From contig CAWCRS010000010.1 in the NCBI GenBank assembly GCA_963798085.1, positions 96,001 through 160,000 of the forward strand: DNA of 64,000 nt. Reading direction: 5' to 3'. Source of the stretch: an uncultured Gemmatimonadales bacterium. GTDB lineage: Bacteria > Gemmatimonadota > Gemmatimonadetes > Longimicrobiales > RSA9. Position numbers and translations under genes: made by a program. The first letter of the stretch is position 1. Every line of letters begins with the position of its first letter. Below are positions 1-64,000 of the stretch, one piece after another. The notes below the pieces were generated by a model. The model was not told the origin of the DNA and did not search any database. It saw only the letters and a list, made by a program, of their open reading frames with translations.

Positions 1-2181
1 TGCTCATGGTGCTGTACTTCATCAGCCTGCCCATCCTCTCGGCGCTGCACTTCGAGCACAACCTGTACCGCTACGCCAACACACCGAGCGACACGTACTC
101 CGACATGAACGGCTACGGCCACTTCGTGGCGCCGCTCCTGTGGTTCTCCGTCTACTGGAGCTTTGCCGCGCTCATCCTCGTGGGACTGTGCCACCTGTTC
201 TGGGTGCGCGGCCGCGAGACAGCCCTGCGCATGCGCCTGCGTCTCGCGCGACTGCGACTGCGCCCGCGTGTGCTGGCCTATCTGCTGGTTTCGCTGGCGG
301 GGTTCATGGTCACGGGCGGCTTCATCTACTACAACACCGACATCCTGAACCACTACACGCCTTCCAACGTGCTGCTGGACCGGCAGGCACACTACGAGAA
401 GGCCTTCAGGCAGTACGAGAAGCTGCCACAGCCGAAGATCGTGTCCGTCTACGCCGACGTGGACATCTATCCGGAGCGGCGCGCCGTGGACATCCGCGGG
501 CGTTACGTCATGCGCAACAAGACGACACAGCCCATTCAGGCGCTGCATGTCATCGTCAATCCGCGCGTGCAGATCCGCCGCCTGGAAGTGCCCGGCAAGG
601 TGAGCGAGACCACGGACTCACTGGCAGGCTACCACATCATTACGCTGGCACAGCCACTGCTGCCGGGCGACGACCTCACCGTGCCCTTCGAGCTGAGCCT
701 CGCCGAGCACGGCTTCGTGAATGGCAACTCCAACACGCAACCTGGTCTACAACGGCACGTTCTTCAACAACTTCGACTATTTCCCGCACATCGGCTACGA
801 GCACGGACTGGAAATCGGCGACCCCAACGAGCGCCGCCGCCGCGGTCTGCCGCCGCCGGAGCGTATGCCGAAGCTCGAAGACGATTCGGCGCGCATGAAC
901 AACTACATCACCCGCGAGTCCGACTGGATCGATTTCGAGACCACCGTCAGCACCAGTGCCGATCAGATCGCGCTGGCGCCCGGCTACCTGCAGAAGGAAT
1001 GGGTGGAAAACGGACGGCACTACTTTCACTACAAGATGGACGCACCCATCCTCGGCTTCTTCGCGTACCTGTCCGCGCGCTGGCAGGTCAAACGGGACTC
1101 GTGGAATGGCGTCGCCATCGAGATCTATTACGACGCACACCACGCGTACAACGTGGACCGCATGATCGATGCGGTGAAGAAGTCGCTCGCCTATTACACG
1201 GCCAACTTCGGACCGTACCAGCATCGCCAGGTGCGCATCGTCGAATTCCCGCGCTACGCAAACTTCGCGCAGTCGTTTCCCAACACGATCCCCTACTCCG
1301 AAGGCATCGGCTTCATCGCGAAAATCCAGAAACCCGACGATATCGACTTCGTCTTCTACGTCACGGCCCACGAGGTGGCACACCAGTGGTGGGCGCACCA
1401 GGTGATCGGCGGCAACGTGCAGGGCGCGACCGTCACCTCCGAGACCATGGCGCAGTACTCCGCGCTCATGGTCATGGAGAAGGAGTACGGCCCCGACCTG
1501 ATGCGCCGCTTCCTGAAATACGAGCTGGATGGCTACCTGCGCGGCCGAGGCGGCGAACGCATCGAGGAGCTGCCGCTGCTGCGCGTCGAGAACCAGCCGT
1601 ACATCCACTACAACAAGGGCAGCCTCATCATGTACGCCCTGCGTGACTACGTCGGCGAAGCCCCGCTGGATCACGCCCTGGCGGAATACATCAAGCGCGT
1701 CCGGTTCCAGCAGCCGCCCTACACCACATCACGGGAGCTGTTCGCCGCCATCCGCGCCGCCGCGCCACAACAGCAGGCGCTGTTCGACGACTTCTTCGAC
1801 CACATCGTGCTCTACGACAACCGCGCCTCCAGCGCCAGCTGGACGCGCCGGCCCGACGGCAGGTATGCCGTGCACCTCACTGTGGGCGCACGCAAATACC
1901 GCGCGTCCGGCCAGGGCGCCGAGACCGAGGCAGCCGTCGACGACTGGATCGACATCGGCGTGTTCGGCGCGAAACAGCCCGGCGGCCCCGACCCCGGCAA
2001 ACCCCTGCTCTTCGAAAAACACCACATTACGGCGAGCAGCACCGTCATCGACGTGATCGTCGACGAGGAGCCGAAACGCGCCGGCATCGACCCGTACAAC
2101 AAGCTCATCGACCGCAATCCGGACAACAACATCACCACTGTCAGCGCTGCAGCCACAGGCACGCCGGCCGCCGGACGGTGA
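1..2181 (+). CDS. ABC-2-type permease / M1 aminopeptidase fusion protein, 5' truncated by window; apparent frameshift near 738
   Basis: Hydrophobic TM segments in ORF 6..; continues in ORF 721..2181 with HEVAHQWW and downstream E (SETMAQY) gluzincin motif plus YNKG. Removing one base near 738 joins the frames. Confidence 0.85.
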
Positions 2182-2349
2182 AGGACGTGCCCTGCCGCTG
2201 CAACGGCCCTGTCGGCCTCACACACGCGGATTCTTCGGGGGAGGGGTCGGGTTGAGGGGTCGGACGCGGGCGCGCGCGCGCGTTGCGGGATGGGGAAGGC
2301 GGGAGGGGGAGGGAGGTGCGGCCGGTTCTTGCTGCCGATATGATTTGTG

Positions 2350-2378
2350 TTGACAAAGCAAAATATATGGTCTATCCT
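2350..2378 (+). promoter_or_regulatory. sigma70-type promoter with overlapping palindrome (possible MarR operator)
   Basis: TTGACA (2350-2355), 17-nt spacer, TATCCT (2373-2378) in an AT-rich patch; TTTGT-gttg-ACAAA inverted repeat covers the -35. Confidence 0.6.
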
Positions 2379-2407
2379 CGACAGCACGAACACCTGGACG
2401 GAGTCTG

Positions 2408-2878
2408 ATGCCGACGACTGATGTGGAGCGCGTGATGACGTTCTATCCGCGCATCTTCTTCGCCTGTCACACGCGCCACGTGCGGCACACGGAGTCGGGT
2501 GCGCTGCTCACGTCGCATCAGGCGAGCATCCTGGATCATCTGGATGAGCAGCATCCGATGAAGCTGGGCGAGCTGGCGGATCACATGGGTGTCACGCCGG
2601 GGACGATGTCGATCCATGTGGAGCGGCTGGTGCGCATGGGTTTCGTGAGTCGGCGGCGCAGCGACGCGGATGCGCGGCAGGTGGAGCTGCGGCTCACCGG
2701 GGACGGTGCGAGCGTGCGCGATGACAAGTCAGTGCTCGACGCATCTCTGGTGGATCGCATGCTCGCGCAATTGACGGCGGCCGAGCGGCGCGCCGCGATC
2801 AGGGGTCTGTCACTGCTGGCCAGGGCGGCAACCGCATCGCTGGCGGCCGGTGTGAAGAGGCGCCGGCAGGCCGGTTGA
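2408..2878 (+). CDS. MarR family transcriptional regulator
   Basis: LTSHQASIL...LGELADHMGVTPGTMSIHVERLVRMGFVSR...DARQVELRLT winged HTH; GGAG RBS. Confidence 0.9.
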   Translation: MPTTDVERVMTFYPRIFFACHTRHVRHTESGALLTSHQASILDHLDEQHPMKLGELADHMGVTPGTMSIHVERLVRMGFVSRRRSDADARQVELRLTGDGASVRDDKSVLDASLVDRMLAQLTAAERRAAIRGLSLLARAATASLAAGVKRRRQAG

Positions 2879-2909
2879 TGGGGGGCTCGCCGTCACGAGG
2901 GAGGAGCGC

Positions 2910-3440
2910 ATGCGCTGGATCTTGTGGACTGTGGCCGTTGTCGTCGGTCTGGTTGCGGCCACTGCGATTGTCGGATTGTTCCGGCCGAAGCGTCACACCG
3001 CGCGCACGCAGTCGCAGCTGGGCAAGGCGCCGGACGCCGTGTGGCGTGTGCTCGCGGATTACGAGCACTGGAGTGAGTGGCAGCCTGACGTGAAGCGCGT
3101 CGAGCGGCTGGCCGATCACGACGGCCACACCATGCTGAAGATGGTGGGCGGCTGGGGCGACATGCCCACGGAGATCACGGTGTCCGAGCCGCCGCGGCGG
3201 ATGGTGACGGAAGTGGATGGCGGCGCCTTCCGCGGCCGCTGGACGTACGAACTGGAGCCGACGGCGTCGGGTGGGTCACGCGTGACCATCACGGAAGAAG
3301 GCGAGGTTGATAATCCGCTGTTCCGAGCGATGATGCTCTTTCACGACAATTACGCGACAATGTTCGGCTACCATCGCGCGCTGGGGACGCGCCTCGGCGA
3401 GACTGTGCAGCCCGTGAAAGCCGATCTCGTCTCGAACTGA
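2910..3440 (+). CDS. SRPBCC (polyketide cyclase/START-like) family protein with N-terminal TM helix
   Basis: APDAVWRVLADYEHWSEWQPDV and WTYELEP...GSRVTITE patterns; GGAGGAG RBS. Confidence 0.85.
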   Translation: MRWILWTVAVVVGLVAATAIVGLFRPKRHTARTQSQLGKAPDAVWRVLADYEHWSEWQPDVKRVERLADHDGHTMLKMVGGWGDMPTEITVSEPPRRMVTEVDGGAFRGRWTYELEPTASGGSRVTITEEGEVDNPLFRAMMLFHDNYATMFGYHRALGTRLGETVQPVKADLVSN

Positions 3441-3476
3441 CGACGCTTTCAGTCGCGAGCACGGCCAGTCCTCGTA

Positions 3477-6400
3477 TCATCGAGTGTGATGCTGTGGCTG
3501 CAGCGCGTCCTCGCGCAGCACGGCATCCAGCGTGCCGACCAGGCGATTGGCGTCGTCGCAGCCGAAGACCAGCGGCGGCTTGATCTTGAGCACGTTGTGG
3601 AACGGTCCGTCGGTGCTGATCAGGATGCCTGACTCGCGCATGCGGTTGGCGACGTGGGCTGCGTGCCGGCCGGCGGGCTCGCGCGTTGCGCGGTCACGCA
3701 CCAGCTCGACACCCACATAGAGCCCGCGGCCGCGCACGTCGCCGATCCGCTCGTGCGTCCGCATCAGCGCACGCAGTCCTGCCTGCAGCTGCTCGCCGGT
3801 GCGCAGCGCGTTGCTCTGCAGCTGCTCGACCTCGATCACATCCAGCACCGCCATGCCTACCGCGCACGACACCGGGTTTCCACCGAAGGTGTTGAAGTAC
3901 TCCATGCCGTTGGCGAATAATGCGGCGATTGCAGGCGACGTGATCACCGCGCCCAGCGGGTGCCCGTTGCCGATGGGTTTACCGACGGTGACAATGTCCG
4001 GGAGCGCGTTCTGCTCCTGGAACGCCCAGAAGTGAGAGCCAACGCGGCCCATTCCAGTCTGCACCTCATCCGCCACGCACACGCCGCCCGCCGCGCGCAC
4101 CGCGGCGAATGCTTGAGCGAGGAACCCCGCGGGCGGCACGATCTGGCCGGCGCATCCGGGCAGCGCCTCGGCGAAGAACGCGCCAATGGGCCGACCCGCC
4201 TCCCGTGCCTCGGCCATCGCCCTTTCGACGGCAGCCGCGTACAGGTGACCGGCCTCCGCATCGTTGCCGCGGAACGGACCGCGATAAGGATCGGGCGCGG
4301 GCGCGACGTGCACGTGCGCCGCGCGTCCCTCTCCGCCGGGTCCGTTGAACTTGTAGGGACTCAGCTCGATGAGCGCGCTGGTGTTGCCGTGGTACGCGCC
4401 GTCCAGCACCAGCACGTCGTGTCGCGCCGTATGCGCCCTCGCCATGCGCAGGGCCAGCTCGTTGGCTTCGCTGCCGGAGCAGACGAAGAAGCAGACGCGC
4501 AGCGGTTCCGGCAGTGTCGCGCTCAGTCGCTCGGCGTAGCGCACGAGGTTCTCGTGCAGGTAGCGCGTGTTGGTGTTCAGCACGCGGCTCTGGCGCTCGA
4601 GGGCCGCGACCACGTGCGGATGGCAGTGGCCGACATGCGCCACGTTGTTGACGGCGTCGAGGAAGGGCTGGCCGGCTTCGTCGTACAGGAACTGACGCCA
4701 GCCGCGCACCATGGTGAGCGGCCTGCGGTAGGCAATGCTGAGCGCGCTGCCAATGCTGCGGTCGCGCCGTTGCCGCAGCGTGCCGGCATCGGGCGAAGCG
4801 GCCGGGTGCAACCCGGGCAGTCTTAACAGCAGGTTGGGATCGGGCGAGAGCGCCAGCCACAGCGCGCGCTGGCCGGGGCGGGCCACACCGGGAAAGGTGC
4901 CTTCGAACCCGAACAGATCGGTGACCACCTGCACGTGCAGGTGCGGCGGCCAGCCGCCGTTGCCCGGCTGCCGGCCCACCTCGCCAATGCGCTGTCCGCG
5001 CTCGACCGGTTCCCCCGCCCGCAGCCCGGACAGGCAGTCCGGTGACAGGTGACCGTACAGCGTCCAGAAGGTCAGGCCATCGGCAACCGTGTGGCGCAGG
5101 ATGATGGTGGGGCCGTAGTCGAGCAGGCCGGCATTGTCCTGTACACTCTCCACAATGCCGGCGAGTGGTGCGAACACGTCTGTTCCGGCCGTGACGAACA
5201 GGTCGATGCCCAGGTGCACGGTCCGCCATTCGGGTCCGTGCGCAGTTTCCACGCGGAACGCATCCGTCGTGTACCAGCGCCTGACTTCATCGTAGCGCCC
5301 GATGCCGATGTCGGCGCCTGCCGCGTGCATGGCGCCGAAGATGGCGCGATCCCACCCGCCCAGGTCGCTCGCATCGGCGGGTCCTTCCGGAAGCGTGTCC
5401 GCAATGCCCAGCTCGAGAGTCAGCAGCTCCGGCGCCGCCGGCGGAACGCCGAGTACGGGAAAGGCATCGTCGCCTTCGTTCTTCAACCACTGGGAAACGC
5501 GTACCGCGTGAGCGCTGGGCGGCAGCCCGCAGGCCTGGCGCAGCACGCAGGCGGCGAAGCGCGGGTGCACGCCGGCCAGGCGCTCGAGGCAGGCCCAGGC
5601 CGGCGCCTCGCTCACAGACAGGTAGACATTCTCCGGATGCTGGCGCCGCTGTTCCGCGGACAGCACGACGCTCATGCAGAGACGCAGGCAGAGCAGCGGG
5701 AAGAGCGCCTCGATTTCCACTTCCGGCAGCGGGCAAACAGCGTGATAGCCATGCACCACATGCGCGGCCGTGCTCACCGGATCCGGAGAGTCCAATGCTG
5801 CGTACGCGGCGGCAATGGCCACTTCACCGGCGATCCAGGAGTGCATCACATCGCCGAAATCGAGCAGGCCGGTGACCCCGATCGGCTTCTGCGGATCGTC
5901 CGCGTCCAGCTCGCCGACCAGGATGTTGTAGTCGTTACCATCACCATGGATCACGCCCGTGCGCAATGCTGCGAACCGATCGCCGGACATATCGAACAGT
6001 TGCAGAAACGACTCGACGCGGGCGCGGCGCACGCGATCGGAGATGGCACCCAGGTGGGTGGCAATCACGGTGCGGCCCTGGCGCAGATCCCAGTACAGCT
6101 CGCGCTGCGCGCCCGGGTGGGTGAATCCCTCGAGCGCGCGATCCACCTCGCCCATCAGCGCGCCCACAGCGGTGAGCAAATCCGGTGTCAGGGGTCGCGT
6201 CCCTGCGAGTGGCCGTCCCGGCACCCAGTCGAGCAGGCGCACCGCGTGGGTTGCACCGGCCGCCGTGGTGAACCGGCCGGTCGCTTCGCCGGCGTGCGTG
6301 CGCAGCAGGCGAGGAAAGCGGAACCGCGAGGTCACGCCGGCCAGGCGATCGAGCAGCTGGTTCTGGCAGTCCAGCAGGCCGGGGTCTTCATTGGTCTGCG

Positions 6401-6614
6401 AGAACTTGAGCACGAAGTCGCCGCGCTCCGTGCGCAGCCGGAAATTCTGATCGCGCTCCGAGGGCAGAGGCTCCGGCGTCGCCTGCAATCCGTAGAGCTG
6501 GAACGCCACCGTGGCCGCTTCCAGGGCGCTCAACCGGGGCGGCCTGTGCCCCTCGCCGGTCGGACTAACAGTGGATTCAATGCCCGCCAGGGCGCGGCCT
6601 GCGCCCGTGCTCAT
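3477..6614 (-). CDS. phosphotransferase (APH/hydroxylysine kinase-like) + M23-like domain + class III aminotransferase fusion
   Basis: [10 protein letters not shown] and DFGD kinase motifs; HLGIDL and PPHLH M23 motifs; DEVQTGMGR and [12 protein letters not shown] motifs. Start codon uncertain. Confidence 0.88.
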
Positions 6615-7415
6615 GCGCCAGACCGCTGCGCTGTCAGACGGGCCGACATTCCACTGCGAAGCGGCCCGCTGGCAGTGTGCCGGGAGCGGTCGCCGTGAGA
6701 CCGGTGGCGCGGGCCAGAGGCATGAATTCGTCGAGCACCCAATGGCATCCATGGCGGGGCGACAGAGCGGCCTGAAGCTGCGCTTCGGCCCTGGTCGCGT
6801 CAAATGACAAGCACATGGCAGACGAGAACTCGCTCGGGATGCAGGCGGGGGTGCTTCCCTGCAATTGCCTGAACTTCAGCCGGGCGGGCGGGCGGGGGAA
6901 GGGTGCGCAAGTCGTTGGCGCCGACGCCTCACAGCATGTCGGGTTGCATATCTACGGGGGATTCCCTACCGTGCCGGAGAGGAAAACCTAATGTCGCGCC
7001 GTGTTGCGGCGTCTAACTTGACGCTCAAGCTGTGGGAACGAGGCTCGTGCGCACGATGCCTGAGGGCAGGCGTGGCCGGCCCGGGTTCTGCGGTTCGGAC
7101 TGCCGAACGACAATCCGAGCGGCTTCCCGAGCACTTCGGGAGGGAGCATGTGGCTGGCTCCGCGCGTGTTGTGGAATGCTGGTCTCCGGTGGGTCACTGA
7201 CGCTCTCGCGGGCGGACCGATCGTCGACCGTGCTGCAGTGCATGCGCTCCTGAAACACCTGCTCATCCATCCTGTTGCCATTCCATTCGTCGCCAATCCG
7301 TTGCTGGATCTGCCATGCATTGCGCTTCTGCAGGCAACGCACGAGCGGCCAGCGCGGTGCGCCATATCAGCACGACCGGCTGCCTGCCGGCCGCTCTTCG
7401 GAAGGGAGGGCGTAC

Positions 7416-8846
7416 ATGTATAGGGGTCGATGGAGTCTGGCTGCAGGTGCGCTCGTGTTTTCCGGACTGCTGGCTTCCGCCTGCGTGCGTACGGAGCGGG
7501 TGCTGGTGGACATTCCGCCCTACGAGAATCCGCCCACTGCCGCGCAGGGCTTCCTGGGTTACACCAACAGTGCGACCTCCAAACAGCCCGTTTGCGGCAA
7601 CTGCCACATCGGCCACTTCGAGGCGTGGAAGGGCACGCGGCATGCCAGCGCCTGGACGGACCTGCAGGCCAGCGGGCATGCGACCAATGCCTGCAACAAC
7701 TGCCATTCCGTGAGCGCGAACGGCAATCGGGTCACTGACTCCCTGGTTGCGTATGCGGCCACGAAGGACAAGCGGTACCAGGATGTGCAGTGTGAGAACT
7801 GCCATGGACCGGGGCTCGAGCATGTGACCAACCCGGACGCGACGCAGCCGCTGGCGTCCATCGTGGTGGGGACCGATCTCACCAGCGGTTGTGGCGAGTG
7901 TCATCGGGGAACGCACACGCCGTTCATCGAGGAGTGGACGCAGTCCGCTCACAACAACAAGCACGCGTCGCCGCAGACCAACGCCTCGTGCGTGCAGTGC
8001 CACGAGGCGCGCGGCATCTTCGCTGCCTGGGGCGTGAACACCAACTATCTGGAGAAGAACCAGACGACGCCGATCAACATCGGGTGTCCGGTCTGCCACG
8101 ACCCGCACGAACGGCGCAATCCGCATCAGCTCCGGTTCCCGATCAGCGATCCCAATGTCGACACCAACCTGTGCATGAAGTGTCATCACCGCCGGAGTGA
8201 GCCTGACCCGACCAAGGCCTCTTCCGGGCCGCACTCGCCGCAGGGGCCCCTGCTCCTGGGCGAGAGCGTCGGCTGGGTACCCCCTAACTTCACCTACACG
8301 GACAAGATCATCGGCACCCACGGCACGGAGGCGAACCCCGAGCTCTGCGCCGGCTGTCACGTCAGCGCTTTCAATGTGACGGACCCGGCCAGCGGCAACC
8401 TGGTGTTCCACGCCACCGGTCACCTGTTCAATGCGATCCCCTGCCTGGATTCGCAGGGAAAGCCGACGACATCCGACACCTGCCAGCTCTCCGAGCGCAC
8501 GTTCAAGGCCTGTGCCGCGAGCAGCTGTCACGGCACCGAGAGCGCAGCCCGCTCCGCGCTCACGGTGGCCCGCGGTCGCATTGACGATCTGGTCACTTCG
8601 CTCAACGCGCTGCTGAGCCGCGTCCCCAAGACGGAATTCGACGATAACGACGGCAAGCTGACGACAGCGGAGGGCGCCAAGTTCAATTCGGCGCTGGGCG
8701 CAATGGACGGCGCACCCATCCACAATCCGTTCCTGGTGGAGGCGCTGCTCACGGCCAGTATCAAGCAGGTCATGACCGATTACGGGCTGCAGGCTCCGCC
8801 CAGCCTCATCCTGGAGGACGTGCTGAGGGTGGAGGCCAGGCAGTAA
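7416..8846 (+). CDS. multiheme c-type cytochrome lipoprotein (8 CxxCH + 1 CX4CH)
   Basis: GGAGG RBS before ATG 7416; lipobox LASAC; CGNCH, CNNCH, CENCH, CGECH, CVQCH, CPVCH, CMKCH, CAGCH, CAASSCH; helical C-terminus with GAPIHNP. Confidence 0.92.
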   Translation: MYRGRWSLAAGALVFSGLLASACVRTERVLVDIPPYENPPTAAQGFLGYTNSATSKQPVCGNCHIGHFEAWKGTRHASAWTDLQASGHATNACNNCHSVSANGNRVTDSLVAYAATKDKRYQDVQCENCHGPGLEHVTNPDATQPLASIVVGTDLTSGCGECHRGTHTPFIEEWTQSAHNNKHASPQTNASCVQCHEARGIFAAWGVNTNYLEKNQTTPINIGCPVCHDPHERRNPHQLRFPISDPNVDTNLCMKCHHRRSEPDPTKASSGPHSPQGPLLLGESVGWVPPNFTYTDKIIGTHGTEANPELCAGCHVSAFNVTDPASGNLVFHATGHLFNAIPCLDSQGKPTTSDTCQLSERTFKACAASSCHGTESAARSALTVARGRIDDLVTSLNALLSRVPKTEFDDNDGKLTTAEGAKFNSALGAMDGAPIHNPFLVEALLTASIKQVMTDYGLQAPPSLILEDVLRVEARQ

Positions 8847-8908
8847 AGCAGCCCCGGATCGACGCAGACGAGCACACCCTGTTCGCAGGGAGGGACCTCG
8901 TATCAGCG

Positions 8909-9742
8909 ATGAGGCAGGCATCGCGGGCGGTGGCCGTCCTGGCGCTGGCACTAACCGCGTGTCAGAAGGCCGCCGCCCCTCCGGCGCAGGCTGGTGCTGA
9001 TTCGACCGCGGCAGCCGCGGCAACGGACACGGCGCCGGCCAGGGCGATCACGCCCATTCCCTTCGTCATGCGCACGAACCCGAACCGGTTCGCGCACTAC
9101 GCGCATCGTGGCGTCTCCTGCAGCACCTGTCACCCGGCGGTACCCGGCCACGGCAGGCACGGCGCGCTGGCCTGCTCCGAGTGCCACGAGCAGATCGGCG
9201 CCACCGCGACGGCAGCGCCGGTTACTTCCGTCGAGTGCAACGCCTGCCATCACGCCGCCGACCAGGCACGACCCTGCCTCGAGTGTCACGGCAGCGCACC
9301 GGCGGGCCCACTCGCCGTGCGCACGGCAGTGCGCGTGTCGGTGCGCCCGGCCACGGAGGAGCGCAGCCTCACCTTTGATCACGCGCGGCATCAGAGTCTG
9401 GCCTGTGGTGAATGCCATGCGGACAAGCCGCACGTGGGTGCGCCCCGACCCTGCAGCGCGTGTCATGATCGGCATCACCGGCCCGATGCGCAGTGTTCGT
9501 CGTGTCACCAGGCGGCGCTGCTGCCCATGCATGATCGCTCAGCCCACCGTGGCTGCGGGGGCAGTGGCTGCCATCAGGATCCGGTGGTAGCCAGCCTGCC
9601 GCTGACCCGTCCGGTGTGTCTCGTGTGTCATCGCGATCGGCAGGATCACGAGCCCGGCGAGAATTGCGCACGCTGCCATCTCCTGAGCACAGGCGACGGA
9701 CCGCGCAGCATTCCGGCCGCGCCGCGCGGGGAAGGGCGTTGA
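8909..9742 (+). CDS. multiheme c-type cytochrome lipoprotein (9 CxxCH + 1 CX4CH), cytochrome c3/c7-like
   Basis: Lipobox LALTAC; Ala-rich linker; FAHYAH and FDHARH c3-type motifs; 9 CxxCH plus CGGSGCH. Confidence 0.92.
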   Translation: MRQASRAVAVLALALTACQKAAAPPAQAGADSTAAAAATDTAPARAITPIPFVMRTNPNRFAHYAHRGVSCSTCHPAVPGHGRHGALACSECHEQIGATATAAPVTSVECNACHHAADQARPCLECHGSAPAGPLAVRTAVRVSVRPATEERSLTFDHARHQSLACGECHADKPHVGAPRPCSACHDRHHRPDAQCSSCHQAALLPMHDRSAHRGCGGSGCHQDPVVASLPLTRPVCLVCHRDRQDHEPGENCARCHLLSTGDGPRSIPAAPRGEGR

Positions 9743-11218
9743 TGCGACACCGCTCGAGCCTGGTGTTCGCCCTGGCTCTCTGGTCCGTCGCGGCCTCACG
9801 CGCAACTGCACAGAGCGCGCGCATTACCGGTGTGACCAGCATGCAGTACGTGCAGCTGCGTCCACTCGTGGAAGACAGTGTGTCCGTGCTGGACGCCATC
9901 GGTGATGGCCTCATCCGGCGCACGGCGAATGGACAGCTGGTGCGCTGCGTGACCGGTGTGCCGTACTGCCAGTTCACGCGCTCGGCGGCACGCACGGAAG
10001 TCGTACCCGTGATCCAGGACATCACGGTGAGCGCATGGGGCATTGGTCGCGGCGTACGCGTGTATGCGCAGCTGCGCACACGCGCCGCCGTGGGCGGTCG
10101 CAACGAACTCTGGCCGCAGGCGAATGATGCATTCGATGCACTCTCCGCATATGTCGAGCTGGATCGCACGCGCTTCCGTTTGCGGGGCGGCCGGCAATGG
10201 AAGACGTCGGGACTCGGCTACTACAACTTCAATGGTGCGTCGGTGCTGTTGCGCGCGCTGCCCGGCCTTTCTCTGGAGGCCTTTGGAGGCTGGAGCCTGG
10301 TTCGTGGTATCAACGAGCCCCTTACCAGCGAGTCGCTGACGGCGATCGAGGCATTCGCACCGAATGCGCGGTCCCTTCTCCTGGGCGCGCAGGCAAGCTA
10401 CCGGCCGGCGGCTTCACTCGGCCTGGGCGCACTCTACCAGCGCGAGATCCGCAGTGACCGTCTCGGCCTGTACACGGAGCGTCTGGCCACCAATGGCGTG
10501 TGGCGCTGGCGGCGCGGCTCCGTCAGCGCATCCATGCAGGCTGATCTCGCATCCCGCGAAGTGAATGATCGGGCGGTTGACCACCCGCTTCATTGTAAGC
10601 GACGCCATCAGTGCCAGCGCATTCGTGCGCACATACCGCCCGTTCTTCGAGCTGTGGACCATCTGGGGCGCGTTCGAGCCGGTCGGCTTCACGGAAGCGG
10701 GTGTTGGCGGATCATGGCAGGACCCGAAGAACGCACTCGTGCTGAACCTCGACGTCGCGCGTCGCGGGTACGCGGACACGCACACCAGCACGGCCTTCGG
10801 CACCTACGAATCATCGGGCTGGACCGCCGCAGCGACCGGGTCGCTGCGGGCAAGGCGCGACTGGTTGGTGCAGGGTGATTATCGCATTGACTTCGGCTTC
10901 GGCGCCTCGCGCAGTGAGGCGAGCCTGCGCGTCCAGCGTGACATCGCGGATGGCACGTATGTAGGCGCCAGCGTCATGGGATTCCAGCAGCAGTTCGAGT
11001 TCCGGGTGGCTGATGGCACCGTGTTCGGTGCGGGCGCCGATGGTGCCCTGCGACTGGGGCCGCGCACACGGCTGAGCGCTTCCCTGTTGAACTACTGGCA
11101 TCGCGGCACCAGCGGATTGCCTGACGTGGACTGGGGTCAGTTGCGCGGGCGGCTGCAGTTCGAGTGGACCATCGGGCCGGAGCCGGGAGTACGCCTGGCC
11201 GGCGGAGGTACCCAATGA
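9742..11218 (+). CDS. putative outer-membrane beta-barrel (porin); apparent frameshift near 10570
   Basis: Signal peptide MRHRSSLVFALALWSVAASRATAQ; alternating amphipathic strands and a RGGRQW motif; ATG overlaps upstream TGA; frames 9616 and 10565 join if one base is removed near 10570; ~490 aa. Confidence 0.75.
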
Positions 11219-12627
11219 CGTCGCGCGCGGGCATCATCACCGTCGCGCTCCTGCTTGCCACCGGCGTCTCGGCGCAGCAGCGCCCGCCCGCGCAGGACAC
11301 CTTCCCGCATCTCACACACGCGCGACTGTTCCCGTTGTGCGATGCGTGTCACGCGGGCATCAGCAGTGGCGTCCGGGCGGATGCGTTCCCGACGCCAGCG
11401 AATTGCGCGTCGTGCCATGATGGGCAGCGCGTGCGCCGGGTTTCGTGGTCGGGACGGGCGGCGCGTGCGTCCAACCTGAATTTCGCGCATCCCCGGCACA
11501 TCCTCGCGATCCGCAACGCGGGGGACTCGCTGGATTGCGCCGGCTGTCACTCCACGGGGGATACGGCGCGCATGGCGGTCGGCCCGCCGGATCCGAACGC
11601 CTGCACGGGCTGCCACGCGCACCAGGCGCCCGGGCACCTGAGTCCGGGGCGCGATTGTTCGACCTGCCATCTCCCGCTCACGGCCGCGACATCCCTGAGC
11701 GCTGCGCGCGTGTCGGCTTTCCCGAAACCCGCCAGCCACCAGGCGCCCGACTTCCTGCTTCAGCACGCGCCGGGTTCCGCCGTGGACCGGACTTCGTGTG
11801 CGACCTGCCATGCCCGCGAGAGCTGCGCCCGCTGCCACCTCAATGCGGATTCGGTTCCGGCTATCGCTGCGTTAGGCCGCGATGCGCGCGTGGCGGCTCT
11901 GGCACGCGACAGAGCCCCCGTATACCCGCAGCCGGCCAGTCACAGCACTTCGGTATGGCGTGCGAAGCACGGCGCGGAGGCGGTCGCGAACGTGGCGCAA
12001 TGCGCGAACTGCCACGCGAGGTCGAGCTGCACCGCGTGCCATCGCGACCGGGCGCCGCCCGAGGTGAGCCGCCTGCCGGTGTCAGGCGAGGCCGATCAGC
12101 GGGGCGTCGTGCTTCCGGCCCGGGTCACGCAGATCCACCCCGCAGGCTTCGTGAAGCTGCATGGGCCGGAAGCCGCCACCATGGAAACTTCCTGCCAGGC
12201 GTGTCACGCTTCGGCGTTCTGCGAGAAGTGTCACGCCGGGCCGGTTTCGCCCTCCTTCCACGCACCCAACTTCCTTGCGCGGCACGGGCCCGATGTCTAT
12301 GCCAATGACATCGAGTGCACATCCTGTCACAACCCCGAGGTCTTCTGCCGCGCGTGTCATGCGGGGTCGGGACTGGCGTCGAGGGGACGCCTGGGCGTCG
12401 CCTTCCATACGGCGAATCCGCTCTGGATCGTGGGCCACGGCGGCGCTGCGCGGCAGGGGCTCGAAGGGTGCGCATCGTGCCACCAGCAGTCGTTCTGCAC
12501 GCAATGCCATTCCGCGACCGCGGGCTGGCGCATCAATCCGCACGGTCCCGGCTTCAACGCGGCGCAGATCGAGAAGGCCAATCCTCTGACCTGTCGCCTT
12601 TGTCACGCGGGAGGCCCACCGCGATGA
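11215..12627 (+). CDS. periplasmic 16-heme c-type cytochrome
   Basis: Signal peptide MTSRAGIITVALLLATGVSAQ; 16 CxxCH motifs counted; ATGA overlap with porin stop. Confidence 0.93.
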   Translation: MTSRAGIITVALLLATGVSAQQRPPAQDTFPHLTHARLFPLCDACHAGISSGVRADAFPTPANCASCHDGQRVRRVSWSGRAARASNLNFAHPRHILAIRNAGDSLDCAGCHSTGDTARMAVGPPDPNACTGCHAHQAPGHLSPGRDCSTCHLPLTAATSLSAARVSAFPKPASHQAPDFLLQHAPGSAVDRTSCATCHARESCARCHLNADSVPAIAALGRDARVAALARDRAPVYPQPASHSTSVWRAKHGAEAVANVAQCANCHARSSCTACHRDRAPPEVSRLPVSGEADQRGVVLPARVTQIHPAGFVKLHGPEAATMETSCQACHASAFCEKCHAGPVSPSFHAPNFLARHGPDVYANDIECTSCHNPEVFCRACHAGSGLASRGRLGVAFHTANPLWIVGHGGAARQGLEGCASCHQQSFCTQCHSATAGWRINPHGPGFNAAQIEKANPLTCRLCHAGGPPR

Positions 12628-13976
12628 CGCAACAGCTCGCCGCATCCCGCGGCAAGGAACGCGCTGTGCGTTGCCGCTTCGCGCGCCGCGCGCGCGGGCT
12701 GATCCGGCTCGCGCTCCCGTTCCTTCTGCTTTCGAGCGCGAGCACGACCGTGTCGGCACAGCAGCTGCGGCCGGAGCGGTGCGCGGAGTGCCACAGCAAG
12801 CTGAGTGACGATCGGCTCTCGAAGCCCGCTCGCCTTTTCCCGACCGACATTCACGCGCAGAAGGGGTTCGGCTGTCTGGCCTGCCACGGCGGCGCCGCAG
12901 GTCACGACGCGGCCGCCGGCTTCCTCAGCAAGCCGGAACGCCGGGACATCCCCCGCCTGTGCGGTCAGTGTCACTCCGATGCGCAGTACATGAAGCAGTT
13001 CAACCCCGCGCTGCGCACGGATCAGGTGTCGGAGTACTGGACGTCGGTGCACGGGCATCGGCTCGCGGAAGCGAACGACCCGAACGTGGCGACCTGCGTG
13101 GACTGCCACCGCGTGCACGAGATCCGGCCGCCCAACGATCCGAAGTCCAGCGTGTTCCCGCTGAATGTGGCCGAGACCTGCGGCCATTGCCACGCCGACG
13201 ACAAACGCATGGCGCAGTACAGGATACCGACCGATCAACTGAGCAAGTGGCGACAGAGCGTGCACGGGCGGCTGATGTCGGAGAAGGAAGACCTCTCGGC
13301 GCCGACCTGCAACGATTGTCACGGCAATCATGGCGCAACGCCGCCCGGCATCGGCTCCATCCGCAATGTGTGCGGCCAGTGTCACGCCACTAACGCCGAT
13401 TTCTTCAGCGCAAGTGGTCACGTCGAGATCTTCGAAAAGGCGGGATTGCCCGGCTGCGAGACCTGCCACAGCAATCACGCGATCATGCCGGTGAGTGACG
13501 ATATCCTGGTGCGGCGCAATGACGAGGTCTGCCGCCGCTGTCATGCTCAGAATGACACGCTCGGCGGCGAGTTTCGCGCCATGGCGCTGTTGCTCGATTC
13601 GCTGAAGACCAGCTTCGATGAGAGCCAGCAGATTCTGCGCGACGCCGCCAATGGCGGAATGGAAGTCAGCCAGGCGCAATTCGAGCTGGAGGATGTGAAC
13701 AACGCGCTCACCAAGGCGCGTTCGTCCATCCACACATTCCATGTCGAACCCGTCAGAACGAATGTGGAAGCCGGCCTCAAGCTCACGGCCGCCGGCATCG
13801 CGCGTGGCCGCGACGCGCTGGGCGAGCATACGTTCCGCCGCCAGGGCCTGGCCCTGAGCGGTCTCGTGATTCTGCTGCTCATTACGGGCCTGCTTCTGAA
13901 GATCCGGCAACTCGAAGCGCGCAGCGCGCACGCCAACGGTGCAGCGGGCAGCCTGGAGGAGGACACGCATGGCTGA
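12624..13976 (+). CDS. membrane-anchored 9-heme c-type cytochrome (probable cytochrome c subunit of Rieske/cyt b complex)
   Basis: 9 CxxCH; YWTSVHG / WRQSVHG repeats; helical region and C-terminal TM helix GLALSGLVILLLITGLLL; ATGA overlap. Confidence 0.92.
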   Translation: MTQQLAASRGKERAVRCRFARRARGLIRLALPFLLLSSASTTVSAQQLRPERCAECHSKLSDDRLSKPARLFPTDIHAQKGFGCLACHGGAAGHDAAAGFLSKPERRDIPRLCGQCHSDAQYMKQFNPALRTDQVSEYWTSVHGHRLAEANDPNVATCVDCHRVHEIRPPNDPKSSVFPLNVAETCGHCHADDKRMAQYRIPTDQLSKWRQSVHGRLMSEKEDLSAPTCNDCHGNHGATPPGIGSIRNVCGQCHATNADFFSASGHVEIFEKAGLPGCETCHSNHAIMPVSDDILVRRNDEVCRRCHAQNDTLGGEFRAMALLLDSLKTSFDESQQILRDAANGGMEVSQAQFELEDVNNALTKARSSIHTFHVEPVRTNVEAGLKLTAAGIARGRDALGEHTFRRQGLALSGLVILLLITGLLLKIRQLEARSAHANGAAGSLEEDTHG

Positions 13977-14421
13977 CAGAAAAGCTGAACGGGTTACGCG
14001 CAAGCATTTCGTCGACTGGCTGATCGGCTCCAGCCTGGGCGGATTCCTGGTCGCCGTATTCTATCCGGTCACGCGCTACCTGATTCCGCCGCCGGTGAAA
14101 GAGGCGTCCGTCGGGTCTGTCACGGCGCCGTTCCAGCCCGGCGACCTGCCGGCGAATTCCGGCAAGATCTTCAAGTTCGGCAACGTGCCGGGCATCCTCG
14201 TCCGCACGCCGGCGGGTGAACTGCGCGCATTCTCGGCGCGCTGCACGCATCTCGCCTGCACGGTGCAGTATCGTGACGACCTGAGTCAGATCTGGTGCGC
14301 GTGTCACAACGGTCATTATGACCTGAACGGGCGCAATGTGGCTGGTCCTCCGCCACGCCCGCTCGAATCCTACGACGTCGCCGTGCACGGCAACGAAATC
14401 GTCGTGCGGCGCCGGGCCTGA
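13969..14421 (+). CDS. qcrA: Rieske 2Fe-2S protein of a cytochrome bc complex
   Basis: CTHLAC and CACHNGHY boxes, GPPPRPL; N-terminal Tat-like TRKHFV followed by TM helix; GGAGG RBS. Confidence 0.93.
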
Positions 14422-14429
14422 CGGCAGCC

Positions 14430-15506
14430 ATGGTACGCGAGCGATTCTCCGCACTGATCCACTGGCTGGACAACCGCATTGGGGTCAGCGGCCTGGCGCC
14501 GCTGGCGCGCAAGAAGAAGGTGCCGGTGCACCGCCACACGTTCTGGTACTACATGGGCGGGATGCTGGTCTTTCTGTTCATGCTGCAGGTTTCCACGGGC
14601 GTGCTTCTCCTGTTCTACTACCGTCCCAGTGCCGAGCACGCGTACGAATCCGTGCAGTTCCTGATGGCGGAAGTGAAGTTCGGCTGGCTGGTGCGGTCGA
14701 TTCACGCGTGGGGCGCGAACCTCATGATCTTCATGATCTTCGTGCACCTGTTCAGCGTGATGCTGCTCAAGGCCTATCGCAGCCCGCGCGAGCTGACGTG
14801 GCTGTCCGGCGCCCTGCTGCTCATGGTGGCTCTCGGCCTGGGCTTCACCGGTTATCTGCTGCCCTGGAACACACTCTCCTTCTTCGCCACACGCGTGGGC
14901 ACCGAAATACCCGGTGTGCTGCCCGGGGTCGGCCAGTTCATCCGCCAGTTCCTGCGCGGCGGCGAGGACATCAGCGGCGCCACGCTCACGCGCTTCTATG
15001 CGCTGCACGTCTCGGTGCTGCCGGGAATGGCCATCATGCTCATCGGCCTGCACGTGCTGCTGGTGCAGAAGCACGGCATGAGCGTGCCGCCCGGCGTGGA
15101 GAAGCAGGGCGGGAAAATGCGCAGCATTCCCTTCTTCCCTAACTTCCTGTTACGCGACCTGGTGGGCTGGCTGTCCGCGCTCACCATTCTGGCCGCGCTG
15201 GCGGCGTTCTGGCCGGCCGAGCTGGGTCAGAAGGCGGATCCCTTCGCGCCGGCCCCCGCCGGCATCCGGCCCGAATGGTACTTCATGTTCCTGTTTCAGA
15301 CGCTGAAATACCTGCCCGCGAAGATTCTGGGAATCGATGGCGAGCTGATCGGCATCGCGGGATCCGGCATCGCGGCGGTCGTGCTGCTGATCGTTCCCTT
15401 CGTGGATCGCCGCTCCAGCAGGCTCTGGACCTTCGTGGCCTGGGGCGCCCTCCTGTACATCATCGTGCTGACCACGCTCGGCTACATGGCCAATCCGGAG
15501 AGCTGA
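14430..15506 (+). CDS. qcrB: cytochrome b subunit of bc complex (b6 + subunit IV fused)
   Basis: RSIHAWGAN...[22 protein letters not shown]...GLH, IRPEWYF motifs. Confidence 0.95.
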
Positions 15507-15510
15507 CGCG

Positions 15511-16227
15511 TCACGCCGACTGCAGGTGACGGTGGCGCATCGCCAGGTGCAGCAGCACGACTTCGACGGGCAAGGCGGCCCATATGGTGATGCCCAGTGC
15601 CAGCAGCGCCGCGCCGGCGGCTGACACACGCGCATTCGTCCACCAGATTTCGGGACGGATGATCACCAGTGCAACCAGCAGCACGGTGAATGTCGTGATG
15701 CCCAGCACTGCGCCCCAGCGCCGCTCCGGCCAGCGTTGCACGGCATTGCTCACCGCACGCCACGCTTCACGCGCACACCAGCCGCACACCACCGCTCCCG
15801 CCACCCAGCCGAGTGCCGCCCCACCGATCAGGAACGGCTGGTGTACTGCGATCGCCCAGCGCGAGATGGAGATCCACAGCGTGATCATGAAGCTCACGAG
15901 AACGGCAGGAATGGCCCAGATCAGGCCTGCAATCGCCGCAGCAGCAGCGCGACGCCGGCTCATATCCGCGGACCGACCAAGGACACCGAGCACGCTGCCG
16001 TGAAGCAGGCCGAGCAACGTCCCCGCAAGGAACATGAACTGCGTGACATCGGCGCCGGCGGTGACGACGAGCGGATTGATCATGGCGGGCAGAGCGACCA
16101 GAAAGCCGCCCAGGACAATGCCCCCTGCCATGCCCGACGCCAAAACAAGACGGCCCGGCAGGCCGGGGCCGGAGATCAGGCAGGCGCGAACTTCTGAGGC
16201 GAACTTCGCAGACCTCGTCTCGTCCAT
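15511..16227 (-). CDS. hypothetical integral membrane protein (~6 TM)
   Basis: Multiple hydrophobic segments; GGAGG RBS upstream; stop faces the cytochrome b stop. Confidence 0.7.
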   Translation of the reverse strand: MDETRSAKFASEVRACLISGPGLPGRLVLASGMAGGIVLGGFLVALPAMINPLVVTAGADVTQFMFLAGTLLGLLHGSVLGVLGRSADMSRRRAAAAAIAGLIWAIPAVLVSFMITLWISISRWAIAVHQPFLIGGAALGWVAGAVVCGWCAREAWRAVSNAVQRWPERRWGAVLGITTFTVLLVALVIIRPEIWWTNARVSAAGAALLALGITIWAALPVEVVLLHLAMRHRHLQSA

Positions 16228-16422
16228 GGTACCCTCCGAATGCTCACGCGTCCTCCCTGACCGCTCGCGTCAACGCGAGCCGCCCTCTATGCGGACGCTG
16301 GGATCCATTCGTCGGGTCGCTGGCGTCAACCACCGCACCGCTCCCCACACCGTAGCCACCCCATGCCAGACTGAAACCTGAACGCCCCCGGGGGTGCGCC
16401 CCGGCGCGCTCCGTACCGTCGT

Positions 16423-17280
16423 TTACGACGCGAGCCGGGCGGCGACAGCCGACACGGCGAAGTGTCCATGGCGCGACGCCACGCTACGTTGTATCATGAT
16501 GCGCCTGCTCGCGCCATGGCAAGCAGCGCCGCCAGGCGCTGCGCAGCGTGAAATGTCACTGTTAGGTGAAGTGGATCCGTCGTTGGGCCGCACCTTGACG
16601 CATTTCTCAGGACAATACGTTGATTCCATTACATTCGTGACGCGGTGAGTTTGCAGTGGCTTCGGACCACCATCTCTCACGTTGCCTGCGGCTTCACCGC
16701 TGCTCTTCAGCCGACTAGCGTGTGCACCGAGCTCAAGAGCAGCCTGACACCCTTCGGCCGTGGGTGGACCGACCCGCTTTGCTCGGAATGAAAGCCATTC
16801 CGTATGGCTTGTGCCGTCGAAGTTGTTCTGCTCGACCGCTCCAGCAATTCCCTCGCCGGTGTGGCGGCCTCGCAGGTATTGCGCCGCATCCGGTGATCCA
16901 TAGACCTGCACCCATATCTGACCGTTGCGTTCCCTCCATTCTGAAAACCCTGCCGGAAGGATCCCGCCGTAGAATTCCCGGCCATGGACGGTGGCCCGGC
17001 TCCGATCGAAGCCGAAGCACATGTTCGGCTGGGCGTCCGCCGAGGGCATGAGCCAGCGAGACTCCTCAAGTACGCGGCGGACCAGCTCGGCCGGGAGTGA
17101 TGACAGGTCCAACGGGCTTGAGCCGAGAACGAATCGACCGCTGGCGATCGTGTCGGCTGCCGCATCATCGCTGCTGAGCACTTGAAACGTGTACTCGCCA
17201 GCGATGCCCTGTGGAGGCTGTGCGGCTACCAGTCCGAAAACGGGCTGAACAGCGATAAGTACTGCCTGAGCGAGTGTCAT
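16423..17280 (-). CDS. hypothetical exported protein
   Basis: 285-aa ORF with a hydrophobic N-terminus in a lower-GC segment; no recognisable motif; 3' end uncertain. Confidence 0.5.
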   Translation of the reverse strand: MTLAQAVLIAVQPVFGLVAAQPPQGIAGEYTFQVLSSDDAAADTIASGRFVLGSSPLDLSSLPAELVRRVLEESRWLMPSADAQPNMCFGFDRSRATVHGREFYGGILPAGFSEWRERNGQIWVQVYGSPDAAQYLRGRHTGEGIAGAVEQNNFDGTSHTEWLSFRAKRVGPPTAEGCQAALELGAHASRLKSSGEAAGNVRDGGPKPLQTHRVTNVMESTYCPEKCVKVRPNDGSTSPNSDISRCAAPGGAACHGASRRIMIQRSVASRHGHFAVSAVAARLAS

Positions 17281-17764
17281 GGTAGACCGCCTTGAGAAGC
17301 GCTATCTGGTCTGCGGCTTTCATGCCTGCCGGAGTCTCTGATGCGGATCAGACCAACCGACGAATCACGACCGCGCGTGCCGCTATACTCTACGTGAATC
17401 CTGCCAGAAGGATCCATTTCACCTGAAAGCGCAGTTTACGAAGTCTCGCGCGGCGGCAGTATCAGCATATCGTCGAAACTCCGTCGCAATCAGCCTACCT
17501 GCCGGGTCAGGGACTGGAGTACCGGAGCGCCGCCGCCATTCCGTGCCACCTGCGCCGCCATTTCGGCGGCACCTCATTAACACTTTGTTATAGAGGCGGC
17601 AGGCGGCCGCTGCTGGTTTGCGCCGGCGGCGCCTCGACTCTTTCCGGGCCCGCGCATTGCTCCGTGCCCGCGACAGTTCTACCTTGCACATACCGGATCG
17701 CGCTCGGCCCAGGATGATCCGTGCGCGTTCCGGGGCAATCGCAACGCCCACCGCCCTGGATATC

Positions 17765-19540
17765 ATGCGACGACTGCGACCTCGACCTCCGTACGCATCC
17801 GTCCTGCTCCTCGCCGTGACACTGGCCGCGGCCTGTGCAGCGCGGCAGACACCCGCACGCACGGCGCCCTCGCCACAGCCGGCCGCGGCAACGCTGTACC
17901 AGCCTTCCCGCGCGCTGGGTGCGCTGTTCCGCGATGTGCAGCTGAGCCGCACGTTTCCGGACTCGAAGACATTCGTGGATGCGAGACCCAGGCTGCCCGC
18001 GCCCGAAATCGACGCGCGCTACGACTCCGCGCGCGATGCTGCCGGCTTCGACCTGCATGCGTTCGTCGCACAGTACTTCGTCCTGCCACAGTCGCGTGCG
18101 ACCGCGTTCCACACGGACTCGTCGAATTCCATGGAGCAGCACATCCGCGCGCTGTGGCCGGTGCTCACGCGCCCGGCCGATTCCGCACACGTGCGTTCTT
18201 CCCTGATTCCACTGCCGCACCCCTACGTGGTGCCGGGCGGTCGGTTCCGCGAGATCTACTACTGGGACTCGTACTTCACGATGCTCGGGCTGGTGACCAG
18301 CCAGCGCACGGACCTGATGCGTGACATGCTCGACAATTTCGCGTACCTGATCGCGCGCTTCGGGCATATCCCGAATGGCAATCGCACGTACTATTTGAGC
18401 CGCAGCCAGCCACCGTACTTCGGCGCCATGGTAGCGCTCTATGCGGCGGCCACCGACACAGCGAGTGCGCTGCCGTATCTGGGTGCGCTGGAGGCGGAGC
18501 ACGCATTCTGGATGGATGGTGCGGATCGTATCTCGCCGGGCCAAGCCTACCGTCGCGTGGTGCGCCTGCCCGATGGCTCGCTGCTCAACCGCTACTGGGA
18601 TGACCTTCCGGAGCCGCGACCCGAATCGTACCGCGAAGACCATGCACTGGCACAGCAGCTTCCCGCAGACCGGCGCGCGGCGTTCTATCGCAATATGCGC
18701 GCTGCCGCGGAGAGCGGCTGGGACTTCTCCAGCCGCTGGATGCGCGATCCCGCGGACCTGCGTTCCCTGGAAACCACAGAACTCGCGCCGGTCGATCTGA
18801 ACAGCCTGTTATACTGCAGCGAGCGCGTCAGCGCGGCGCTGCGCACGTTTCGCCATGGCCCCGGCAATGCCGCAGTGGCGCAGCGCTTCGCCGCGGCGGC
18901 GGCTGAGCGGCGGCGCGCACTGCTGGCCGCCGCATGGGATCCGGCGGACAGCTTCTTCTACGATGTGCGCTGGCGCAGCGCTGCGCGTGTCACCGATCGG
19001 CCGACCATGGCGGCTGCGGCGCCGCTGTACTTCGGTCTGGCCACGCTGGCGCAGGGCCGCGCTGTGGCGGCACGGCTGGAGCGGAATTTCCTGAAGCCCG
19101 GCGGCTTCGTGACTACAGGCATCCGCTCCGGCCAGCAGTGGGATGCGCCCAACGGCTGGGCGCCTCTGCAATGGCTGGCCGTCGAAGGGCTGCGGCGCTA
19201 CGGCCGCGCGGCTCTGGCGGACACGGCCCGGGCGCGCTGGCTCGCCCTCAATCGCAGGACGTATCAGGCGACCGGCCGCATGACCGAGAAATACGATGTC
19301 ACCGACCTCCAGCGCCCTGCGGGCGGCGGCGAGTACCCCACGCAGGATGGCTTCGGCTGGACCAACGGCGTGGACCTCGCCTTCTCCATCGGCTTCCCGT
19401 TCCCGATGGGGTCCGGCGAGCAGCGCGACCGCCCGCGCCGGCCGACTCGCCGGGCCCGGGCGGCGTTGCGTCTTACACCTCGAGCCGGTCCTGCGGCCTC
19501 GCCACGAGCAGGTAGAGCGCGGGCATCAGCAGGATACTGA
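17765..19540 (+). CDS. treA: alpha,alpha-trehalase (GH37), lipoprotein-type signal
   Basis: FPDSKTFVD, VVPGGRFREIYYWDSYF, YYLSRSQPP, AAESGWDFSSRW, QQWDAPNGWAPLQW, GGGEYPTQDGFGWTNG; lipobox LAAAC. Confidence 0.95.
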   Translation: MRRLRPRPPYASVLLLAVTLAAACAARQTPARTAPSPQPAAATLYQPSRALGALFRDVQLSRTFPDSKTFVDARPRLPAPEIDARYDSARDAAGFDLHAFVAQYFVLPQSRATAFHTDSSNSMEQHIRALWPVLTRPADSAHVRSSLIPLPHPYVVPGGRFREIYYWDSYFTMLGLVTSQRTDLMRDMLDNFAYLIARFGHIPNGNRTYYLSRSQPPYFGAMVALYAAATDTASALPYLGALEAEHAFWMDGADRISPGQAYRRVVRLPDGSLLNRYWDDLPEPRPESYREDHALAQQLPADRRAAFYRNMRAAAESGWDFSSRWMRDPADLRSLETTELAPVDLNSLLYCSERVSAALRTFRHGPGNAAVAQRFAAAAAERRRALLAAAWDPADSFFYDVRWRSAARVTDRPTMAAAAPLYFGLATLAQGRAVAARLERNFLKPGGFVTTGIRSGQQWDAPNGWAPLQWLAVEGLRRYGRAALADTARARWLALNRRTYQATGRMTEKYDVTDLQRPAGGGEYPTQDGFGWTNGVDLAFSIGFPFPMGSGEQRDRPRRPTRRARAALRLTPRAGPAASPRAGRARASAGY

Positions 19541-22500
19541 TGAACAGACGGGAGAACAGACCGCTCACGATCACCATGGCGAACGGCCGTTGCGAGTCGG
19601 TACCCACGCCGTGCGACAGCGCCGCGGGCAGCAGGCCGAGTGCCGCCACGAGCGCGGTCATCATGATGGGACGAAGACGCAGCACGGCCGCTTCGCGCGT
19701 CGCCTGGAAGATGCCCGCGCCTTCCTTGCGCAGCTCGTTGGCGTAGGAGATGTAGACCACGGCCGTCTGCACGGACACGCCGAACAGTGCGATGAAACCG
19801 ATGCCCGACGACACCGAGAAAGGCGTGTGTGTGAGCCAGAGAATGATCAGCCCGCCAATGGGCGCCGAGAGCACCACGCCGATGACCGTGATGAGCGGGA
19901 ACTTGAAGTTGGAGTAGAGCGCGAACAGCAGCAGGAAGATCACGAAGAGCGCCAGTGGCAGCACGATCTGCAGCTGCCGGCGTGACGCCTGGTACTCCTG
20001 ATACTCGCCGCCCCAGACAATGTGGTATCCGGCCGGGAGCTTGACCTGCTGACTCACCTGGCGCTGTGCATCCTGCACTGCACCGGCCAGATCGCGCCCC
20101 TCGACGGAATACTGGATGCCGATGAAGCGCCCATTGTCCTGGCGGTAGATGAAGGACGCGCCGTTCGCGACCTTGATGTCGGCCAGCTCCTTGAGCGGGA
20201 TGTGCTGGCCATCGGGCGTGGCTACCAGGATGTTGCCGATCGCCTCCGGCGTTTCGCGGAAGCGCGGCTCGAGGCGCACGACCAGATCGAACACCCGCTC
20301 ACCCTGCACGACGTCGCTCGCGGAGACACCGCCCACCGCGGCTTCGATCAGCTTGTTGATGTCATCGACATTCAGCCCGTAACGCGCAATGCGTGCGCGG
20401 TCCGGCGTAACCGTCAGGCTGGGCTGTCCCAGCTCCTGCACCAGCGTCAGCTCACGGATGCCGTCGACGCCGCCCAGCACACGCTTGATCTGCTTGCCCG
20501 TGGTCTCGAGCGTATCGAGGTCGGGTCCGAAGACTTTCACGTCGAGTGCGCTCTTCAGGCCGGTCTCTGCTTCGTCGACTGCATCCTCCGCAGGCTGCGT
20601 GTAGTTGAAGATGATGCCCGGGTACTGCCGCAGCTTCTGATCGATCGCAGCGATCAGTTCGCTCTTGTCGTGATACTTGCCGTGCCACTGGCCGTACGGC
20701 TTGAGGCCCACGAAGAACTCGGCATTGAAAAAACCCGTGGGGTCCGTGCCGTCATCGGGCCGCCCGTGCTCATCCGTGACGTTGGTGACCTCATCGAACG
20801 ACTTCAGAATGGCGCGGAACTGCGGTACCAGTGCGGACGACTCGTCGAACGAGATGGTGTAGGGCATGGTGGCGCGCACCCAGAGCGAGCCTTCGTCGAG
20901 GTGCGGCATGAATTCCGCCCCAATGCCGGGAATGAGCAGCAGCGATGCGCCGAAGATGGCGACGGACAGTGCGACGGTGAGGCGAGGCCGGGCGAGGCAC
21001 CAGTCGAGCGTCGCTGCATAGCGCTCCTTCACCCATTCGAATATCGGGTTGCGGCGCTCGCGCACGCCGTGGCGCAGCACCCACGCGCACAGCACGGGGA
21101 TCAGCGTGAGTGTTGCAATCAGTGCACCGACCAGTGCATAGATCGTGGTGTCCGCCATCGGCCGGAACAGCTTTCCCGACGGACCGGTCAGCGCGTAGAT
21201 CGGCAGGAACCCGGCCACGATCACCGCCACCGCGTAGAAGATCGGGCGATCCACTTCGCCCGCGGCCGCGACGATCACATCGCGAACGCTGTACTCGGTG
21301 CCGTGCCGCAGTGCCAGTTGCCGATGGATGTTCTCGACCATCACCACGGTGCCGTCGACCAGGATGCCGAAATCGATGGCGCCGATGGACAGCAGGTTCG
21401 CCGGGATGTTGCGCAGGTCCAGGCAGATGAACGCGAACAGCAGCGCGATCGGGATGGCGGCCGCGACGATCAGACCGGAGCGCAGGTCGTAGAGGAAAAA
21501 CACCAGCACCACAATGACCAGCACAATGCCGCGCAGCAGGTTGTCTTCCACCGTGTGCGTGGTCAGGTCCACGAGATTGCTGCGGTCGTAGAAGGGGTGG
21601 ATTCTGACGTCGCGTGGCAGCAGCGAGTCGTTCAGCTGCCGGGTCTTCGCTTCCACCGCCTTGAGCACGGTCTGCGCCTGCTCGCCCTTGCGCATGAGGA
21701 TGACGCCTTCGACGGCGTCATTGCGGTCATTGAAGCCGAACTGGCCGAGACGGGGCGCGTGGCCGATCGCGACCCTGCCCACATCCTTCACCAGCACGGG
21801 CGTGCCGCTGTGCGTCGCCAGCACGACGTTGCCGATATCCTCCAGCGTGCTGATGCGTCCCAGACCGCGTACGTAGTAGAACTGCCCGCCTTCCGAGTAG
21901 AAGCCGCCGCCCGTGTTGCTGTTGTTAGCGCTCAGCGCGTCGACGACATTGCCCACGGAGAGTCCTGTCGCGGCCAGGCGCGCGGGATCGAGGAGCACCT
22001 GGTACTGCATGGTCTCGCCGCCCAGCGGCGAGTCATCGGCAACGCCGGCCACCGAGCGGTACTGCCGCACGATGAACCAGTCGTTCAGGATCTTCAGGTC
22101 CATGGCCGACTGGTCGGGACTGTCCAGCACGTAGCGGTAGACCAGGCCGGAAGGCGAGAAGAGCGGATCGACGCCGGGACTCACGCCTTCCGGGATCTCG
22201 GCGTCGGGCAGGCGTTCGAACACCTGCTCGCGCGCGAAGTAGCTGTCCGTGCCATCCTCGAACGTCATGCGGATGGAGGACAGTCCATACAGCGAGATCG
22301 AGCGGATGATGCGCATCTTCGGGATGCCGTTCATTTCCGTCTCGATGGGAACTGTAATAAGGCGTTCGACTTCCTCCGCCGCGTGCCCGGGCCACTGTGT
22401 CGTGACTTCGACCAGGGGAGGCGAGAGATCCGGATACGCGTCCACGGGCAGGCGTCTGAACGACCAGATGCCGGCCCCGATCAGCAGCAGACTGAACAGC

Positions 22501-22586
22501 CCGACCAGGAACTGCTGGCGCAGTGACGCGGCGACAATGCCGTTGATGAGCGACGCGGCGCGCGACTCGTGTCTTTCCTCGCTCAC
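19473..22586 (-). CDS. CusA/CzcA family heavy-metal efflux RND transporter
   Basis: LPVDAYPD, ANLLSIGAIDFGILVDG, GKLFRPMA, RLRPIMMTALVAALG; 1037 aa. Confidence 0.95.
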   Translation of the reverse strand: MSEERHESRAASLINGIVAASLRQQFLVGLFSLLLIGAGIWSFRRLPVDAYPDLSPPLVEVTTQWPGHAAEEVERLITVPIETEMNGIPKMRIIRSISLYGLSSIRMTFEDGTDSYFAREQVFERLPDAEIPEGVSPGVDPLFSPSGLVYRYVLDSPDQSAMDLKILNDWFIVRQYRSVAGVADDSPLGGETMQYQVLLDPARLAATGLSVGNVVDALSANNSNTGGGFYSEGGQFYYVRGLGRISTLEDIGNVVLATHSGTPVLVKDVGRVAIGHAPRLGQFGFNDRNDAVEGVILMRKGEQAQTVLKAVEAKTRQLNDSLLPRDVRIHPFYDRSNLVDLTTHTVEDNLLRGIVLVIVVLVFFLYDLRSGLIVAAAIPIALLFAFICLDLRNIPANLLSIGAIDFGILVDGTVVMVENIHRQLALRHGTEYSVRDVIVAAAGEVDRPIFYAVAVIVAGFLPIYALTGPSGKLFRPMADTTIYALVGALIATLTLIPVLCAWVLRHGVRERRNPIFEWVKERYAATLDWCLARPRLTVALSVAIFGASLLLIPGIGAEFMPHLDEGSLWVRATMPYTISFDESSALVPQFRAILKSFDEVTNVTDEHGRPDDGTDPTGFFNAEFFVGLKPYGQWHGKYHDKSELIAAIDQKLRQYPGIIFNYTQPAEDAVDEAETGLKSALDVKVFGPDLDTLETTGKQIKRVLGGVDGIRELTLVQELGQPSLTVTPDRARIARYGLNVDDINKLIEAAVGGVSASDVVQGERVFDLVVRLEPRFRETPEAIGNILVATPDGQHIPLKELADIKVANGASFIYRQDNGRFIGIQYSVEGRDLAGAVQDAQRQVSQQVKLPAGYHIVWGGEYQEYQASRRQLQIVLPLALFVIFLLLFALYSNFKFPLITVIGVVLSAPIGGLIILWLTHTPFSVSSGIGFIALFGVSVQTAVVYISYANELRKEGAGIFQATREAAVLRLRPIMMTALVAALGLLPAALSHGVGTDSQRPFAMVIVSGLFSRLFISILLMPALYLLVARPQDRLEV

Positions 22587-23734
22587 TGGTTGGCTGCGAA
22601 CTGCAGGAACAGTCCGCCCTCCGTGACAATGGAATCCCCCGCCGCGAGTCCTGACTTGATCTCGTAGCGATCCCCCAGGCGCAGCCCCAGCTGGACCGGC
22701 TTGCGGGTGAAGCCCTCCGCGGTCTGCTGAAAGACAAACGGCAGGTTATCACTGTCGCGCAGCACGGCCGATACCGGGATCAGCAGGCCGCTGCGTTCCC
22801 GCCTCGAGTGCAGCGTCACGCGCACGTACATCGCTTTCTTCAGGAGACCATCGCGGTTGGTCGTTGCGATGCGCACGCCTGTGGCGCGCGTGTCCGCGTC
22901 CACCTCGGCGGCCACGTAGTCGACCCGCCCGTGGAACGCCTCACCGCCCAGGGTCAGCGTGATGTCGGCCGGGTCGCCGACGTGCACGTCCGCGAGATCA
23001 CTCTCGAACACGTTCGCCATCACCCACACGGTCGACATCTCCGCGATCGTGAAGCACGGCGTACTGCCCGCCTGCAGCAGCTGTCCCGGTGTCACCAGGC
23101 GCTCCACCACTTCGCCCGCAATGGGTGCGCGAATCACGCCGTGTGCATTGACCACGGGCTGGCCGTGCTGAATCGCACTCACGGTGGCGGAGTCCGCGCC
23201 CAGCGCGCGCAGCCCCTCGAGTGCGGCGTCGCGGTCCGCTGCGGCCGACGACGCATCCGTTTCCGCCTGCTCGAGGTCCTGCCTCGCCAGCGCGTCATTG
23301 GCGAACAGTGCCGAATCGCGGTGCACTACGCGCTGCGCGTTCAGCAGTGCGACCTCGGCCTTGCGGTACGCCGCGATGTTGTCCGCAAAATCGGGTGACG
23401 CGACGTAGGCGAGAGGATCACCGGCCGCCACACGTGCGCCGGGCTCGACCAGCAGATTCGTCACCGGGCCCGAAATCGAAGAGAGCACCTGCGTGCTCCT
23501 GTCGCCATCGAAATCCACGGTGCCCGTCACGTCGACCGCCGGCGTGAAGCGCGCACTCGCGACCGGCGCGATGTGGAAGCGCGACCGCTGCGCATCCGTC
23601 AACTGGCCTGCCACCGCCGGATCGGCGCCCTCCGGCGTATCACCCCTGCCGCCGCACGCCGCGGCAACGACTACCACGCAGAGCAGTGCTGCGGAGAGGC
23701 GTGCACCGTCCGCCCGCGAGGATTCAGTTCTCAT
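22583..23734 (-). CDS. RND efflux periplasmic adaptor (CzcB/CusB-like)
   Basis: Lipobox AAAC; IRAPIAGEV, VWVMANVFESDL, IPVSAV motifs; overlaps neighbouring genes. Confidence 0.93.
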   Translation of the reverse strand: MRTESSRADGARLSAALLCVVVVAAACGGRGDTPEGADPAVAGQLTDAQRSRFHIAPVASARFTPAVDVTGTVDFDGDRSTQVLSSISGPVTNLLVEPGARVAAGDPLAYVASPDFADNIAAYRKAEVALLNAQRVVHRDSALFANDALARQDLEQAETDASSAAADRDAALEGLRALGADSATVSAIQHGQPVVNAHGVIRAPIAGEVVERLVTPGQLLQAGSTPCFTIAEMSTVWVMANVFESDLADVHVGDPADITLTLGGEAFHGRVDYVAAEVDADTRATGVRIATTNRDGLLKKAMYVRVTLHSRRERSGLLIPVSAVLRDSDNLPFVFQQTAEGFTRKPVQLGLRLGDRYEIKSGLAAGDSIVTEGGLFLQFAANQ

Positions 23735-25040
23735 GAGTATCTCCATTGCCGATGCTGTCGAGTGCAACGCCCACAGCCCGTTCGAGGTCGGCGCGCGCAT
23801 CATTCGCGGCTCCCAGTGCCTCCGCGTATTGGCTTTCTGCGTCCAGCAGTGTGCGGCGGGTGTCGAGCACTTCCAGTGCGGATGAACCGCCCAGGCCATA
23901 GCTCACGGTCGCAATGCGAAAGGCTTCGCGCGCCTCGGGCAGCAGCTGGTCGCGAATGTAGATCGCCTGCTGCAGTGCCGTGGCGGCCGTGGCGTACGCG
24001 GTGCGCACGTCTTCGTCCACCTGCGCTGTAAGATCGTGATCGTCCGCTTCCAGCTGCCGCTCGAAGTGCTTGGCCTCCGCCACTTCGCCGGCCTGGTGGT
24101 TCCAGAAGAACAGCGGCACGCTGATGCCGATCCCTGTGGTGAAGCTGTTGGGTGCCCCCGACGCCACGTTCTTCTGTACCGAGATGTCAATGTCGGGCAG
24201 CCAGTACGACCGGGCCAGCGACGTGGCCGAATGCGCGCCGGCTCGCTGCCGGGCCATGCCCAGCAGCTCGGGACGCCGCTGCAGCGCGAGCTGCTCCAGC
24301 ACCGCCAGCTGCGGGATCGCCTCCGGTACGACCAGCGAATCCGCCGCCTCGAGCGACGCCCCGAGGATGCGACCCATGATGCGATTCAGCGCCGAGCGCG
24401 CGTTGGCCACGTCACGCGTGTTGGCGATCAACGCGTTCTCGGCCTGTGCCAGGTCCACTTGCGCCTTGATCACATCGAGTCGCGCGACACTGCCCTGATT
24501 GAAGCGCGCCGTGGTCTTGTCCACGAACTGCTGCGCCAGTCCCCGGCTCTCCTGCAGATCGCTCTGGTGCTGCAGTGCGACGAGCAGCGCGTCGTACGAC
24601 TGCGCGGCGCTCGCCGCCGTCTGCTGACGCAGCTGTTCGTACGAGAATTCCGCCGTTGCCACATCGGCGCTCCCCACGCGATGCCGCAGCACGAACTTGC
24701 TGGGAAATGGCACCAGCACGTCGAGGCCGAGATCGCTCCCGCCGTTGACGCCGGGGCGGCGCAGATTCGATTCGCCCACCACATCGGCGGAGAACGCGGG
24801 ATCAGGGAACGCGGTGGCCTCGGCGCGTCGGGCCCTCGCCTGCTCGATCTGCTCGCGCGCCGACGCGAGCGACGGGTTGTGCGCCAGTGCGCTGTCGATG
24901 GCCTGCCGTCGGGTGAGCGTCAGGGGCGGCCCCTGCTGCGCCCGCACGACGGGCGGCAACGCGAGCAGGGCCGCCAGCCCGAGCGCGGCGGAAATGCGCG
25001 ATTTCCTCAACGAACGCCTCCGGATGGTCGGTACGTGCAA
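23724..25040 (-). CDS. TolC family outer-membrane efflux protein (CzcC-like)
   Basis: Signal peptide; ALAHNPSL, ALQRRPEL, GISVPLF, YGLGGSSALEVLD; TTG start with GGGAG RBS. Confidence 0.92.
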   Translation of the reverse strand: MHVPTIRRRSLRKSRISAALGLAALLALPPVVRAQQGPPLTLTRRQAIDSALAHNPSLASAREQIEQARARRAEATAFPDPAFSADVVGESNLRRPGVNGGSDLGLDVLVPFPSKFVLRHRVGSADVATAEFSYEQLRQQTAASAAQSYDALLVALQHQSDLQESRGLAQQFVDKTTARFNQGSVARLDVIKAQVDLAQAENALIANTRDVANARSALNRIMGRILGASLEAADSLVVPEAIPQLAVLEQLALQRRPELLGMARQRAGAHSATSLARSYWLPDIDISVQKNVASGAPNSFTTGIGISVPLFFWNHQAGEVAEAKHFERQLEADDHDLTAQVDEDVRTAYATAATALQQAIYIRDQLLPEAREAFRIATVSYGLGGSSALEVLDTRRTLLDAESQYAEALGAANDARADLERAVGVALDSIGNGDTHEN

Positions 25041-25075
25041 CCCGGATGCTCCCGCGGGAGCTCCGGTCGGTGCAC
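25035..25075 (-). promoter_or_regulatory. RBS/start-codon-sequestering hairpin of the TolC gene
   Basis: Minus strand GTGCA-ccga-CCGGA-GCTCC-cgcg-GGAGC-a-TCCGG-gt-TGCAC; the 3' arm contains the GGAG SD and the TTG start. Confidence 0.6.
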
Positions 25076-25108
25076 TACTGCGCTACTTCGACAATGTGAG
25101 TGGCTGCG

Positions 25109-25453
25109 TCAGACGGGAGACGGTGGGGCGCGGGAAGGAGGTTGCCGCCCAATGGGGGCGCGCGCCGTGATGTGACTGGAAGAAGCAATACGCCGCACGA
25201 CGCGCGTGATGCACTCCCGCGTCGCTTGCGCTACTGGAAGCGTGGACTGCGCCGAGCTGGGGGTGAAGCCCAGCATGCAGTGATCGGCGTGGGTCGCAAC
25301 GCCCACCGCAGACTCGACGTTCGCTCCGGGCGAGTGCGCTGCGCTCCCGCCATGGAAGAGAACCGCGTCGAGCCCGCCGAAGCCGACCTCGCCCAGGAAG
25401 AAGACCGTGGCGAGGAACAGACCGTTGATGGAACGGCGGAGCCGCTGCGACAT
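25109..25453 (-). CDS. DUF2946/CzcI-like leader protein with C-terminal RAPP motif
   Basis: 114 aa; N-terminal hydrophobic segment, HADHC metal-ligand patch, C-terminal PPSRAPP; directly upstream of the efflux operon. Confidence 0.75.
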   Translation of the reverse strand: MSQRLRRSINGLFLATVFFLGEVGFGGLDAVLFHGGSAAHSPGANVESAVGVATHADHCMLGFTPSSAQSTLPVAQATRECITRVVRRIASSSHITARAPIGRQPPSRAPPSPV

Positions 25454-25556
25454 GGGCCCGTGGTACACGGCCGACCCCGAAATGAGCCTCAGCGTCATGA
25501 GTGGCTGTATTTCCCCGTCCACCGGGCCGGCTGTTACAAGGCGGCCGCCGGTCGCT

Positions 25557-28500
25557 TCAATCGCCGCCGACCTCCGGCAATCCCGCTGCACGCAGTCGCG
25601 CGTTGAGTGCGGGAAGGTCACGCGTCCGGACCCCCTGCCAGCGCGCGAGCAGCTGACCGAAGGCCGCGGTCTCACTGGTGATGGCCGCGACCAGCTGCGT
25701 GGTGGGCGTGACATCCGCGTCCTGCAGCATCTCCATGAGCGAAGCGAGCTGGCCGGCCACCGCCGCGAGCCCGGGCGCGCCGCCGCCGCCGCGACCGCCG
25801 CGGCCGCGGCCACCACCGCCCGCGCCTTCGACCGCCGCCGCCGCGGCATCGACTTCATTCACCTGCGTGAGCAGCTCGCCGGTCGCCCGGCCGCGCAGGT
25901 CGTTGAGCTGTGCGCGGACCGTACGCACCTGCTGCTGTGCGGCCGAGTCCTGCCGCAGCGCGCGGTAGAGCTGCAGGCTCATTTGGTACTGCCGCTGCCA
26001 CACCAGCGGCGAGGTCTTCACGCGCGGATCCATGCGCACGGTCAGTGGCGCCTGCTGCGTCGTGCCATTGACAGTCAGGCGCACCGTGTACGTGCCGGGG
26101 AGTACCCACGGGCCCAGCGGCTGCGGCGCCGTGTTGTGCGGTGTCGCCGAAATGGAGAAGCTGACGTTGTCCGCCGCGCCCGGCGGCGGCGACCAGTGCA
26201 GATCCCAGACGAATCTGTGCATGCCCGGTTCGCCCGACAGGATGCGCGTGGGCCGGATCCACCACGAGGGTACGTTGCCGATGTCCGTGATCTCGATCGG
26301 CTTGTCGTCGCTGCTGTATCGCCGAACGACCTGTTGCTGCGCGTCCAGAATCTCGAGCACGACAGGACCATGCGCGGCCGACGCCAGCGAGTAGTCGATC
26401 AGCGCCCCATCCGGCGGATTCTCGCCGGCCGGCTCATCGGGCGGCAGCGGCGTGTCCGGCCACTGGTCCCAGCGGAAACGGTACGCAGCGCCCGGACGGT
26501 ACAGATGTACAGCAGCGGTGGTCGTGGTCGCATTCATCTGCCGCAGCGGCGAGATGTCGTCGAGGATCCAGAAGGAGCGGCCGTGGGTGCCCAGCACCAC
26601 ATCGTTGTCCTTGATCACGAGATCGCGGATCGAAGTCGCGGGCATGTTCAGACGCAGCGACTGCCAGTGGTCGCCATCATCGAAGGACACGTAAACAGCC
26701 TGTTCGGTGCCCGCGAACAGCAGGCCGCGGCGCACACGATCTTCCCGCACCACGTTGACGACGCCGCCGTCGGGAATCCCGTTGGTAATCTGCTGCCAGG
26801 TCTTCCCGCCGTCGTGCGTGCGCCAGAGGTGCGGGCGCAGGTCATCGATGCGAATGGTGTTGACGGCGGCGTACGCCGTCAGCGAGTCGAAGCGGCCCGC
26901 ATCCATGATGGAGATCTTGCTCCAGGGCGTCGCCTTCAGCTTCCGGCGGCGTCACATCCTTCCACGTCTTCCCTGCATCGAAGGTCACGTGGATGAGACC
27001 ATCATCGCTGCCCGCCCAGATCACGTTCGTGGTGCGGTACGAAGGTGCGATGGTGTAGATCACGCCCGGGTGCCGACCCCTGGCCGCGGCGGTATTCGCG
27101 TACACGCCCACGCTCGCCGGCAGCACGCTGTCAGTGCGCGTCAGGTCCGGACTGATCTGCGTCCAGCTCTGACCACCCGTCGTCGTCTTCCACACCGTGT
27201 TGGACGCGAAGTACAGGATATGCGGATCGACGGTCGAGAACACCAGCGGCGCGGTGCGCAGCGTGCGATAGTCGCCGGCGCCGCCGCTGCGGCCCACGCG
27301 CGGCGACACGTTCTGCACCTGCCCGGTACGCCGGTCGTAGCGCGAGACCTTGCCGCCATAGACGATGTCCGGGTCGAGCGGATCGGGCGCCACGTAGCCG
27401 TACTCCTCGACGCCCACCGGATGCCACTCGCTGAACGTGATGCGGCCATCATCACTGCGACTCTGCACACACACCGAGCCGCTCTCCTGCTGCCCGCTGC
27501 ACACGCGATAGGGGAAGGCATTGTCGGTCATCACGTGATACATCTGACGCGGTGGGCTGGTTGTACCACGAGCTGAACGTCTCGCCGCCGTTCACCGTGA
27601 TGATCGCGCCCTGGTCCGACGCGATGAGAATGATGTCCGGGTTCTTCGGGTTGATCCACAGGCGGTGGTAATCATCACCGCCGGGCGCGCCGCGGAACGC
27701 CTTCCACGTGCGCCCGCCGTCCATGGACTTCCAGGAGACGACACTGCCCGTGTAGACAATGTCCGGGTTCATGGGATCGACCTTTACTTCCGCGAAGTCC
27801 GACGGCCGCGAGGCGGCGCGCGCGTCGTCCGTGATGCGGCGCCAGCTCTCCCCGGCGTCGTCGCTGCGGTAGACCCAGCCCTGGCCGTCGGATCTCGACG
27901 GTGGCGTACAGCCGGCGACGGGTCGCTGGGCGCGACGGTGATGCCGATGCGGCCGAGTCCGTCTGCGAAGGTGGGCAGGCCCTGCGTCAGCGGGCGCCAG
28001 GTGTCGCCGCCATCCGTCGACTTGAAAATACCGCTGTTAGGCCCCGTGAACGCCGCATTCTCCCACGGTCCCTGCCGCGCCTGCCATAACACGGCATACA
28101 CAGTGTTGGCGTCGCGCGGATCGAACGCCAGATCGACGGCGCCCGTGTCTTCATCCTTGTACAGCACCTTCTGGAACGTGCGCCCGCCGTCCACCGAGCG
28201 GTACACGCCACGCTCCGCATTGGGACCGTACGGGTGACCGAGCACGGCGACGAAGAGCCGGTCGGGATTCGCCGGATCGATGATGATCTGCGGAATCTGC
28301 TGCCCATCGCGCAGCCCGAGATGCGTCCACGTCCTTCCCGCATCGGTCGACTTGTAGATGCCGTCGCCCGTCGCCAGGTCGGGCCGCTGCAGACCTTCGC
28401 CGCTGCCCACGACACGATGTCGGGATTCGATGGCGCCACCGCGATCGCGCCAATGGAGCCGTTCGGCTCATCATCGAAGATCGGATTCCACGTACGTCCA

Positions 28501-28736
28501 TAATCCGTCGTCTTCCACACGCCGCCGTTCACCACGCCCATATAGAACACGTTCGGCTGGTCCGGCACGCCCGCGGCGGCTTTCGTCCGCCCGCCCCGAT
28601 GCGGGCCGATCATGCGCCAGCGCAGCTCGCGCAGCTGCGCCCCGTCCACCGACTGCGCCGACGCAACCGTCGTGTGGCAGGCAACGAATGCCAGCGCCAG
28701 ACTCACGGGCGCGGCGGCGCGCAGGTATGCACGCAT
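25557..28736 (-). CDS. VPS10/BNR (Asp-box) repeat beta-propeller glycosyl hydrolase-like protein; several frameshifts
   Basis: LRWRMIGPHRGGRT, GVWKTTDYGRTW, KSTDAGRTW, RSVDGGRTF Asp-boxes spread over ORFs 27987-28736, 27784-28410, 27452-27772, 26842-27543 and 25557-26906. Confidence 0.85.
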
Positions 28737-28931
28737 GAGGTGTGACTCCGTGATCGGTGTACCGCCAGCCGCGCGGCCGCGCGGGCCGGCCGCCTCATGC
28801 TACCGTGCGCCCACGCGCCCCGGCAACCGCAGCGGCTCCCCGTCGTTGCGCTGGCGGCAGCGCACTTGCCCGCCGCGGTCTCTTATCATACGATGTCAGA
28901 TGAAAACCCTGACATCGTCAGCAGGACAACC

Positions 28932-29264
28932 ATGCCGACTACCGAAATACAGGGAGAGTTCGAACATCAGGTGCTGCTGGCCGCACTGCGCCTGGGCAAT
29001 GCCGCGTTCACTGCCGCCATCGTGCTGGAGCTGGAGGACAAGTCACAGCGTTCCGTGGCGCCGGCCGCGGTATACGTGGCGCTGCGGCGGCTGGAGAAGA
29101 AGAAGCTGGTGCGTTCCGCGCTGCGCACGGGAGACGACCATGGACAGCTGCGCGAGCGGCGTTTCTTCCTGGTTACCAGTCATGGCGTGGATGCGCTGCG
29201 TGCGACGCGGGCCCGGCTGGGCCGGCTCTGGTCGGGTCTGGAAACGATTCTGGCGGAGCGCTGA
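28932..29264 (+). CDS. PadR family transcriptional regulator
   Basis: GEFEHQVLLAALRL...AVYVALRRLEKKKLV...RRFFLVT; AGGA RBS; alternative start 28893. Confidence 0.9.
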   Translation: MPTTEIQGEFEHQVLLAALRLGNAAFTAAIVLELEDKSQRSVAPAAVYVALRRLEKKKLVRSALRTGDDHGQLRERRFFLVTSHGVDALRATRARLGRLWSGLETILAER

Positions 29265-29266
29265 CC

Positions 29267-31978
29267 ATGTCTGTCTCGTCGCGGGACGTGCAGCCGCCGC
29301 GCTTGATGCGCTGGCTGCTGGGCCGGCTGCTGCCCCGCCGGGAGCGTGCGAATCTGCTCGGCGAGCTGGCGGACCTCTACCGGCACCGGCAGCAACGCGA
29401 AGGTCGCACGCGCGCGCAACTCTGGTATGCCTGGCACACACTGGCGTTTCCGCTGCGGCTGCGTGTGGAAGCGCTGCTGGATGGGTTGCGGTCATCGGCC
29501 GGCCTCGTGGAATCGAGCGGCCGCGACCTGCGGCAGGGCGCGCGTCTGCTGCTGCGCCGTCCCGGCTATGCGCTGGCCAACATCGTCACGCTGGCCATCG
29601 GGCTGGGTGGTCTGGCCACGGTCTACTGCGCCGCAAACTGGGTGTTATTGCGACCCGTGCCCGGCGTGCGGGCTGCCGGCTCGCTGGTCACGGTGCAGCT
29701 CGAGGTGAAATCGGAGGGCAGCCCGGCGTTTCCGGTTTCCGATCCGGATCTGCGCACGCTGGCGGAGCGCAGCCACGCGCTGAGCGGTCTGGTCGGAAGC
29801 TTCGAGGCGGATGTCAACGCCAGCCTCGCGGCCGGTGGCGAACCCCGCCGGCTGAGGGCCGCAGCCGTGAGCGCGGGCTGGTTTCAGCTGCTGGGTGTGC
29901 GCGCGGTGCTGGGCCGTGTCTTCGCCGAAGAGGGTCCGGATGCCGGCGCTGGCGTGGTGATCAGTCAACAGCTCTGGCGGGAGGCGTGGGCCGGCTCGCC
30001 GGGTGCGCTGGGCAGCACCATTCGCGTGAATGCGCGACCGTTCGTCGTGATCGGCGTCGCTCCCTCCGGCTTTCACGGCGCCGAGCTTCCGGGCGAGGTG
30101 CAGCTGTGGCTGTCAGGCGAAGCGCTGCCGGTCATTGATCCGGGCCTCAGGCGGGACGTTCTCGAGGACCGCGGTGTGGCGATCTGGACGGGACTCGTGG
30201 GCCGGCTGGCGGCCGGCGCCAGCGCGGACCAGATACCCGCGGAAGGCGCCGCGACCATGGCGGCAGTACGGGCTGCGTACCGGCGCCACTCGTACTACGC
30301 GGATTATGTGTTGCGTGCCTACCCGGGTGTGGGCCTGTCACCCCGCCTGCGTCAACCGGTGCGGCGCACGCTGTCGCTGCTGGCCGGCGCCGCCGTATTC
30401 CTGCTGCTGCTGGCGCTGGCGAATGTCACAAACCTGGCGTTAGTACACGGCGCGGCGCGTGCCGGCGATGCGGCCGTGCATGCCGCGCTGGGCGCCAGCC
30501 GCTGGCGTCTGGGGCGGCGCGTACTCGCCGAACAGCTGCTGCTGGGCCTGGCCGGTGGCGCGGGCGGTGTTCTGGTGGCTGGCGTCGTGACCCGCGGCTT
30601 CGGCCACGCCAGCCTGTCGGCGCTGGGCGCCTCGCTGGAAGGCATTCGCCTGGATGGGCGCGTGGTGACGTTCACCATGGCCGCCGCGCTCTCGAGCACG
30701 CTGTTAGCGGGCGCCCTGCCGGCCGTGGCCGGCGGCGCCGGCCGGCTGCTGCCCGCGCTGAGCGGCCGGCGCCAGGGCCTGCGCCGCACGGGGCGGGTGC
30801 AGTCCGCGCTCGTCGTGTTGCAGGTCACGCTGTCTCTGCTGCTGGTCGTGGGCGCGGGCCTGCTGGTCCGCAGCGTGATCAGACTGCGCAATGCGGACCC
30901 GGGCTTCGAGCCGGACCGTGCACTGGGCTTTTCCCTGGCGCCGGAGCTTCAGGGATACGACGCGGCGGGCCGGCGTGAGCTCATGGCGAGCGTGGAAGCC
31001 GGCCTCGCCGGCCAGCCCGGTGTGCTCGCGATGGGCTTCGTGGCGCCAGCGCCCATCCGACCGTACTACGTGACCATCGCCGTTTTCCCCAGCGAAGGCA
31101 CGTGGGAAACGAGTCACATCATTGGCGCACAGTTGCAGGTCACGGCCGGCTTCCTGGCCGCGGCCGGTGCGCATCTGCTGGCGGGCCGTCAATTCGAGCC
31201 GGACGAAGACCGTCGTGTTGCCGCCGGCGAGGATCCGGTCGTCATCATTTCCCGGTCCGTGGCGAGGACCGCATGGCCGGGTCTCGCGCCGGCGGACGTG
31301 ATCGGGCGCAAGCTTTCCCGACCGGACGGAAAGGCCGCGCCGATGCGCGTGGTCGGCGTGATCGACGACATGCGGCTGATGGGTGTGGCCGCCACGGTAC
31401 CGCCCGTGATCGTGTTGCCCTGGGAAGGCGGCATCGACAGCGAGGTGAACGGTTGGGTGCGCGTGCGCGGGCGGCCGCGTGATTTCGCTTCGCTCGTGCG
31501 CGGCGTCGTCAGCGGGCTGGATGCGGCGCTGCCCGTCTATCGTGTGCGTGGTGTGCGGGCGGATCTCGACGATCTCGTCATCGAGCAGCGCGTCGTGACC
31601 TGGCTCGCGGTTGGCCTGGCGCTGGTTGGATTGTTCCTCGCCGGTGTCGGGCTGCACGGCGTACTCGGCTACGCGGTCACGCAACGCCGCCGCGAGATCG
31701 GTGTGCGCGCCGCGCTCGGTGCCGGAACGGGACGGATCATGGGCCGCCTGATCCGCGATGGCCTGGTGTTGAGCGGTTGCGGTATTGTTCTCGGCGGCGC
31801 CGGCGCCCTCGCGCTCACGCGCGTACTCGCAGCTCGCCTCTTCCAGATCACGCCGCTGGATCCGCTCGCCTGGGCCGCAGGCATGGCGCTGCTCACGCTG
31901 ATGACGGTGCTTGCCGTCTGGGCACCCGTACGCCGCTCGCTCCGCATCTCGCCGCGCGAAGCGCTGTCCGCGGAGTGA
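29267..31978 (+). CDS. ADOP-type duplicated ABC permease (MacB/FtsX domains)
   Basis: DLRQGARLLLRRPG, ALGASRWRL, QRRREIGVRAALGA duplicated FtsX domains; follows PadR. Confidence 0.92.
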   Translation: MSVSSRDVQPPRLMRWLLGRLLPRRERANLLGELADLYRHRQQREGRTRAQLWYAWHTLAFPLRLRVEALLDGLRSSAGLVESSGRDLRQGARLLLRRPGYALANIVTLAIGLGGLATVYCAANWVLLRPVPGVRAAGSLVTVQLEVKSEGSPAFPVSDPDLRTLAERSHALSGLVGSFEADVNASLAAGGEPRRLRAAAVSAGWFQLLGVRAVLGRVFAEEGPDAGAGVVISQQLWREAWAGSPGALGSTIRVNARPFVVIGVAPSGFHGAELPGEVQLWLSGEALPVIDPGLRRDVLEDRGVAIWTGLVGRLAAGASADQIPAEGAATMAAVRAAYRRHSYYADYVLRAYPGVGLSPRLRQPVRRTLSLLAGAAVFLLLLALANVTNLALVHGAARAGDAAVHAALGASRWRLGRRVLAEQLLLGLAGGAGGVLVAGVVTRGFGHASLSALGASLEGIRLDGRVVTFTMAAALSSTLLAGALPAVAGGAGRLLPALSGRRQGLRRTGRVQSALVVLQVTLSLLLVVGAGLLVRSVIRLRNADPGFEPDRALGFSLAPELQGYDAAGRRELMASVEAGLAGQPGVLAMGFVAPAPIRPYYVTIAVFPSEGTWETSHIIGAQLQVTAGFLAAAGAHLLAGRQFEPDEDRRVAAGEDPVVIISRSVARTAWPGLAPADVIGRKLSRPDGKAAPMRVVGVIDDMRLMGVAATVPPVIVLPWEGGIDSEVNGWVRVRGRPRDFASLVRGVVSGLDAALPVYRVRGVRADLDDLVIEQRVVTWLAVGLALVGLFLAGVGLHGVLGYAVTQRRREIGVRAALGAGTGRIMGRLIRDGLVLSGCGIVLGGAGALALTRVLAARLFQITPLDPLAWAAGMALLTLMTVLAVWAPVRRSLRISPREALSAE

Positions 31979-31980
31979 AT

Positions 31981-32028
31981 CGGGCTTGCGCTTGGGCTGG
32001 GGCTTGGGGGAACGGCGGCTGCGGATTG
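31981..32028 (-). repeat. REP-like intergenic repeat copy
   Basis: Reverse complement CAATCCG-cagc-CGCCGTTCC...GCCCCAGCCC matches the units at 43051-43210. Confidence 0.6.
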
Positions 32029-32079
32029 CTGACTGCGCCCTGCACAGTGACGCCGCCCCGTCGATGAACGACGGGACTG

Positions 32080-33675
32080 CTACCGCCCCGCGGCCTTCCC
32101 GGGCCAGCGTGGGTCCGGCAGCCCGGTGACCCCGCCGGTGCGGGGGTTCACCTCGATCGCGTTGAGGCGGGCGAAGTAGCTCGCAGCGGAGCGCGGGACG
32201 ACGGTCCAGCCGAGCGCGCGCAGTCCGTCCTCCACCCGCTCGCTCCACGCCGCGCCCGGGCGACGCTCGAGCACGATTGTGTTTTCCGAGACATGGAAGC
32301 GCGGCGCGGCCAGTGCAGCACCTAGCGGCTCGCCGTCCATCGCGTGGGACAGTGTCTCGACCAGACCGGAGATGATGCGCCGCGCGCCGGCGCCGCCGAT
32401 CACATAGCGCACTGTTAGTCCCTGCAGGACGATCATTGGCGACTCGGAGGACCAGGGCCGCTCGCCGGGGTGAAGGTCTCCGAGGTAACCCATGGTGGCC
32501 GCGTAGACGAAGCCGAGTCCTGGTGTGGCCACGCGCGAGCCGAGGATCGGTCCGACCGACTGCGTCAGCGCCACGGCCATGCGGCGGCGGTCCACAACCG
32601 AGACATGCGTCGTGAATGGCGGTTCGCCGTCGTCGCGGGCGCCCGCGGGTACCCGCCCGGTGCGGATGCCGACGGCGCGCTGCTCCGCCAGGGCCGCCGA
32701 TGTGAGCCAGGCCGCGTGCTCTTCGGCGCTGCCATGCTGGGCTTCGCGATCATCGAATGCGGCGGAAAGTGCCCGCGCCACCCCGTCGACCCACCGCACC
32801 GAATCCGTGTCCTCGAGCTTCAGCCGCTCGACGATCTGCAATGCCTCAATGGTCGTCGCGCCGGACGCAGGGAGATAGGTGCCGATCAGGTCGAAGCCGC
32901 GGTAGCGGCCGCGCGCGATGATCGACTCGGTGGGCGCGTACGACGCGAGGTCGGTGGCGCGCAGCCAGCCGCCGTGCGCGCGCATATCCGCGTCGATCGC
33001 CGCGGCGATCCTGCCGCGATAGAACGCGTCGACTCCACCTTCGGCGATCGTGCGCAGTGTGGCGGCGAGCGCGGGCTGACGGAATCGTTCTCCCGCCGCC
33101 CAGGGCGTGCCGTCCGGCTTCAGGAATGCCGCGGCTGATCCCGCGAACTCGCGCAGCCGCGCAGCTTCGTCGGCGATCCTCACGGCTTCCGGCGCGGGCA
33201 GCGCAAAGCCTTCCTCGGCAAGCCGGATCGCCGGCGCGAGCACGCGTGCGAGCGGCCAGGAGCCGCGTCGCTCGAGCGCCGCCGCCAGCACCGCGACCGT
33301 GCCGGGAATCCCGATCGTGACGTACCCGTACGCGTCTTCGTCGCTCACGCCGCCCGGATAGGCGAGGGGCACCTCGGTGGTGCCGTCCAGCCCGACAACG
33401 TCGCCTGTGGGCGTGCGCATCAGGATCTGCGAGCGGCCGCCGATCCCGGACATGGTCGGCTCTACGACCGCGAGCGTGAACGCGGTGGCGACCGCGGCAT
33501 CCACGGCGTTCCCGCCCTCCGCGAGCACACGCGCCCCGACGTCGCTCGCGAGCGGCGCGCCGCTGACGACCACGCCGGCGTCGTTCCGCCCGGCCGGCGT
33601 TGCGGGCGGCGGCGAGGGGGTGCAGGCGCCGAGCAGCAAACCCGCGAGCGCGACACTGCCGACGACGGGCCTCAA
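32080..33675 (-). CDS. ggt: gamma-glutamyltransferase family protein (lipoprotein)
   Basis: GGNAVDAAVATAFTLAVVEPTMSGIGG, TTHVSVVD nucleophile Thr, APRFH; lipobox LLGAC. Confidence 0.92.
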   Translation of the reverse strand: MRPVVGSVALAGLLLGACTPSPPPATPAGRNDAGVVVSGAPLASDVGARVLAEGGNAVDAAVATAFTLAVVEPTMSGIGGRSQILMRTPTGDVVGLDGTTEVPLAYPGGVSDEDAYGYVTIGIPGTVAVLAAALERRGSWPLARVLAPAIRLAEEGFALPAPEAVRIADEAARLREFAGSAAAFLKPDGTPWAAGERFRQPALAATLRTIAEGGVDAFYRGRIAAAIDADMRAHGGWLRATDLASYAPTESIIARGRYRGFDLIGTYLPASGATTIEALQIVERLKLEDTDSVRWVDGVARALSAAFDDREAQHGSAEEHAAWLTSAALAEQRAVGIRTGRVPAGARDDGEPPFTTHVSVVDRRRMAVALTQSVGPILGSRVATPGLGFVYAATMGYLGDLHPGERPWSSESPMIVLQGLTVRYVIGGAGARRIISGLVETLSHAMDGEPLGAALAAPRFHVSENTIVLERRPGAAWSERVEDGLRALGWTVVPRSAASYFARLNAIEVNPRTGGVTGLPDPRWPGKAAGR

Positions 33676-35948
33676 GGCGACGCCGCCTCCTGCGTCAGCG
33701 TGGCGCGCAGATCCACGGCCACGGCGCGATCGGAGCAGGCAAACACAGGGTTAGACTCGATGTCGGCGATTTCGGGCTCCGCCATCAGGCACGCGCCGAG
33801 CGCGAGCGCGAGGTCCGCGATCGCGTCGAGGTCCGCGGGCGCGCCGGCGCGCGGAGACGTCAAGAGAGATGAAGCGCGCAGCTCCGCCAGCGCGGAGCGC
33901 ACGTCGTCGCGGGTCGCCGGCAGCAGCCGGAGCACGACGTCGCCGATCGCTTCCACCGCGATGCCGCCGATCCCCAGCGCGAGCAGCGGCCCGAACGACG
34001 GGTCACGGCGGGCGCCGACGATCAGCTCAACGACGGGAGGCGGCAGCATCGGCGAGACGAGCACGCCTTCGAATCCGGCCCGGGTCCCCCGCCCTGCTGC
34101 CCACAGCTCCACCGCGTCGCGCACCTCGGCGAAAACGCGAGCCGCATTGGCGGCGGCCACGCGCAGCCGCACGCCGCCGGCTTCCGTCTTGTGCAACACG
34201 CCTGATGCGACGACGCGCACCGCCACTTCGCCGCCCAGCTGCGCTGCCGCCGTCTCGGCGTCTTCCGCGCTCGCGCAGAAGCGCGCGTCAACGAGTGGAA
34301 CGCCGTGGCGCATGGCGAGCGCGCGGGCTTCCGTCTCGAGAAGCGCCGTCCTTCCCGCCGCTCGCGCGTGCGCGATCCCATCATCCGAAACGTCCTCGGA
34401 CCGGGCGCCTGGAACCGGTAGCGGCGCGAGGGCCGGGCGCGCGAGCGCGCGCCCCCTCGTCGCAAGCGCGGCGACCGCTGCGCACGCGGCTTCGAGCGAG
34501 CCGGCGACCGGCACTTCCGCGCGCCGCAGCTCCCGCAGCGCCGCCGACTCCGAAGCGTGGTAGAGCGTGTGCACGACGAGCGCACGGCCGCTCCCGCGGG
34601 CCGCCGCGGCCATCGCCTTCGCCGCCTCGATCTCCGCCGCTTCGAGCGATGGCGCGAAGCGGATCGCGTAGCCGCCGAACAGACCGACGAGCAGCACGCC
34701 GCCCACGCCCGGATCCGCGACGAGCGTGCGCAGCGCGTCGGCGAAGAGCGCGGGATTGCGGTCCGTCGCGCCCGCGACATCCACGGGGTTGTGCACTGCG
34801 GCGGCAGGGCCGAGCAGCGCGCGCAGCCGTTCGCTCGTTTTCGGAGCGAGCCGCGCGAGTGGCGCGCCCACCGTGGCGAATGCGTCCGCCGCGAGCGTGG
34901 CGTGACCGCCGCCGTCGGAGAGAATGGCGATGTCGCCGGTGAACGCGGGCTGCCATGCAAGCGCGGTGGCGACTGCGCGCAGTTCGTCCGTGCGCGCCAT
35001 CTCGATGACGCCCGCCGCGCACAGCGCGGCCTTCATCACGGCGGCACCGGAGGCGAGCGCGCCCGTGTGTGAGCGAGCGGCGCGCGAGCCGGCCGCGGAG
35101 CGCCCGCCGGCGAGCAGCGCCACCGGCTTCACGCGCGCGGCGCGCGCCGCGGCTTCGACGAACGCGCGTCCGTGTTCGAAGGATTCGCCGTACATGATGA
35201 TGGCGCGGACGTGCGCGTCCGTCCGCAGGTCATCGAGCACATCGTGCCAGCGGATGTCCGCCATGTTTCCGAGCCCGACGCACGCGGCGAAGCCCTCGCC
35301 GCCGTCGCGTGCGGCGGCGCTGATCTGTTCTAACAGTATATTACCGGACTGCACGACCAGCGCCAGGCCGCCCGCGGGCACGTCGCGCATGCCGATGAGA
35401 TTGAGTCCGAGCGGCAGGTACAGCAGCCCGGAGGTGTTGGGACCGAGCACGCGGATGTCGCAGCGCGCGGCCACGGCCCGTACGCGCGCCTCCAGCTCCG
35501 CGCCCTCGCCGCCGGACTCCCGGAACCCGAGCGCGAGAACCACGGCCGCGCGCACGCCGCGACCCGCGCACTCCGCCAGGATCCCGGGCGCCGACGCGGC
35601 CGGCGTGCACAGCACTGCGAGGTCGGTCGCTTCGGGAATCTCGGCGATGGTGCGCAGCACCGGCAGCCCGAGGATCTCGCCGCCACGTGGGTTGACGGGG
35701 TGGATGCGCCCGGGATACCCCGCCTCCTGCAGCGCGCGAATGATCTGGTAGCCGCGCTTCGCCGGATCCGGGGAGGCGCCGATGATCGCTAGCGCGCGCG
35801 GCCGCAGCAGCGCGTCGAGGCCTTGTCCGCCGGCAGCCGCGTTCGGGACCGCTTCCGGACGTGCGCGGCCGGTCGCCTCTGCGTTACCCGCGTTCACGGC
35901 GCCCGCGGCCGCCTCAGCGGCCGGTGTAGCGCGGCTCTCGCTTCTCAT
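33672..35948 (-). CDS. acetate--CoA ligase (ADP-forming) family protein
   Basis: IIGAS, RVLGPNTSG, VVQSGN, AARSHTGALA, HNPVDVAG, HKTEAGGVRL, DPSFGP. Confidence 0.92.
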   Translation of the reverse strand: MRSESRATPAAEAAAGAVNAGNAEATGRARPEAVPNAAAGGQGLDALLRPRALAIIGASPDPAKRGYQIIRALQEAGYPGRIHPVNPRGGEILGLPVLRTIAEIPEATDLAVLCTPAASAPGILAECAGRGVRAAVVLALGFRESGGEGAELEARVRAVAARCDIRVLGPNTSGLLYLPLGLNLIGMRDVPAGGLALVVQSGNILLEQISAAARDGGEGFAACVGLGNMADIRWHDVLDDLRTDAHVRAIIMYGESFEHGRAFVEAAARAARVKPVALLAGGRSAAGSRAARSHTGALASGAAVMKAALCAAGVIEMARTDELRAVATALAWQPAFTGDIAILSDGGGHATLAADAFATVGAPLARLAPKTSERLRALLGPAAAVHNPVDVAGATDRNPALFADALRTLVADPGVGGVLLVGLFGGYAIRFAPSLEAAEIEAAKAMAAAARGSGRALVVHTLYHASESAALRELRRAEVPVAGSLEAACAAVAALATRGRALARPALAPLPVPGARSEDVSDDGIAHARAAGRTALLETEARALAMRHGVPLVDARFCASAEDAETAAAQLGGEVAVRVVASGVLHKTEAGGVRLRVAAANAARVFAEVRDAVELWAAGRGTRAGFEGVLVSPMLPPPVVELIVGARRDPSFGPLLALGIGGIAVEAIGDVVLRLLPATRDDVRSALAELRASSLLTSPRAGAPADLDAIADLALALGACLMAEPEIADIESNPVFACSDRAVAVDLRATLTQEAASP

Positions 35949-36744
35949 GGAACGCGCGGATGCCTTCCTTCCAGTCCTCCGTGCCCATGATCGCGTCGAG
36001 CGCGAGCGCTTCGCGGCGCAGCACCTCGGCGCGTTGCATGAAGGGAGCCCGTGCTAACAGCCGTTTTGCAAGGCGAACCGACGCGGGCGCCAGCGACGCG
36101 ACGCGCTCCGCCCATTCCAGCGCGGCACCCAGCACCTGCTCCGCCGGCAACGAGAGGTTGGCGAGGCCCATGGCGGCCGCGTCGTCGCCACCGATGAAGT
36201 CTGCAAGCAGCAGCAGCTCGCGCGCTTTCGCGAAGCCGACGCGCCGCTCCAGCGTGTACGTGACGCCGCCGCCCACGAACGTGCCCAGCGCGAGCTCCGG
36301 GAAGCGCAGCTTTGCTTCGCTGGCGACCACGATCAGGTCGCAGGAGAGCGCGAGCTCGAGGCCGCCGCCGATCGCGTGGCCGTTGACTGCGGCGATCACA
36401 GGCTTCGCGCACGTCTGGATGCGTGCGTTCGCGCGCTGCGCCGCGCGGATGTAGGCGCGCCGCTCCGCGCGCGCAGGATCCCCGCCCGCGTGCGCCTTCA
36501 GGTCCGCGCCCACACAGAAGGCGCGGCCGGCACCCGCGAGTACCGCGGCACGCAGACTGTCGTCTCGCTCGAGATCGTCGAGCGCGCCCAGCAGCGCGCG
36601 ATAGAGCGGCAGGCTCACTGCGTTGAGGCGGTGGGGCCGGTTGAGCGTGAGCAGCAGCACCGCGCCGCGGCGCTCGACCAGCACCGGCGCAGCGCCCTCT
36701 CCGCTCTGCGCTGATAACTCTCTGTTACTCTCGGCCTCGCTCAT
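35914..36744 (-). CDS. enoyl-CoA hydratase/isomerase family protein
   Basis: LTLNRPHRLNA, AFCVGADLK, KPVIAAVNGHAIGGGLELALSCD, EGIRAFHEKREPRYTGR. Confidence 0.93.
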   Translation of the reverse strand: MSEAESNRELSAQSGEGAAPVLVERRGAVLLLTLNRPHRLNAVSLPLYRALLGALDDLERDDSLRAAVLAGAGRAFCVGADLKAHAGGDPARAERRAYIRAAQRANARIQTCAKPVIAAVNGHAIGGGLELALSCDLIVVASEAKLRFPELALGTFVGGGVTYTLERRVGFAKARELLLLADFIGGDDAAAMGLANLSLPAEQVLGAALEWAERVASLAPASVRLAKRLLARAPFMQRAEVLRREALALDAIMGTEDWKEGIRAFHEKREPRYTGR

Positions 36745-38345
36745 CGCGGCGTCGCGCGTGCGGGCGCCGAACGGGTGCCGCCTGCGCGCGGAATCGGCTG
36801 GCCGGCCAGAATGCCGGTCGCCTTGCCGTCTCGCACCGCGAACTTCCCGTTGACCAGGATGTGCACCATGCCCTCGGAGAAGTGGTGCGGATCCTCGTAC
36901 GTGGCCACGTCGCGCAGCCGGGACCAGTCGATCACCAGGATGTCGGCGTAGAAGCCGGGTCGGATCAGGCCTCGCCCGGGCAGGTTGAAGAACTCCGTCG
37001 CCAGCGACGTCATGCCGCGGATCGCGAAGGGCAGCGAAATGACCGCATCCTGCTTCACGAACAGCCGCAGTTTCTGCGGGAACGCGCCATAGGCGCGCGG
37101 GTGCGTGATGCCACCCTTCGGGTCGGGCGTACGCCCGTCCGTGCACGTCATCATCCACTCGCGCGTAGCCAGAAAGCGCGTGTTAGCCGCGTCGTAGAGG
37201 TCGCGGTTCATCACCGCCGCGTTGCCTTCGCTCAGCAGCGTCTGGACGACTTTCGGGACGGACTGCTCGCGCTCCGCCGCGACCTGCGCCAGCGTCTTGC
37301 CGTTCAGGTCGGGCCGCGGGTCGACGAACTGGATCTTCTCCGCACCGCCGCGCATCTGCAGCATTTCCATCGTCTGCCTGTAGATGCTGTCGCGGAGTAC
37401 CGCATCCGCGTAGCGCGCGCGAATCGAGTCGCTGCCGCCGCTCAATGCCCAGCGCGGCAGCGTGTACGCCATCAGGTTGCTCTGCGTCGCGGTGTACGGG
37501 TGCTGCGCCGCCATCACGTTCACGCCGCGCGCGCGCGCCGAGTCGATCAGCGCCGCGCCCTCCGGCGCGCGCCCGTAGTTCTGCACGCCCTGCGCGTTGA
37601 AGTGGCTGAAGATCACGGGGGTGCCGGCGCGCTCGCCGATCGCGATCGCCTCGCGGATCGAGTTCAGGTAACCGAACGACGGGTAGAGCGCTCCGAGGTC
37701 GCGGTCGTGCGTGTCGTAGATGCCACCGTACTCGGCCGCCACGCGGTTCAGTGCGACGACCTCGTCGGTGGACGTATAGAACTGCGGCACGTAGAACAGC
37801 CCGGTCGACAGACCGATCGCGCCCGCCTCCATCCCCTTGCGCACGTACGCCTTCATGCGGTCCAGCTCGGACGGCGTCGGGTGCCGGGCCTGGCGGCCGA
37901 GGACGGACTCGCGTGCGGGACCCAGCCCCACGTATGTGGCCGCGTTGATCGCCATGCCCTGGCGGCGCCAGCGCGCGAACGTGGCGGTAATGTCGTTCGT
38001 GCCGTCGCCGTCCACGCCCACGATCACGGTCGTGATCCCCTGATAGAGCTGCGGCAGCGCCTGGCGGCCGTACTCCGAGTCGAGGTCCGCGTGGCTGTGT
38101 GCGTCGATGAAGCCCGGCGTCACGAGCAGCCCGGTCGCGTCTACCGTGTCCCTGGCAACGACGCCCGCCGCATGCGCGTTCCCGACGAAGACGATCCGGT
38201 CCCCCGTCACGCCCACGTCTGCCGGGATCCACGGGTTGCCGCCGCCATCGATCACATGGCCATTGGCGATGAGGATGTCGACACGGGTCTGGGCGTGCAG
38301 TGGCGCCGCCAGCAGGACAAAAGCGAGGAGGTGTGGTCGGCGCAT
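36741..38345 (-). CDS. N-acyl-D-amino-acid deacylase family amidohydrolase (exported)
   Basis: Signal peptide; PGFIDAHSHAD, GAIGLSTGLFY, HPRAYGAFP, RGLIRPGFYADI. Confidence 0.92.
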   Translation of the reverse strand: MRRPHLLAFVLLAAPLHAQTRVDILIANGHVIDGGGNPWIPADVGVTGDRIVFVGNAHAAGVVARDTVDATGLLVTPGFIDAHSHADLDSEYGRQALPQLYQGITTVIVGVDGDGTNDITATFARWRRQGMAINAATYVGLGPARESVLGRQARHPTPSELDRMKAYVRKGMEAGAIGLSTGLFYVPQFYTSTDEVVALNRVAAEYGGIYDTHDRDLGALYPSFGYLNSIREAIAIGERAGTPVIFSHFNAQGVQNYGRAPEGAALIDSARARGVNVMAAQHPYTATQSNLMAYTLPRWALSGGSDSIRARYADAVLRDSIYRQTMEMLQMRGGAEKIQFVDPRPDLNGKTLAQVAAEREQSVPKVVQTLLSEGNAAVMNRDLYDAANTRFLATREWMMTCTDGRTPDPKGGITHPRAYGAFPQKLRLFVKQDAVISLPFAIRGMTSLATEFFNLPGRGLIRPGFYADILVIDWSRLRDVATYEDPHHFSEGMVHILVNGKFAVRDGKATGILAGQPIPRAGGTRSAPARATPR

Positions 38346-38544
38346 TCGACGGCTCCGCTTCGGTGAGCGCGCCAAGATAGGCGCACGTGCCCGCGACGCG
38401 ACAGCCCTTGATGCTTGTGGTGACCGCTCCGCGCACGTTCGCGGGGTCGGACTGAATTCGATCTGCAAGCACTGCGACCGGCTCTTCGAGATCACGCCGA
38501 CCGGCCCGGTCGCACCGAATGGGACACGGTCTGCGCCATCGCGC

Positions 38545-38890
38545 TCATGGCAGCAGGTACGCGATCTGGCGTGCGGTCACGGGCCGAGCTGGAGCAGGCA
38601 GCGCAGCGCGGCGCGGTGCGCGGCAGGTTCGGATGCGAACGACGCGTAGAGCGCCGTCACGAGGTCGCGCCAGCGAAGCAGCTCGCGGCGAAACGAACGA
38701 CAATGGTGCTGAACCTCGACGCTCAGGTTTACGAGCCGAGCACACGCTCGCAGCTTGACCGAAGCGACGCTCTGCGCGTCGTGTCCAGAAGCGCGGATCC
38801 GCGCTGCATCTCGTTGGCGATCATCAGGATCTGCTGATCGAGATCGAAGGCGGCCCAGCGCTCGGCCGTGAGCCCGGCATGCTGCGTCAT
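38545..38890 (-). pseudogene. frameshifted hypothetical protein
   Basis: MTQHAGLTAERW...QQILMIANEMQR...ERVL continues after a frameshift near 38735 as LVNLSVEVQ...RRELLRWRDLVTALY. Confidence 0.55.
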
Positions 38891-38891
38891 G

Positions 38892-39082
38892 TCATGCCTC
38901 GCCCTGGCCGATCCGCTCATGCACCAGTCCCCGGATCGCGTGCCGCAAGGCCTCGTCAATGAAGTAGCGATCGACGAGTGCCCGTAGCCCCATCACGATC
39001 GATCCGTCCCTTGAACGAGAGCGATTCCCGGAATTTCGTCGCCCACGATTTTCTCCCGATATGCATGCGGGTCAGGCCGCAT
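38892..39082 (-). pseudogene. gene fragment, frameshifted
   Basis: MRPDPHAYREKIVGDEIPGIALVQG / IVMGLRALVDRYFIDEALRHAIRGLV...* ending 1 nt before the next ATG; no clear 5' part. Confidence 0.4.
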
Positions 39083-39381
39083 CTCGAGCGGCAATCCAAT
39101 GGAGGATACAGCCGGGAGCCGGGGCTCACGAGCCGCGCCGGTCCTGTCGCCAGGTCCTGACCGGCGCTTCACCTCCACGAGCCCTCCTTTGCCCTGGGCG
39201 AGATCGGCCGCCGCGCGACTCAGCACGCGGGATCCGGCAACCGGTGCTGGCCGGCGCGCGAACGCCCGGTCCGAATCCCGCCTCCGTTGCCACGAACCGT
39301 CCGGCTGCCGGCGAGTGGCCTCGCGCGCGCACAGCCCCGCCCCTACATTGCCCGCGTGTTCTCTGACTTCCGGAGGGTGGA

Positions 39382-39981
39382 GTGAAGAACGTTCGGACTC
39401 TGGCGCTTGCGGTGGGCGGCATGGCGGCACTGGCGCTGCCGCTGCAGGCCCAGCAGACGGCCGAGGAAGTGAAGCCGCTCGAGGTGGGCGCGACTGCGCC
39501 CGACTTCGCGGTGCCCGGCGCCACACGCTACGGCGTGCTGAAGGACCAGATCCACCTCAGCGATTTCAAGGGCAAGACCGTCGTCCTCGCCTTCTTCTTC
39601 AAGGCAAGGACACGAGGCTGAACGATCCAAATGCACGCGTACCGTGATCAGTACGCGCAGATCTTCCACACCGGCCAGAACGTCGTGCTGCTCGCCCTCA
39701 GCGCCGATCCGGTCGACGAGCTGTACGCCTGGGCAAGGGACGACCAGTTCCAGTTCCTGTTCGGCAGCGACAAGGATTTGACGGTCGGCAAGCTGTACGG
39801 CGCGTACGATCCTCGCCGGCCGACCATGACGAACCGCAACCTGTTCGTGGTTGGACCCGACGGGAAGATCGCGTATCGCGCCGTCCCGTTCCACGAGGTG
39901 GATCCGCAGGCTTACACGGAGTTAGGAGATGCGGTCAGGAAACTGCTGCCGCCGGACACCACGGGAGGCGGCTTCCACTGA
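39382..39981 (+). CDS. exported peroxiredoxin-like (AhpC/TSA/redoxin) selenoprotein; TGA 39619-39621 predicted Sec
   Basis: ORFs 39382-39621 and 39631-39981 are in frame; LEVGATAPDF...LSDFKGKTVVLAFFFKARTRG-TGA-TIQM...RNLFVVGPDGKI; signal peptide; GGAGG RBS. Confidence 0.85.
39622..39663 (+). promoter_or_regulatory. bacterial SECIS-like stem-loop
   Basis: CGCGTAC (39636-42) pairs with GTACGCG (39651-57); loop CGTGATCA; possible lower pairing GATC/GATC; immediately 3' of the in-frame TGA. Confidence 0.7.
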
Positions 39982-40038
39982 TATATCCGGACCCCACCCG
40001 GCGCCGCGCTGCACGAAAAACAGGCACGCGGCGCCACG

Positions 40039-40081
40039 AAGAGGGCCACGCCGTCCCACGGACCGCGTGGCCTTCTCTTTT
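40039..40081 (+). terminator. rho-independent terminator
   Basis: GGCCACGC...GCGTGGCC stem followed by TTCTCTTTT, downstream of the redoxin gene. Confidence 0.6.
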
Positions 40082-40244
40082 GGCGGCTCGCCAGCACTTC
40101 GCTCACTCCCCCTGCAAACCCCTGGAGCTGCCGGCCATGCGCGCGCATCCACTCGTATGTCAGGCGACGATTCTCTTCCCGTTCCAGCGCATCGCATGCG
40201 CCGGTGTCTTGCCACCGCCGGAGTCCAATGGCGAGGCCGCCGTG

Positions 40245-40733
40245 TCACATGCCCGGGCTGGGCGTGGGCTCGGCGCGCGTGGCAAGGATGCTCAGCGCCA
40301 GGATGATGCCGCCGATGGTGATCGCGGCATCGGCCACGTTGAACACGAGAGGAAAGAAGGGGAAGAGCAGAAAGTCGGTGACGCCGCCGTGGGCAATGCG
40401 GTCGCCCAGATTGCCCAGCGCGCCGCCCACCACGAGCGCGATGCCGAGTTGCACGCGTGCGTCGGAGCTGGCTCGCGCCAGCCGCACCAGCAGGAAGACA
40501 GCCGCGCAGGCCGCCGCGATGAGCAGCGGCGTACGCCAGATGGCGCCGCTCCCGTTGAGAATGCTGAAGGCGACACCGCGGTTCTGCAGGTGCACGAGGT
40601 ACAGCCAGCCGTTCACCACGGCCACCTGCTGGTGCATTGCGATGCGGTTCAGGATCAGGAACTTCGACCACCAGTCCGCCGCCACCACCGCCACGGTCAG
40701 CCAGCCTATCCAGCGGCTCCAGCGTGGAATCAT
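40245..40733 (-). CDS. lspA: lipoprotein signal peptidase II
   Basis: ADWWSK, NRGVAFS, GGALGNLGDR, VTDF, VFNVADAAITIG. Confidence 0.95.
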   Translation of the reverse strand: MIPRWSRWIGWLTVAVVAADWWSKFLILNRIAMHQQVAVVNGWLYLVHLQNRGVAFSILNGSGAIWRTPLLIAAACAAVFLLVRLARASSDARVQLGIALVVGGALGNLGDRIAHGGVTDFLLFPFFPLVFNVADAAITIGGIILALSILATRAEPTPSPGM

Positions 40734-40748
40734 GCGCTTGTGCTCCTG

Positions 40749-42962
40749 TCAGTGTCCCTGGTGGTTCGTTCTGACACGCTGTTCGCGTTCTTCGCGTCCG
40801 CCGTTGCGCGCCATCGTCGCCTGCAGCAGTCCCGCATACCGACGTGATGGAACCGCGCTTTCGATCTGCACGCGAATGGAATCCCGCTTCACGGGCAAGG
40901 CTTGCAGCGTGATGGGCTGCAGCTCGGTCGAGGCAGTCACCGTAATGCTCGCGAGCGTGCGCTGGTAACCGGGCGCCGAAGCCGTCAGTCGGTATACGCC
41001 GCTGACGGGAACCGTGAAGCGGAAGCGGCCCGCGCTGTCCGTCTGCACGCGGTCGCCGCTGCTGCTGTCGGCGGCGATCAGGTCGACCTGCGCGGACGCG
41101 AGCGGTGCGGACCGCGCGTCCACCACACGGCCCGAGATCACGATCGCGCGCTCCGCCGGGCCGTGTGCGAAACGCAGGTCCAGCTGCATGATGCTGTCTG
41201 CGGTGAGGAAACGCTGCGGCGGCGAGGTCACACTGTCCACTGTGATGCGCACCAGGATGTTGCGGTCCGTGGGCAGCGAGCAGACGTGGTAGCGTCCCTG
41301 CTCGTCGGTTAGCGCGGCGGTATCGCGATGCCTGACGGCAAGGCTGGACGGGATGCCGGCGAAGCTGTCCCAGAGAAAATGCAGCTCGGCGCCGCCCAGG
41401 CGCTGGCCGGACGCGGAATCGCGCACCACGCCGTAGACGCGGCTCTCGCGTTGCGCGCGGTCCGCGGGCGGCGGGCAGTCGGCCAGCACACTGCGTCGGA
41501 TCGGCGGCAGCGCCACGCGGGTCGCGGTCGTCGAATCCGCTGCCACACGCACCGGCACGCCCGCTGCGGGATACGCGGGCAGCGAATCCAGTCGCGGATG
41601 ACCCAGCGTGAGGGTGTAGAGACCGGCCGGCACGTCATTGATGCGGAAGCGGCCCTGGCCATCGGTGGTGGCGCGCATGGCCGTCCCCTCCAGGCTGACC
41701 GTCGCTCCCGCTAACGCAACATTACGGGTGCTGTCGAACGCCTCACCCGCGATGCTGCCCGGACTGGCCAGCACCCAGCGCTGCCCGGCAGCGGCGGCGG
41801 CAACGACTTCCCCGCCCTGCTCCGCGAACTGCTTGATGTGCGGCGGCCCCACCAGTGACCCCATGCGCACGGAATTGATCGCGTAGGGCACGCGGATCAG
41901 CCAGCGGCTCACCAGCCAGGCGCCGTTGGGCAGCATGCGGAACTCGACGCGGCCCGATGCCTGGTCGGCGTAGGGCACATCGTCCGCATCCGTGTAGCGG
42001 ATCTCGATGAAGTCGAGGTGCTGCGTGTGCGCGTCCAGCCAGGCCACGCCGCTCACGCCCGCCTTCTGCCTGGATCCGCCGGCGGGCGTGAACTCCACGC
42101 CCAGCAGCTGGCCGTGGTCGGAGCGCGTCAGCGAGAAACAGTGCGAGGTCTCGAACTCGGAGGAGAGCAGCACCGCCGCGGAGGGCGCGTAGTAGCTGTA
42201 GTCGGAGCCGCTGCGGCGGATGTAGCCGTTCTGCAGGAGGTCGGCGGCGGGCAGGCTCACGAACGGCTCACCCAGCCGGGACGCGAAGCGCTGCAGCGAC
42301 TGGTGCAGCGTGACATCCTGGTCGCTCACCACACGGTCGAACGTGTAGCCATCGTACATCACGACGCGCTGCCGGCTCACGATCGCCGAGTTCGCCAGCG
42401 CGCTCCGGGCCGCGTTCCACACGCGCAGGATGTCCGATGCCGAGGAGCGGATGGCGCAGGTCCGCTGCTTCCTCACATCGATCACATCCAGCGTCAGCGG
42501 TTCCACATCCAGGGCAATGTCGAAATGCCGCGTGCCGCCCGGTTCCATGCGGAAGCGTTCGCCCAGCGCCGTCCGATAACCGAGTGTTTGCACGCGCAGC
42601 CGCACCCGGCCCGTGTCCGCCACGTTCAGCAGGAACTCGCCCTGCTCGTTGCTGAGCGTCTGCAGCAGCGACCTGTCGCTGGCACCCAGCAGCTCGACCA
42701 CCGCCGACGGCAGCGCCCGCCCCGACGCCCGATCCGTCACCCGCCCCGTAACCCGCTGCCCCGCCACCGGCCCGCCATGCAGGAGCGCGAGCAGCACGAT
42801 GCACGCAGCGCACAACCGGCCCCCGCCGCCAGGGCGAGAGGAGCGCCAGTCGCGTTTCAGGAGTCGAACCGGATCACCAGGCCGCAAGTGCACGAATCCG
42901 AAGGAAGGTAAACGAAGGCGCCAGAGCACCGCATGAATACGCCCACCCCGAAGGAGAATCAA
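40749..42962 (-). CDS. exported protein with multiple carboxypeptidase regulatory-like domains
   Basis: Repeated GRVTD/GVVRD/SGRVVD...TDxxGRF/Y beta-sandwich modules; start uncertain, probably downstream of 42962. Confidence 0.75.
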   Translation of the reverse strand: MILLRGGRIHAVLWRLRLPSFGFVHLRPGDPVRLLKRDWRSSRPGGGGRLCAACIVLLALLHGGPVAGQRVTGRVTDRASGRALPSAVVELLGASDRSLLQTLSNEQGEFLLNVADTGRVRLRVQTLGYRTALGERFRMEPGGTRHFDIALDVEPLTLDVIDVRKQRTCAIRSSASDILRVWNAARSALANSAIVSRQRVVMYDGYTFDRVVSDQDVTLHQSLQRFASRLGEPFVSLPAADLLQNGYIRRSGSDYSYYAPSAAVLLSSEFETSHCFSLTRSDHGQLLGVEFTPAGGSRQKAGVSGVAWLDAHTQHLDFIEIRYTDADDVPYADQASGRVEFRMLPNGAWLVSRWLIRVPYAINSVRMGSLVGPPHIKQFAEQGGEVVAAAAAGQRWVLASPGSIAGEAFDSTRNVALAGATVSLEGTAMRATTDGQGRFRINDVPAGLYTLTLGHPRLDSLPAYPAAGVPVRVAADSTTATRVALPPIRRSVLADCPPPADRAQRESRVYGVVRDSASGQRLGGAELHFLWDSFAGIPSSLAVRHRDTAALTDEQGRYHVCSLPTDRNILVRITVDSVTSPPQRFLTADSIMQLDLRFAHGPAERAIVISGRVVDARSAPLASAQVDLIAADSSSGDRVQTDSAGRFRFTVPVSGVYRLTASAPGYQRTLASITVTASTELQPITLQALPVKRDSIRVQIESAVPSRRYAGLLQATMARNGGREEREQRVRTNHQGH

Positions 42963-43050
42963 CCCGCCGCAGGAGGAACGTGGCCGCCCTAACAGTCTGC
43001 TAGAACGAAAATGCGGTCCGTTCTCCCAGCCAGCCGGAGAAAGTCAGCGC

Positions 43051-43210
43051 CAATCCGTTATCGCCGTTCCCCGGCAACCAGCCCAAGCCACCAGCCCGGC
43101 AACGCAGTCCAATCCGTAAGTCGCCGTTCCAGGCCCGAGCCCGAGCCCCAGCCCGAGCAACGCAGTTCAATCCGTAAATCGCCGTTCCCAGCCCGAGCCC
43201 CAGCCCGAGC
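43051..43210 (+). repeat. three tandem ~58-bp REP-like direct repeats
   Basis: Units start at 43051, 43110 and 43168 with CAATCCGT..TCGCCGTTCC followed by GCCC(C/G/A)A hexamer-like runs; the first two units end in AACGCAGT. Confidence 0.8.
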
Positions 43211-43226
43211 ACCGCGAAAGGGACGG

Positions 43227-43770
43227 TCAGTGCCCCAGCAGCTTCCCCACCGCTTCCACGAGCTTCTGCCGGTCGCCCGAACCCGTGTACGCCACCTTGC
43301 CGCTCGGCATCGAGGATCACGATGTACGAGGTGGCGGGCGCATCGTAGGCGCGCACGGCGGCGCCCTTCGCGTCGAAGAACACCTTGCCCGGCAGCGTGT
43401 GCGTCTCCAGATGGCGCTTGATCTGCCGCGGCGTCTGGTTCACGCCCACGCCGATGAACAGGATCTCGAGGTTGTCGCCGAACTGCTTCTTCGCGGCGCT
43501 CAGCTGCGGCTCGAGGGCCCGGCAGAGCGGACACCACGTCGCCCAGAACTCGAGCAGCACGGGTCGCTTGCCGAGGAACTGCTGCAGGTCCACCGCGTTG
43601 CCGTCCAGGTCCTCGACCTGCGCCGCGACGGGTGTCGTGCCGATGGGCAGACCCACGTCCTGCGCCCTGGCCGGTCCGGCCAGCGCCAGCGAGCCGGCCA
43701 GTGCGAGCGCGCCGATCCCCGCCGGCCAGCGGAACGGGAAGCGTCGCCTGACATCCGTTGCGGCTGACAT
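43227..43770 (-). CDS. TlpA family thiol-disulfide reductase; frameshift near 43300
   Basis: PVLLEFWATWCPLC motif; signal peptide; C-terminus GKVAYTGSG...KLLGH* lies in a shifted frame. Confidence 0.88.
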
Positions 43771-44498
43771 CACAGCACCATCCCCATCTGCACGAAGTAG
43801 TACTCGGCCATGGCGATCATCACGATCGCGGCGAGCCGCTTGATCCACAGCATCCAGGCGCCTGAGCGCGGCAACCTCGCCAGCAACCCGCTCGACAGTC
43901 CCACGCCCACGAGCAGCGCGGTCATGCCCAGCGAAAACACGAACAGGTAGACGAAGCCGAGCACTGCGCTCTGCGTGCCTGCCACCCAGGTGAGCACCGC
44001 GGCGAATGCAGGCGCGCCGCAGGGCGCCGCTACAATGCCCGAGGTGGCGCCCAGCAGGAATACGCCGGCCAGCGAACCGCCGCGCAGTGAGCCGGCCCAG
44101 CGCGCCAGCCTGCCGGGCACATTGACCGGGATGACGTCCAGCATAGCCAACCCGAAAATCAGCAGCAGGTTCCCCGTGATGAAGCGGGCCCACGGGCTGG
44201 CCGAGACGGTGCCGAAGAGGGAACCGGTGAGGCCGGCAGCGAGACCGAGGATGGCGTAGAACAGCGCGAGACCGAGGACGTAGGCCGCGGTGAGAGCCAC
44301 GGTTCGCCCGCGCGACGCGCCCGCCGTACTGCCGCCCATGATGCCGGCGGTGATGGGGATCATCGGGTAAATGCAGGGCGTCAGGCTGGTGAGCACGCCG
44401 GCGCCGAAGAGTGTGGCGAGTGCCAGCAGTGGCCGGTGCTGCAGCGACTCGGCCAGTGCGCCGGACTGGAGCAGAGCGCCCGGGCCCGTGACTAGCAC
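43770..44498 (-). CDS. ccdA: cytochrome c biogenesis CcdA / DsbD transmembrane domain protein
   Basis: GVLTSLTPCIYPMIP and VAAPCGAP redox Cys motifs; 6 TM helices. Confidence 0.92.
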   Translation of the reverse strand: MLVTGPGALLQSGALAESLQHRPLLALATLFGAGVLTSLTPCIYPMIPITAGIMGGSTAGASRGRTVALTAAYVLGLALFYAILGLAAGLTGSLFGTVSASPWARFITGNLLLIFGLAMLDVIPVNVPGRLARWAGSLRGGSLAGVFLLGATSGIVAAPCGAPAFAAVLTWVAGTQSAVLGFVYLFVFSLGMTALLVGVGLSSGLLARLPRSGAWMLWIKRLAAIVMIAMAEYYFVQMGMVL

Positions 44499-44550
44499 AA
44501 GGTTAGGCCGGCGCGCGGCAGCATGGGGGTCGCCGCAACGGCCCGGCGCA

Positions 44551-44802
44551 TCAGTGTCGCTTCAGCAGCCGGTAGACGAGGAGCAGCGCCAGCGCCCCCG
44601 CGGTGGCCACCAGGATGCTGCGGACGTCGAAACCGGTGACACTGCCGAAGCCCATGCGTGTGGCGACGGCGCCGCCCAGCAGTGCGCCGGCCACGCCGAT
44701 CAGGATCGTGACGATCAGACCGCCCGGGTCTTTCCCGGGCATCAGAAACTTGGCGAGCGCACCGACAATGAGGCCGAGCCCGATCCAGGCGAAGAAGCTC
44801 AT
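44551..44802 (-). CDS. GlsB/YeaQ/YmgE family membrane protein
   Basis: WIGLGLIVGALAKFLMPGKDPGGLIVTILIGVAGALLGG. Confidence 0.92.
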   Translation of the reverse strand: MSFFAWIGLGLIVGALAKFLMPGKDPGGLIVTILIGVAGALLGGAVATRMGFGSVTGFDVRSILVATAGALALLLVYRLLKRH

Positions 44803-44818
44803 GTGCGGAGACGGCCGC

Positions 44819-46108
44819 TCAATGGATGCGCACTTCTTCCCAGTGACGGTAGCGCCACAGGGTACCGCCCAGGAACGCGCCCAGGACCGTGCTGCCGCCG
44901 ATGACGCCCATGGCAAAGGCAGGCTTGCGTGGCGAGTGCGCGGAGATGGTGCCGGTGCGTCCATTGCCCAGATCCTTCGCTTCCTCGGCCATGGCCCCGA
45001 TGGCCATGGACCCGAGACCCAGAAAGAAACCCCACTTGGCGCCGCGGTACATGCGTTCCGGGGCGCCGGCAATGCCGCCATCGCGTTCCAGCCTGCGCAG
45101 TTCGGGAATGGCGAAGTTGTGCACGTCGGCGCCTGTCTGCAGCGCGATGCTGTCCGGGTTCACGGTCTGCACCACACCCTCCGTCGTGTGGCCGAAGCGC
45201 GTGGTGGCGCGTGCCAGTGTGCCCGGCGTGATGCTGACAGCCGGACGCGCTGCCGGCGGAGCCGCCTTGGGTGCGGTGTTGGCGTAGTTGCCGCGACGCG
45301 TCCACACGAGCACTACGCCGCAAGCGTTCTGGTACTGCAGCGGCGCGCGCGTTCCCGAGTACACTTCGATGCCCTCGATCTCGCTGACATTCACGATGTC
45401 CCACGCATCGACCTTGTGGTCACCGGGGCCCGGATTCTGTCCGACGTAGTTGTTCTCGCGGAACAACTGGCCGTCGAGATAGAGGTCGGGCTCGCAGCCG
45501 GGCAGGCCGCCAGGCGCCTGGCTGAACGCCTGCGTGTCGTTGGTGGGTCGATTCAGGCGAACGTGCCGCCGGCCGGGATCGAGCGTGTACACGCGCACCA
45601 TGGGTACGATCTGGAGAATGTCGGTCAGCGCGTTGGGCTGTTTCTTCTCGATGTCGTCGCGCGAGAAGAAGCTGCCGCCCGGCGAGCTTTCCTCGCGCTC
45701 GTAGAACCCGCTCGCCTGGAGCCAGCCGGAGCGCACCGACACCTCGATCGGTGTCAGGGGAACCGCTTTCTGCGTCAGCGTGATAACAATCTCGTTAGTC
45801 TGTCCCGCTCGCAGCATCATGGAATCGGACCGCGTGGCGTAACCGAGCATTTCGACGATCACGGTGTTGCGCCCTGCCGGTGCGCCGGAGATGGTGAAGC
45901 GCCCCAGGGCGTCCGTCACTGCGCTGGCGCCGCCTTCGCCGTCAATGCGCACCAGCGCGCCCGCGACGGGACGACGATTCTCCTGATCGAGGACGTGGCC
46001 GAGGAGGAGCACGGCCGGCGTCGGCGTTTGCTGCGCTGCAATGTGTCCCGCGAAGAGGAATCCCAGCAGTACTGTCACGAGCCTGCAGATGGCGCGGCGT
46101 TGCCTCAT
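44819..46108 (-). CDS. carboxypeptidase regulatory-like + TonB plug-like domain protein
   Basis: GHVLD...TDALGRF, GFYERE, CEPDLYLDG, EIEGIEVYSG, CGVVLVWTR; C-terminal hydrophobic segments. Confidence 0.8.
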   Translation of the reverse strand: MRQRRAICRLVTVLLGFLFAGHIAAQQTPTPAVLLLGHVLDQENRRPVAGALVRIDGEGGASAVTDALGRFTISGAPAGRNTVIVEMLGYATRSDSMMLRAGQTNEIVITLTQKAVPLTPIEVSVRSGWLQASGFYEREESSPGGSFFSRDDIEKKQPNALTDILQIVPMVRVYTLDPGRRHVRLNRPTNDTQAFSQAPGGLPGCEPDLYLDGQLFRENNYVGQNPGPGDHKVDAWDIVNVSEIEGIEVYSGTRAPLQYQNACGVVLVWTRRGNYANTAPKAAPPAARPAVSITPGTLARATTRFGHTTEGVVQTVNPDSIALQTGADVHNFAIPELRRLERDGGIAGAPERMYRGAKWGFFLGLGSMAIGAMAEEAKDLGNGRTGTISAHSPRKPAFAMGVIGGSTVLGAFLGGTLWRYRHWEEVRIH

Positions 46109-46284
46109 GCCGTCACGGTCTCCGAAGCGCCCGCACTGGCGGGAGCTGAACAGGAAGAGCGCCGGTCGCGCGCAGGAACCGGAAACGGTCCCCTGCGCTG
46201 GCCGGCGCATCGCTAATCCGGACTTGAATAGTTAACCCCGGCGCCATCCGCGGGGCAAGCTCGCCGGCCCCTTGCGGACTGTAA

Positions 46285-47727
46285 CTATGTCTCGACATCG
46301 ACCCAGCGGACGAGCTCGCGCAGCGGACCGGCGCCATCGTGGTGCCATGTGGGTGGCGGCCAGGGCATGCGCGCAAAATCGGTGATGCGGGTGGCGCCCG
46401 CGCGTGCCAGCGCGTCCGCCAGGGCTGGCCCGCGTGCGCCCACGCCTTCCATGGCAACGGTCTGCAGATATCCGCGCACGGGCTCGATCAGGGATGGCAC
46501 TTCAGCTACGCTCGACACCCGCTTGATGCGCACGGTGCGATTCAGGCAGGATGCCTCGAAGCGGGCATCGGCTTCGTAGATGACGGTCCAGCCGTTGCCC
46601 GTCAGCAGCTCGATCTCCTCGCCCGCAATGGCGCGGAACTCGGCGGCGCCGCGTGTTTCGTGGATGGCCGCGGCTTCGGCGGGCGAGAGCACACCGCGCG
46701 GCAGCTCGGCCGCGACTGCCTCCAGCGCGGCGGCCAGGCAGTGCGCGAAGCCGCGCGCGCCGATCCCCGCCTCCTCGACATACACGATGTGCGGTGAAAC
46801 GCACCCCTGCTGATCGAACAGCGATACCGCCCATGCAACGCGTGCCGCTGCCGTGTTAGCCAATTCCGGCGAGGCGAGTGCGTCGCCGCCCAGCAGACCG
46901 ATGGACACACGCGGACCGTGGTCGATCACGCGCGTCGTAGCCGGCGCGCGACTGCGCATGGCGCGCACCGCATCCCCACCGCCATAGACCACGATGGCAT
47001 CCGCCGCCGTCACCGCCTCATCCTCGACGAGCGACTGCCCTCCGGGCCAATAGGTCACAGCCAGACAGTCGGCCAGTCCGCTGTCCACCGAAGCCAGAGC
47101 GCGGGCAAACAGCACTGTCAGGAGCGGGTCGCCGGACGCGGTCTTGCCCAGCATCGCGCCCTTGACCAGCAGTGTGCGCACCAGCGCGGTCACGGCCACG
47201 CCCGGCACACTGCCGGAGAACACGTGGAAGGCCAGGCGAGGACCGAGAGCCCGTGTGTGTACGCCGTGCCGTCTCTGGTAGCCGTCCAGCACGTGACCCG
47301 GCAGCTCGCTGTCCAGCAGATGCAGCAGCGCCGCTTCGCTCCAGTCGTCGCTGAAGCGATCCAGCAGCAGGCGGATCATGGCCGGCGAATAGCCCGTGAT
47401 TTGCGGCAGCGCACGCTCTGCCAGCTGGCGCAACGCGTCATCGGGTTGCGCCAGACGGTGCGCCGCGCGACCCAGGCAATGCGCAATGGCGGCCGCCGGC
47501 AGCGGCTCGAGCGCAATGCGCCGCGACGCTTCCATCCTGGCCAGCAGTGCGGTCAGTGCGCCTTCGCGCAGAACGGGGAAACGCAGCGTCACACCCCGGC
47601 CGTACTCGCGCACCTCCCACGCTGTCACATCATCTGCTGTGAGACCCGGCAGATGGAACGCGTCGATCACCGTGCTGCCGGTGCCGACATCGCGGTGCGG
47701 TGCGGGCGAGGCGCTCACCGAGTTCAT
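46285..47727 (-). CDS. acyl-CoA reductase (LuxC family)
   Basis: FHVFSGSVPG, VVYGGGDAV, HGPRVS, catalytic FDQQGCVSP, C-terminal WHHDG...L. Confidence 0.9.
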   Translation of the reverse strand: MNSVSASPAPHRDVGTGSTVIDAFHLPGLTADDVTAWEVREYGRGVTLRFPVLREGALTALLARMEASRRIALEPLPAAAIAHCLGRAAHRLAQPDDALRQLAERALPQITGYSPAMIRLLLDRFSDDWSEAALLHLLDSELPGHVLDGYQRRHGVHTRALGPRLAFHVFSGSVPGVAVTALVRTLLVKGAMLGKTASGDPLLTVLFARALASVDSGLADCLAVTYWPGGQSLVEDEAVTAADAIVVYGGGDAVRAMRSRAPATTRVIDHGPRVSIGLLGGDALASPELANTAAARVAWAVSLFDQQGCVSPHIVYVEEAGIGARGFAHCLAAALEAVAAELPRGVLSPAEAAAIHETRGAAEFRAIAGEEIELLTGNGWTVIYEADARFEASCLNRTVRIKRVSSVAEVPSLIEPVRGYLQTVAMEGVGARGPALADALARAGATRITDFARMPWPPPTWHHDGAGPLRELVRWVDVET

Positions 47728-48890
47728 GCCCTTCCCTCGGCCTGCGCTGTGGTCTGCATGCCACGCTCCTGCAATGCGAGCAGCAGTTCATCCATCGCCA
47801 GCGAACAGCCGCGCGGCTCCGCACCAGCCGCGCGACCCAGCACGCGGAATCCGTCATCGACCAGAATGCCCATGTCCTCGGTCTGCACGGCAAGGACCGA
47901 GCCGAGGTTGGCCAGATCGACGTGGCGCAGCAGGCCAGTGGCGCCCGCCGGCAGCGGCTCCAGTGTTTCCGGGTCCACGACCAGCGTGCGCACCCACGGC
48001 GGCGCCAGCTTGCGGCGGTTCCCCGCGGCACCCGACCGGACGCGCTCGAACAGCGTGCTGTCGTAGAACTGCGAGCACAGCTCGGTCATGCCGTACTCGT
48101 TGACGCAGTGCGTGGGCGGGATGGCGCAGCGCTCGAGGTAGAGCGCGCGCAGCGCGTCCTCGCCGACGTCGCGACCGCGACCCTTGAAGCCGCCCGTGTC
48201 CATGAGACGCGAGCCCGCGGGCAGCCGATAGCGACGCTGCTTCGCCAGCAGCTCGTCCGTCCAGTGCACGAACGCGGAGGCGGTGCCCAGCAGACACACC
48301 GGCTCGCCCGCGCGCTGCGCCTCGTGCAGCGCTTCGTCCAGCGTGTCGCCGGCAATGCCGTGCGCCGTGGATGCGAACCAGCCGCTGCGCCGCGACCCCA
48401 GCTGTTCCATCACCGTGGCGATCATGTGCGCGAGTGACGAGTCCGGCAGATCGCGGGGGGGCGGCACCAGTGAGAACATGGCAAGGCGAGCGCCGTCGGG
48501 CAGCACCATGGCCGCAAAGGCGGGCAGCAGCGAACAATGGTAGAGCGACAGATCCAGCACGTAATGCGAGCCGCGGCGCTGCTCACCGCGCGTCGTGCCG
48601 CTGGTACGGAACACGGCCTCGGCATCCGCTGCCCGGCCCGCCACTAACACCGCATGCTTGAAGGCGGCCGTGGGCACGGCCGGAATATCCAGCCAGCTGG
48701 TGACGCGGTCGGGTGTGCGGCCGCGGCGCTCGCAGTACGCGGCATAGGGCCGGTTGCGCTCGAACTGCCACGCGAATGCGGCCGTCGCCAGCGCATTGAA
48801 CTGCGCGTCCTCCAGGCGGGTGCCGGGTGGCCTGGCCAGCGCCGCATCCAGAGCCGCGAGCAGCGCACGCGGTGGTGTGACCGGGCTCAT
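47724..48890 (-). CDS. acyl-protein synthetase (LuxE family)
   Basis: IPAVPTAAFK, FRTSGTT, MDTGGFKGR, EYGMTELCSQFY, DLANLGSVLAVQTEDMG, VLGR...EPRGCSL. Confidence 0.92.
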   Translation of the reverse strand: MSPVTPPRALLAALDAALARPPGTRLEDAQFNALATAAFAWQFERNRPYAAYCERRGRTPDRVTSWLDIPAVPTAAFKHAVLVAGRAADAEAVFRTSGTTRGEQRRGSHYVLDLSLYHCSLLPAFAAMVLPDGARLAMFSLVPPPRDLPDSSLAHMIATVMEQLGSRRSGWFASTAHGIAGDTLDEALHEAQRAGEPVCLLGTASAFVHWTDELLAKQRRYRLPAGSRLMDTGGFKGRGRDVGEDALRALYLERCAIPPTHCVNEYGMTELCSQFYDSTLFERVRSGAAGNRRKLAPPWVRTLVVDPETLEPLPAGATGLLRHVDLANLGSVLAVQTEDMGILVDDGFRVLGRAAGAEPRGCSLAMDELLLALQERGMQTTAQAEGRA

Positions 48891-49517
48891 TCAGCCGACG
48901 CGGAAGCGTTCACTCTTCGCCTCCACTCTGCGAGTGGGCAGACCGAGCAGCTTGATAAGCAGGCGTTTGGCGCCTTCGCCCACGGCATCGCCCAGCGAGC
49001 GCTGGCCGCTGACCGCCGGCCCCAGCTCGCCGCGCAGCCAGCGCTCGAGATCGTCCAGGTCGGACGAGGACAGCGTCTCGATCTGCAGGGTGGCTGTGTA
49101 GTAATACTGCCCCGGCTTGCGGGGCGCGATCGTCATCGGATACTCGGACTCGATCGACTCCCGCGCCGCCGCCCAGCTGGGATACCGCAGTGCGTTGCCG
49201 CGCGGCGGCCGCACAATGTACTGGCCTTCGAGCGGCTCGTACAGCAGCACCGTCGTCCAGTTCTCTGTGGACTCAATGTTATCAATGAAGCCGTCGTGCC
49301 AGAGTTCGACGCGCACCTGCACGCGGATGGGCAGGCCGCCGCGGATCGCTTCTTCCAGGGCCGCGTCATTCAGCACACTGCCCACACGCACCACGGCGTG
49401 CGCGGCGGCGCCATTCGCGTGAATGGCGAGGGGCGGCTGCTGGCCGCCCGGGCCCGCCCACCGCGGCGCGCCCGCGCTCAGCAGCAGAAACGCGGCGATC
49501 CGCGCGGCGCCCGTCAA
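48891..49517 (-). CDS. DUF4390-like periplasmic protein
   Basis: Signal peptide; LEEAIRGGLPIRV.VRVELW, LYEPL...Y pattern; position in an NtrY/NtrX-like operon. Confidence 0.65.
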   Translation of the reverse strand: MTGAARIAAFLLLSAGAPRWAGPGGQQPPLAIHANGAAAHAVVRVGSVLNDAALEEAIRGGLPIRVQVRVELWHDGFIDNIESTENWTTVLLYEPLEGQYIVRPPRGNALRYPSWAAARESIESEYPMTIAPRKPGQYYYTATLQIETLSSSDLDDLERWLRGELGPAVSGQRSLGDAVGEGAKRLLIKLLGLPTRRVEAKSERFRVG

Positions 49518-51214
49518 AGCCTGCGGCCGAGTCGCACGAAGAAGTTGAGGCCCTGGCCGGACCCGGACAGCGGCACACCCCAGTAGAGGCCGAAGCCGGC
49601 CAGGCGGAGCCCGATGCCCGCATCCGCCGCGAAGTCGGTCTGACCCCGGCCGCGACCCGCCAGTGCATCCGGTTCGTTCCAGGCGCGGCCCGCATCGAAG
49701 AACACGAGCCAGCGGACGGCGTGCTCAATGTTGAGGCTGCGACCCACCATCTCCGCCTTGCGCGAGAGCCAGGGGAAATTCGCCTGGTACTCCAGCTGCA
49801 CCAGCGCCACGCGATCACAGCCGTACCAGGGAAAGAATGGCGCGCCGTTCAGCGCCGCGGGGTGATCGCGGGCGCCGCAGTCGAATTCGTAGAGGTGATA
49901 GCCGGGCAGGTCGCCTTCACCGCCCAGCGCGTACTGTCGCTGCGGCGGCAGTGATGAGCCATCCGCGGAACCCGCGGCCCACGCACGCACCGCCATGCGC
50001 GAGCCCGGACCGAGTCGCACATAGCGGCGGATGTCGATCGACGCGATGGTGAAGCGTTCGCGCGATTCCAGCGCCGCGCTGACCAGGCTGTCACTGCGCG
50101 GCGCGGTCAGCGCCGGCTGGTGCAGTCGCCCGCCAACACCCTGTTCCAGACCCAGCTGGATCTGCCAGCCCGTGGCAGGATCAATGACTTCGTTGCGCGT
50201 ATCGAACTGCCCGTGCACGCTCACGCTGCGCAGGCGGCCCTGCGCGATGGCCGGCTGCGGCCGCCACGGATCCGCGTTGTCGAACAGCGACCACGGACTG
50301 CCCGGCGTGACCGAGTGATGGTCTTCTTCGCGGTACTCAATGGTGACGTCGTGTGGCCAGCCCGCGCGCGCGAGACGCACGTACGCGGCCCAGCCCTGCT
50401 GCTCGTAGGCGTCGCGGAAATCGCGGTGCAGCACGAACGTGGAGAGCGCGTTCTCGCGATCCGTGAGGCCCTTGTCTTCGATGGGCGTAATGTCGTCGAA
50501 CAGGCGCAAGCCGATTCTCGCAGTGTGCCCGCCGCCCAGGAACTGCTCGGCCCGCACGGCATAGCCCATCTGATCGGGATCAATGCGCAGGCCCGCAGCG
50601 CTGCGATACACGGCGAAGCCTTCCAGCGTCGTCGGATTCGAGCGGCCAATGCGCACGCGCGGGCCAATGGACACCGGGAGTCCCTCGACCCGGTTGTAAT
50701 CCCGCCTCGCGGCAACGAGGAAGTCCGTGCGTCCGAAGCCGAACTCACGACCCGCCGACAGCTCCGGCTCCAGCGCGGCCGGAGCGTAGACCAGCACATC
50801 GTTGTCGTGGCGGAAACGCAGCGGCTCGCGGTAGTGGGCAAGACCGCCGCCAATGCGCGCGAGGTCCTGCCCGGAGATGGAGCCGCCGACGACAGTCACG
50901 GAGCCGGTGATCTCCGCGCCGCTCTCCAGGTGCAGGTCTCCGTTGATGACGACGAGGTCGCCTTCCACTCTGCCGGCCACACTGAGCGGCCCGCCCAGTA
51001 CCGCGACCGGCGCACGCACCACGCTGCCCGCCGCCAGCCGGCTTTCCCCACTGAGCCGGACGGTGCCTGCGTCGTTGTAGAAGGCGACGACGCGCTCGGC
51101 CACGGTGTCGGCGAGCTGCGCCAGTGCCTCTCCCTGCGCCAGCGCCGGTGCCGGTCGCGCCAGCGGCAGCAGCGCCAGTGCGCAGACGCCGAACCACTTC
51201 GTCGCACGTTTCAT
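49514..51214 (-). CDS. outer-membrane beta-barrel protein (BamA/TamA-like C-terminus) with N-terminal beta-helix-like repeats
   Basis: Signal peptide; GRVEGDLVVINGDL repeats; YNRVEGL; LGGEGDLPGY, VFFDAGRAW, ADAGIGL, FFVRLGRRL C-terminus. Confidence 0.8.
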   Translation of the reverse strand: MKRATKWFGVCALALLPLARPAPALAQGEALAQLADTVAERVVAFYNDAGTVRLSGESRLAAGSVVRAPVAVLGGPLSVAGRVEGDLVVINGDLHLESGAEITGSVTVVGGSISGQDLARIGGGLAHYREPLRFRHDNDVLVYAPAALEPELSAGREFGFGRTDFLVAARRDYNRVEGLPVSIGPRVRIGRSNPTTLEGFAVYRSAAGLRIDPDQMGYAVRAEQFLGGGHTARIGLRLFDDITPIEDKGLTDRENALSTFVLHRDFRDAYEQQGWAAYVRLARAGWPHDVTIEYREEDHHSVTPGSPWSLFDNADPWRPQPAIAQGRLRSVSVHGQFDTRNEVIDPATGWQIQLGLEQGVGGRLHQPALTAPRSDSLVSAALESRERFTIASIDIRRYVRLGPGSRMAVRAWAAGSADGSSLPPQRQYALGGEGDLPGYHLYEFDCGARDHPAALNGAPFFPWYGCDRVALVQLEYQANFPWLSRKAEMVGRSLNIEHAVRWLVFFDAGRAWNEPDALAGRGRGQTDFAADAGIGLRLAGFGLYWGVPLSGSGQGLNFFVRLGRRL

Positions 51215-52560
51215 GGATCGATCCCCAGCCGGCGCATCCGGCGGTAGAGGTTGGGACGGTCGGTGCGCAGTCGCCGGGCCGCTTCGGCCACACTGCCGCC
51301 CGCATCCTGCAAAGAGCGTGTGATCACACGCCGCTCGAACGCATCCAGGCGTGCACCCAGCGGCAGCCCGTCATCGGCCGCGTCCGCGGCAGCCGGCGTC
51401 GCCTCCGCAACGAGTCCGCTCAGCGCCTGCGCGTCCACGGTGCCGCCCGTGTGCAGGATGGTCACCCGCTCGCAGACATTGGCCAGCTCGCGCACATTGC
51501 CGGGCCAGGCGTACGCCGCCAGCGCCCGTAATGCTTCGTTAGTAAGCGCCGGCGGCGTCAGGCCCGCGCGCTGGCGCAGCTGCGCGAAGAAATGCGCCAC
51601 CAGCTCGGGAATGTCCTGCGGCCGCTCGCGCAGCGCCGGCAGATGGATGCGCACCACGTTGAGGCGGTAGAACAGGTCGCGGCGGAAGCGCCCGCTGTCC
51701 ATTTCCGCGCGCAGGTCACGGTTGGTCGCGGCGATCACCCGCACATCGAGGGTGATGGCCCGCTCCGCGCCCAGCCGCTCAATGGTGCCGGACTCCAGAA
51801 CGCGCAGCAGCTTGGCCTGCGCCGCCTCGCCCAGGTCCGCCACTTCGTCCAGCAGCAGTGTGCCGTTCTGCGCCAGTTCGAAGCGGCCGCGGCGCAGCTC
51901 GGTCGCGCCCGTGAACGCGCCCCGCTCGTGCCCGAACATTTCGGACTCCACCAGATCGCGCGGAATGGCGGCGCAGTTCACGCGCACGAAGGGCCGCGCG
52001 CTGCGCAGCAATGCACCGTGCAGCGCATTGGCGGCCACTTCCTTGCCCGCGCCACTCTCCCCGGTCAGCAGCACGCGCGCATCGGTGCGTGCCACCTGTG
52101 CAATTACTTCGCGCACGGCCTGCATGGCCGGGCTCGAACCCACCAGCATGCTGCCCGCGCCGTGGTCCGCCGTCAGTGTGCGCGCCAGCTCGCGCGCCCG
52201 GCGCAGCTCGACGGCGCCGTCCAGCGCCAGCAGCAGGGCCTCCGGCGAAAGCGGCTTTTCCAGGAAATGGAACGCACCCGTACGCGTGGCGCGCACGGCA
52301 TCGGAAAGCGTGGCACGCCCGCTCATCATGACGACGGGCACATCGGGCCAGCGGCCGCGCAGCTGTTCCAGCAGAGCGAGTCCCGTGGTGCCGGGAAGGG
52401 CAAGGTCGAGAAGAACGGTCTCGGGCTCGGCAGTGTGCATCGCGTCGAGCGCGGAAGACGCATCGCCGGCCACGACCACCGAGTGTCCTTCCGCCTCCAG
52501 CAGCCCGGCGAGCATCCGCCGGATGTTCGCCTCATCGTCCACGACCAGGATCCTGGCCAT
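51211..52560 (-). CDS. sigma54-dependent response regulator (NtrX/NtrC-like)
   Basis: ILVVDDE receiver, LLTGESGAGKE, ESEMFGHERGAFTGA, FRRDLFYRLNV, WPGNVREL, Fis-type HTH. Confidence 0.95.
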   Translation of the reverse strand: MARILVVDDEANIRRMLAGLLEAEGHSVVVAGDASSALDAMHTAEPETVLLDLALPGTTGLALLEQLRGRWPDVPVVMMSGRATLSDAVRATRTGAFHFLEKPLSPEALLLALDGAVELRRARELARTLTADHGAGSMLVGSSPAMQAVREVIAQVARTDARVLLTGESGAGKEVAANALHGALLRSARPFVRVNCAAIPRDLVESEMFGHERGAFTGATELRRGRFELAQNGTLLLDEVADLGEAAQAKLLRVLESGTIERLGAERAITLDVRVIAATNRDLRAEMDSGRFRRDLFYRLNVVRIHLPALRERPQDIPELVAHFFAQLRQRAGLTPPALTNEALRALAAYAWPGNVRELANVCERVTILHTGGTVDAQALSGLVAEATPAAADAADDGLPLGARLDAFERRVITRSLQDAGGSVAEAARRLRTDRPNLYRRMRRLGIDP

Positions 52561-52582
52561 GCGCGGAAGCGAGGTCAGCCGG

Positions 52583-53299
52583 TCATCGGCCGACGATCAG
52601 ATCCGCGACGATCGGCGAGCCCGAGTTCGTCAGCGTGCGGGCTGTGCGACACGCAATGCGCGCCGAAGGCCCGAAGAGAAGGCGGACATTGCTCTCTGCG
52701 GGAGGCGGCGCATTCGGGCCCGCACACTCGCGCGCGCTGCCGTACGCAGCACGCAGCAGTGCCACCACGGAATCCGCGGCCTCCGGCGACGGCCCCGTGA
52801 CGGCCAGCACGATTGCCGCGTTGGCTCCCACATCCGTGGCCACATAGGAGAGCAGTGTCCGTACCGCCTCGCGCAGATCACTGCGCGCGGAAATCCCCAC
52901 CAGCATGAGATCCAGCTGGCGGTTCTTGGCGATCTCGTAGAGGGCATCGTGCATGTGCATGCGCGAGCCATCGCCCACACCCAGCACGATCGAGGTGTCG
53001 CCCAGGATCTTCAGGTTCGTGAGGAACGCCTTGGCGGTGGGCTCGGTGTGGCCCGGCCCGCTCAGCGCCAGACCGGTCTCGTGCGAGACATCGGCGAACC
53101 AGGCGCTGTCCTCCGTGGCAGTGACCAACACAATGTTAGCACCGGCGTCCTTCACCACCTGCGCCGCCTGCGCGGCCGTGGACCCCGCCGGCGCTTCCCA
53201 GGCCAGCGTGTGGTATTCCTCGGGTTTGGGCCCACCCAGCCGAACCGAGCAGCCGGTCAGGGCCAGCAGCAGCACAGAGCGCATCGCGTACTTGAGCAC
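52583..53299 (-). CDS. hypothetical lipoprotein
   Basis: Lipobox LALTGC; abuts the kinase stop codon. Confidence 0.75.
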   Translation of the reverse strand: MLKYAMRSVLLLALTGCSVRLGGPKPEEYHTLAWEAPAGSTAAQAAQVVKDAGANIVLVTATEDSAWFADVSHETGLALSGPGHTEPTAKAFLTNLKILGDTSIVLGVGDGSRMHMHDALYEIAKNRQLDLMLVGISARSDLREAVRTLLSYVATDVGANAAIVLAVTGPSPEAADSVVALLRAAYGSARECAGPNAPPPAESNVRLLFGPSARIACRTARTLTNSGSPIVADLIVGR

Positions 53300-53300
53300 G

Positions 53301-54620
53301 TCAGCCTCTCGTCATCGTGGTTTCCAGGGCGCCCGGTTCGCCCGGCAGACGGATCACGAACTCCGCGCCTCGACCATGGCGATTGCGCGCGGTCGCGGTT
53401 CCGCCGTGCGCGGCAGTCACCTGCCGCACAATGGCCAGACCCAGACCTGTGCCTTTCCGCTTGAAGCTGCGGTCCGGTTCGAAAATAGCCTCCGTCTGCC
53501 CGTCAGGGATGCCGGGGCCGTTGTCGGCCACCACCACCTCGACGGCGTCACCCTCCACCGCACACGCGCGCACGTCGATAACACCGTCGTCCTGGCTCAC
53601 CGCTTCCACCGCATTGCGGATGACGTTGCGGAACGCGCGCTGCAGCGCGTCGTGATGCCCGTGCACGAAGGTGCCTGCGGGTACATCGAGCGAGCGCCGG
53701 ATGCCGTCCGGCACATCCGTGCGCAGCAATCCGTCCAGCAGCTCGTGCATATCCACGGCGGCCAGTGGACCGAGCGCCGGCTGGCCCAGCGCAGCAAAGC
53801 CGCGGGCCAGGTCATCGAGACGCTGCGTTTCCTCGCGAATGATGCCGGCGATCTCGCGCAGCCCTGCGTCCTGCTGTGCCGCCCGCTCCACGCGGTGGGC
53901 CGCCAGACGCAGCGGCGTCAGTGGATTCTTCATTTCGTGCGCCACCCGCCGGGCCATTTCCCCCCAGGCGCGGGTGCGCTCGGCATCCAGCTCGCGGCGA
54001 TGCGCCTCAGCGATCTGTCCTGACGCCTCGCGCAGAGCGCCGCGCAGCACCTGTACCTCGTGGGGTTCGCTCGCCTCTGTGCGATCGGGCGGAGGCAGCG
54101 GCTCGCTGCGACCCAGGCGGCCCGCCCACGCGACCAGATCCTCGATGGGATGCGCCAGGTCCCGTGCCAGTCGACGGCTCAGCAGCAGGGCCACGCTCGC
54201 CAGCAGCAGCACCAGTGCCCCAATGACCAGAGGCGCCGCGGCCGCCGCACGCTCGCCCAGATACTGCCAGCGCCTCGCCTGTACCAGCGACTGCGACAAC
54301 TCCGCCCGGTGGCGCTCGGCCGCGGCCGCGAGAGCGGTATCGCCGGGCGTTTTTTCAGCCGCCTCGATCAGCGCCCGGCCCGATACCGCTACCTGGTTCC
54401 AGGGCCCGAGCGTGCCCAGCCAGCGCAGCGAGCGCGCACCCGCCAGCAGGGACGCCGCCAGCACCAGCAATGCGGGCAGCAACGCCAGCACCGCCAGCCA
54501 GCGGAAGAGTTTGTACTCGAGACGCTTTGGTCGCAGCGTGACCCGCCCCTGACTGATTCTCGCTTGTGCCCCTGCTCCGTGCGGCGGCGCAACTCGGCTC
54601 CGTCGCGTCCGATACTCCAA
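53301..54620 (-). CDS. sensor histidine kinase (NtrY-like, HAMP)
   Basis: AWGEMARRVAHEMKNPLTPLRL, NVIRNAVEA, DNGPGI, GTGLGLAIV; two TM segments; start uncertain. Confidence 0.92.
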   Translation of the reverse strand: MEYRTRRSRVAPPHGAGAQARISQGRVTLRPKRLEYKLFRWLAVLALLPALLVLAASLLAGARSLRWLGTLGPWNQVAVSGRALIEAAEKTPGDTALAAAAERHRAELSQSLVQARRWQYLGERAAAAAPLVIGALVLLLASVALLLSRRLARDLAHPIEDLVAWAGRLGRSEPLPPPDRTEASEPHEVQVLRGALREASGQIAEAHRRELDAERTRAWGEMARRVAHEMKNPLTPLRLAAHRVERAAQQDAGLREIAGIIREETQRLDDLARGFAALGQPALGPLAAVDMHELLDGLLRTDVPDGIRRSLDVPAGTFVHGHHDALQRAFRNVIRNAVEAVSQDDGVIDVRACAVEGDAVEVVVADNGPGIPDGQTEAIFEPDRSFKRKGTGLGLAIVRQVTAAHGGTATARNRHGRGAEFVIRLPGEPGALETTMTRG

Positions 54621-54873
54621 ATATACGACACTGTTCGCCGCGTCTGCCCTGACGTCGCAGCCGGCGTGTCACGCACCGGCGCGAGACCGGCGGCCCGGAC
54701 CTTTCCGGCTGGCGCAGACGTACGTCCGGAGTGCAGGCTTGTAGCGGGAATGAGCGCGCTGTGGCGCACGGGCACTCGAACTGGCCCGTCACTTCCAACG
54801 CGGGAAGTCGCGAGCCGCCGTCCCCGGCAACAGGAGAGCCGGGTCCGTTGGCGCCGAAGCAGGCAGGAACCGC

Positions 54874-55614
54874 ATGATCGTACCCAACATTCGCTCGTCG
54901 TTCGGTCGCCAGGAGGCCGCATTCCTCATCTGGCTGCTGGCCCGCGGCGAGGAACAGGAACGCGAGCGTCTGGAGGCGAGGCTCGGCGACGAGGGCCTCG
55001 ATCCGCTGCTCGATGATCCGCGCACCTTCAATGCGGTGCTCGCGGGTCGCGAATTCAGCAGTGCGTCGGCACAGCTCGTCTTTTATCTGCTCGTGCGCCA
55101 TGCGCTGCTCGAGGACGGCATCGCCGACCGCGTCCTCGCCGACTACCTGACAGCGTTGCTCGTCACCTTCGGCCATGCAGGCCGCGCCTTCCGCGTGGAA
55201 GATGGCGAGCAGGAGTTCCACCACCTGGTCGACATCGTGATGGCGGCCGGCGACTCGACCGGCGCGCGTGCATTCCAGCTGCGCGCGCACCTGGGCGAGT
55301 TCGCACTCTGGCTGAGCGGGCTGTTTCCGGACCACATTACCGCGCGCGTGCAGCGGCGAGGCGCACCCGGAATCGACTACTACGAAGAACTGGGTTCGCA
55401 GGGATACCGCATGGCCGCCCGTTACGCCGATGCGGAGAGTCACGGCCTGGACCGTCTCTATCTCACGTGCGCGGATGGCTTCCCTTCGCTGCGCACGGCC
55501 CTGAACCGCATCGCGGACCGCCACCTGTTCCCGGCCACCGGCGACCGAATTGAACGGCTGCTTCGCCAGGTGGCGGACAATTTCCGCGACACGCACGGCC
55601 CGCGCACGCACTGA
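54874..55614 (+). CDS. hypothetical protein
   Basis: 246 aa, typical codon bias, AGGA RBS; HLGEFALWLSGLFP...DYY..G..GY pattern. Confidence 0.75.
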   Translation: MIVPNIRSSFGRQEAAFLIWLLARGEEQERERLEARLGDEGLDPLLDDPRTFNAVLAGREFSSASAQLVFYLLVRHALLEDGIADRVLADYLTALLVTFGHAGRAFRVEDGEQEFHHLVDIVMAAGDSTGARAFQLRAHLGEFALWLSGLFPDHITARVQRRGAPGIDYYEELGSQGYRMAARYADAESHGLDRLYLTCADGFPSLRTALNRIADRHLFPATGDRIERLLRQVADNFRDTHGPRTH

Positions 55615-55647
55615 TTCCGAGACTTCTCCCACGCTCCCGGGGGCGTC

Positions 55648-56019
55648 GTGAAGACAGAGGTTCGTCCGGCTCGACTCGACCTGCGCGCCGCCAGCGCGCC
55701 CGACAATGCGACCCTCGCCGTGTGCCCGCACTGCTGGGAAGTGAACCTGCGCCCGCTCCGGCTCTGCGGCCGCTGCGGCGGCGACATGCACACACTGCTG
55801 CAGGAATCCGGTGGTCTGCGCGCAACGGCGGCCGTGCAGAGCCCGTTGCCCGTGCGCGTACGCGCTCGTCTGACGCCGCTGCAGCGCGCCATTGTGCTCG
55901 CGGTCGTCGTGCTGCTGATGCTCGTGCAGGTGCTGAGCGCCATCTATGCTTCCGCATGGCGGCCCGTGACGCTGCCCGCGGCACCGCCCGCCCCGATTCC
56001 GTTTCGCGGCCTGCCCTGA
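55648..56019 (+). CDS. hypothetical zinc-ribbon membrane protein
   Basis: CPHC...CGRC and one TM helix. Confidence 0.55.
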   Translation: MKTEVRPARLDLRAASAPDNATLAVCPHCWEVNLRPLRLCGRCGGDMHTLLQESGGLRATAAVQSPLPVRVRARLTPLQRAIVLAVVVLLMLVQVLSAIYASAWRPVTLPAAPPAPIPFRGLP

Positions 56020-57729
56020 CGCGCGGCGATGGGCCCGTCTGCTGCCAGCACGCGCAGCAGCGGTGTCACTTCCTGCAGTGTCGTCCGGCCCGTGCGCACT
56101 TTCGCCCATGCATCCTCGGCCAGCGTGACCATGCCTGCGGACCGGCCCGCTTCACGCAAGGCATCCGCGCTCCGGCCCCTCGCCAGCAGCTCCCGTACGC
56201 GGCGATCCACGAGCAGCAGCTCGAACAGACCCACCCTCCCGCGATAACCCGAGTTCTCGCAGCAATGGCAGCCCACCGCTTCGTGAACGACGACAGGCTG
56301 TGCGGGCAGTCCCAGTGCAGCCAGCTCTTCCGCCGGGGCGAGTCGCTCGCGCGCGCAGTGCGCACAAAGCCGGCGCGCCAGGCGCTGCGCCAGCACTCCG
56401 ATCAACCCGGCAGCAACGAGCCAGGGAGCCGCCCCCATGTCGGCCAGCCGCGTGGCCGCCGATGGCGCATCGTTCGTGTGCACCGTGGACAGCACCGAAT
56501 GCCCGGTCATGGCCGCCGCCATCGCGGTCTCGACGGTTTCCTTGTCGCGCAACTCGCCCACCATGATCGCATCCGGATCCTGGCGCAGAACGGCGCGCAG
56601 CGCTGCTGCGAAGCTGAGGCCCGAGCGTTTGTGCACCTGCACCTGCGTCAGTCCCTCGAGCCGGTACTCGACCGGATCCTCCAGCGTGGTGATGTTGCGC
56701 TGCCGACGGTCCAGCCCGCTCAGCGCCGCGTACAGCGTGGTGGTCTTGCCACTGCCCGTCGGGCCCGTGACCAGGATCACGCCGTGGCTCGTCTGCAGCA
56801 GGCGAGCGAAGCGCGCCTGCGTAACCGCGTCGAAGCCCAGTTCGTCGAGCGTGCGGCCCGCGTTGCGTGGATCCAGAATGCGGATCACGATCTTCTCGCC
56901 GCCCTGCGCCGGCAGCGTGGAAACGCGCAGCCCCAGCTCCCGGCCCTGCACGCTCACAGCGGCGCGACCATCCTGCGGCCGGCGCTTCACGGCAATGTCC
57001 ATGTCGGCCATCACCTTGACTCGTGACGCGAACCCGCCGGCCGCGTGCGCAGGCAGCACCAGCAGCTCGCGCAGCACGCCATCGACTCGCACCCGTACGC
57101 GCAGCGAGTCCGCCGCGGGCTCAATGTGCACATCGCTGGCGCCCGCCTGCACCGCGCGCGTCAGCACCAGCTCGACCAGCGCGACAATGGGCGCGGCTTC
57201 CGAAGCACGCCGCAGCGCCGCGACCTCGGCCGCCTCGCGCGTCTCCGTGCGCTGCCGCCGGCTGCGGCCGGCCAATGCGCGTGACGATCGCCTCGACTTC
57301 GCCCGCGTGATACGCACCCAGCGCGGTCTCCACGGAGCGCGGTGAAGCGACGAGCGGCTCGACCCGCCGCCCGGTCCGGAACTGCAGGTCGTCGATCGCC
57401 TCCGCGTCCAGCGGGTCCGCCATGGCGACCCGCAGCCGCCGCTCATCCCCCGCCATGGGCACCACCCGGAGTCGTGACGCCAGCTTGAACTCGACCATGC
57501 GCAGCGCCTGCGGATCCGCGCGTATGGGCGGCGCCGCGTACTCGAGGCGCAGCTGCGTCGCGAGTGCCTTCGCCACGGCCTCCGGATCCACGCCTCGCCG
57601 GATCAGCAGCTGGCCCAGCCGCTCACGCGTCTGCCGCTGCTCCACCAGCGCCGCATCCAGGACCTCCCTGTCCAGGACGCCGGCCGCCAGCAGCAGCTGC
57701 CCGAGCACACGCGCTTGCGATCCGGTCAT
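55944..57729 (-). CDS. GspE/PilB family secretion/pilus assembly ATPase; frameshift near 57250
   Basis: N-terminal LGQLL/RLGQLLI motifs, ASDVHIEP, PQDGR, GPTGSGKTT, TLEDPVEY, LRQDPD, GELRD, CAHC/CHCC, GYRGRVGLFELL. Confidence 0.9.
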
Positions 57730-57880
57730 CAGACTCCTGGCGACGACGTTCGGCCGGCATCCGTCGAACCACAGTGTGCCGGCGCGCTCAGAGTGCACTC
57801 GGGGGTGGGGCAGTGGAATGCGCGGAATGCGCCAATGTTGGTGCGCGCGCCGGCGCTGCGCCGCTACCTTCCGCAGAGTC

Positions 57881-58843
57881 ATGATCGAGCTGGCGGAAGT
57901 CACCAAGCGTTACGGCGGCGCCGCGCGAGGCGGCAATGACGCGCTCCGCGCTCTGTCCCTGCGCATCGCGCGGGGCGAAGCCGTCGGCATCGTCGGCCCC
58001 AATGGCGCCGGCAAGAGCACACTCCTCGGCCTCGTGCTCGGGTTCCTGCGGCCCACCGCGGGCAGACTCACGATCGACACGAAGGCGCCACGCGACTGGG
58101 TGCGCCGGAACGGCGCGGCCTGGCTGCCCGAGCGCTTCGCCCTGCCGCCCGAATGGCGGGTGCGCGCGGCGCTGGCCGCCTTTGCCCGGCTGGAAGGATT
58201 GTCAGGCGACGACGCCGCCCGCGCCGCCGGCGCTGCGCTCGCGCGCTTCGGCCTGGAAGCGCATGGCGAGCGGCGCGCCGGCACACTCTCGCGCGGACTG
58301 CTCCAGCGCACCGGTCTGGCCCAGGCGACGCTCGTCCCGCGCACCCTGGTCGTTCTCGACGAGCCCACCGAAGGCCTCGATCCACACGGCCGGTTTCTCC
58401 TGCGCGAAAGCGTGGCCGCCATGCGGGCCACCGGCGCCACCGTGCTGATCGCCAGCCACGACCTGGGGGAGCTGGAACGCATCGTGGATCGCGCGCTGCT
58501 GCTGGAGAGCGGCCGCGTGCGCGAGTCCCTCGCGCTGGCCGGGCGCCCGCCCGGTACGCTGCTGAACTACGAGTTAGGGCTGGCCGCGGAGGCGAGCGCC
58601 GTGCACGAGCTGTTCCCCGGCGCCCGCCGCCTGGACGGCCCCGCACCCGCGGGCGCTCCTGTCCGATACCACGTGGAAGTGCGCGATGCCGCCGACCTGA
58701 GCGCGCGGCTGGCCGCGCTGCTCGCGGCCGGCGGAGTGGTGCAGGCGCTGCTGCCGGTCAGCCCCTCGCTCGAACAGCGTGTCAGGCAGGCCCTGGAAAC
58801 ACCCGCCCCACCGCCAGCGGCGGCGGAGGAGGAGCTGTCGTGA
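57881..58843 (+). CDS. ABC transporter ATP-binding protein
   Basis: GPNGAGKST, LSRGLLQR, VLDEPTEGLDP, ASHDL. Confidence 0.93.
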   Translation: MIELAEVTKRYGGAARGGNDALRALSLRIARGEAVGIVGPNGAGKSTLLGLVLGFLRPTAGRLTIDTKAPRDWVRRNGAAWLPERFALPPEWRVRAALAAFARLEGLSGDDAARAAGAALARFGLEAHGERRAGTLSRGLLQRTGLAQATLVPRTLVVLDEPTEGLDPHGRFLLRESVAAMRATGATVLIASHDLGELERIVDRALLLESGRVRESLALAGRPPGTLLNYELGLAAEASAVHELFPGARRLDGPAPAGAPVRYHVEVRDAADLSARLAALLAAGGVVQALLPVSPSLEQRVRQALETPAPPPAAAEEELS

Positions 58844-59601
58844 AACGACTGGCTCTGCTGCCACTCGCGTTCGCTGCGTTGCGGCGCCGGCTGCTCGTGC
58901 TGCTCGCCTTCGGTGCGGTGATGCTGGCGGCCGCGTTCGCCGCGCGCGCCCTGACCGGCAGCGGCGAGCACGCCGAGATGGACCGCTTCTTCGAGCTGGG
59001 CGGCGCCACACTGGCGTCCGCCTTCATCGTGTTCGGCTGGCTCATCGGCCGCATCCCGCTCATCGCCACACTCGTGCTGCTGTCCGGCGTCTTCAGCCAG
59101 GACCGCGCCATCGGCCTGACACGACTTTACGGTGCGCGACCCGTGTCGCCCGTGTCCGTGTACGGCACACGCGTAGCCGGACTCGCTCTCGCCGCGTTCC
59201 TGCTCAGTGCGCTGTTGCTGCCGCTCTTCGATCTGATCCTGCTCGGCCACTGGGGCGGCCTGGCGACACTCGTCCTGGCCGCTGCTTACGTGCTGACCTA
59301 CAGCGCCCTCACCGCGCTGCTCTCCCTGTTCACACGCGCCGACGCCTGGCTGGCACTGCTGCTCGGCATCCTGGCCACCACGTGGCACGCCCTGCGCACC
59401 GCCGGCCGCCTGGATGGTGTGCCTCCCGGCGGCCGCGAATTCGTCACCCTCATCCTGCCGCCGCACGGCTCCCTGCTCGCGCTGGAGAACGCCTTCGGCA
59501 ACGTACAGCCCATCCCGTGGTCCGCGTTCGGGTACGTGTGCGTCTATGCGGCGGTCCTGCTCATCGCGGGCGGGATCCTGGTCGGCGCCCGCGACCTCTG
59601 A
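58840..59601 (+). CDS. ABC-2-type permease-like membrane protein
   Basis: GTG start overlapping the ATPase stop; ~6 TM helices; ends in ARDL. Confidence 0.8.
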   Translation: MKRLALLPLAFAALRRRLLVLLAFGAVMLAAAFAARALTGSGEHAEMDRFFELGGATLASAFIVFGWLIGRIPLIATLVLLSGVFSQDRAIGLTRLYGARPVSPVSVYGTRVAGLALAAFLLSALLLPLFDLILLGHWGGLATLVLAAAYVLTYSALTALLSLFTRADAWLALLLGILATTWHALRTAGRLDGVPPGGREFVTLILPPHGSLLALENAFGNVQPIPWSAFGYVCVYAAVLLIAGGILVGARDL

Positions 59602-59704
59602 GGTGGGAGGCAGGCGGAGGGAGGGAATCCCGTGGACGGTGCTGGTGCCGCCCATCCCGGCACGTTGTCTGGCGTGCCTCCGCTCATTGGTGGGTTCCTG
59701 CAAA

Positions 59705-60086
59705 CGGATTGTCTCACACGGAGGGCACAGACTAACGGATCATTATCACACAGAGGTCGAACGGAGGGCACGGGGGCAGACAGAGGACGGATTGTTGCGC
59801 CCTGGGGTTGGGGGGCGCCCGAGTCAGTGCGGGGTAGGCGACTCTGCAGGCCCCCAACTGACACCTCGCATGAGCCGATCCGTCCTCTGTCTGCCCCCGT
59901 GGCCCCCGTTCACCTCTGTGTGATAATGATCTGTTATGATTCGATGCTCCGGCCAGCTCGGTGCTTCCCGCGCTGTGCATGGGTCAGGCCGTGACGCCGC
60001 GGAAACGCCCTGACCCCGATCGCTCTCTTCATCCCGATGCCCATCCGTCCTCGGATCCCCTGTGGCCTCTGTGTGAGAACAATCCG
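59705..60086. repeat. nested inverted repeats (REP/MITE-like element)
   Basis: Outer arms 59705-59730 and 60060-60086; inner ~60-bp arms 59733-59792 and 59878-59936. Confidence 0.8.
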
Positions 60087-60257
60087 GCAATCCGTAATCT
60101 GTTGCACGCGGCTGTCCTGACGTGTGGGAATGCGTGGGCACACGGCGAGTCGGCTGGCGTGGCACGCCAGAGGCCCGCAGAGCCGTGACCCGTCGACCGG
60201 GTCCTCGTTGAACCTCCTCGCCGGAATCGGGCCCCTCGCTCCCTCGGACTCCCGGAC

Positions 60258-61315
60258 TCACGCGCGCAGCGCGTTGAGCAGCGCAGGCGCCACGCCGGTG
60301 ATTGCGGACAGGCTGCGGAAGTCGAGATGGCCTCGGCCGACGATCAGGCCGAGGGCTGGATTGAGGGTGTGGCCGGTGGACGCGTCCTCGAGGTTGCCGT
60401 GATCGCTGGCCACGAAGAGGAGCACGTCGTCATCCAGCATTTCTGTCAGGCCGCCGAGGAACTCGTCCACCAGGCGCAGGGCGGCGCTGGCGGCGGGCAG
60501 CGATTTGCGGTGGCCGGCGTAGTCGGTCGAGTAGTGCGCGAACAGTGTGAGGTCGTGATTGCCCGCGATGCGGGCGAGGTTGCGGCCGGCGGTGCGCGCA
60601 TCGATGAGGGGCACTTCGCTGTGACCGAGGCCGTCGCGCCAGCCTTCGTTGGTGATCTCGCTGGCAACCGCATCGCCGCGTGCCAGCGCATTGGCGTGGC
60701 GCACCAGAAGTCCGGCTCCGGCGGCGGCCAGCGGCGGCCCGGCGTTGCGGAAGCGCGTCTCCCAGCGCGAGCGCTTCGACGTGCGGCTGGCCGCGACGCG
60801 CGGCGCCCCTGAAGCGGCTTCACCGGCATCGCCATCGCGTGCAGCGTCGGATTCGCTCGGTGCAATGTGCCGTGCACTGTGCGCGCTGCGCTGGCTTCCG
60901 GCGCCCGGGTCGCCGGGGCCGGGCCGCCTTCACCGTCGAACGGATAGGCGTTGGCGAACGCGACGCGCAGGCCGGCGCGTTGCGCGATGGCGAGCAGACT
61001 TTCCCGTCGCACGAGCGGCTGCAGCGGCGCCGGTACCCAGGGACCGAAGTGTCGCCCGAAATCCCGTACCGCATTATGGCCGGTGAGCAGTGCCGCCTGG
61101 CCGGTGCCGCTCTGCGGTGTACCCTCGACGCCCAGGCGAGCGTCCAGTCCCAGCAGCGTGGCGCGCGCGGCATGGATGGGCGCACGGTCGAGGACGAGCG
61201 GCTGGCCGTCCAGCAGATCCGAGAGGAAACGTGGCGGTGTCGCGACGAACGCGTTCTTCCTCGCATCCGCCTCACCGAGGCCCACCCCATCCAGGAACAC
61301 CAGCAACGCCCGCAC
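60258..61315 (-). CDS. alkaline phosphatase superfamily metalloenzyme (2,3-BPG-independent mutase-like); frameshift near 60790
   Basis: VFLDGVGLG, GTPQSGTGQ, FANAY, TDYAGH, ASDHGNLED, GHTLNP split across two frames. Confidence 0.85.
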
Positions 61316-61478
61316 TCTGCTCCCGCCTCGCGACCGCAAACTCTGCTCGTGTAGCAGGTCGCGGAGCGCGCGGACCTGCCGCCAACTGTGACAGGGTCAC
61401 GCGCCGGCGGGACGCTGGCAAGGGCAGGGCGGCGGGAGCGGGAGCTGGCGCGCTGCGCAGTGCGCTGCCTGCGCGCGT

Positions 61479-64000
61479 TCAGTCGATGCGCAGCGCCTCG
61501 CCTGGTGGAATGCGCGTGGCGCGCCAGCCTGGCACCAGACACGCCGTCACACCCACGAGCGCCAGCACCACGGTCACCGCGGTGAACGTCAACGAGTCCG
61601 AGGGCCGGAGGCCGTAGAGCAGCGAGCCCAGCACGCGCGAAACCAGGAGCGCCGCGACCAGGCCGGCGGCCAGGCCCAGCAGCAGCACGCCCATGCCTTC
61701 GCGCAGCACCAGGCGCAGGATGCCGGGGCGGCCGGCGCCCAGCGCCAGACGCACGCCGAACTCATGGGTGCGCCGTAACACACTGTTGGCGACGACACCG
61801 TAGATGCCCATGGTGGCCAGTACCAGTGCGCCCAGCGCGAAACCCAGCAGCAGCACCAGGCTGAGCCGGTGCTGGCCCAGCGAGGTGCGCACCACGTCCG
61901 TCATGGGATGCGCATCGGCCAGTGGAATGCCCGCGTCGAGTTCGCGCAGCGCAGCCCTGGCATCCGCCAGCAGCGCACGCGGATCGCCCTGCGTGCGCAA
62001 GGCGAACGTCATGGCCGGCATGGGCTGCTGGCCCAGCGGCATGTATACCTGGCCCAGATCGTCGGCAAACACGTTGTAGAAGCGGGCCTGGCGCACCACG
62101 CCCACGACGGTCAGGGTGTCGCGATTCAGCACCATGCGCTGACCGGCGGCGGGCGAGGCCGGATAGAAGCGGCGCGCCAGTGTTTCATCGATGACGGCCA
62201 CGGGCGGGCTGCCCGCCACATCGCGTGCCTCGATGAAGCGACCCTCGACCAGTCGCATGCCCATCGCCTTCTGATAATCTTCTGTTACCGAGAAATAGTC
62301 GATCAGCGGATAATCCGCATCGCGGTCGCCGGTATTGCCGGGCGCAGCCGGGAAGCTCACCGCCGTCTGGTTCGTGGTGGAGGCGAGCGGCAGCGCATTG
62401 ATGGCGCCCGCCTGCTGCACGCCGGGCAGGGTGGCGAGCCGCGCGCGCAGTCGCTCGTCGAAGGCGACCGCGCTGGCGCCATCCGGATAGTGGTCGGGCT
62501 CGAGCGGAACGCGGAACGTCAGCACGCCACTCGCCTGGAACCCGGGATCCACGTGCAGCAGTGTCACCAGGCTGCGGCCCAGCAGGGCGGCGCCCACCAG
62601 CAGCACCAGCGACAGCGCCACCTGCACCACGACGAGCAAGGCCCGCGTGCGCACCGCCGCGGCCGTGCCGCCCGTGCGCGCGCCCGTCTCGCGCAGGACG
62701 GACCACACCGGCCGGCCCGCCACGCGCCACGCCGGCGCCAGGGCCGCGACCACGCCCATGAGCAAACACGCTGTCAGTGTGATGGCGATGACGCCACCGT
62801 CGACATCGATGGCCTCGATGCGCGGCAATGAAGTCGGCGCCAGCGCCAGCAGCGAACGCACGGCCCAGGGCGAGGCCGCGAGACCGAGGAGGCTGCCCGC
62901 GCCGCACACAATGACGCCCTCCGCAACCAGATCGAGCACCGACGTGAAGCGGCCGGCGCCCAATGCGCCGCGCACGGCAACATCGCGCGCACGGTCCGCC
63001 GCCCGCCCGACCAGCAGTGTGGCCAGGTTCGCGGCCAGCGCCAGCAGCAGGAACAGGCCGGCGCCGAAAAGCGCGCCCAGAGCGGGCCGCACGCCGTGCA
63101 CCAGGTCCTCGCGCAGCTGAATACTCCACAGACGCAATCCCCGGTGCGCGAAAAACTCCGCGTCCAGCTGCTGCGCCACGGCATCGATGACCGCTTCGAC
63201 GCGACCCTCCGCGCCCGGCCGGATCCTTGCCATGGCGGCGAACATGCCGGCTCTGGGCGAGCGCGTCGCCAGGTCCGTCTGCAGCGTGGCGTAAAGATCG
63301 GCGGGCTGCGGGTCGCCCTGACTGGCGTGCATCTCGAAGCGGAACCCGCGCGGCATGACGCCGATCACGCGCTGCGGCTCGCCGCTCAGCAGCACATCCC
63401 GGCCGACAATGCCCGGGTCGCCGCCGAACCGGCGCTGCCACAACGCGTAGCTGAGTACCACGACGGGCGCGGCAGTCGTGTCCGACTCGCCCGCCGCGAA
63501 GCCCCGGCCGAGGAGCGGCCGCACGCCCAGCACGGAGAAGAAGTTGTCGGTCGCCATGATGAGCGAGATCTGCTCGGGCGCGCCGCCACGCGTGTCGTTC
63601 AGATTGCTCTCGCCGGAGCGGAAGGCGACGATGCCATCGAACACTTCGCTGTGCTCACGCAGCCGCGCGATATCCGGCCCCCCCAGCCAGCCTCGCCCGA
63701 AATGGAACCACGTGTAATTGCGCCAGATCCACACCAGGCGGCCCGGATCGCGGTAGGGCAGCGGCTCCAGCAGTACGCCGCGCACCACGCTCAGCACGGA
63801 GGCAAAGGCGAGTGCGCCGAAACCCACCGACAGCACCGTGACCAGTGCGAACGTCGGCGTGCGCAGCAGACGGCGTGCCACCATGGCGGAAGGCGCGACC
63901 CAGCCGGGCCAGCAGCGCCGCCGTCCGCCGGCGTACACTAACATGCTGTTTGGAGCGCCCGCCGGCACGCTCCAGCAGCCCGCTGCCCAGCGCCTCGAGC
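61479..64000 (-). CDS. ADOP-type duplicated ABC permease, 5' end beyond window or frameshifted
   Basis: RRLLRTPTFA, PLPYRDPGRLV, RARDVAVRGALGA, RRTHEFGVRLALGA, WRATRIPPGEALR. Confidence 0.9.
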   Translation of the reverse strand, partial: SRRWAAGCWSVPAGAPNSMLVYAGGRRRCWPGWVAPSAMVARRLLRTPTFALVTVLSVGFGALAFASVLSVVRGVLLEPLPYRDPGRLVWIWRNYTWFHFGRGWLGGPDIARLREHSEVFDGIVAFRSGESNLNDTRGGAPEQISLIMATDNFFSVLGVRPLLGRGFAAGESDTTAAPVVVLSYALWQRRFGGDPGIVGRDVLLSGEPQRVIGVMPRGFRFEMHASQGDPQPADLYATLQTDLATRSPRAGMFAAMARIRPGAEGRVEAVIDAVAQQLDAEFFAHRGLRLWSIQLREDLVHGVRPALGALFGAGLFLLLALAANLATLLVGRAADRARDVAVRGALGAGRFTSVLDLVAEGVIVCGAGSLLGLAASPWAVRSLLALAPTSLPRIEAIDVDGGVIAITLTACLLMGVVAALAPAWRVAGRPVWSVLRETGARTGGTAAAVRTRALLVVVQVALSLVLLVGAALLGRSLVTLLHVDPGFQASGVLTFRVPLEPDHYPDGASAVAFDERLRARLATLPGVQQAGAINALPLASTTNQTAVSFPAAPGNTGDRDADYPLIDYFSVTEDYQKAMGMRLVEGRFIEARDVAGSPPVAVIDETLARRFYPASPAAGQRMVLNRDTLTVVGVVRQARFYNVFADDLGQVYMPLGQQPMPAMTFALRTQGDPRALLADARAALRELDAGIPLADAHPMTDVVRTSLGQHRLSLVLLLGFALGALVLATMGIYGVVANSVLRRTHEFGVRLALGAGRPGILRLVLREGMGVLLLGLAAGLVAALLVSRVLGSLLYGLRPSDSLTFTAVTVVLALVGVTACLVPGWRATRIPPGEALRID

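Follow-up and report, generated by a model that had tools for sequence, protein, structure and literature searches.

Clusters that combine a porin, multiheme cytochromes, and a Rieske/cytochrome b complex are already published, from Geobacter (the ext cluster) and from karst MAGs. The most similar published cluster to the locus described here is Geobacter extHIJKLMNOPQS, which holds a porin, multihemes, the Rieske protein ExtO, and the cytochrome b ExtP. According to the accessible portions of PMC5877670 and PMC13510729, its porin ExtI has 12 predicted strands and is dispensable for reducing Fe(III), its cytochrome b is split between ExtP and ExtQ, and it also carries a rhodanese (ExtH) and a periplasmic seleno-cytochrome polysulfide reductase (ExtKL). 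In the karst MAGs, a porin-cytochrome cluster is co-located with petB/petC; the groups described in the pertinent section of PMC13264449 center on a decaheme or an undecaheme, and Gemmatimonadota are not among the carriers named there. Geobacter-type Pcc barrels (OmbB-OmaB-OmcB) have 18 to 22 predicted strands in the available text of PMC4245776, compared with 28 for MtrB; they come with a periplasmic multiheme of 5 to 14 hemes, multihemes of the outer membrane in which some heme motifs are atypical (CX3-5CH), and, in some clusters, a linked quinone-reactive cytochrome. The terms "Rieske" and "Gemmatimona" do not occur in that text. PCC3 and PCC4 have been proposed as single clusters across the whole envelope, with a 5-helix HX13H protein as the inner-membrane part; "Rieske" does not occur in the available text of PMC5566968.

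We analyzed a 64,000-nucleotide stretch of DNA from an uncultured Gemmatimonadales bacterium (the window), in which seven genes lie on one strand:

7416..8846, + strand: g1, 9-heme lipoprotein with an OcwA/OmhA-like fold, candidate terminal reductase (476 aa; 8 CxxCH + 1 CX4CH)
8909..9742, + strand: g2, 10-heme lipoprotein with a long Ala/Pro-rich tether, probable periplasmic relay (277 aa; 9 CxxCH + 1 CX4CH)
9742..11218, + strand: g3, outer-membrane beta-barrel of an unnamed family (~490 aa, ~22 strands; two frames in the assembly)
10570..10570, + strand: single-base frameshift in g3, placed approximately by comparing both frames with 12 homologues
11215..12627, + strand: g4, secreted 16-heme cytochrome, hemes 10 to 16 predicted to thread the barrel (470 aa; 16 CxxCH)
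12624..13976, + strand: g5, 9-heme cytochrome anchored in the membrane at its C terminus, in place of cytochrome c1/f (450 aa; 9 CxxCH)
13969..14421, + strand: g6, Rieske [2Fe-2S] protein, predicted low-potential (menaquinol type) (150 aa; PF00355)
14430..15506, + strand: g7, fused b6-type cytochrome b, PEWY intact, without the heme-ci cysteine (358 aa; PF00033 + PF00032)

The strand, the motif count (42 CxxCH and 2 CX4CH), and the overlapping junctions (TGATG at 9740-9744, ATGA at 11215 and 12624, and 8 nt at 13969) agree with the initial annotation. The remaining two intergenic gaps are 62 nt and 8 nt, and the four cytochromes g1, g2, g4, and g5 hold 44 heme-binding sites in total. No sigma-70-type promoter was found in 6700-16500, nor a convincing terminator. 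Scanning upstream of g1 with consensus patterns gave FNR boxes in 8 of 120 and CRP boxes in 15 of 120 sequences, which is chance level (5.9 and 12.5 after shuffling), and a Rex-like box in 4 of 120 (0.35 shuffled) that is absent from the window. No RNA run was among those listed as sharing the sequence.

The barrel gene adjoins multiheme genes, as in porin-cytochrome systems generally, and modeling of orthologues predicts a multiheme inside the barrel. The locus resembles MtrCAB plus CymA of Shewanella (PDB 6R2Q), MtoAB, and PioAB in that a secreted multiheme is modeled within an outer-membrane barrel, that a multiheme lipoprotein is the candidate for the surface partner, and that electrons would come from a quinol dehydrogenase. 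It differs from them in lacking a PF11854 match, in having 16 hemes where they have 10, and in the predicted OcwA-like rather than MtrC fold of the surface candidate; unlike in MtrCAB plus CymA, the quinone module is a Rieske/cytochrome b complex within the operon. Membership in the MtrCAB/MtoAB/PioAB group was rejected on the absence of PF11854 and of a TIGR03508-type decaheme. By the descriptions in PMC4245776, as far as they were available, the ~22-strand barrel falls within the Geobacter Pcc range and the other traits listed above recur, but the 16 hemes of g4 exceed those of the Pcc periplasmic partners. Membership in the ExtHIJKL group was also rejected: g7 is fused and scores below the cut-off of the ExtP model (210 bits against 290), and ExtH and ExtKL are not among the seven genes. 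The petB/petC linkage is shared with the karst clusters and the single-cluster layout with PCC3/PCC4, whose inner-membrane part is unlike the Rieske/cytochrome b complex found here.

The initial annotation described the product of 9742-11218 as beta-barrel-like, and the family does model as a barrel. The model of an intact homologue (P0003; pLDDT 87.6, pTM 0.80) has ~22 strands by its secondary structure, and in structure it matches outer-membrane barrels, with a best Z of 18.5 and, for MtrB, a Z of 15.0 at rmsd 6.9. MtrB has 26 strands in its solved structure. The expectation that the components would not be obvious MtrA/MtrB proteins was borne out, with PF11854 matching 0 of 69 family members at E<=0.05 and nothing elsewhere in the genome. 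The barrel had no match to PDB sequences at E<=1 and the family no family-wide match in Pfam or NCBIfam, and because no such model matches, name-based annotation misses it. The named homologues listed are Gemmatimonadota hypothetical proteins, matches in the Atlas are unnamed clusters only, and a single weak partial match in a plasmid collection was disregarded. Searches with distant relatives gave no Geobacter-named hit.

In the assembly, g3 is broken by one extra base at ~10570, while 69 homologous proteins of 484 to 558 aa are intact. The extra base is probably an assembly error. We counted 16 frame breaks, that of g3 included, in the 240 kb tested (~1 per 15 kb), and the other broken genes include two of the three heme-copper oxidase loci and the ActB-like gene of complex III. 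One sequencing run shared 0.14 of the sequence words and gave near-identical contig pieces, none of those listed spanning 10570. A genuine frameshift, which would make this copy of the operon inactive in the sequenced strain and have no bearing on the family, is quite improbable: the break does stand in the assembled sequence and an intact paralogous barrel is encoded elsewhere in the genome (C7), but none of the six genes around it is broken, their heme counts are complete, and breaks are frequent throughout the assembly.

The gene after the barrel encodes a multiheme in all 126 distinct loci, and in 107 of them this protein has exactly 16 hemes. In g4, the N terminus is a signal-like stretch without Cys. 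The protein alone had no match among PDB sequences or in NCBIfam, and its family profile matched only c3/c7-type modules. Co-folding of porin and 16-heme protein, suggested in the initial annotation, was run on the orthologues of one related locus (L054; 52 to 58% identical to the window proteins) and scored 0.70, against 0.00 for the best of three controls; the mark applied is reached by 116 of 157 solved pairs and by 2 of 215 mismatched ones. Between runs, at least 71% of contacts agreed, with a partner pLDDT of at least 75. The model places the last seven hemes (hemes 10 to 16) within the barrel. Of the barrel strand residues, those touching the partner have a mean hydropathy of -1.8 (polar, n = 36) and those interleaved with them one of +1.3 (hydrophobic, n = 23), so that the partner appears to sit in the lumen. 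The co-fold may echo the solved MtrAB geometry. The 16-heme g4 is thus the invariant neighbor of the barrel and its modeled partner.

The family profile of g1 matched OmhA (6QVM, E 1.7e-19) and OcwA (6I5B, E 4.7e-15), and the g1 model (pLDDT 87.4) is closest in fold to OcwA (Z 16.9, rmsd 3.4, 326 aligned) and OmhA (Z 15.7, 3.8, 347); NrfA follows (Z 13.7, rmsd 3.8, 236 aligned). By profile and model, g1 has a nine-heme core and a C-terminal three-helix bundle, as in OcwA and OmhA. These are cell-surface reductases (PMC6703420, PMC7829351), porin-independent and from Gram-positive bacteria, with distal His-His pairs at two open hemes (PMC9250108). Unlike them, g1 is a lipoprotein (lipobox-like motif in 61 of 65 homologues), its ninth heme motif is CX4CH, and it lacks the second His of each pair. 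With pocket positions assigned by sequence alignment to OmhA, the first His is kept in 55/64 and 53/64 homologues, and the second position is His in 20/64 at one site and 0/64 at the other. Like OcwA, g1 has nine hemes. It scored 34 bits against the decaheme MtrA/DmsE-family model TIGR03508 (cut-off 192). An assignment as an NrfA or ONR nitrite reductase was rejected, as g1 contains no CxxCK catalytic heme motif.

We regard g1 as a candidate surface terminal reductase, with a modeled fold whose range includes periplasmic N/S enzymes such as NrfA. It might face the periplasm and reduce a soluble N, S, or Se compound, fed by the bc complex and the multihemes, while the barrel serves as a scaffold or lets the substrate through. 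Such an enzyme would fit the NrfA/OcwA-superfamily fold, in which each of two pocket positions retains one His, and the precedent of ext, where the described parts of a cluster with porin, multihemes, Rieske protein, and cytochrome b include a periplasmic enzyme; OcwA itself reduces nitrite slowly. This arrangement, barrel role included, is nevertheless distinctly unlikely: the lumen is modeled as occupied by g4, a multiheme follows the barrel in 126/126 loci but the g1 gene is seen in only 64 of 80 (the best 80 of 354), CxxCK is absent, and the 12 strands predicted for ExtI in the available descriptions compare poorly with ~22 in g3.

The second lipoprotein is g2; of its 31 ten-heme homologues, 27 have a lipobox-like motif. 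Comparison with sister operons makes a place for g2 on the surface side of the conduit improbable. At the same gene position these encode a membrane-anchored 19/20-heme protein, to whose hemes 11/12 to 19/20 g2 aligns (27/27). Since g2 matches hemes 12 to 20 of an inner-membrane-anchored 20-heme protein, it is probably a periplasmic relay by homology, and a surface location was rejected on the same ground. The 10-heme g2 accompanies the Rieske module in 28/28 loci, compared with 0/40 without it, essentially within one clade.

Downstream, g5 has one hydrophobic segment, at residue 406, and its gene occurs together with the Rieske gene, both being present in 31 loci, the same ones, among the best 80 of 354. 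The Rieske ligands CxHxxC/CxCH of g6 are invariant (32/32); the hydrogen-bonding Ser position is Gly in 32/32, and at the Tyr position 23 of the 32 have Tyr and the other 9 have Phe. We estimate the potential of g6 to be near +100 to +150 mV. The cytochrome b, g7, has seven hydrophobic segments, and its heme-b ligands (His92/106/193/208) and the PEWY Qo motif are invariant (32/32). The closest solved sequences are cytochrome b6. Classification as cytochrome b6f type was rejected, as the gene is fused rather than split into b6 and subunit IV and has Tyr at the b6 heme-ci Cys.

The 90% complete genome contains no other PF00033 match than g7. It also encodes an alternative complex III, three heme-copper oxidase loci, futalosine menaquinone genes, and cytochrome c assembly genes; RuBisCO was not found in it. 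NapC-like multihemes are encoded on C8 and C1. We consider it very improbable that g5-g7 are a general-purpose complex III merely adjoining a conduit fed by those NapC-like proteins, a reading to which the sole PF00033 match would lend itself, as would the 4 of 21 genomes in which the barrel has no g7-type gene within 30 kb. It is opposed by the overlapping g4/g5/g6 junctions, by an alternative complex III available for aerobic respiration, by the presence of the barrel in all 21 class genomes with a g7-type cytochrome b, and by two distant barrel relatives from another class (L170 and L171), in which the g6-g7-g5 set also adjoins the barrel.

The barrel is present in 109 of 234 sampled Gemmatimonadetes genomes. 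In 17 of the 21 with a g7-type gene, that gene lies within 30 kb of the barrel; in the other four it is on another contig (3) or far away (1). A survey of synteny (best 80 of 354 loci; 120 of 673 proteins) recovered the complete seven-gene set in 29 of the 60 related loci listed with at least 3.5 kb downstream, so the grouping is not chance, and gene order is conserved in relatives. The initial proposal of one operon including Rieske/cytochrome b stands for this set, but the trio is an optional module that belongs for the most part to a single clade of the family (FastTree tree, the window's broken barrel left out); a test on independent pairs had only four pairs and no power. It is one of three unrelated quinone-reactive modules adjoining the barrel family. 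Another is a 20-heme NapC/NrfH-like protein (CxxCHxM at heme 1 in 26/26; PF03264 at E<=0.001 in 16/26, 5 above cut-off), and the third a 19-heme CbcL-like protein with an FdnI/b561-type domain in 4/4, mostly under cut-off. No cultured isolate was among the named matches listed.

We favor, with a probability of about 0.6, the reading of this operon as a menaquinol-to-surface electron conduit running outward across the whole envelope. Menaquinol would be oxidized at the Qo site of g7/g6, whose motifs are intact, presumably in a proton-translocating Q-cycle. Gene linkage and the anchor suggest that the Rieske center passes electrons to the membrane-anchored g5, and homology to the periplasmic arm of the NapC-like protein that the tethered g2 relays them across the periplasm. 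The 16-heme g4 would carry them through the g3 barrel, the last seven hemes in the lumen, and g1, presumably at the surface, might discharge them to metal oxides, chelated Fe(III), humic quinones, or a partner cell. The same wire could run in reverse, from Fe(II), reduced humics, minerals, or partner cells via g1/g4 to the quinone pool, with Rieske/cytochrome b working backwards. Terminal oxidases in the genome fit this, and Fe(II) oxidizers make use of porin-cytochrome conduits and of NapC/MtoC-type modules (PMC5566968 in its available text, PMC6295460, and the ImoA preprint); but g1 resembles terminal reductases and RuBisCO, the marker of carbon fixation searched for, was not found in the 90% complete genome, which makes reversal unlikely. 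NapC- and CbcL/MtoC-like modules occur in reducers and oxidizers alike, which tempers the case for outward flow.

With outward flow, a Rieske potential as estimated would restrict this version to fairly high-potential acceptors, and it would conserve more energy per electron than NapC-type versions. More tentatively, and at somewhat less than even odds, nearly half of the sampled Gemmatimonadetes genomes may possess an undescribed porin-cytochrome family with one barrel/16-heme wire and three interchangeable quinone modules. The present version would then link a proton-translocating Q-cycle directly, with no soluble shuttle, by way of 44 hemes to a surface reductase of the OcwA kind. To our knowledge, OcwA-like surface reductases are otherwise characterized only in Gram-positive metal reducers. 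The locus raises two questions: can extracellular respiration be powered by a Rieske/cytochrome b complex with the energy yield of a Q-cycle, and can a protein with the OcwA fold form the outer end of an outer-membrane conduit? Both are open to heterologous expression because the operon is compact and self-contained. Gemmatimonadota are abundant, are regarded chiefly as aerobic heterotrophs, and are, as far as we know, not known for mineral or humic respiration. If the barrel family conducts electrons, this abundant group would join metal and humic redox cycling, and, if the family is as proposed, a widespread phylum would respire minerals or humics, picking its module by acceptor potential.

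All seven genes that the initial annotation had grouped into one operon were present as written in an ORF and motif check: 9- and 10-heme lipoproteins (g1, 7416-8846; g2, 8909-9742), a barrel protein (g3, 9742-11218), a 16-heme cytochrome (g4, 11215-12627), an anchored 9-heme cytochrome (g5, 12624-13976), a Rieske protein (g6, 13969-14421) and a fused cytochrome b (g7, 14430-15506), all on the forward strand. The heme counts (8+1, 9+1, 16, and 9; 42 CxxCH plus 2 CX4CH in total), the four gene overlaps and the identities of g6 and g7 held as well. Opposite-strand genes flank the operon on both sides (3477-6803 and 15511-16227), and two further genes were noted beyond them:

3477-6803, reverse strand: fusion of phosphotransferase (APH), M23 peptidase domain and class III aminotransferase, divergent from the operon
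15511-16227, reverse strand: hydrophobic protein of 238 aa, convergent on the operon (no Pfam or NCBIfam match)
17618-19540, forward strand: trehalase
19473-22586, reverse strand: RND (AcrB-type) transporter

A single extra base near position 10570 breaks g3, and 12 homologues are uninterrupted across the site; among the matches listed, 69 intact homologues are 484 to 558 aa long. In 240 kb tested, the assembly had 26 frame breaks with any support and 16 with at least two supporting loci (the g3 break included), and two of three heme-copper oxidase loci were also fragmented. An 8-kb operon can therefore be expected to contain one such break.

We modeled an intact g3 homologue (P0003) with AlphaFold2 from a 69-row alignment (pLDDT 87.6; pTM 0.80). 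The model has about 22 alternating strands, with a small insertion that carries a disulfide and follows strand 1, and matches outer-membrane barrels (best match Z 18.5, rmsd 5.5, 395 aligned), bearing out the predicted beta-barrel. MtrB does not stand out among these matches (Z 15.0, rmsd 6.9, 375 aligned). The earlier remark that g3 is not obviously MtrB was likewise upheld, as PF11854 matched 0 of 69 barrel members at E<=0.05. No Pfam or NCBIfam family spans the set (any one model matches at most 3 of 69 at the same threshold), and a 145-row barrel profile found no PDB sequence at E<=1. Among the best 80 of 354 loci (the closest barrels, all named), 79 are labeled as Gemmatimonadota lineages. 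In a 251-genome sample of the phylum, strong barrel matches (E<1e-60) occurred in 109 of 234 genomes of the same class and weak ones in 6 of 17 genomes of other classes. The hhalign probability (99.2) indicates that the latter are true relatives, and all six have 11- to 14-heme genes next downstream. These distant barrels (L168 to L173) are about 410 aa long and are followed by lipoprotein multihemes in addition to the 11- to 14-heme genes; g6-g7-g5 are also present beside two of them (L170 and L171).

The gene or genes after the barrel carry at least 9 hemes in all 126 distinct loci with room downstream, and exactly 16 in 107 of these. Orthologues of g3 and g4 from another locus (L054; 52 to 58% identical to the window's proteins) co-folded with a score of 0.70, against 0.00 for the best control (contact agreement between runs, >=71%; partner pLDDT, >=75). 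Of 157 solved pairs, 116 reached the co-fold mark, as did 2 of 215 mismatched ones; these counts are only rough for the alignments used. On g4, the interface comprises residues 284 to 441 (hemes 10 to 16) and a few residues at 225 to 233. Barrel strand positions touching g4 are polar, whereas those in between are hydrophobic, which places g4 inside the lumen in the model, and the most conserved barrel loop takes part in the tightest contacts. MtrAB is a solved complex with a similar shape, and this resemblance may account for part of the result; the co-fold supports g3-g4 binding, short of demonstrating it.

At the quinone end, all 32 g7 homologues keep four heme ligands and PEWY; g7 lacks the heme-ci cysteine. 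All 32 g6 homologues carry Gly at what we take, from the bc1 motif, to be the position of the hydrogen-bonding Ser of high-potential Rieske proteins. Together with the futalosine genes in the genome, this Gly points to a menaquinol-oxidizing complex. Loss of the Ser is described, in the accessible part of PMC12954380, as lowering the Rieske potential by ~130 mV. The only PF00033 match in the genome is g7, and g7-type cytochrome b occurs in 21 genomes of the class, all with the barrel, which lies within 30 kb in 17. In the available text of PMC3509893, Gemmatimonadetes Rieske/cytochrome b complexes appear merely as a phylogenetic group. At three loci (L138, L139, and L141), a divergent pair lies upstream of the barrel, the Rieske-like protein without cluster-binding motifs and the cytochrome b without PEWY; L138 and L141 have, in addition, an intact pair on the downstream side.

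The gene before the barrel was surveyed at the 101 distinct loci, of 134, with full context. A 10-heme protein precedes the barrel in 28, all with g7 3 to 6 kb downstream; a 20/21-heme protein does so in 40, none with g7 downstream. The remaining 33 have other arrangements (g7 in 2). The 20-heme protein is membrane anchored, and its last nine hemes align with g2. PF03264 matches 16 of 26 such proteins (5 above the cutoff), and the first heme is CxxCHxM in 26 of 26, the NrfH motif according to the portion seen of bioRxiv 2022.01.10.475773. At four loci (L151, L152, L154, and L159), a 19-heme protein with a fused FdnI/b561-type domain stands in its place immediately before the barrel, in the layout given for CbcL/MtrH in the accessible part of PMC6295460; there the 16-heme gene is replaced by shorter or split multihemes. 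The occurrence of three unrelated quinone modules beside one barrel makes the best genomic case that electrons pass from the quinone pool to the outer membrane, and it also suggests that g2 is a periplasmic relay. In a FastTree phylogeny of the 101 barrels, 29 of 30 Rieske-linked loci fell inside one 32-member clade (support, 96), so the Rieske pattern amounts to about one event; an independent-pairs test of the association was without power.

A lipobox-like motif is present in 61 of 65 g1 homologues. The g1 profile matched OmhA (E = 1.7e-19; profile positions 75 to 436 of 460) and OcwA (E = 4.7e-15), with nitrite reductases far behind (1.2e-3). Structural matches of the g1 model (pLDDT 87.4) ranked similarly: OcwA (Z 16.9), OmhA (Z 15.7), and then NrfA (Z 13.7). 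No CxxCK was found in g1, and nine conserved non-motif His positions are kept. OcwA and OmhA conserve two distal His pairs (PMC9250108, in extract), whereas g1 lacks the second His of either pair; the modeled g1 is OcwA-like in fold, short of strict OcwA/OmhA membership. In the parts of the sources seen, OcwA acts at the surface as a terminal reductase, with AQDS, flavins and, at a slow rate, nitrite among its further substrates (PMC6703420), and no cytochrome other than OmhA was recovered from the surface of cells and magnetite (PMC7829351). We infer that g1 is a candidate surface protein.

The route ranked most likely would run from menaquinol to g7/g6 (Q-cycle), then to g5, g2 and g4, which threads g3, and finally to g1 and an acceptor outside the cell. 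Its parts, motifs and linkage are read at the sequence level, and the barrel, the g4 insertion and the g1 fold are modeled. The g5-g2-g4 partner order, the surface location of g1, the outward direction and the acceptor are presumptive. We put the probability of a trans-envelope conduit, working in either direction, at about three in four; that it is outward and Rieske fed is somewhat less certain, though still favored. Even a low-potential Rieske centre would require an acceptor whose potential exceeds about +100 mV; judging by redox potentials, this would favor Mn oxides, chelated Fe(III) or oxidized humics over crystalline Fe oxides.

The same genome (G000) holds a second g1-g2-g3-g4 set (L045, G000:C7:619196-625331) with an intact barrel and no quinone module; its g2 is of a 9-heme type without a lipobox, and its g4 is apparently out of frame after 13 hemes. 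Other loci noted in this genome are as follows:

G000:C10:67456-75087 (L174): alternative complex III set (pentaheme, ActB-like in two pieces, NrfD/ActD, monoheme), on the contig of the window, ~21 to 29 kb before its start
G000:C8:32759-35081 and C1:68100-69512: NapC/NrfH-like membrane multihemes (20-heme type, frameshift-split, and 11-heme type), without a nearby barrel of the g3 family
G000:C7:483959-488196 (L176): two adjacent ORFs with 19 and 27 CxxCH, then a long ORF without a Pfam match; possibly another conduit
G000:C4:37400-47089 (L177): 10-, 8-, and 5-heme proteins clustered with a cNMP-binding/4Fe-4S protein
G000:C7:970533-972083 and C5:450701-452257: two NiFe-hydrogenase large-subunit loci, possible electron donors

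Systems of this general kind are already known, including MtrCAB, Geobacter Pcc (PMC4245776) and PCC3/4 (PMC5566968), as far as the accessible parts describe them. Porin, multihemes, Rieske protein and cytochrome b likewise share one cluster in Geobacter extHIJKLMNOPQS (PMC5877670, in part), whose enzyme is given as a periplasmic polysulfide reductase in the portion available of PMC13510729, and in karst MAGs (PMC13264449, in part). In searches of the open-licence literature, neither the g3 barrel family nor a conduit from Gemmatimonadota was found described, and neither appears in the accessible parts of PMC11495043, PMC11237511 and PMC9671151. The operon is real, conserved and coherent. Its overall kind is known; the variant seen here combines an unnamed barrel of ~22 predicted strands, a 16-heme wire, a lipoprotein of OcwA fold and an entry module made up of Rieske protein and cytochrome b.

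Follow-up and report, generated by a model that had tools for sequence, protein, structure and literature searches.

A predicted exported selenocysteine peroxiredoxin of Gemmatimonadota with an aromatic residue at the site of the active-site proline

A peroxiredoxin gene with an in-frame TGA

The window analyzed here is the whole stretch of 64,000 nucleotides of DNA from an uncultured Gemmatimonadales bacterium. On its plus strand, a frame that opens with GTG at 39382 and ends with a TGA stop (39979–39981) encodes a peroxiredoxin of 199 amino acids (39382–39981) when its single internal TGA, in the context FFFKARTRG-TGA-TIQM, is read as selenocysteine (predicted Sec80, 39619–39621, plus strand). 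A Shine–Dalgarno-like GGAGG was recognized in the sequence on the same strand (39372–39376), 5 nt upstream of the start codon. Gene calling with translation table 11 split the frame into 39382–39621 (79 amino acids) and 39631–39981 (116 amino acids), and the 116-amino acid C-terminal half is present as protein P0002 in a public protein collection. Four of the 120 database proteins examined were C-terminal halves starting at the Met after the TGA, entries that show how annotation handles the Sec form. A preliminary description of this DNA had proposed that the two annotated ORFs form one frame interrupted only by the TGA, and this was borne out by a match to PF00578 (AhpC-TSA) that spans residues 35–165 and crosses the TGA (E = 1.2e-24; 87 bits against a cut-off of 26). 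It had also stated that Cys is absent from the whole protein, and the read-through product indeed contains none.

A promoter search at the peroxiredoxin gene found nothing σ70-like, and a terminator-like match at 40056–40070 was weak (three found against 0.9 expected). No public read runs of this strain were found (best share of words, 0.06). In four metatranscriptome runs searched at 80% similarity, the only matches were fragments from relatives. Some of these span the TGA and the downstream hairpin; they are silent on the expression and the codon of this gene.

Alternation of TGA and Cys codons among homologues

Matching genes were found in 43 of 61 related genomes at E ≤ 1e-20 and, across Gemmatimonadota, in 261 of 301 genomes at E ≤ 1e-22 (260 of 300 without genome G198). 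The codon at the Sec site was read from 219 loci picked by score and family, and thus from a non-random sample, which after removal of 5 duplicates and addition of 1 tandem copy comprised 215 distinct genes. TGA stood at the site in 150 of these and TGC or TGT in 65, with 21 of the 65 Cys genes forming a more distant paralogous group. Alternation of Cys and TGA at this codon, as the preliminary description had envisaged, is therefore observed, and a sequencing error, which it had named as a possible source of the TGA, is excluded because the same TGA recurs in many independent assemblies. The gene is no rarity: it belongs to a family found throughout the phylum, one of a selenoprotein type already known (TxxU peroxiredoxins).

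Several genomes hold more than one copy. Tandem Sec and Cys copies occur at G135:C19:42125-43194 and G241:C14:128502-129592, where the Sec copy retains Pro in the active-site motif; two Sec copies are present in G206, and two Cys copies in G177, G317 and G328, in which no selB was found. Among the database proteins, P0009, P0020, P0024, P0117 and P0119 combine Phe or Tyr at the Pro site with Trp, Leu or Val at the Sec site; in these the TGA was probably read with another code or miscalled, and they are possibly dead variants. P0031 has Tyr at the Pro site together with a Cys that may be Sec written as C.

A SECIS-type hairpin downstream of the UGA

A bacterial SECIS-type hairpin (39636–39657, plus strand; −9.4 kcal/mol) with a 7-bp stem and the 8-nt loop CGUGAUCA was located 21 nt after the UGA. 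Its arms, CGCGTAC (39636–39642) and GTACGCG (39651–39657), close the loop CGTGATCA with G as the second loop position; coordinates and fold thus agree with the hairpin, guanine and spacing given in the preliminary description. Bacterial SECIS elements are characterized, in passages of PMC13188914, by a loop of 3–9 nt, a stem of 4–16 bp, G within the first two loop positions, a spacing of 16–37 nt and an energy of −7.5 kcal/mol or lower, and the hairpin fits all constraints quoted there. Its energy relative to shuffled sequences was only modest (z = −1.1 to −2.2), so that the weight of the hairpin comes from its conservation rather than its energy.

The six-pair core of the stem was intact in 149 of 149 TGA genes versus 3 of 65 Cys genes, and the loop was CGTGATCA in 140 of the 149. 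The loop codon was CGT in 145 of 149 TGA genes, a codon that accounts for 11% of the Arg codons of this genome, and CAA, 6% of its Gln codons, was found in the loop in 110 of 149. The closing pair lies on two third codon positions and was C-G in 64, G-C in 33 and U-A in 24 of 150 TGA genes, the kind of compensatory change that the preliminary description had proposed looking for. It was Watson–Crick in 121 of 150 versus 48 expected under site independence, a comparison in which relatedness inflates the counts, and its mutual information was 1.09 bit, with 0.24 for the next third-position site. Conservation and covariation together indicate that the hairpin is under selection at the RNA level.

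Selenocysteine machinery and use of TGA

The selenocysteine machinery for which the preliminary description had proposed a genome check is complete, with selA (577 bits), selB (348), selD (392) and selC, the tRNA-Sec gene (68), all scoring above their family cut-offs in the bacterium's own genome. The selD gene (L004, G000:C3:871853-872776) encodes a selenoprotein in its own right (GAG-U-ACK), and its UGA is followed by a hairpin. A gene of the SelT/SelW/SelH family (SelW-like; L229, G000:C3:535002-535211), above the NCBIfam cut-offs, carries CxxU with an in-frame TGA; its downstream hairpin has a 4-nt loop and lies farther from the UGA than that of the peroxiredoxin gene. TGA terminates 1065 of 1425 long coding frames and is the commonest stop in the genome, and it is therefore not a sense codon in general. 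A scan of the whole genome for Sec codons gave too much noise (64 hairpin-bearing candidates, with selD missed), and only its codon and stop counts were retained. Four molybdopterin-domain matches contained no in-frame stops, an incomplete test for a Sec formate dehydrogenase.

A search for selB was made in 80 lower-scoring genomes, chosen non-randomly and all rated at least 92% complete, and matches above the cut-off were obtained in 44 of the 80, with the proviso that a missing selB in a draft is not proof of its absence. A selB gene was present in each of the 25 genomes whose TGA gene had been verified, and all 36 selB-negative genomes had Cys at the site. The same split ran within genera, with Sec/selB-positive versus Cys/selB-negative genomes numbering 3 versus 3 in g63, 1 versus 10 in g74 and 3 versus 2 in g113. 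The remaining 19 selB-positive genomes had Cys matches only, 18 of which were distant paralogues. Close Cys orthologues in selB-positive genomes were found in G026, G103 and G319, so that return to Cys is not always coupled to loss of the machinery. Within family f5, no selB match was obtained in genera g90 (0 of 13), g94 (0 of 3) and g81 (0 of 2) and sister genera have selB, a distribution that indicates that the Sec trait has been lost patchily within the phylum.

Peroxiredoxin identity and active site

Alignment with solved BCP proteins placed Phe73 (codon 39598–39600), Thr77 (39610–39612) and Sec80 at the positions of the peroxiredoxin motif PxxxTxxC, all on the plus strand, in agreement with the preliminary assignment of the TGA to the peroxidatic Cys position and of Phe to the site of the Pro, a residue regarded as invariant in peroxiredoxins. 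The active-site loop residue Thr77 is Thr or Ser in 149 of 150 Sec homologues. The conserved Arg that had been noted in TNRNLFVV is Arg152 (39835–39837, plus strand), the conserved catalytic (distal) Arg of peroxiredoxins, present in 150 of 150 Sec and 44 of 44 close Cys homologues. Downstream of the catalytic site, only one of 149 Sec genes carries a Cys; none of the 65 Cys genes does, and neither does any of the 116 database proteins that include this site. The family is thus without a downstream resolving Cys.

An AlphaFold model of the mature part, computed from aligned Cys homologues and with Cys in place of Sec80, gave a pLDDT of 91 and a pTM of 0.86. Fold searching with this model matched Bcp4 and AhpE folds best (3hjp, E = 7e-14; 1xvw, E = 6e-13; TM 0.75–0.88), with the two scoring alike, and also matched Prx1 folds. 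No NCBIfam model reached its cut-off: the best, bcp, scored 60.9 against 140, PrxQ 37.9 against 260 and PrxU (NF040737) 52.9 against 270, and no other seleno-peroxiredoxin model matched at E ≤ 0.01. The peroxiredoxin variant of the thioredoxin fold, Thr77, Sec80 and Arg152 are thus in place and the Pro is replaced by Phe73; because of this replacement the protein was classed as a variant predicted to act in the manner of a peroxiredoxin, not as a canonical member.

Replacement of the active-site proline

The change from Pro to Phe is the most unusual feature of the gene. Pro and Arg around the peroxiredoxin Cys are called absolutely conserved, and the motif essential, in a passage of one review (PMC4749874); PxxxTxxU is described as highly conserved in Sec peroxiredoxins in part of a 2026 selenoproteome review (PMC13188914), and the Pro is regarded as a solvent barrier in a passage of a structure paper (PMC3337327). 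Among the 150 Sec genes, the residue at the Pro site was Phe in 91, Tyr in 41, Ile in 5, Val in 2, His in 1 and Pro in 10; it was thus other than Pro in 140 (Phe or Tyr in 132), and Pro in 65 of 65 Cys genes. Full-length Cys proteins from the database likewise had Pro in 110 of 111 cases, the lone exception having Tyr. Position 73 was the column that best separated Sec from close Cys genes (0.93, with 0.74 for the next). The counts indicate that in this family Pro is required with Cys and that mostly Phe or Tyr stands with Sec. The Pro of the ten remaining Sec genes shows that the aromatic residue is not required for the use of Sec.

As a control, metagenome contigs were screened for genes of the canonical BCP type whose catalytic codon is TGA, the Pro codon being left free, and at least 120 loci were obtained; the pattern demanded Y-F-Y upstream, so that the sample represents that type of Sec peroxiredoxin. 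There were 118 distinct matches among those listed; 108 of them were kept, the other 10 having given no BLAST match to the query. Pro was present in 102 of these 108 control Sec-BCPs and an aromatic residue in none, among the matches listed, so that loss of Pro is specific to the exported clade and no general result of Sec. Many of the control loci (L230–L349), among the matches listed, are cytoplasmic BCP genes of the ordinary kind in which TGA occupies the catalytic position. A downstream Cys was absent from 47 of 108 (some of them cut by locus ends) and UxxxxC was present in 23 of 108, again among the matches listed; a subgroup with TREAHQF has a longer N terminus.

Phylogeny of the Sec and Cys forms

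Trees were built from about 140 columns with the active-site and SECIS-coded columns masked. On a tree of 124 rows, which includes 60 of the 140 non-Pro genes and 10 of the 21 distant genes, the minimum number of changes was 14 for Sec/Cys and 12 for Pro/non-Pro; on a tree of 325 rows, the corresponding numbers were 27 and 23. Forcing the 60 non-Pro rows into one clade cost 240 log-likelihood units (p-AU = 6e-12), and a single origin of the non-Pro genes in one clade is rejected. At several points in the trees, Cys/Pro genes sit within groups of Sec/aromatic genes, for example in genus g113 (support 94 and 98). Independent contrasts on well-supported branches were 5 concordant, 0 opposite and 2 uninformative (p = 0.0625), and on the larger tree 4 concordant, 0 opposite and 1 uninformative (p = 0.125), neither being significant. 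Given the tandem Sec and Cys copies, paralogy or conversion may account for part of the pattern.

Export signal and neighbouring genes

Residues 1–23 (39382–39450, plus strand) form a predicted cleavable signal peptide with a basic N-region, a hydrophobic core and the site LQA-Q, as judged by eye and with a simple heuristic. The heuristic, used with no negative control, was satisfied by 135 of 150 Sec and 59 of 65 Cys homologues (194 of 215 in all).

A ccdA–tlpA pair lies on the minus strand 3.2 kb downstream of the peroxiredoxin gene, beyond lspA and a carboxypeptidase-regulatory-domain gene. The tlpA gene (43227–43770) encodes a TlpA/ResA-like thioredoxin (WCPLC) with a signal-peptide-like N terminus, 55% identical to the TlpA encoded next to the peroxiredoxin gene in relatives and a candidate electron donor. 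The adjoining gene (43770–44498) encodes a CcdA-type transporter (DsbD transmembrane domain; PF02683, E = 7.8e-45), a candidate conduit, which is 78% identical to the relatives' neighbour and translationally coupled to tlpA. Across relatives, tlpA lay within 1.5 kb of the peroxiredoxin gene at 50 of 80 Sec loci, with ccdA as well at 42 of 80, versus 1 of 17 Cys loci, and ccdA–tlpA was not found within 1.5 kb at 30 of 80 Sec and 16 of 17 Cys loci; the pair occurs mostly in families f1, f2 and f7, so that this synteny contrast is confounded with taxonomy. In many relatives the pair is convergent to the peroxiredoxin gene, and its position on the opposite strand means that it is not co-transcribed with it.

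The tlpA of the window comprises 544 nt between the start and stop expected from relatives, and near 43300 the coding of its C-terminal strand and helix passes into a different frame; this is probably a single-base assembly indel and possibly a real frameshift. Between tlpA and the next gene (43100–43220), the window carries short imperfect GGGCTGGGGCTCGGGCT-like and ACGGCGA-TTACGGATTG-like repeats. The listed neighbours, all on the minus strand, further include signal peptidase II (lspA, 40245–40733), carboxypeptidase-regulatory-like-domain proteins (40749–42962 and 44819–46210, one with a TonB plug) and, last, a LuxC-type acyl-CoA reductase (46285–47727); no link of these genes to the peroxiredoxin was found.

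Discussion

We read the locus as one gene in which UGA specifies Sec and whose product, a BCP/AhpE-like peroxiredoxin predicted to be exported, would serve to reduce peroxides of the cell envelope, and we assign this reading a probability of roughly 0.85. Incorporation of Sec at the UGA is almost certain, export very probable and peroxidase activity likely. By what is established of Sec biology, SelB carrying Sec-tRNA would bind the hairpin 21 nt downstream and thereby decode the UGA. The signal peptide would carry the protein across the inner membrane, where, following the peroxiredoxin mechanism, Sec80 would attack a peroxide positioned by Thr77 and Arg152, itself being oxidized to a selenenic acid. 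Because the protein is without a resolving Cys, an outside thiol would have to reduce this acid; the most likely donor is the TlpA-like thioredoxin, which, fed by CcdA, would restore the selenolate. Synteny and the analogy with PprX, described below, speak slightly in favour of CcdA–TlpA as this electron donor. On the reading that we prefer, a selenolate would need less activation than a thiolate, under which circumstances an aromatic lid might be favoured, and aromatic residue 73 may shield Sec or shape a hydrophobic pocket for the peroxide.

We consider it fairly probable that Phe or Tyr is functionally coupled to Sec. The fullest account of this coupling, to which we give a little less than even odds, is that the active site was rebuilt for Sec: an aromatic lid would have replaced Pro, Pro would return with each reversion to Cys through many switches, which would make Sec/aromatic and Cys/Pro two interchangeable answers to one catalytic task, and CcdA–TlpA would recycle the enzyme in the oxidizing envelope. 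Alternatively, Sec may merely relax the need for Pro, with Phe or Tyr fixed early and the nested Cys/Pro genes representing retained paralogues, transfer or gene conversion limited to the active-site segment and not repeated reversion. The tandem Sec and Cys copies of G135 and G241 fit this account, as do the two base changes needed to go from Phe or Tyr to Pro, the ten Sec genes that manage with Pro and the non-significant contrasts. Relaxation alone, however, predicts mixed residues at the site, whereas 132 of the 140 non-Pro Sec genes have Phe or Tyr and the others are mostly hydrophobic; Cys with a non-Pro residue was seen at 0 of 65 loci, not even transiently; and masking the active-site and SECIS columns does not separate Cys/Pro genes from the Sec/aromatic genes of their own genus (g113, support 94–98). 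We regard relaxation as a possible but doubtful explanation.

Loss of Pro could also mark a selenoprotein with a changed job, such as a peroxide sensor, a redox relay or an envelope reductase for a special substrate. Such a change would suit a residue and motif described as absolutely conserved and essential in peroxiredoxins (passage of PMC4749874), the missing resolving Cys and a genome that retains other, canonical AhpC/TSA-family genes. It is nevertheless unlikely: the peroxide-binding and activating residues are kept in the Sec genes (Thr/Ser in 149 of 150, Arg in 150 of 150), and whether a genome has the Cys/Pro or the Sec/Phe orthologue depends, inside a genus, on its selB status, a pattern that points to a common function.

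A true stop at the TGA, which would make the locus a pseudogene or the source of two short proteins, the second re-initiated at ATG 39631, is very improbable. An ATG does lie 9 nt past the TGA in 144 of 149 TGA genes, and the C-terminal half appears as a protein in gene-caller output, but the same Met is present in uninterrupted Cys orthologues, the break falls exactly at the catalytic residue in 150 genes with a covarying hairpin, and the TGA form occurs only in selB-positive genomes among those searched. Genome-wide reading of TGA as Trp or Gly, or a misread TGC, is refuted as a general explanation and carries next to no weight, in spite of Trp at this site in two database proteins and the apparent indel in the nearby tlpA of the same assembly, since TGA is the commonest stop and terminates this very gene, and the identical codon turns up at this site across many assemblies, in 150 distinct genes.

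It has long been asked why Sec takes the place of Cys in some enzymes, and when the two are exchanged directly, the rest of the active site usually acts as a confounder. In the present family, hundreds of natural orthologues, some with Sec and others with Cys, differ most at a single adjacent residue, and a mutant cycle of four proteins can therefore ask both what the peroxiredoxin Pro does and what it is that selenium replaces. Cultured Gemmatimonadota are mostly aerobic, and an envelope selenoperoxidase in them would for that reason qualify the view of selenoproteins as rare in aerobes. That view is expressed in part of a 2026 review, by which selenoproteins are rarely retained in aerobic bacteria (PMC13188914). 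There is also a consequence for annotation, as gene callers split the gene, and selB in 44 of 80 genomes compares with a phylum scored Sec-negative in the relevant entry of a 2016 survey, whose only listed genome was Gemmatimonas aurantiaca T-27 (PMC5029168). A term search of the main texts of PMC13188914, PMC5029168, PMC9312934, PMC12013277 and PMC5330540 returned no mention of Gemmatimonadota, nor was one seen in the supplements of PMC12013277. Our literature search returned no paper on this exported Sec peroxiredoxin family or its loss of Pro, which does not establish absence from print.

Comparison with known systems

Sec peroxiredoxins with TxxU (PF00578/COG1225 Bcp) are an established selenoprotein family (passages of PMC13188914 and PMC9312934), reported in 78 organisms in part of PMC5029168. 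The protein described here resembles them, including PrxU of Eubacterium acidaminophilum, in having Sec at the peroxidatic position, TxxU, the same Pfam family and a SECIS element within the gene (passages of PMC13188914 and PMC9312934). It differs in its mostly [F/Y]xxxTxxU motif, its predicted N-terminal signal peptide and its lack of any Cys; most other Sec-BCPs, among the matches listed, start about 42–50 residues before Sec, without an extension of signal length.

In structure and in PDB sequence, the best matches were the 1-Cys peroxiredoxin AhpE of Mycobacterium tuberculosis and archaeal Bcp4/PrxQ. AhpE, like the present peroxiredoxin, is without a resolving Cys. Both matches are only about 28–30% identical to it, are Cys-based and keep Pro in the aligned solved sequences. 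AhpE and Bcp4/PrxQ are cytoplasmic.

The closest parallel for an exported enzyme is Caulobacter crescentus, in which the DsbD-family protein ScsB passes electrons to TlpA and on to the periplasmic BCP/PrxQ peroxiredoxin PprX (passage of PMC3322552). Common to both are a BCP-like peroxiredoxin that is exported (here by prediction), a TlpA-like thioredoxin and a DsbD-family transporter as the proposed route, a likeness drawn from published descriptions. PprX is a Cys enzyme with PXXXTXXC and ScsB as transporter, whereas here predicted Sec and a small CcdA-type neighbour are found, and the donor link demonstrated for PprX would apply to the present protein by analogy. Sec peroxiredoxins and exported peroxiredoxins are thus both known, and the distinctive point of this family is the Sec-linked loss of Pro.
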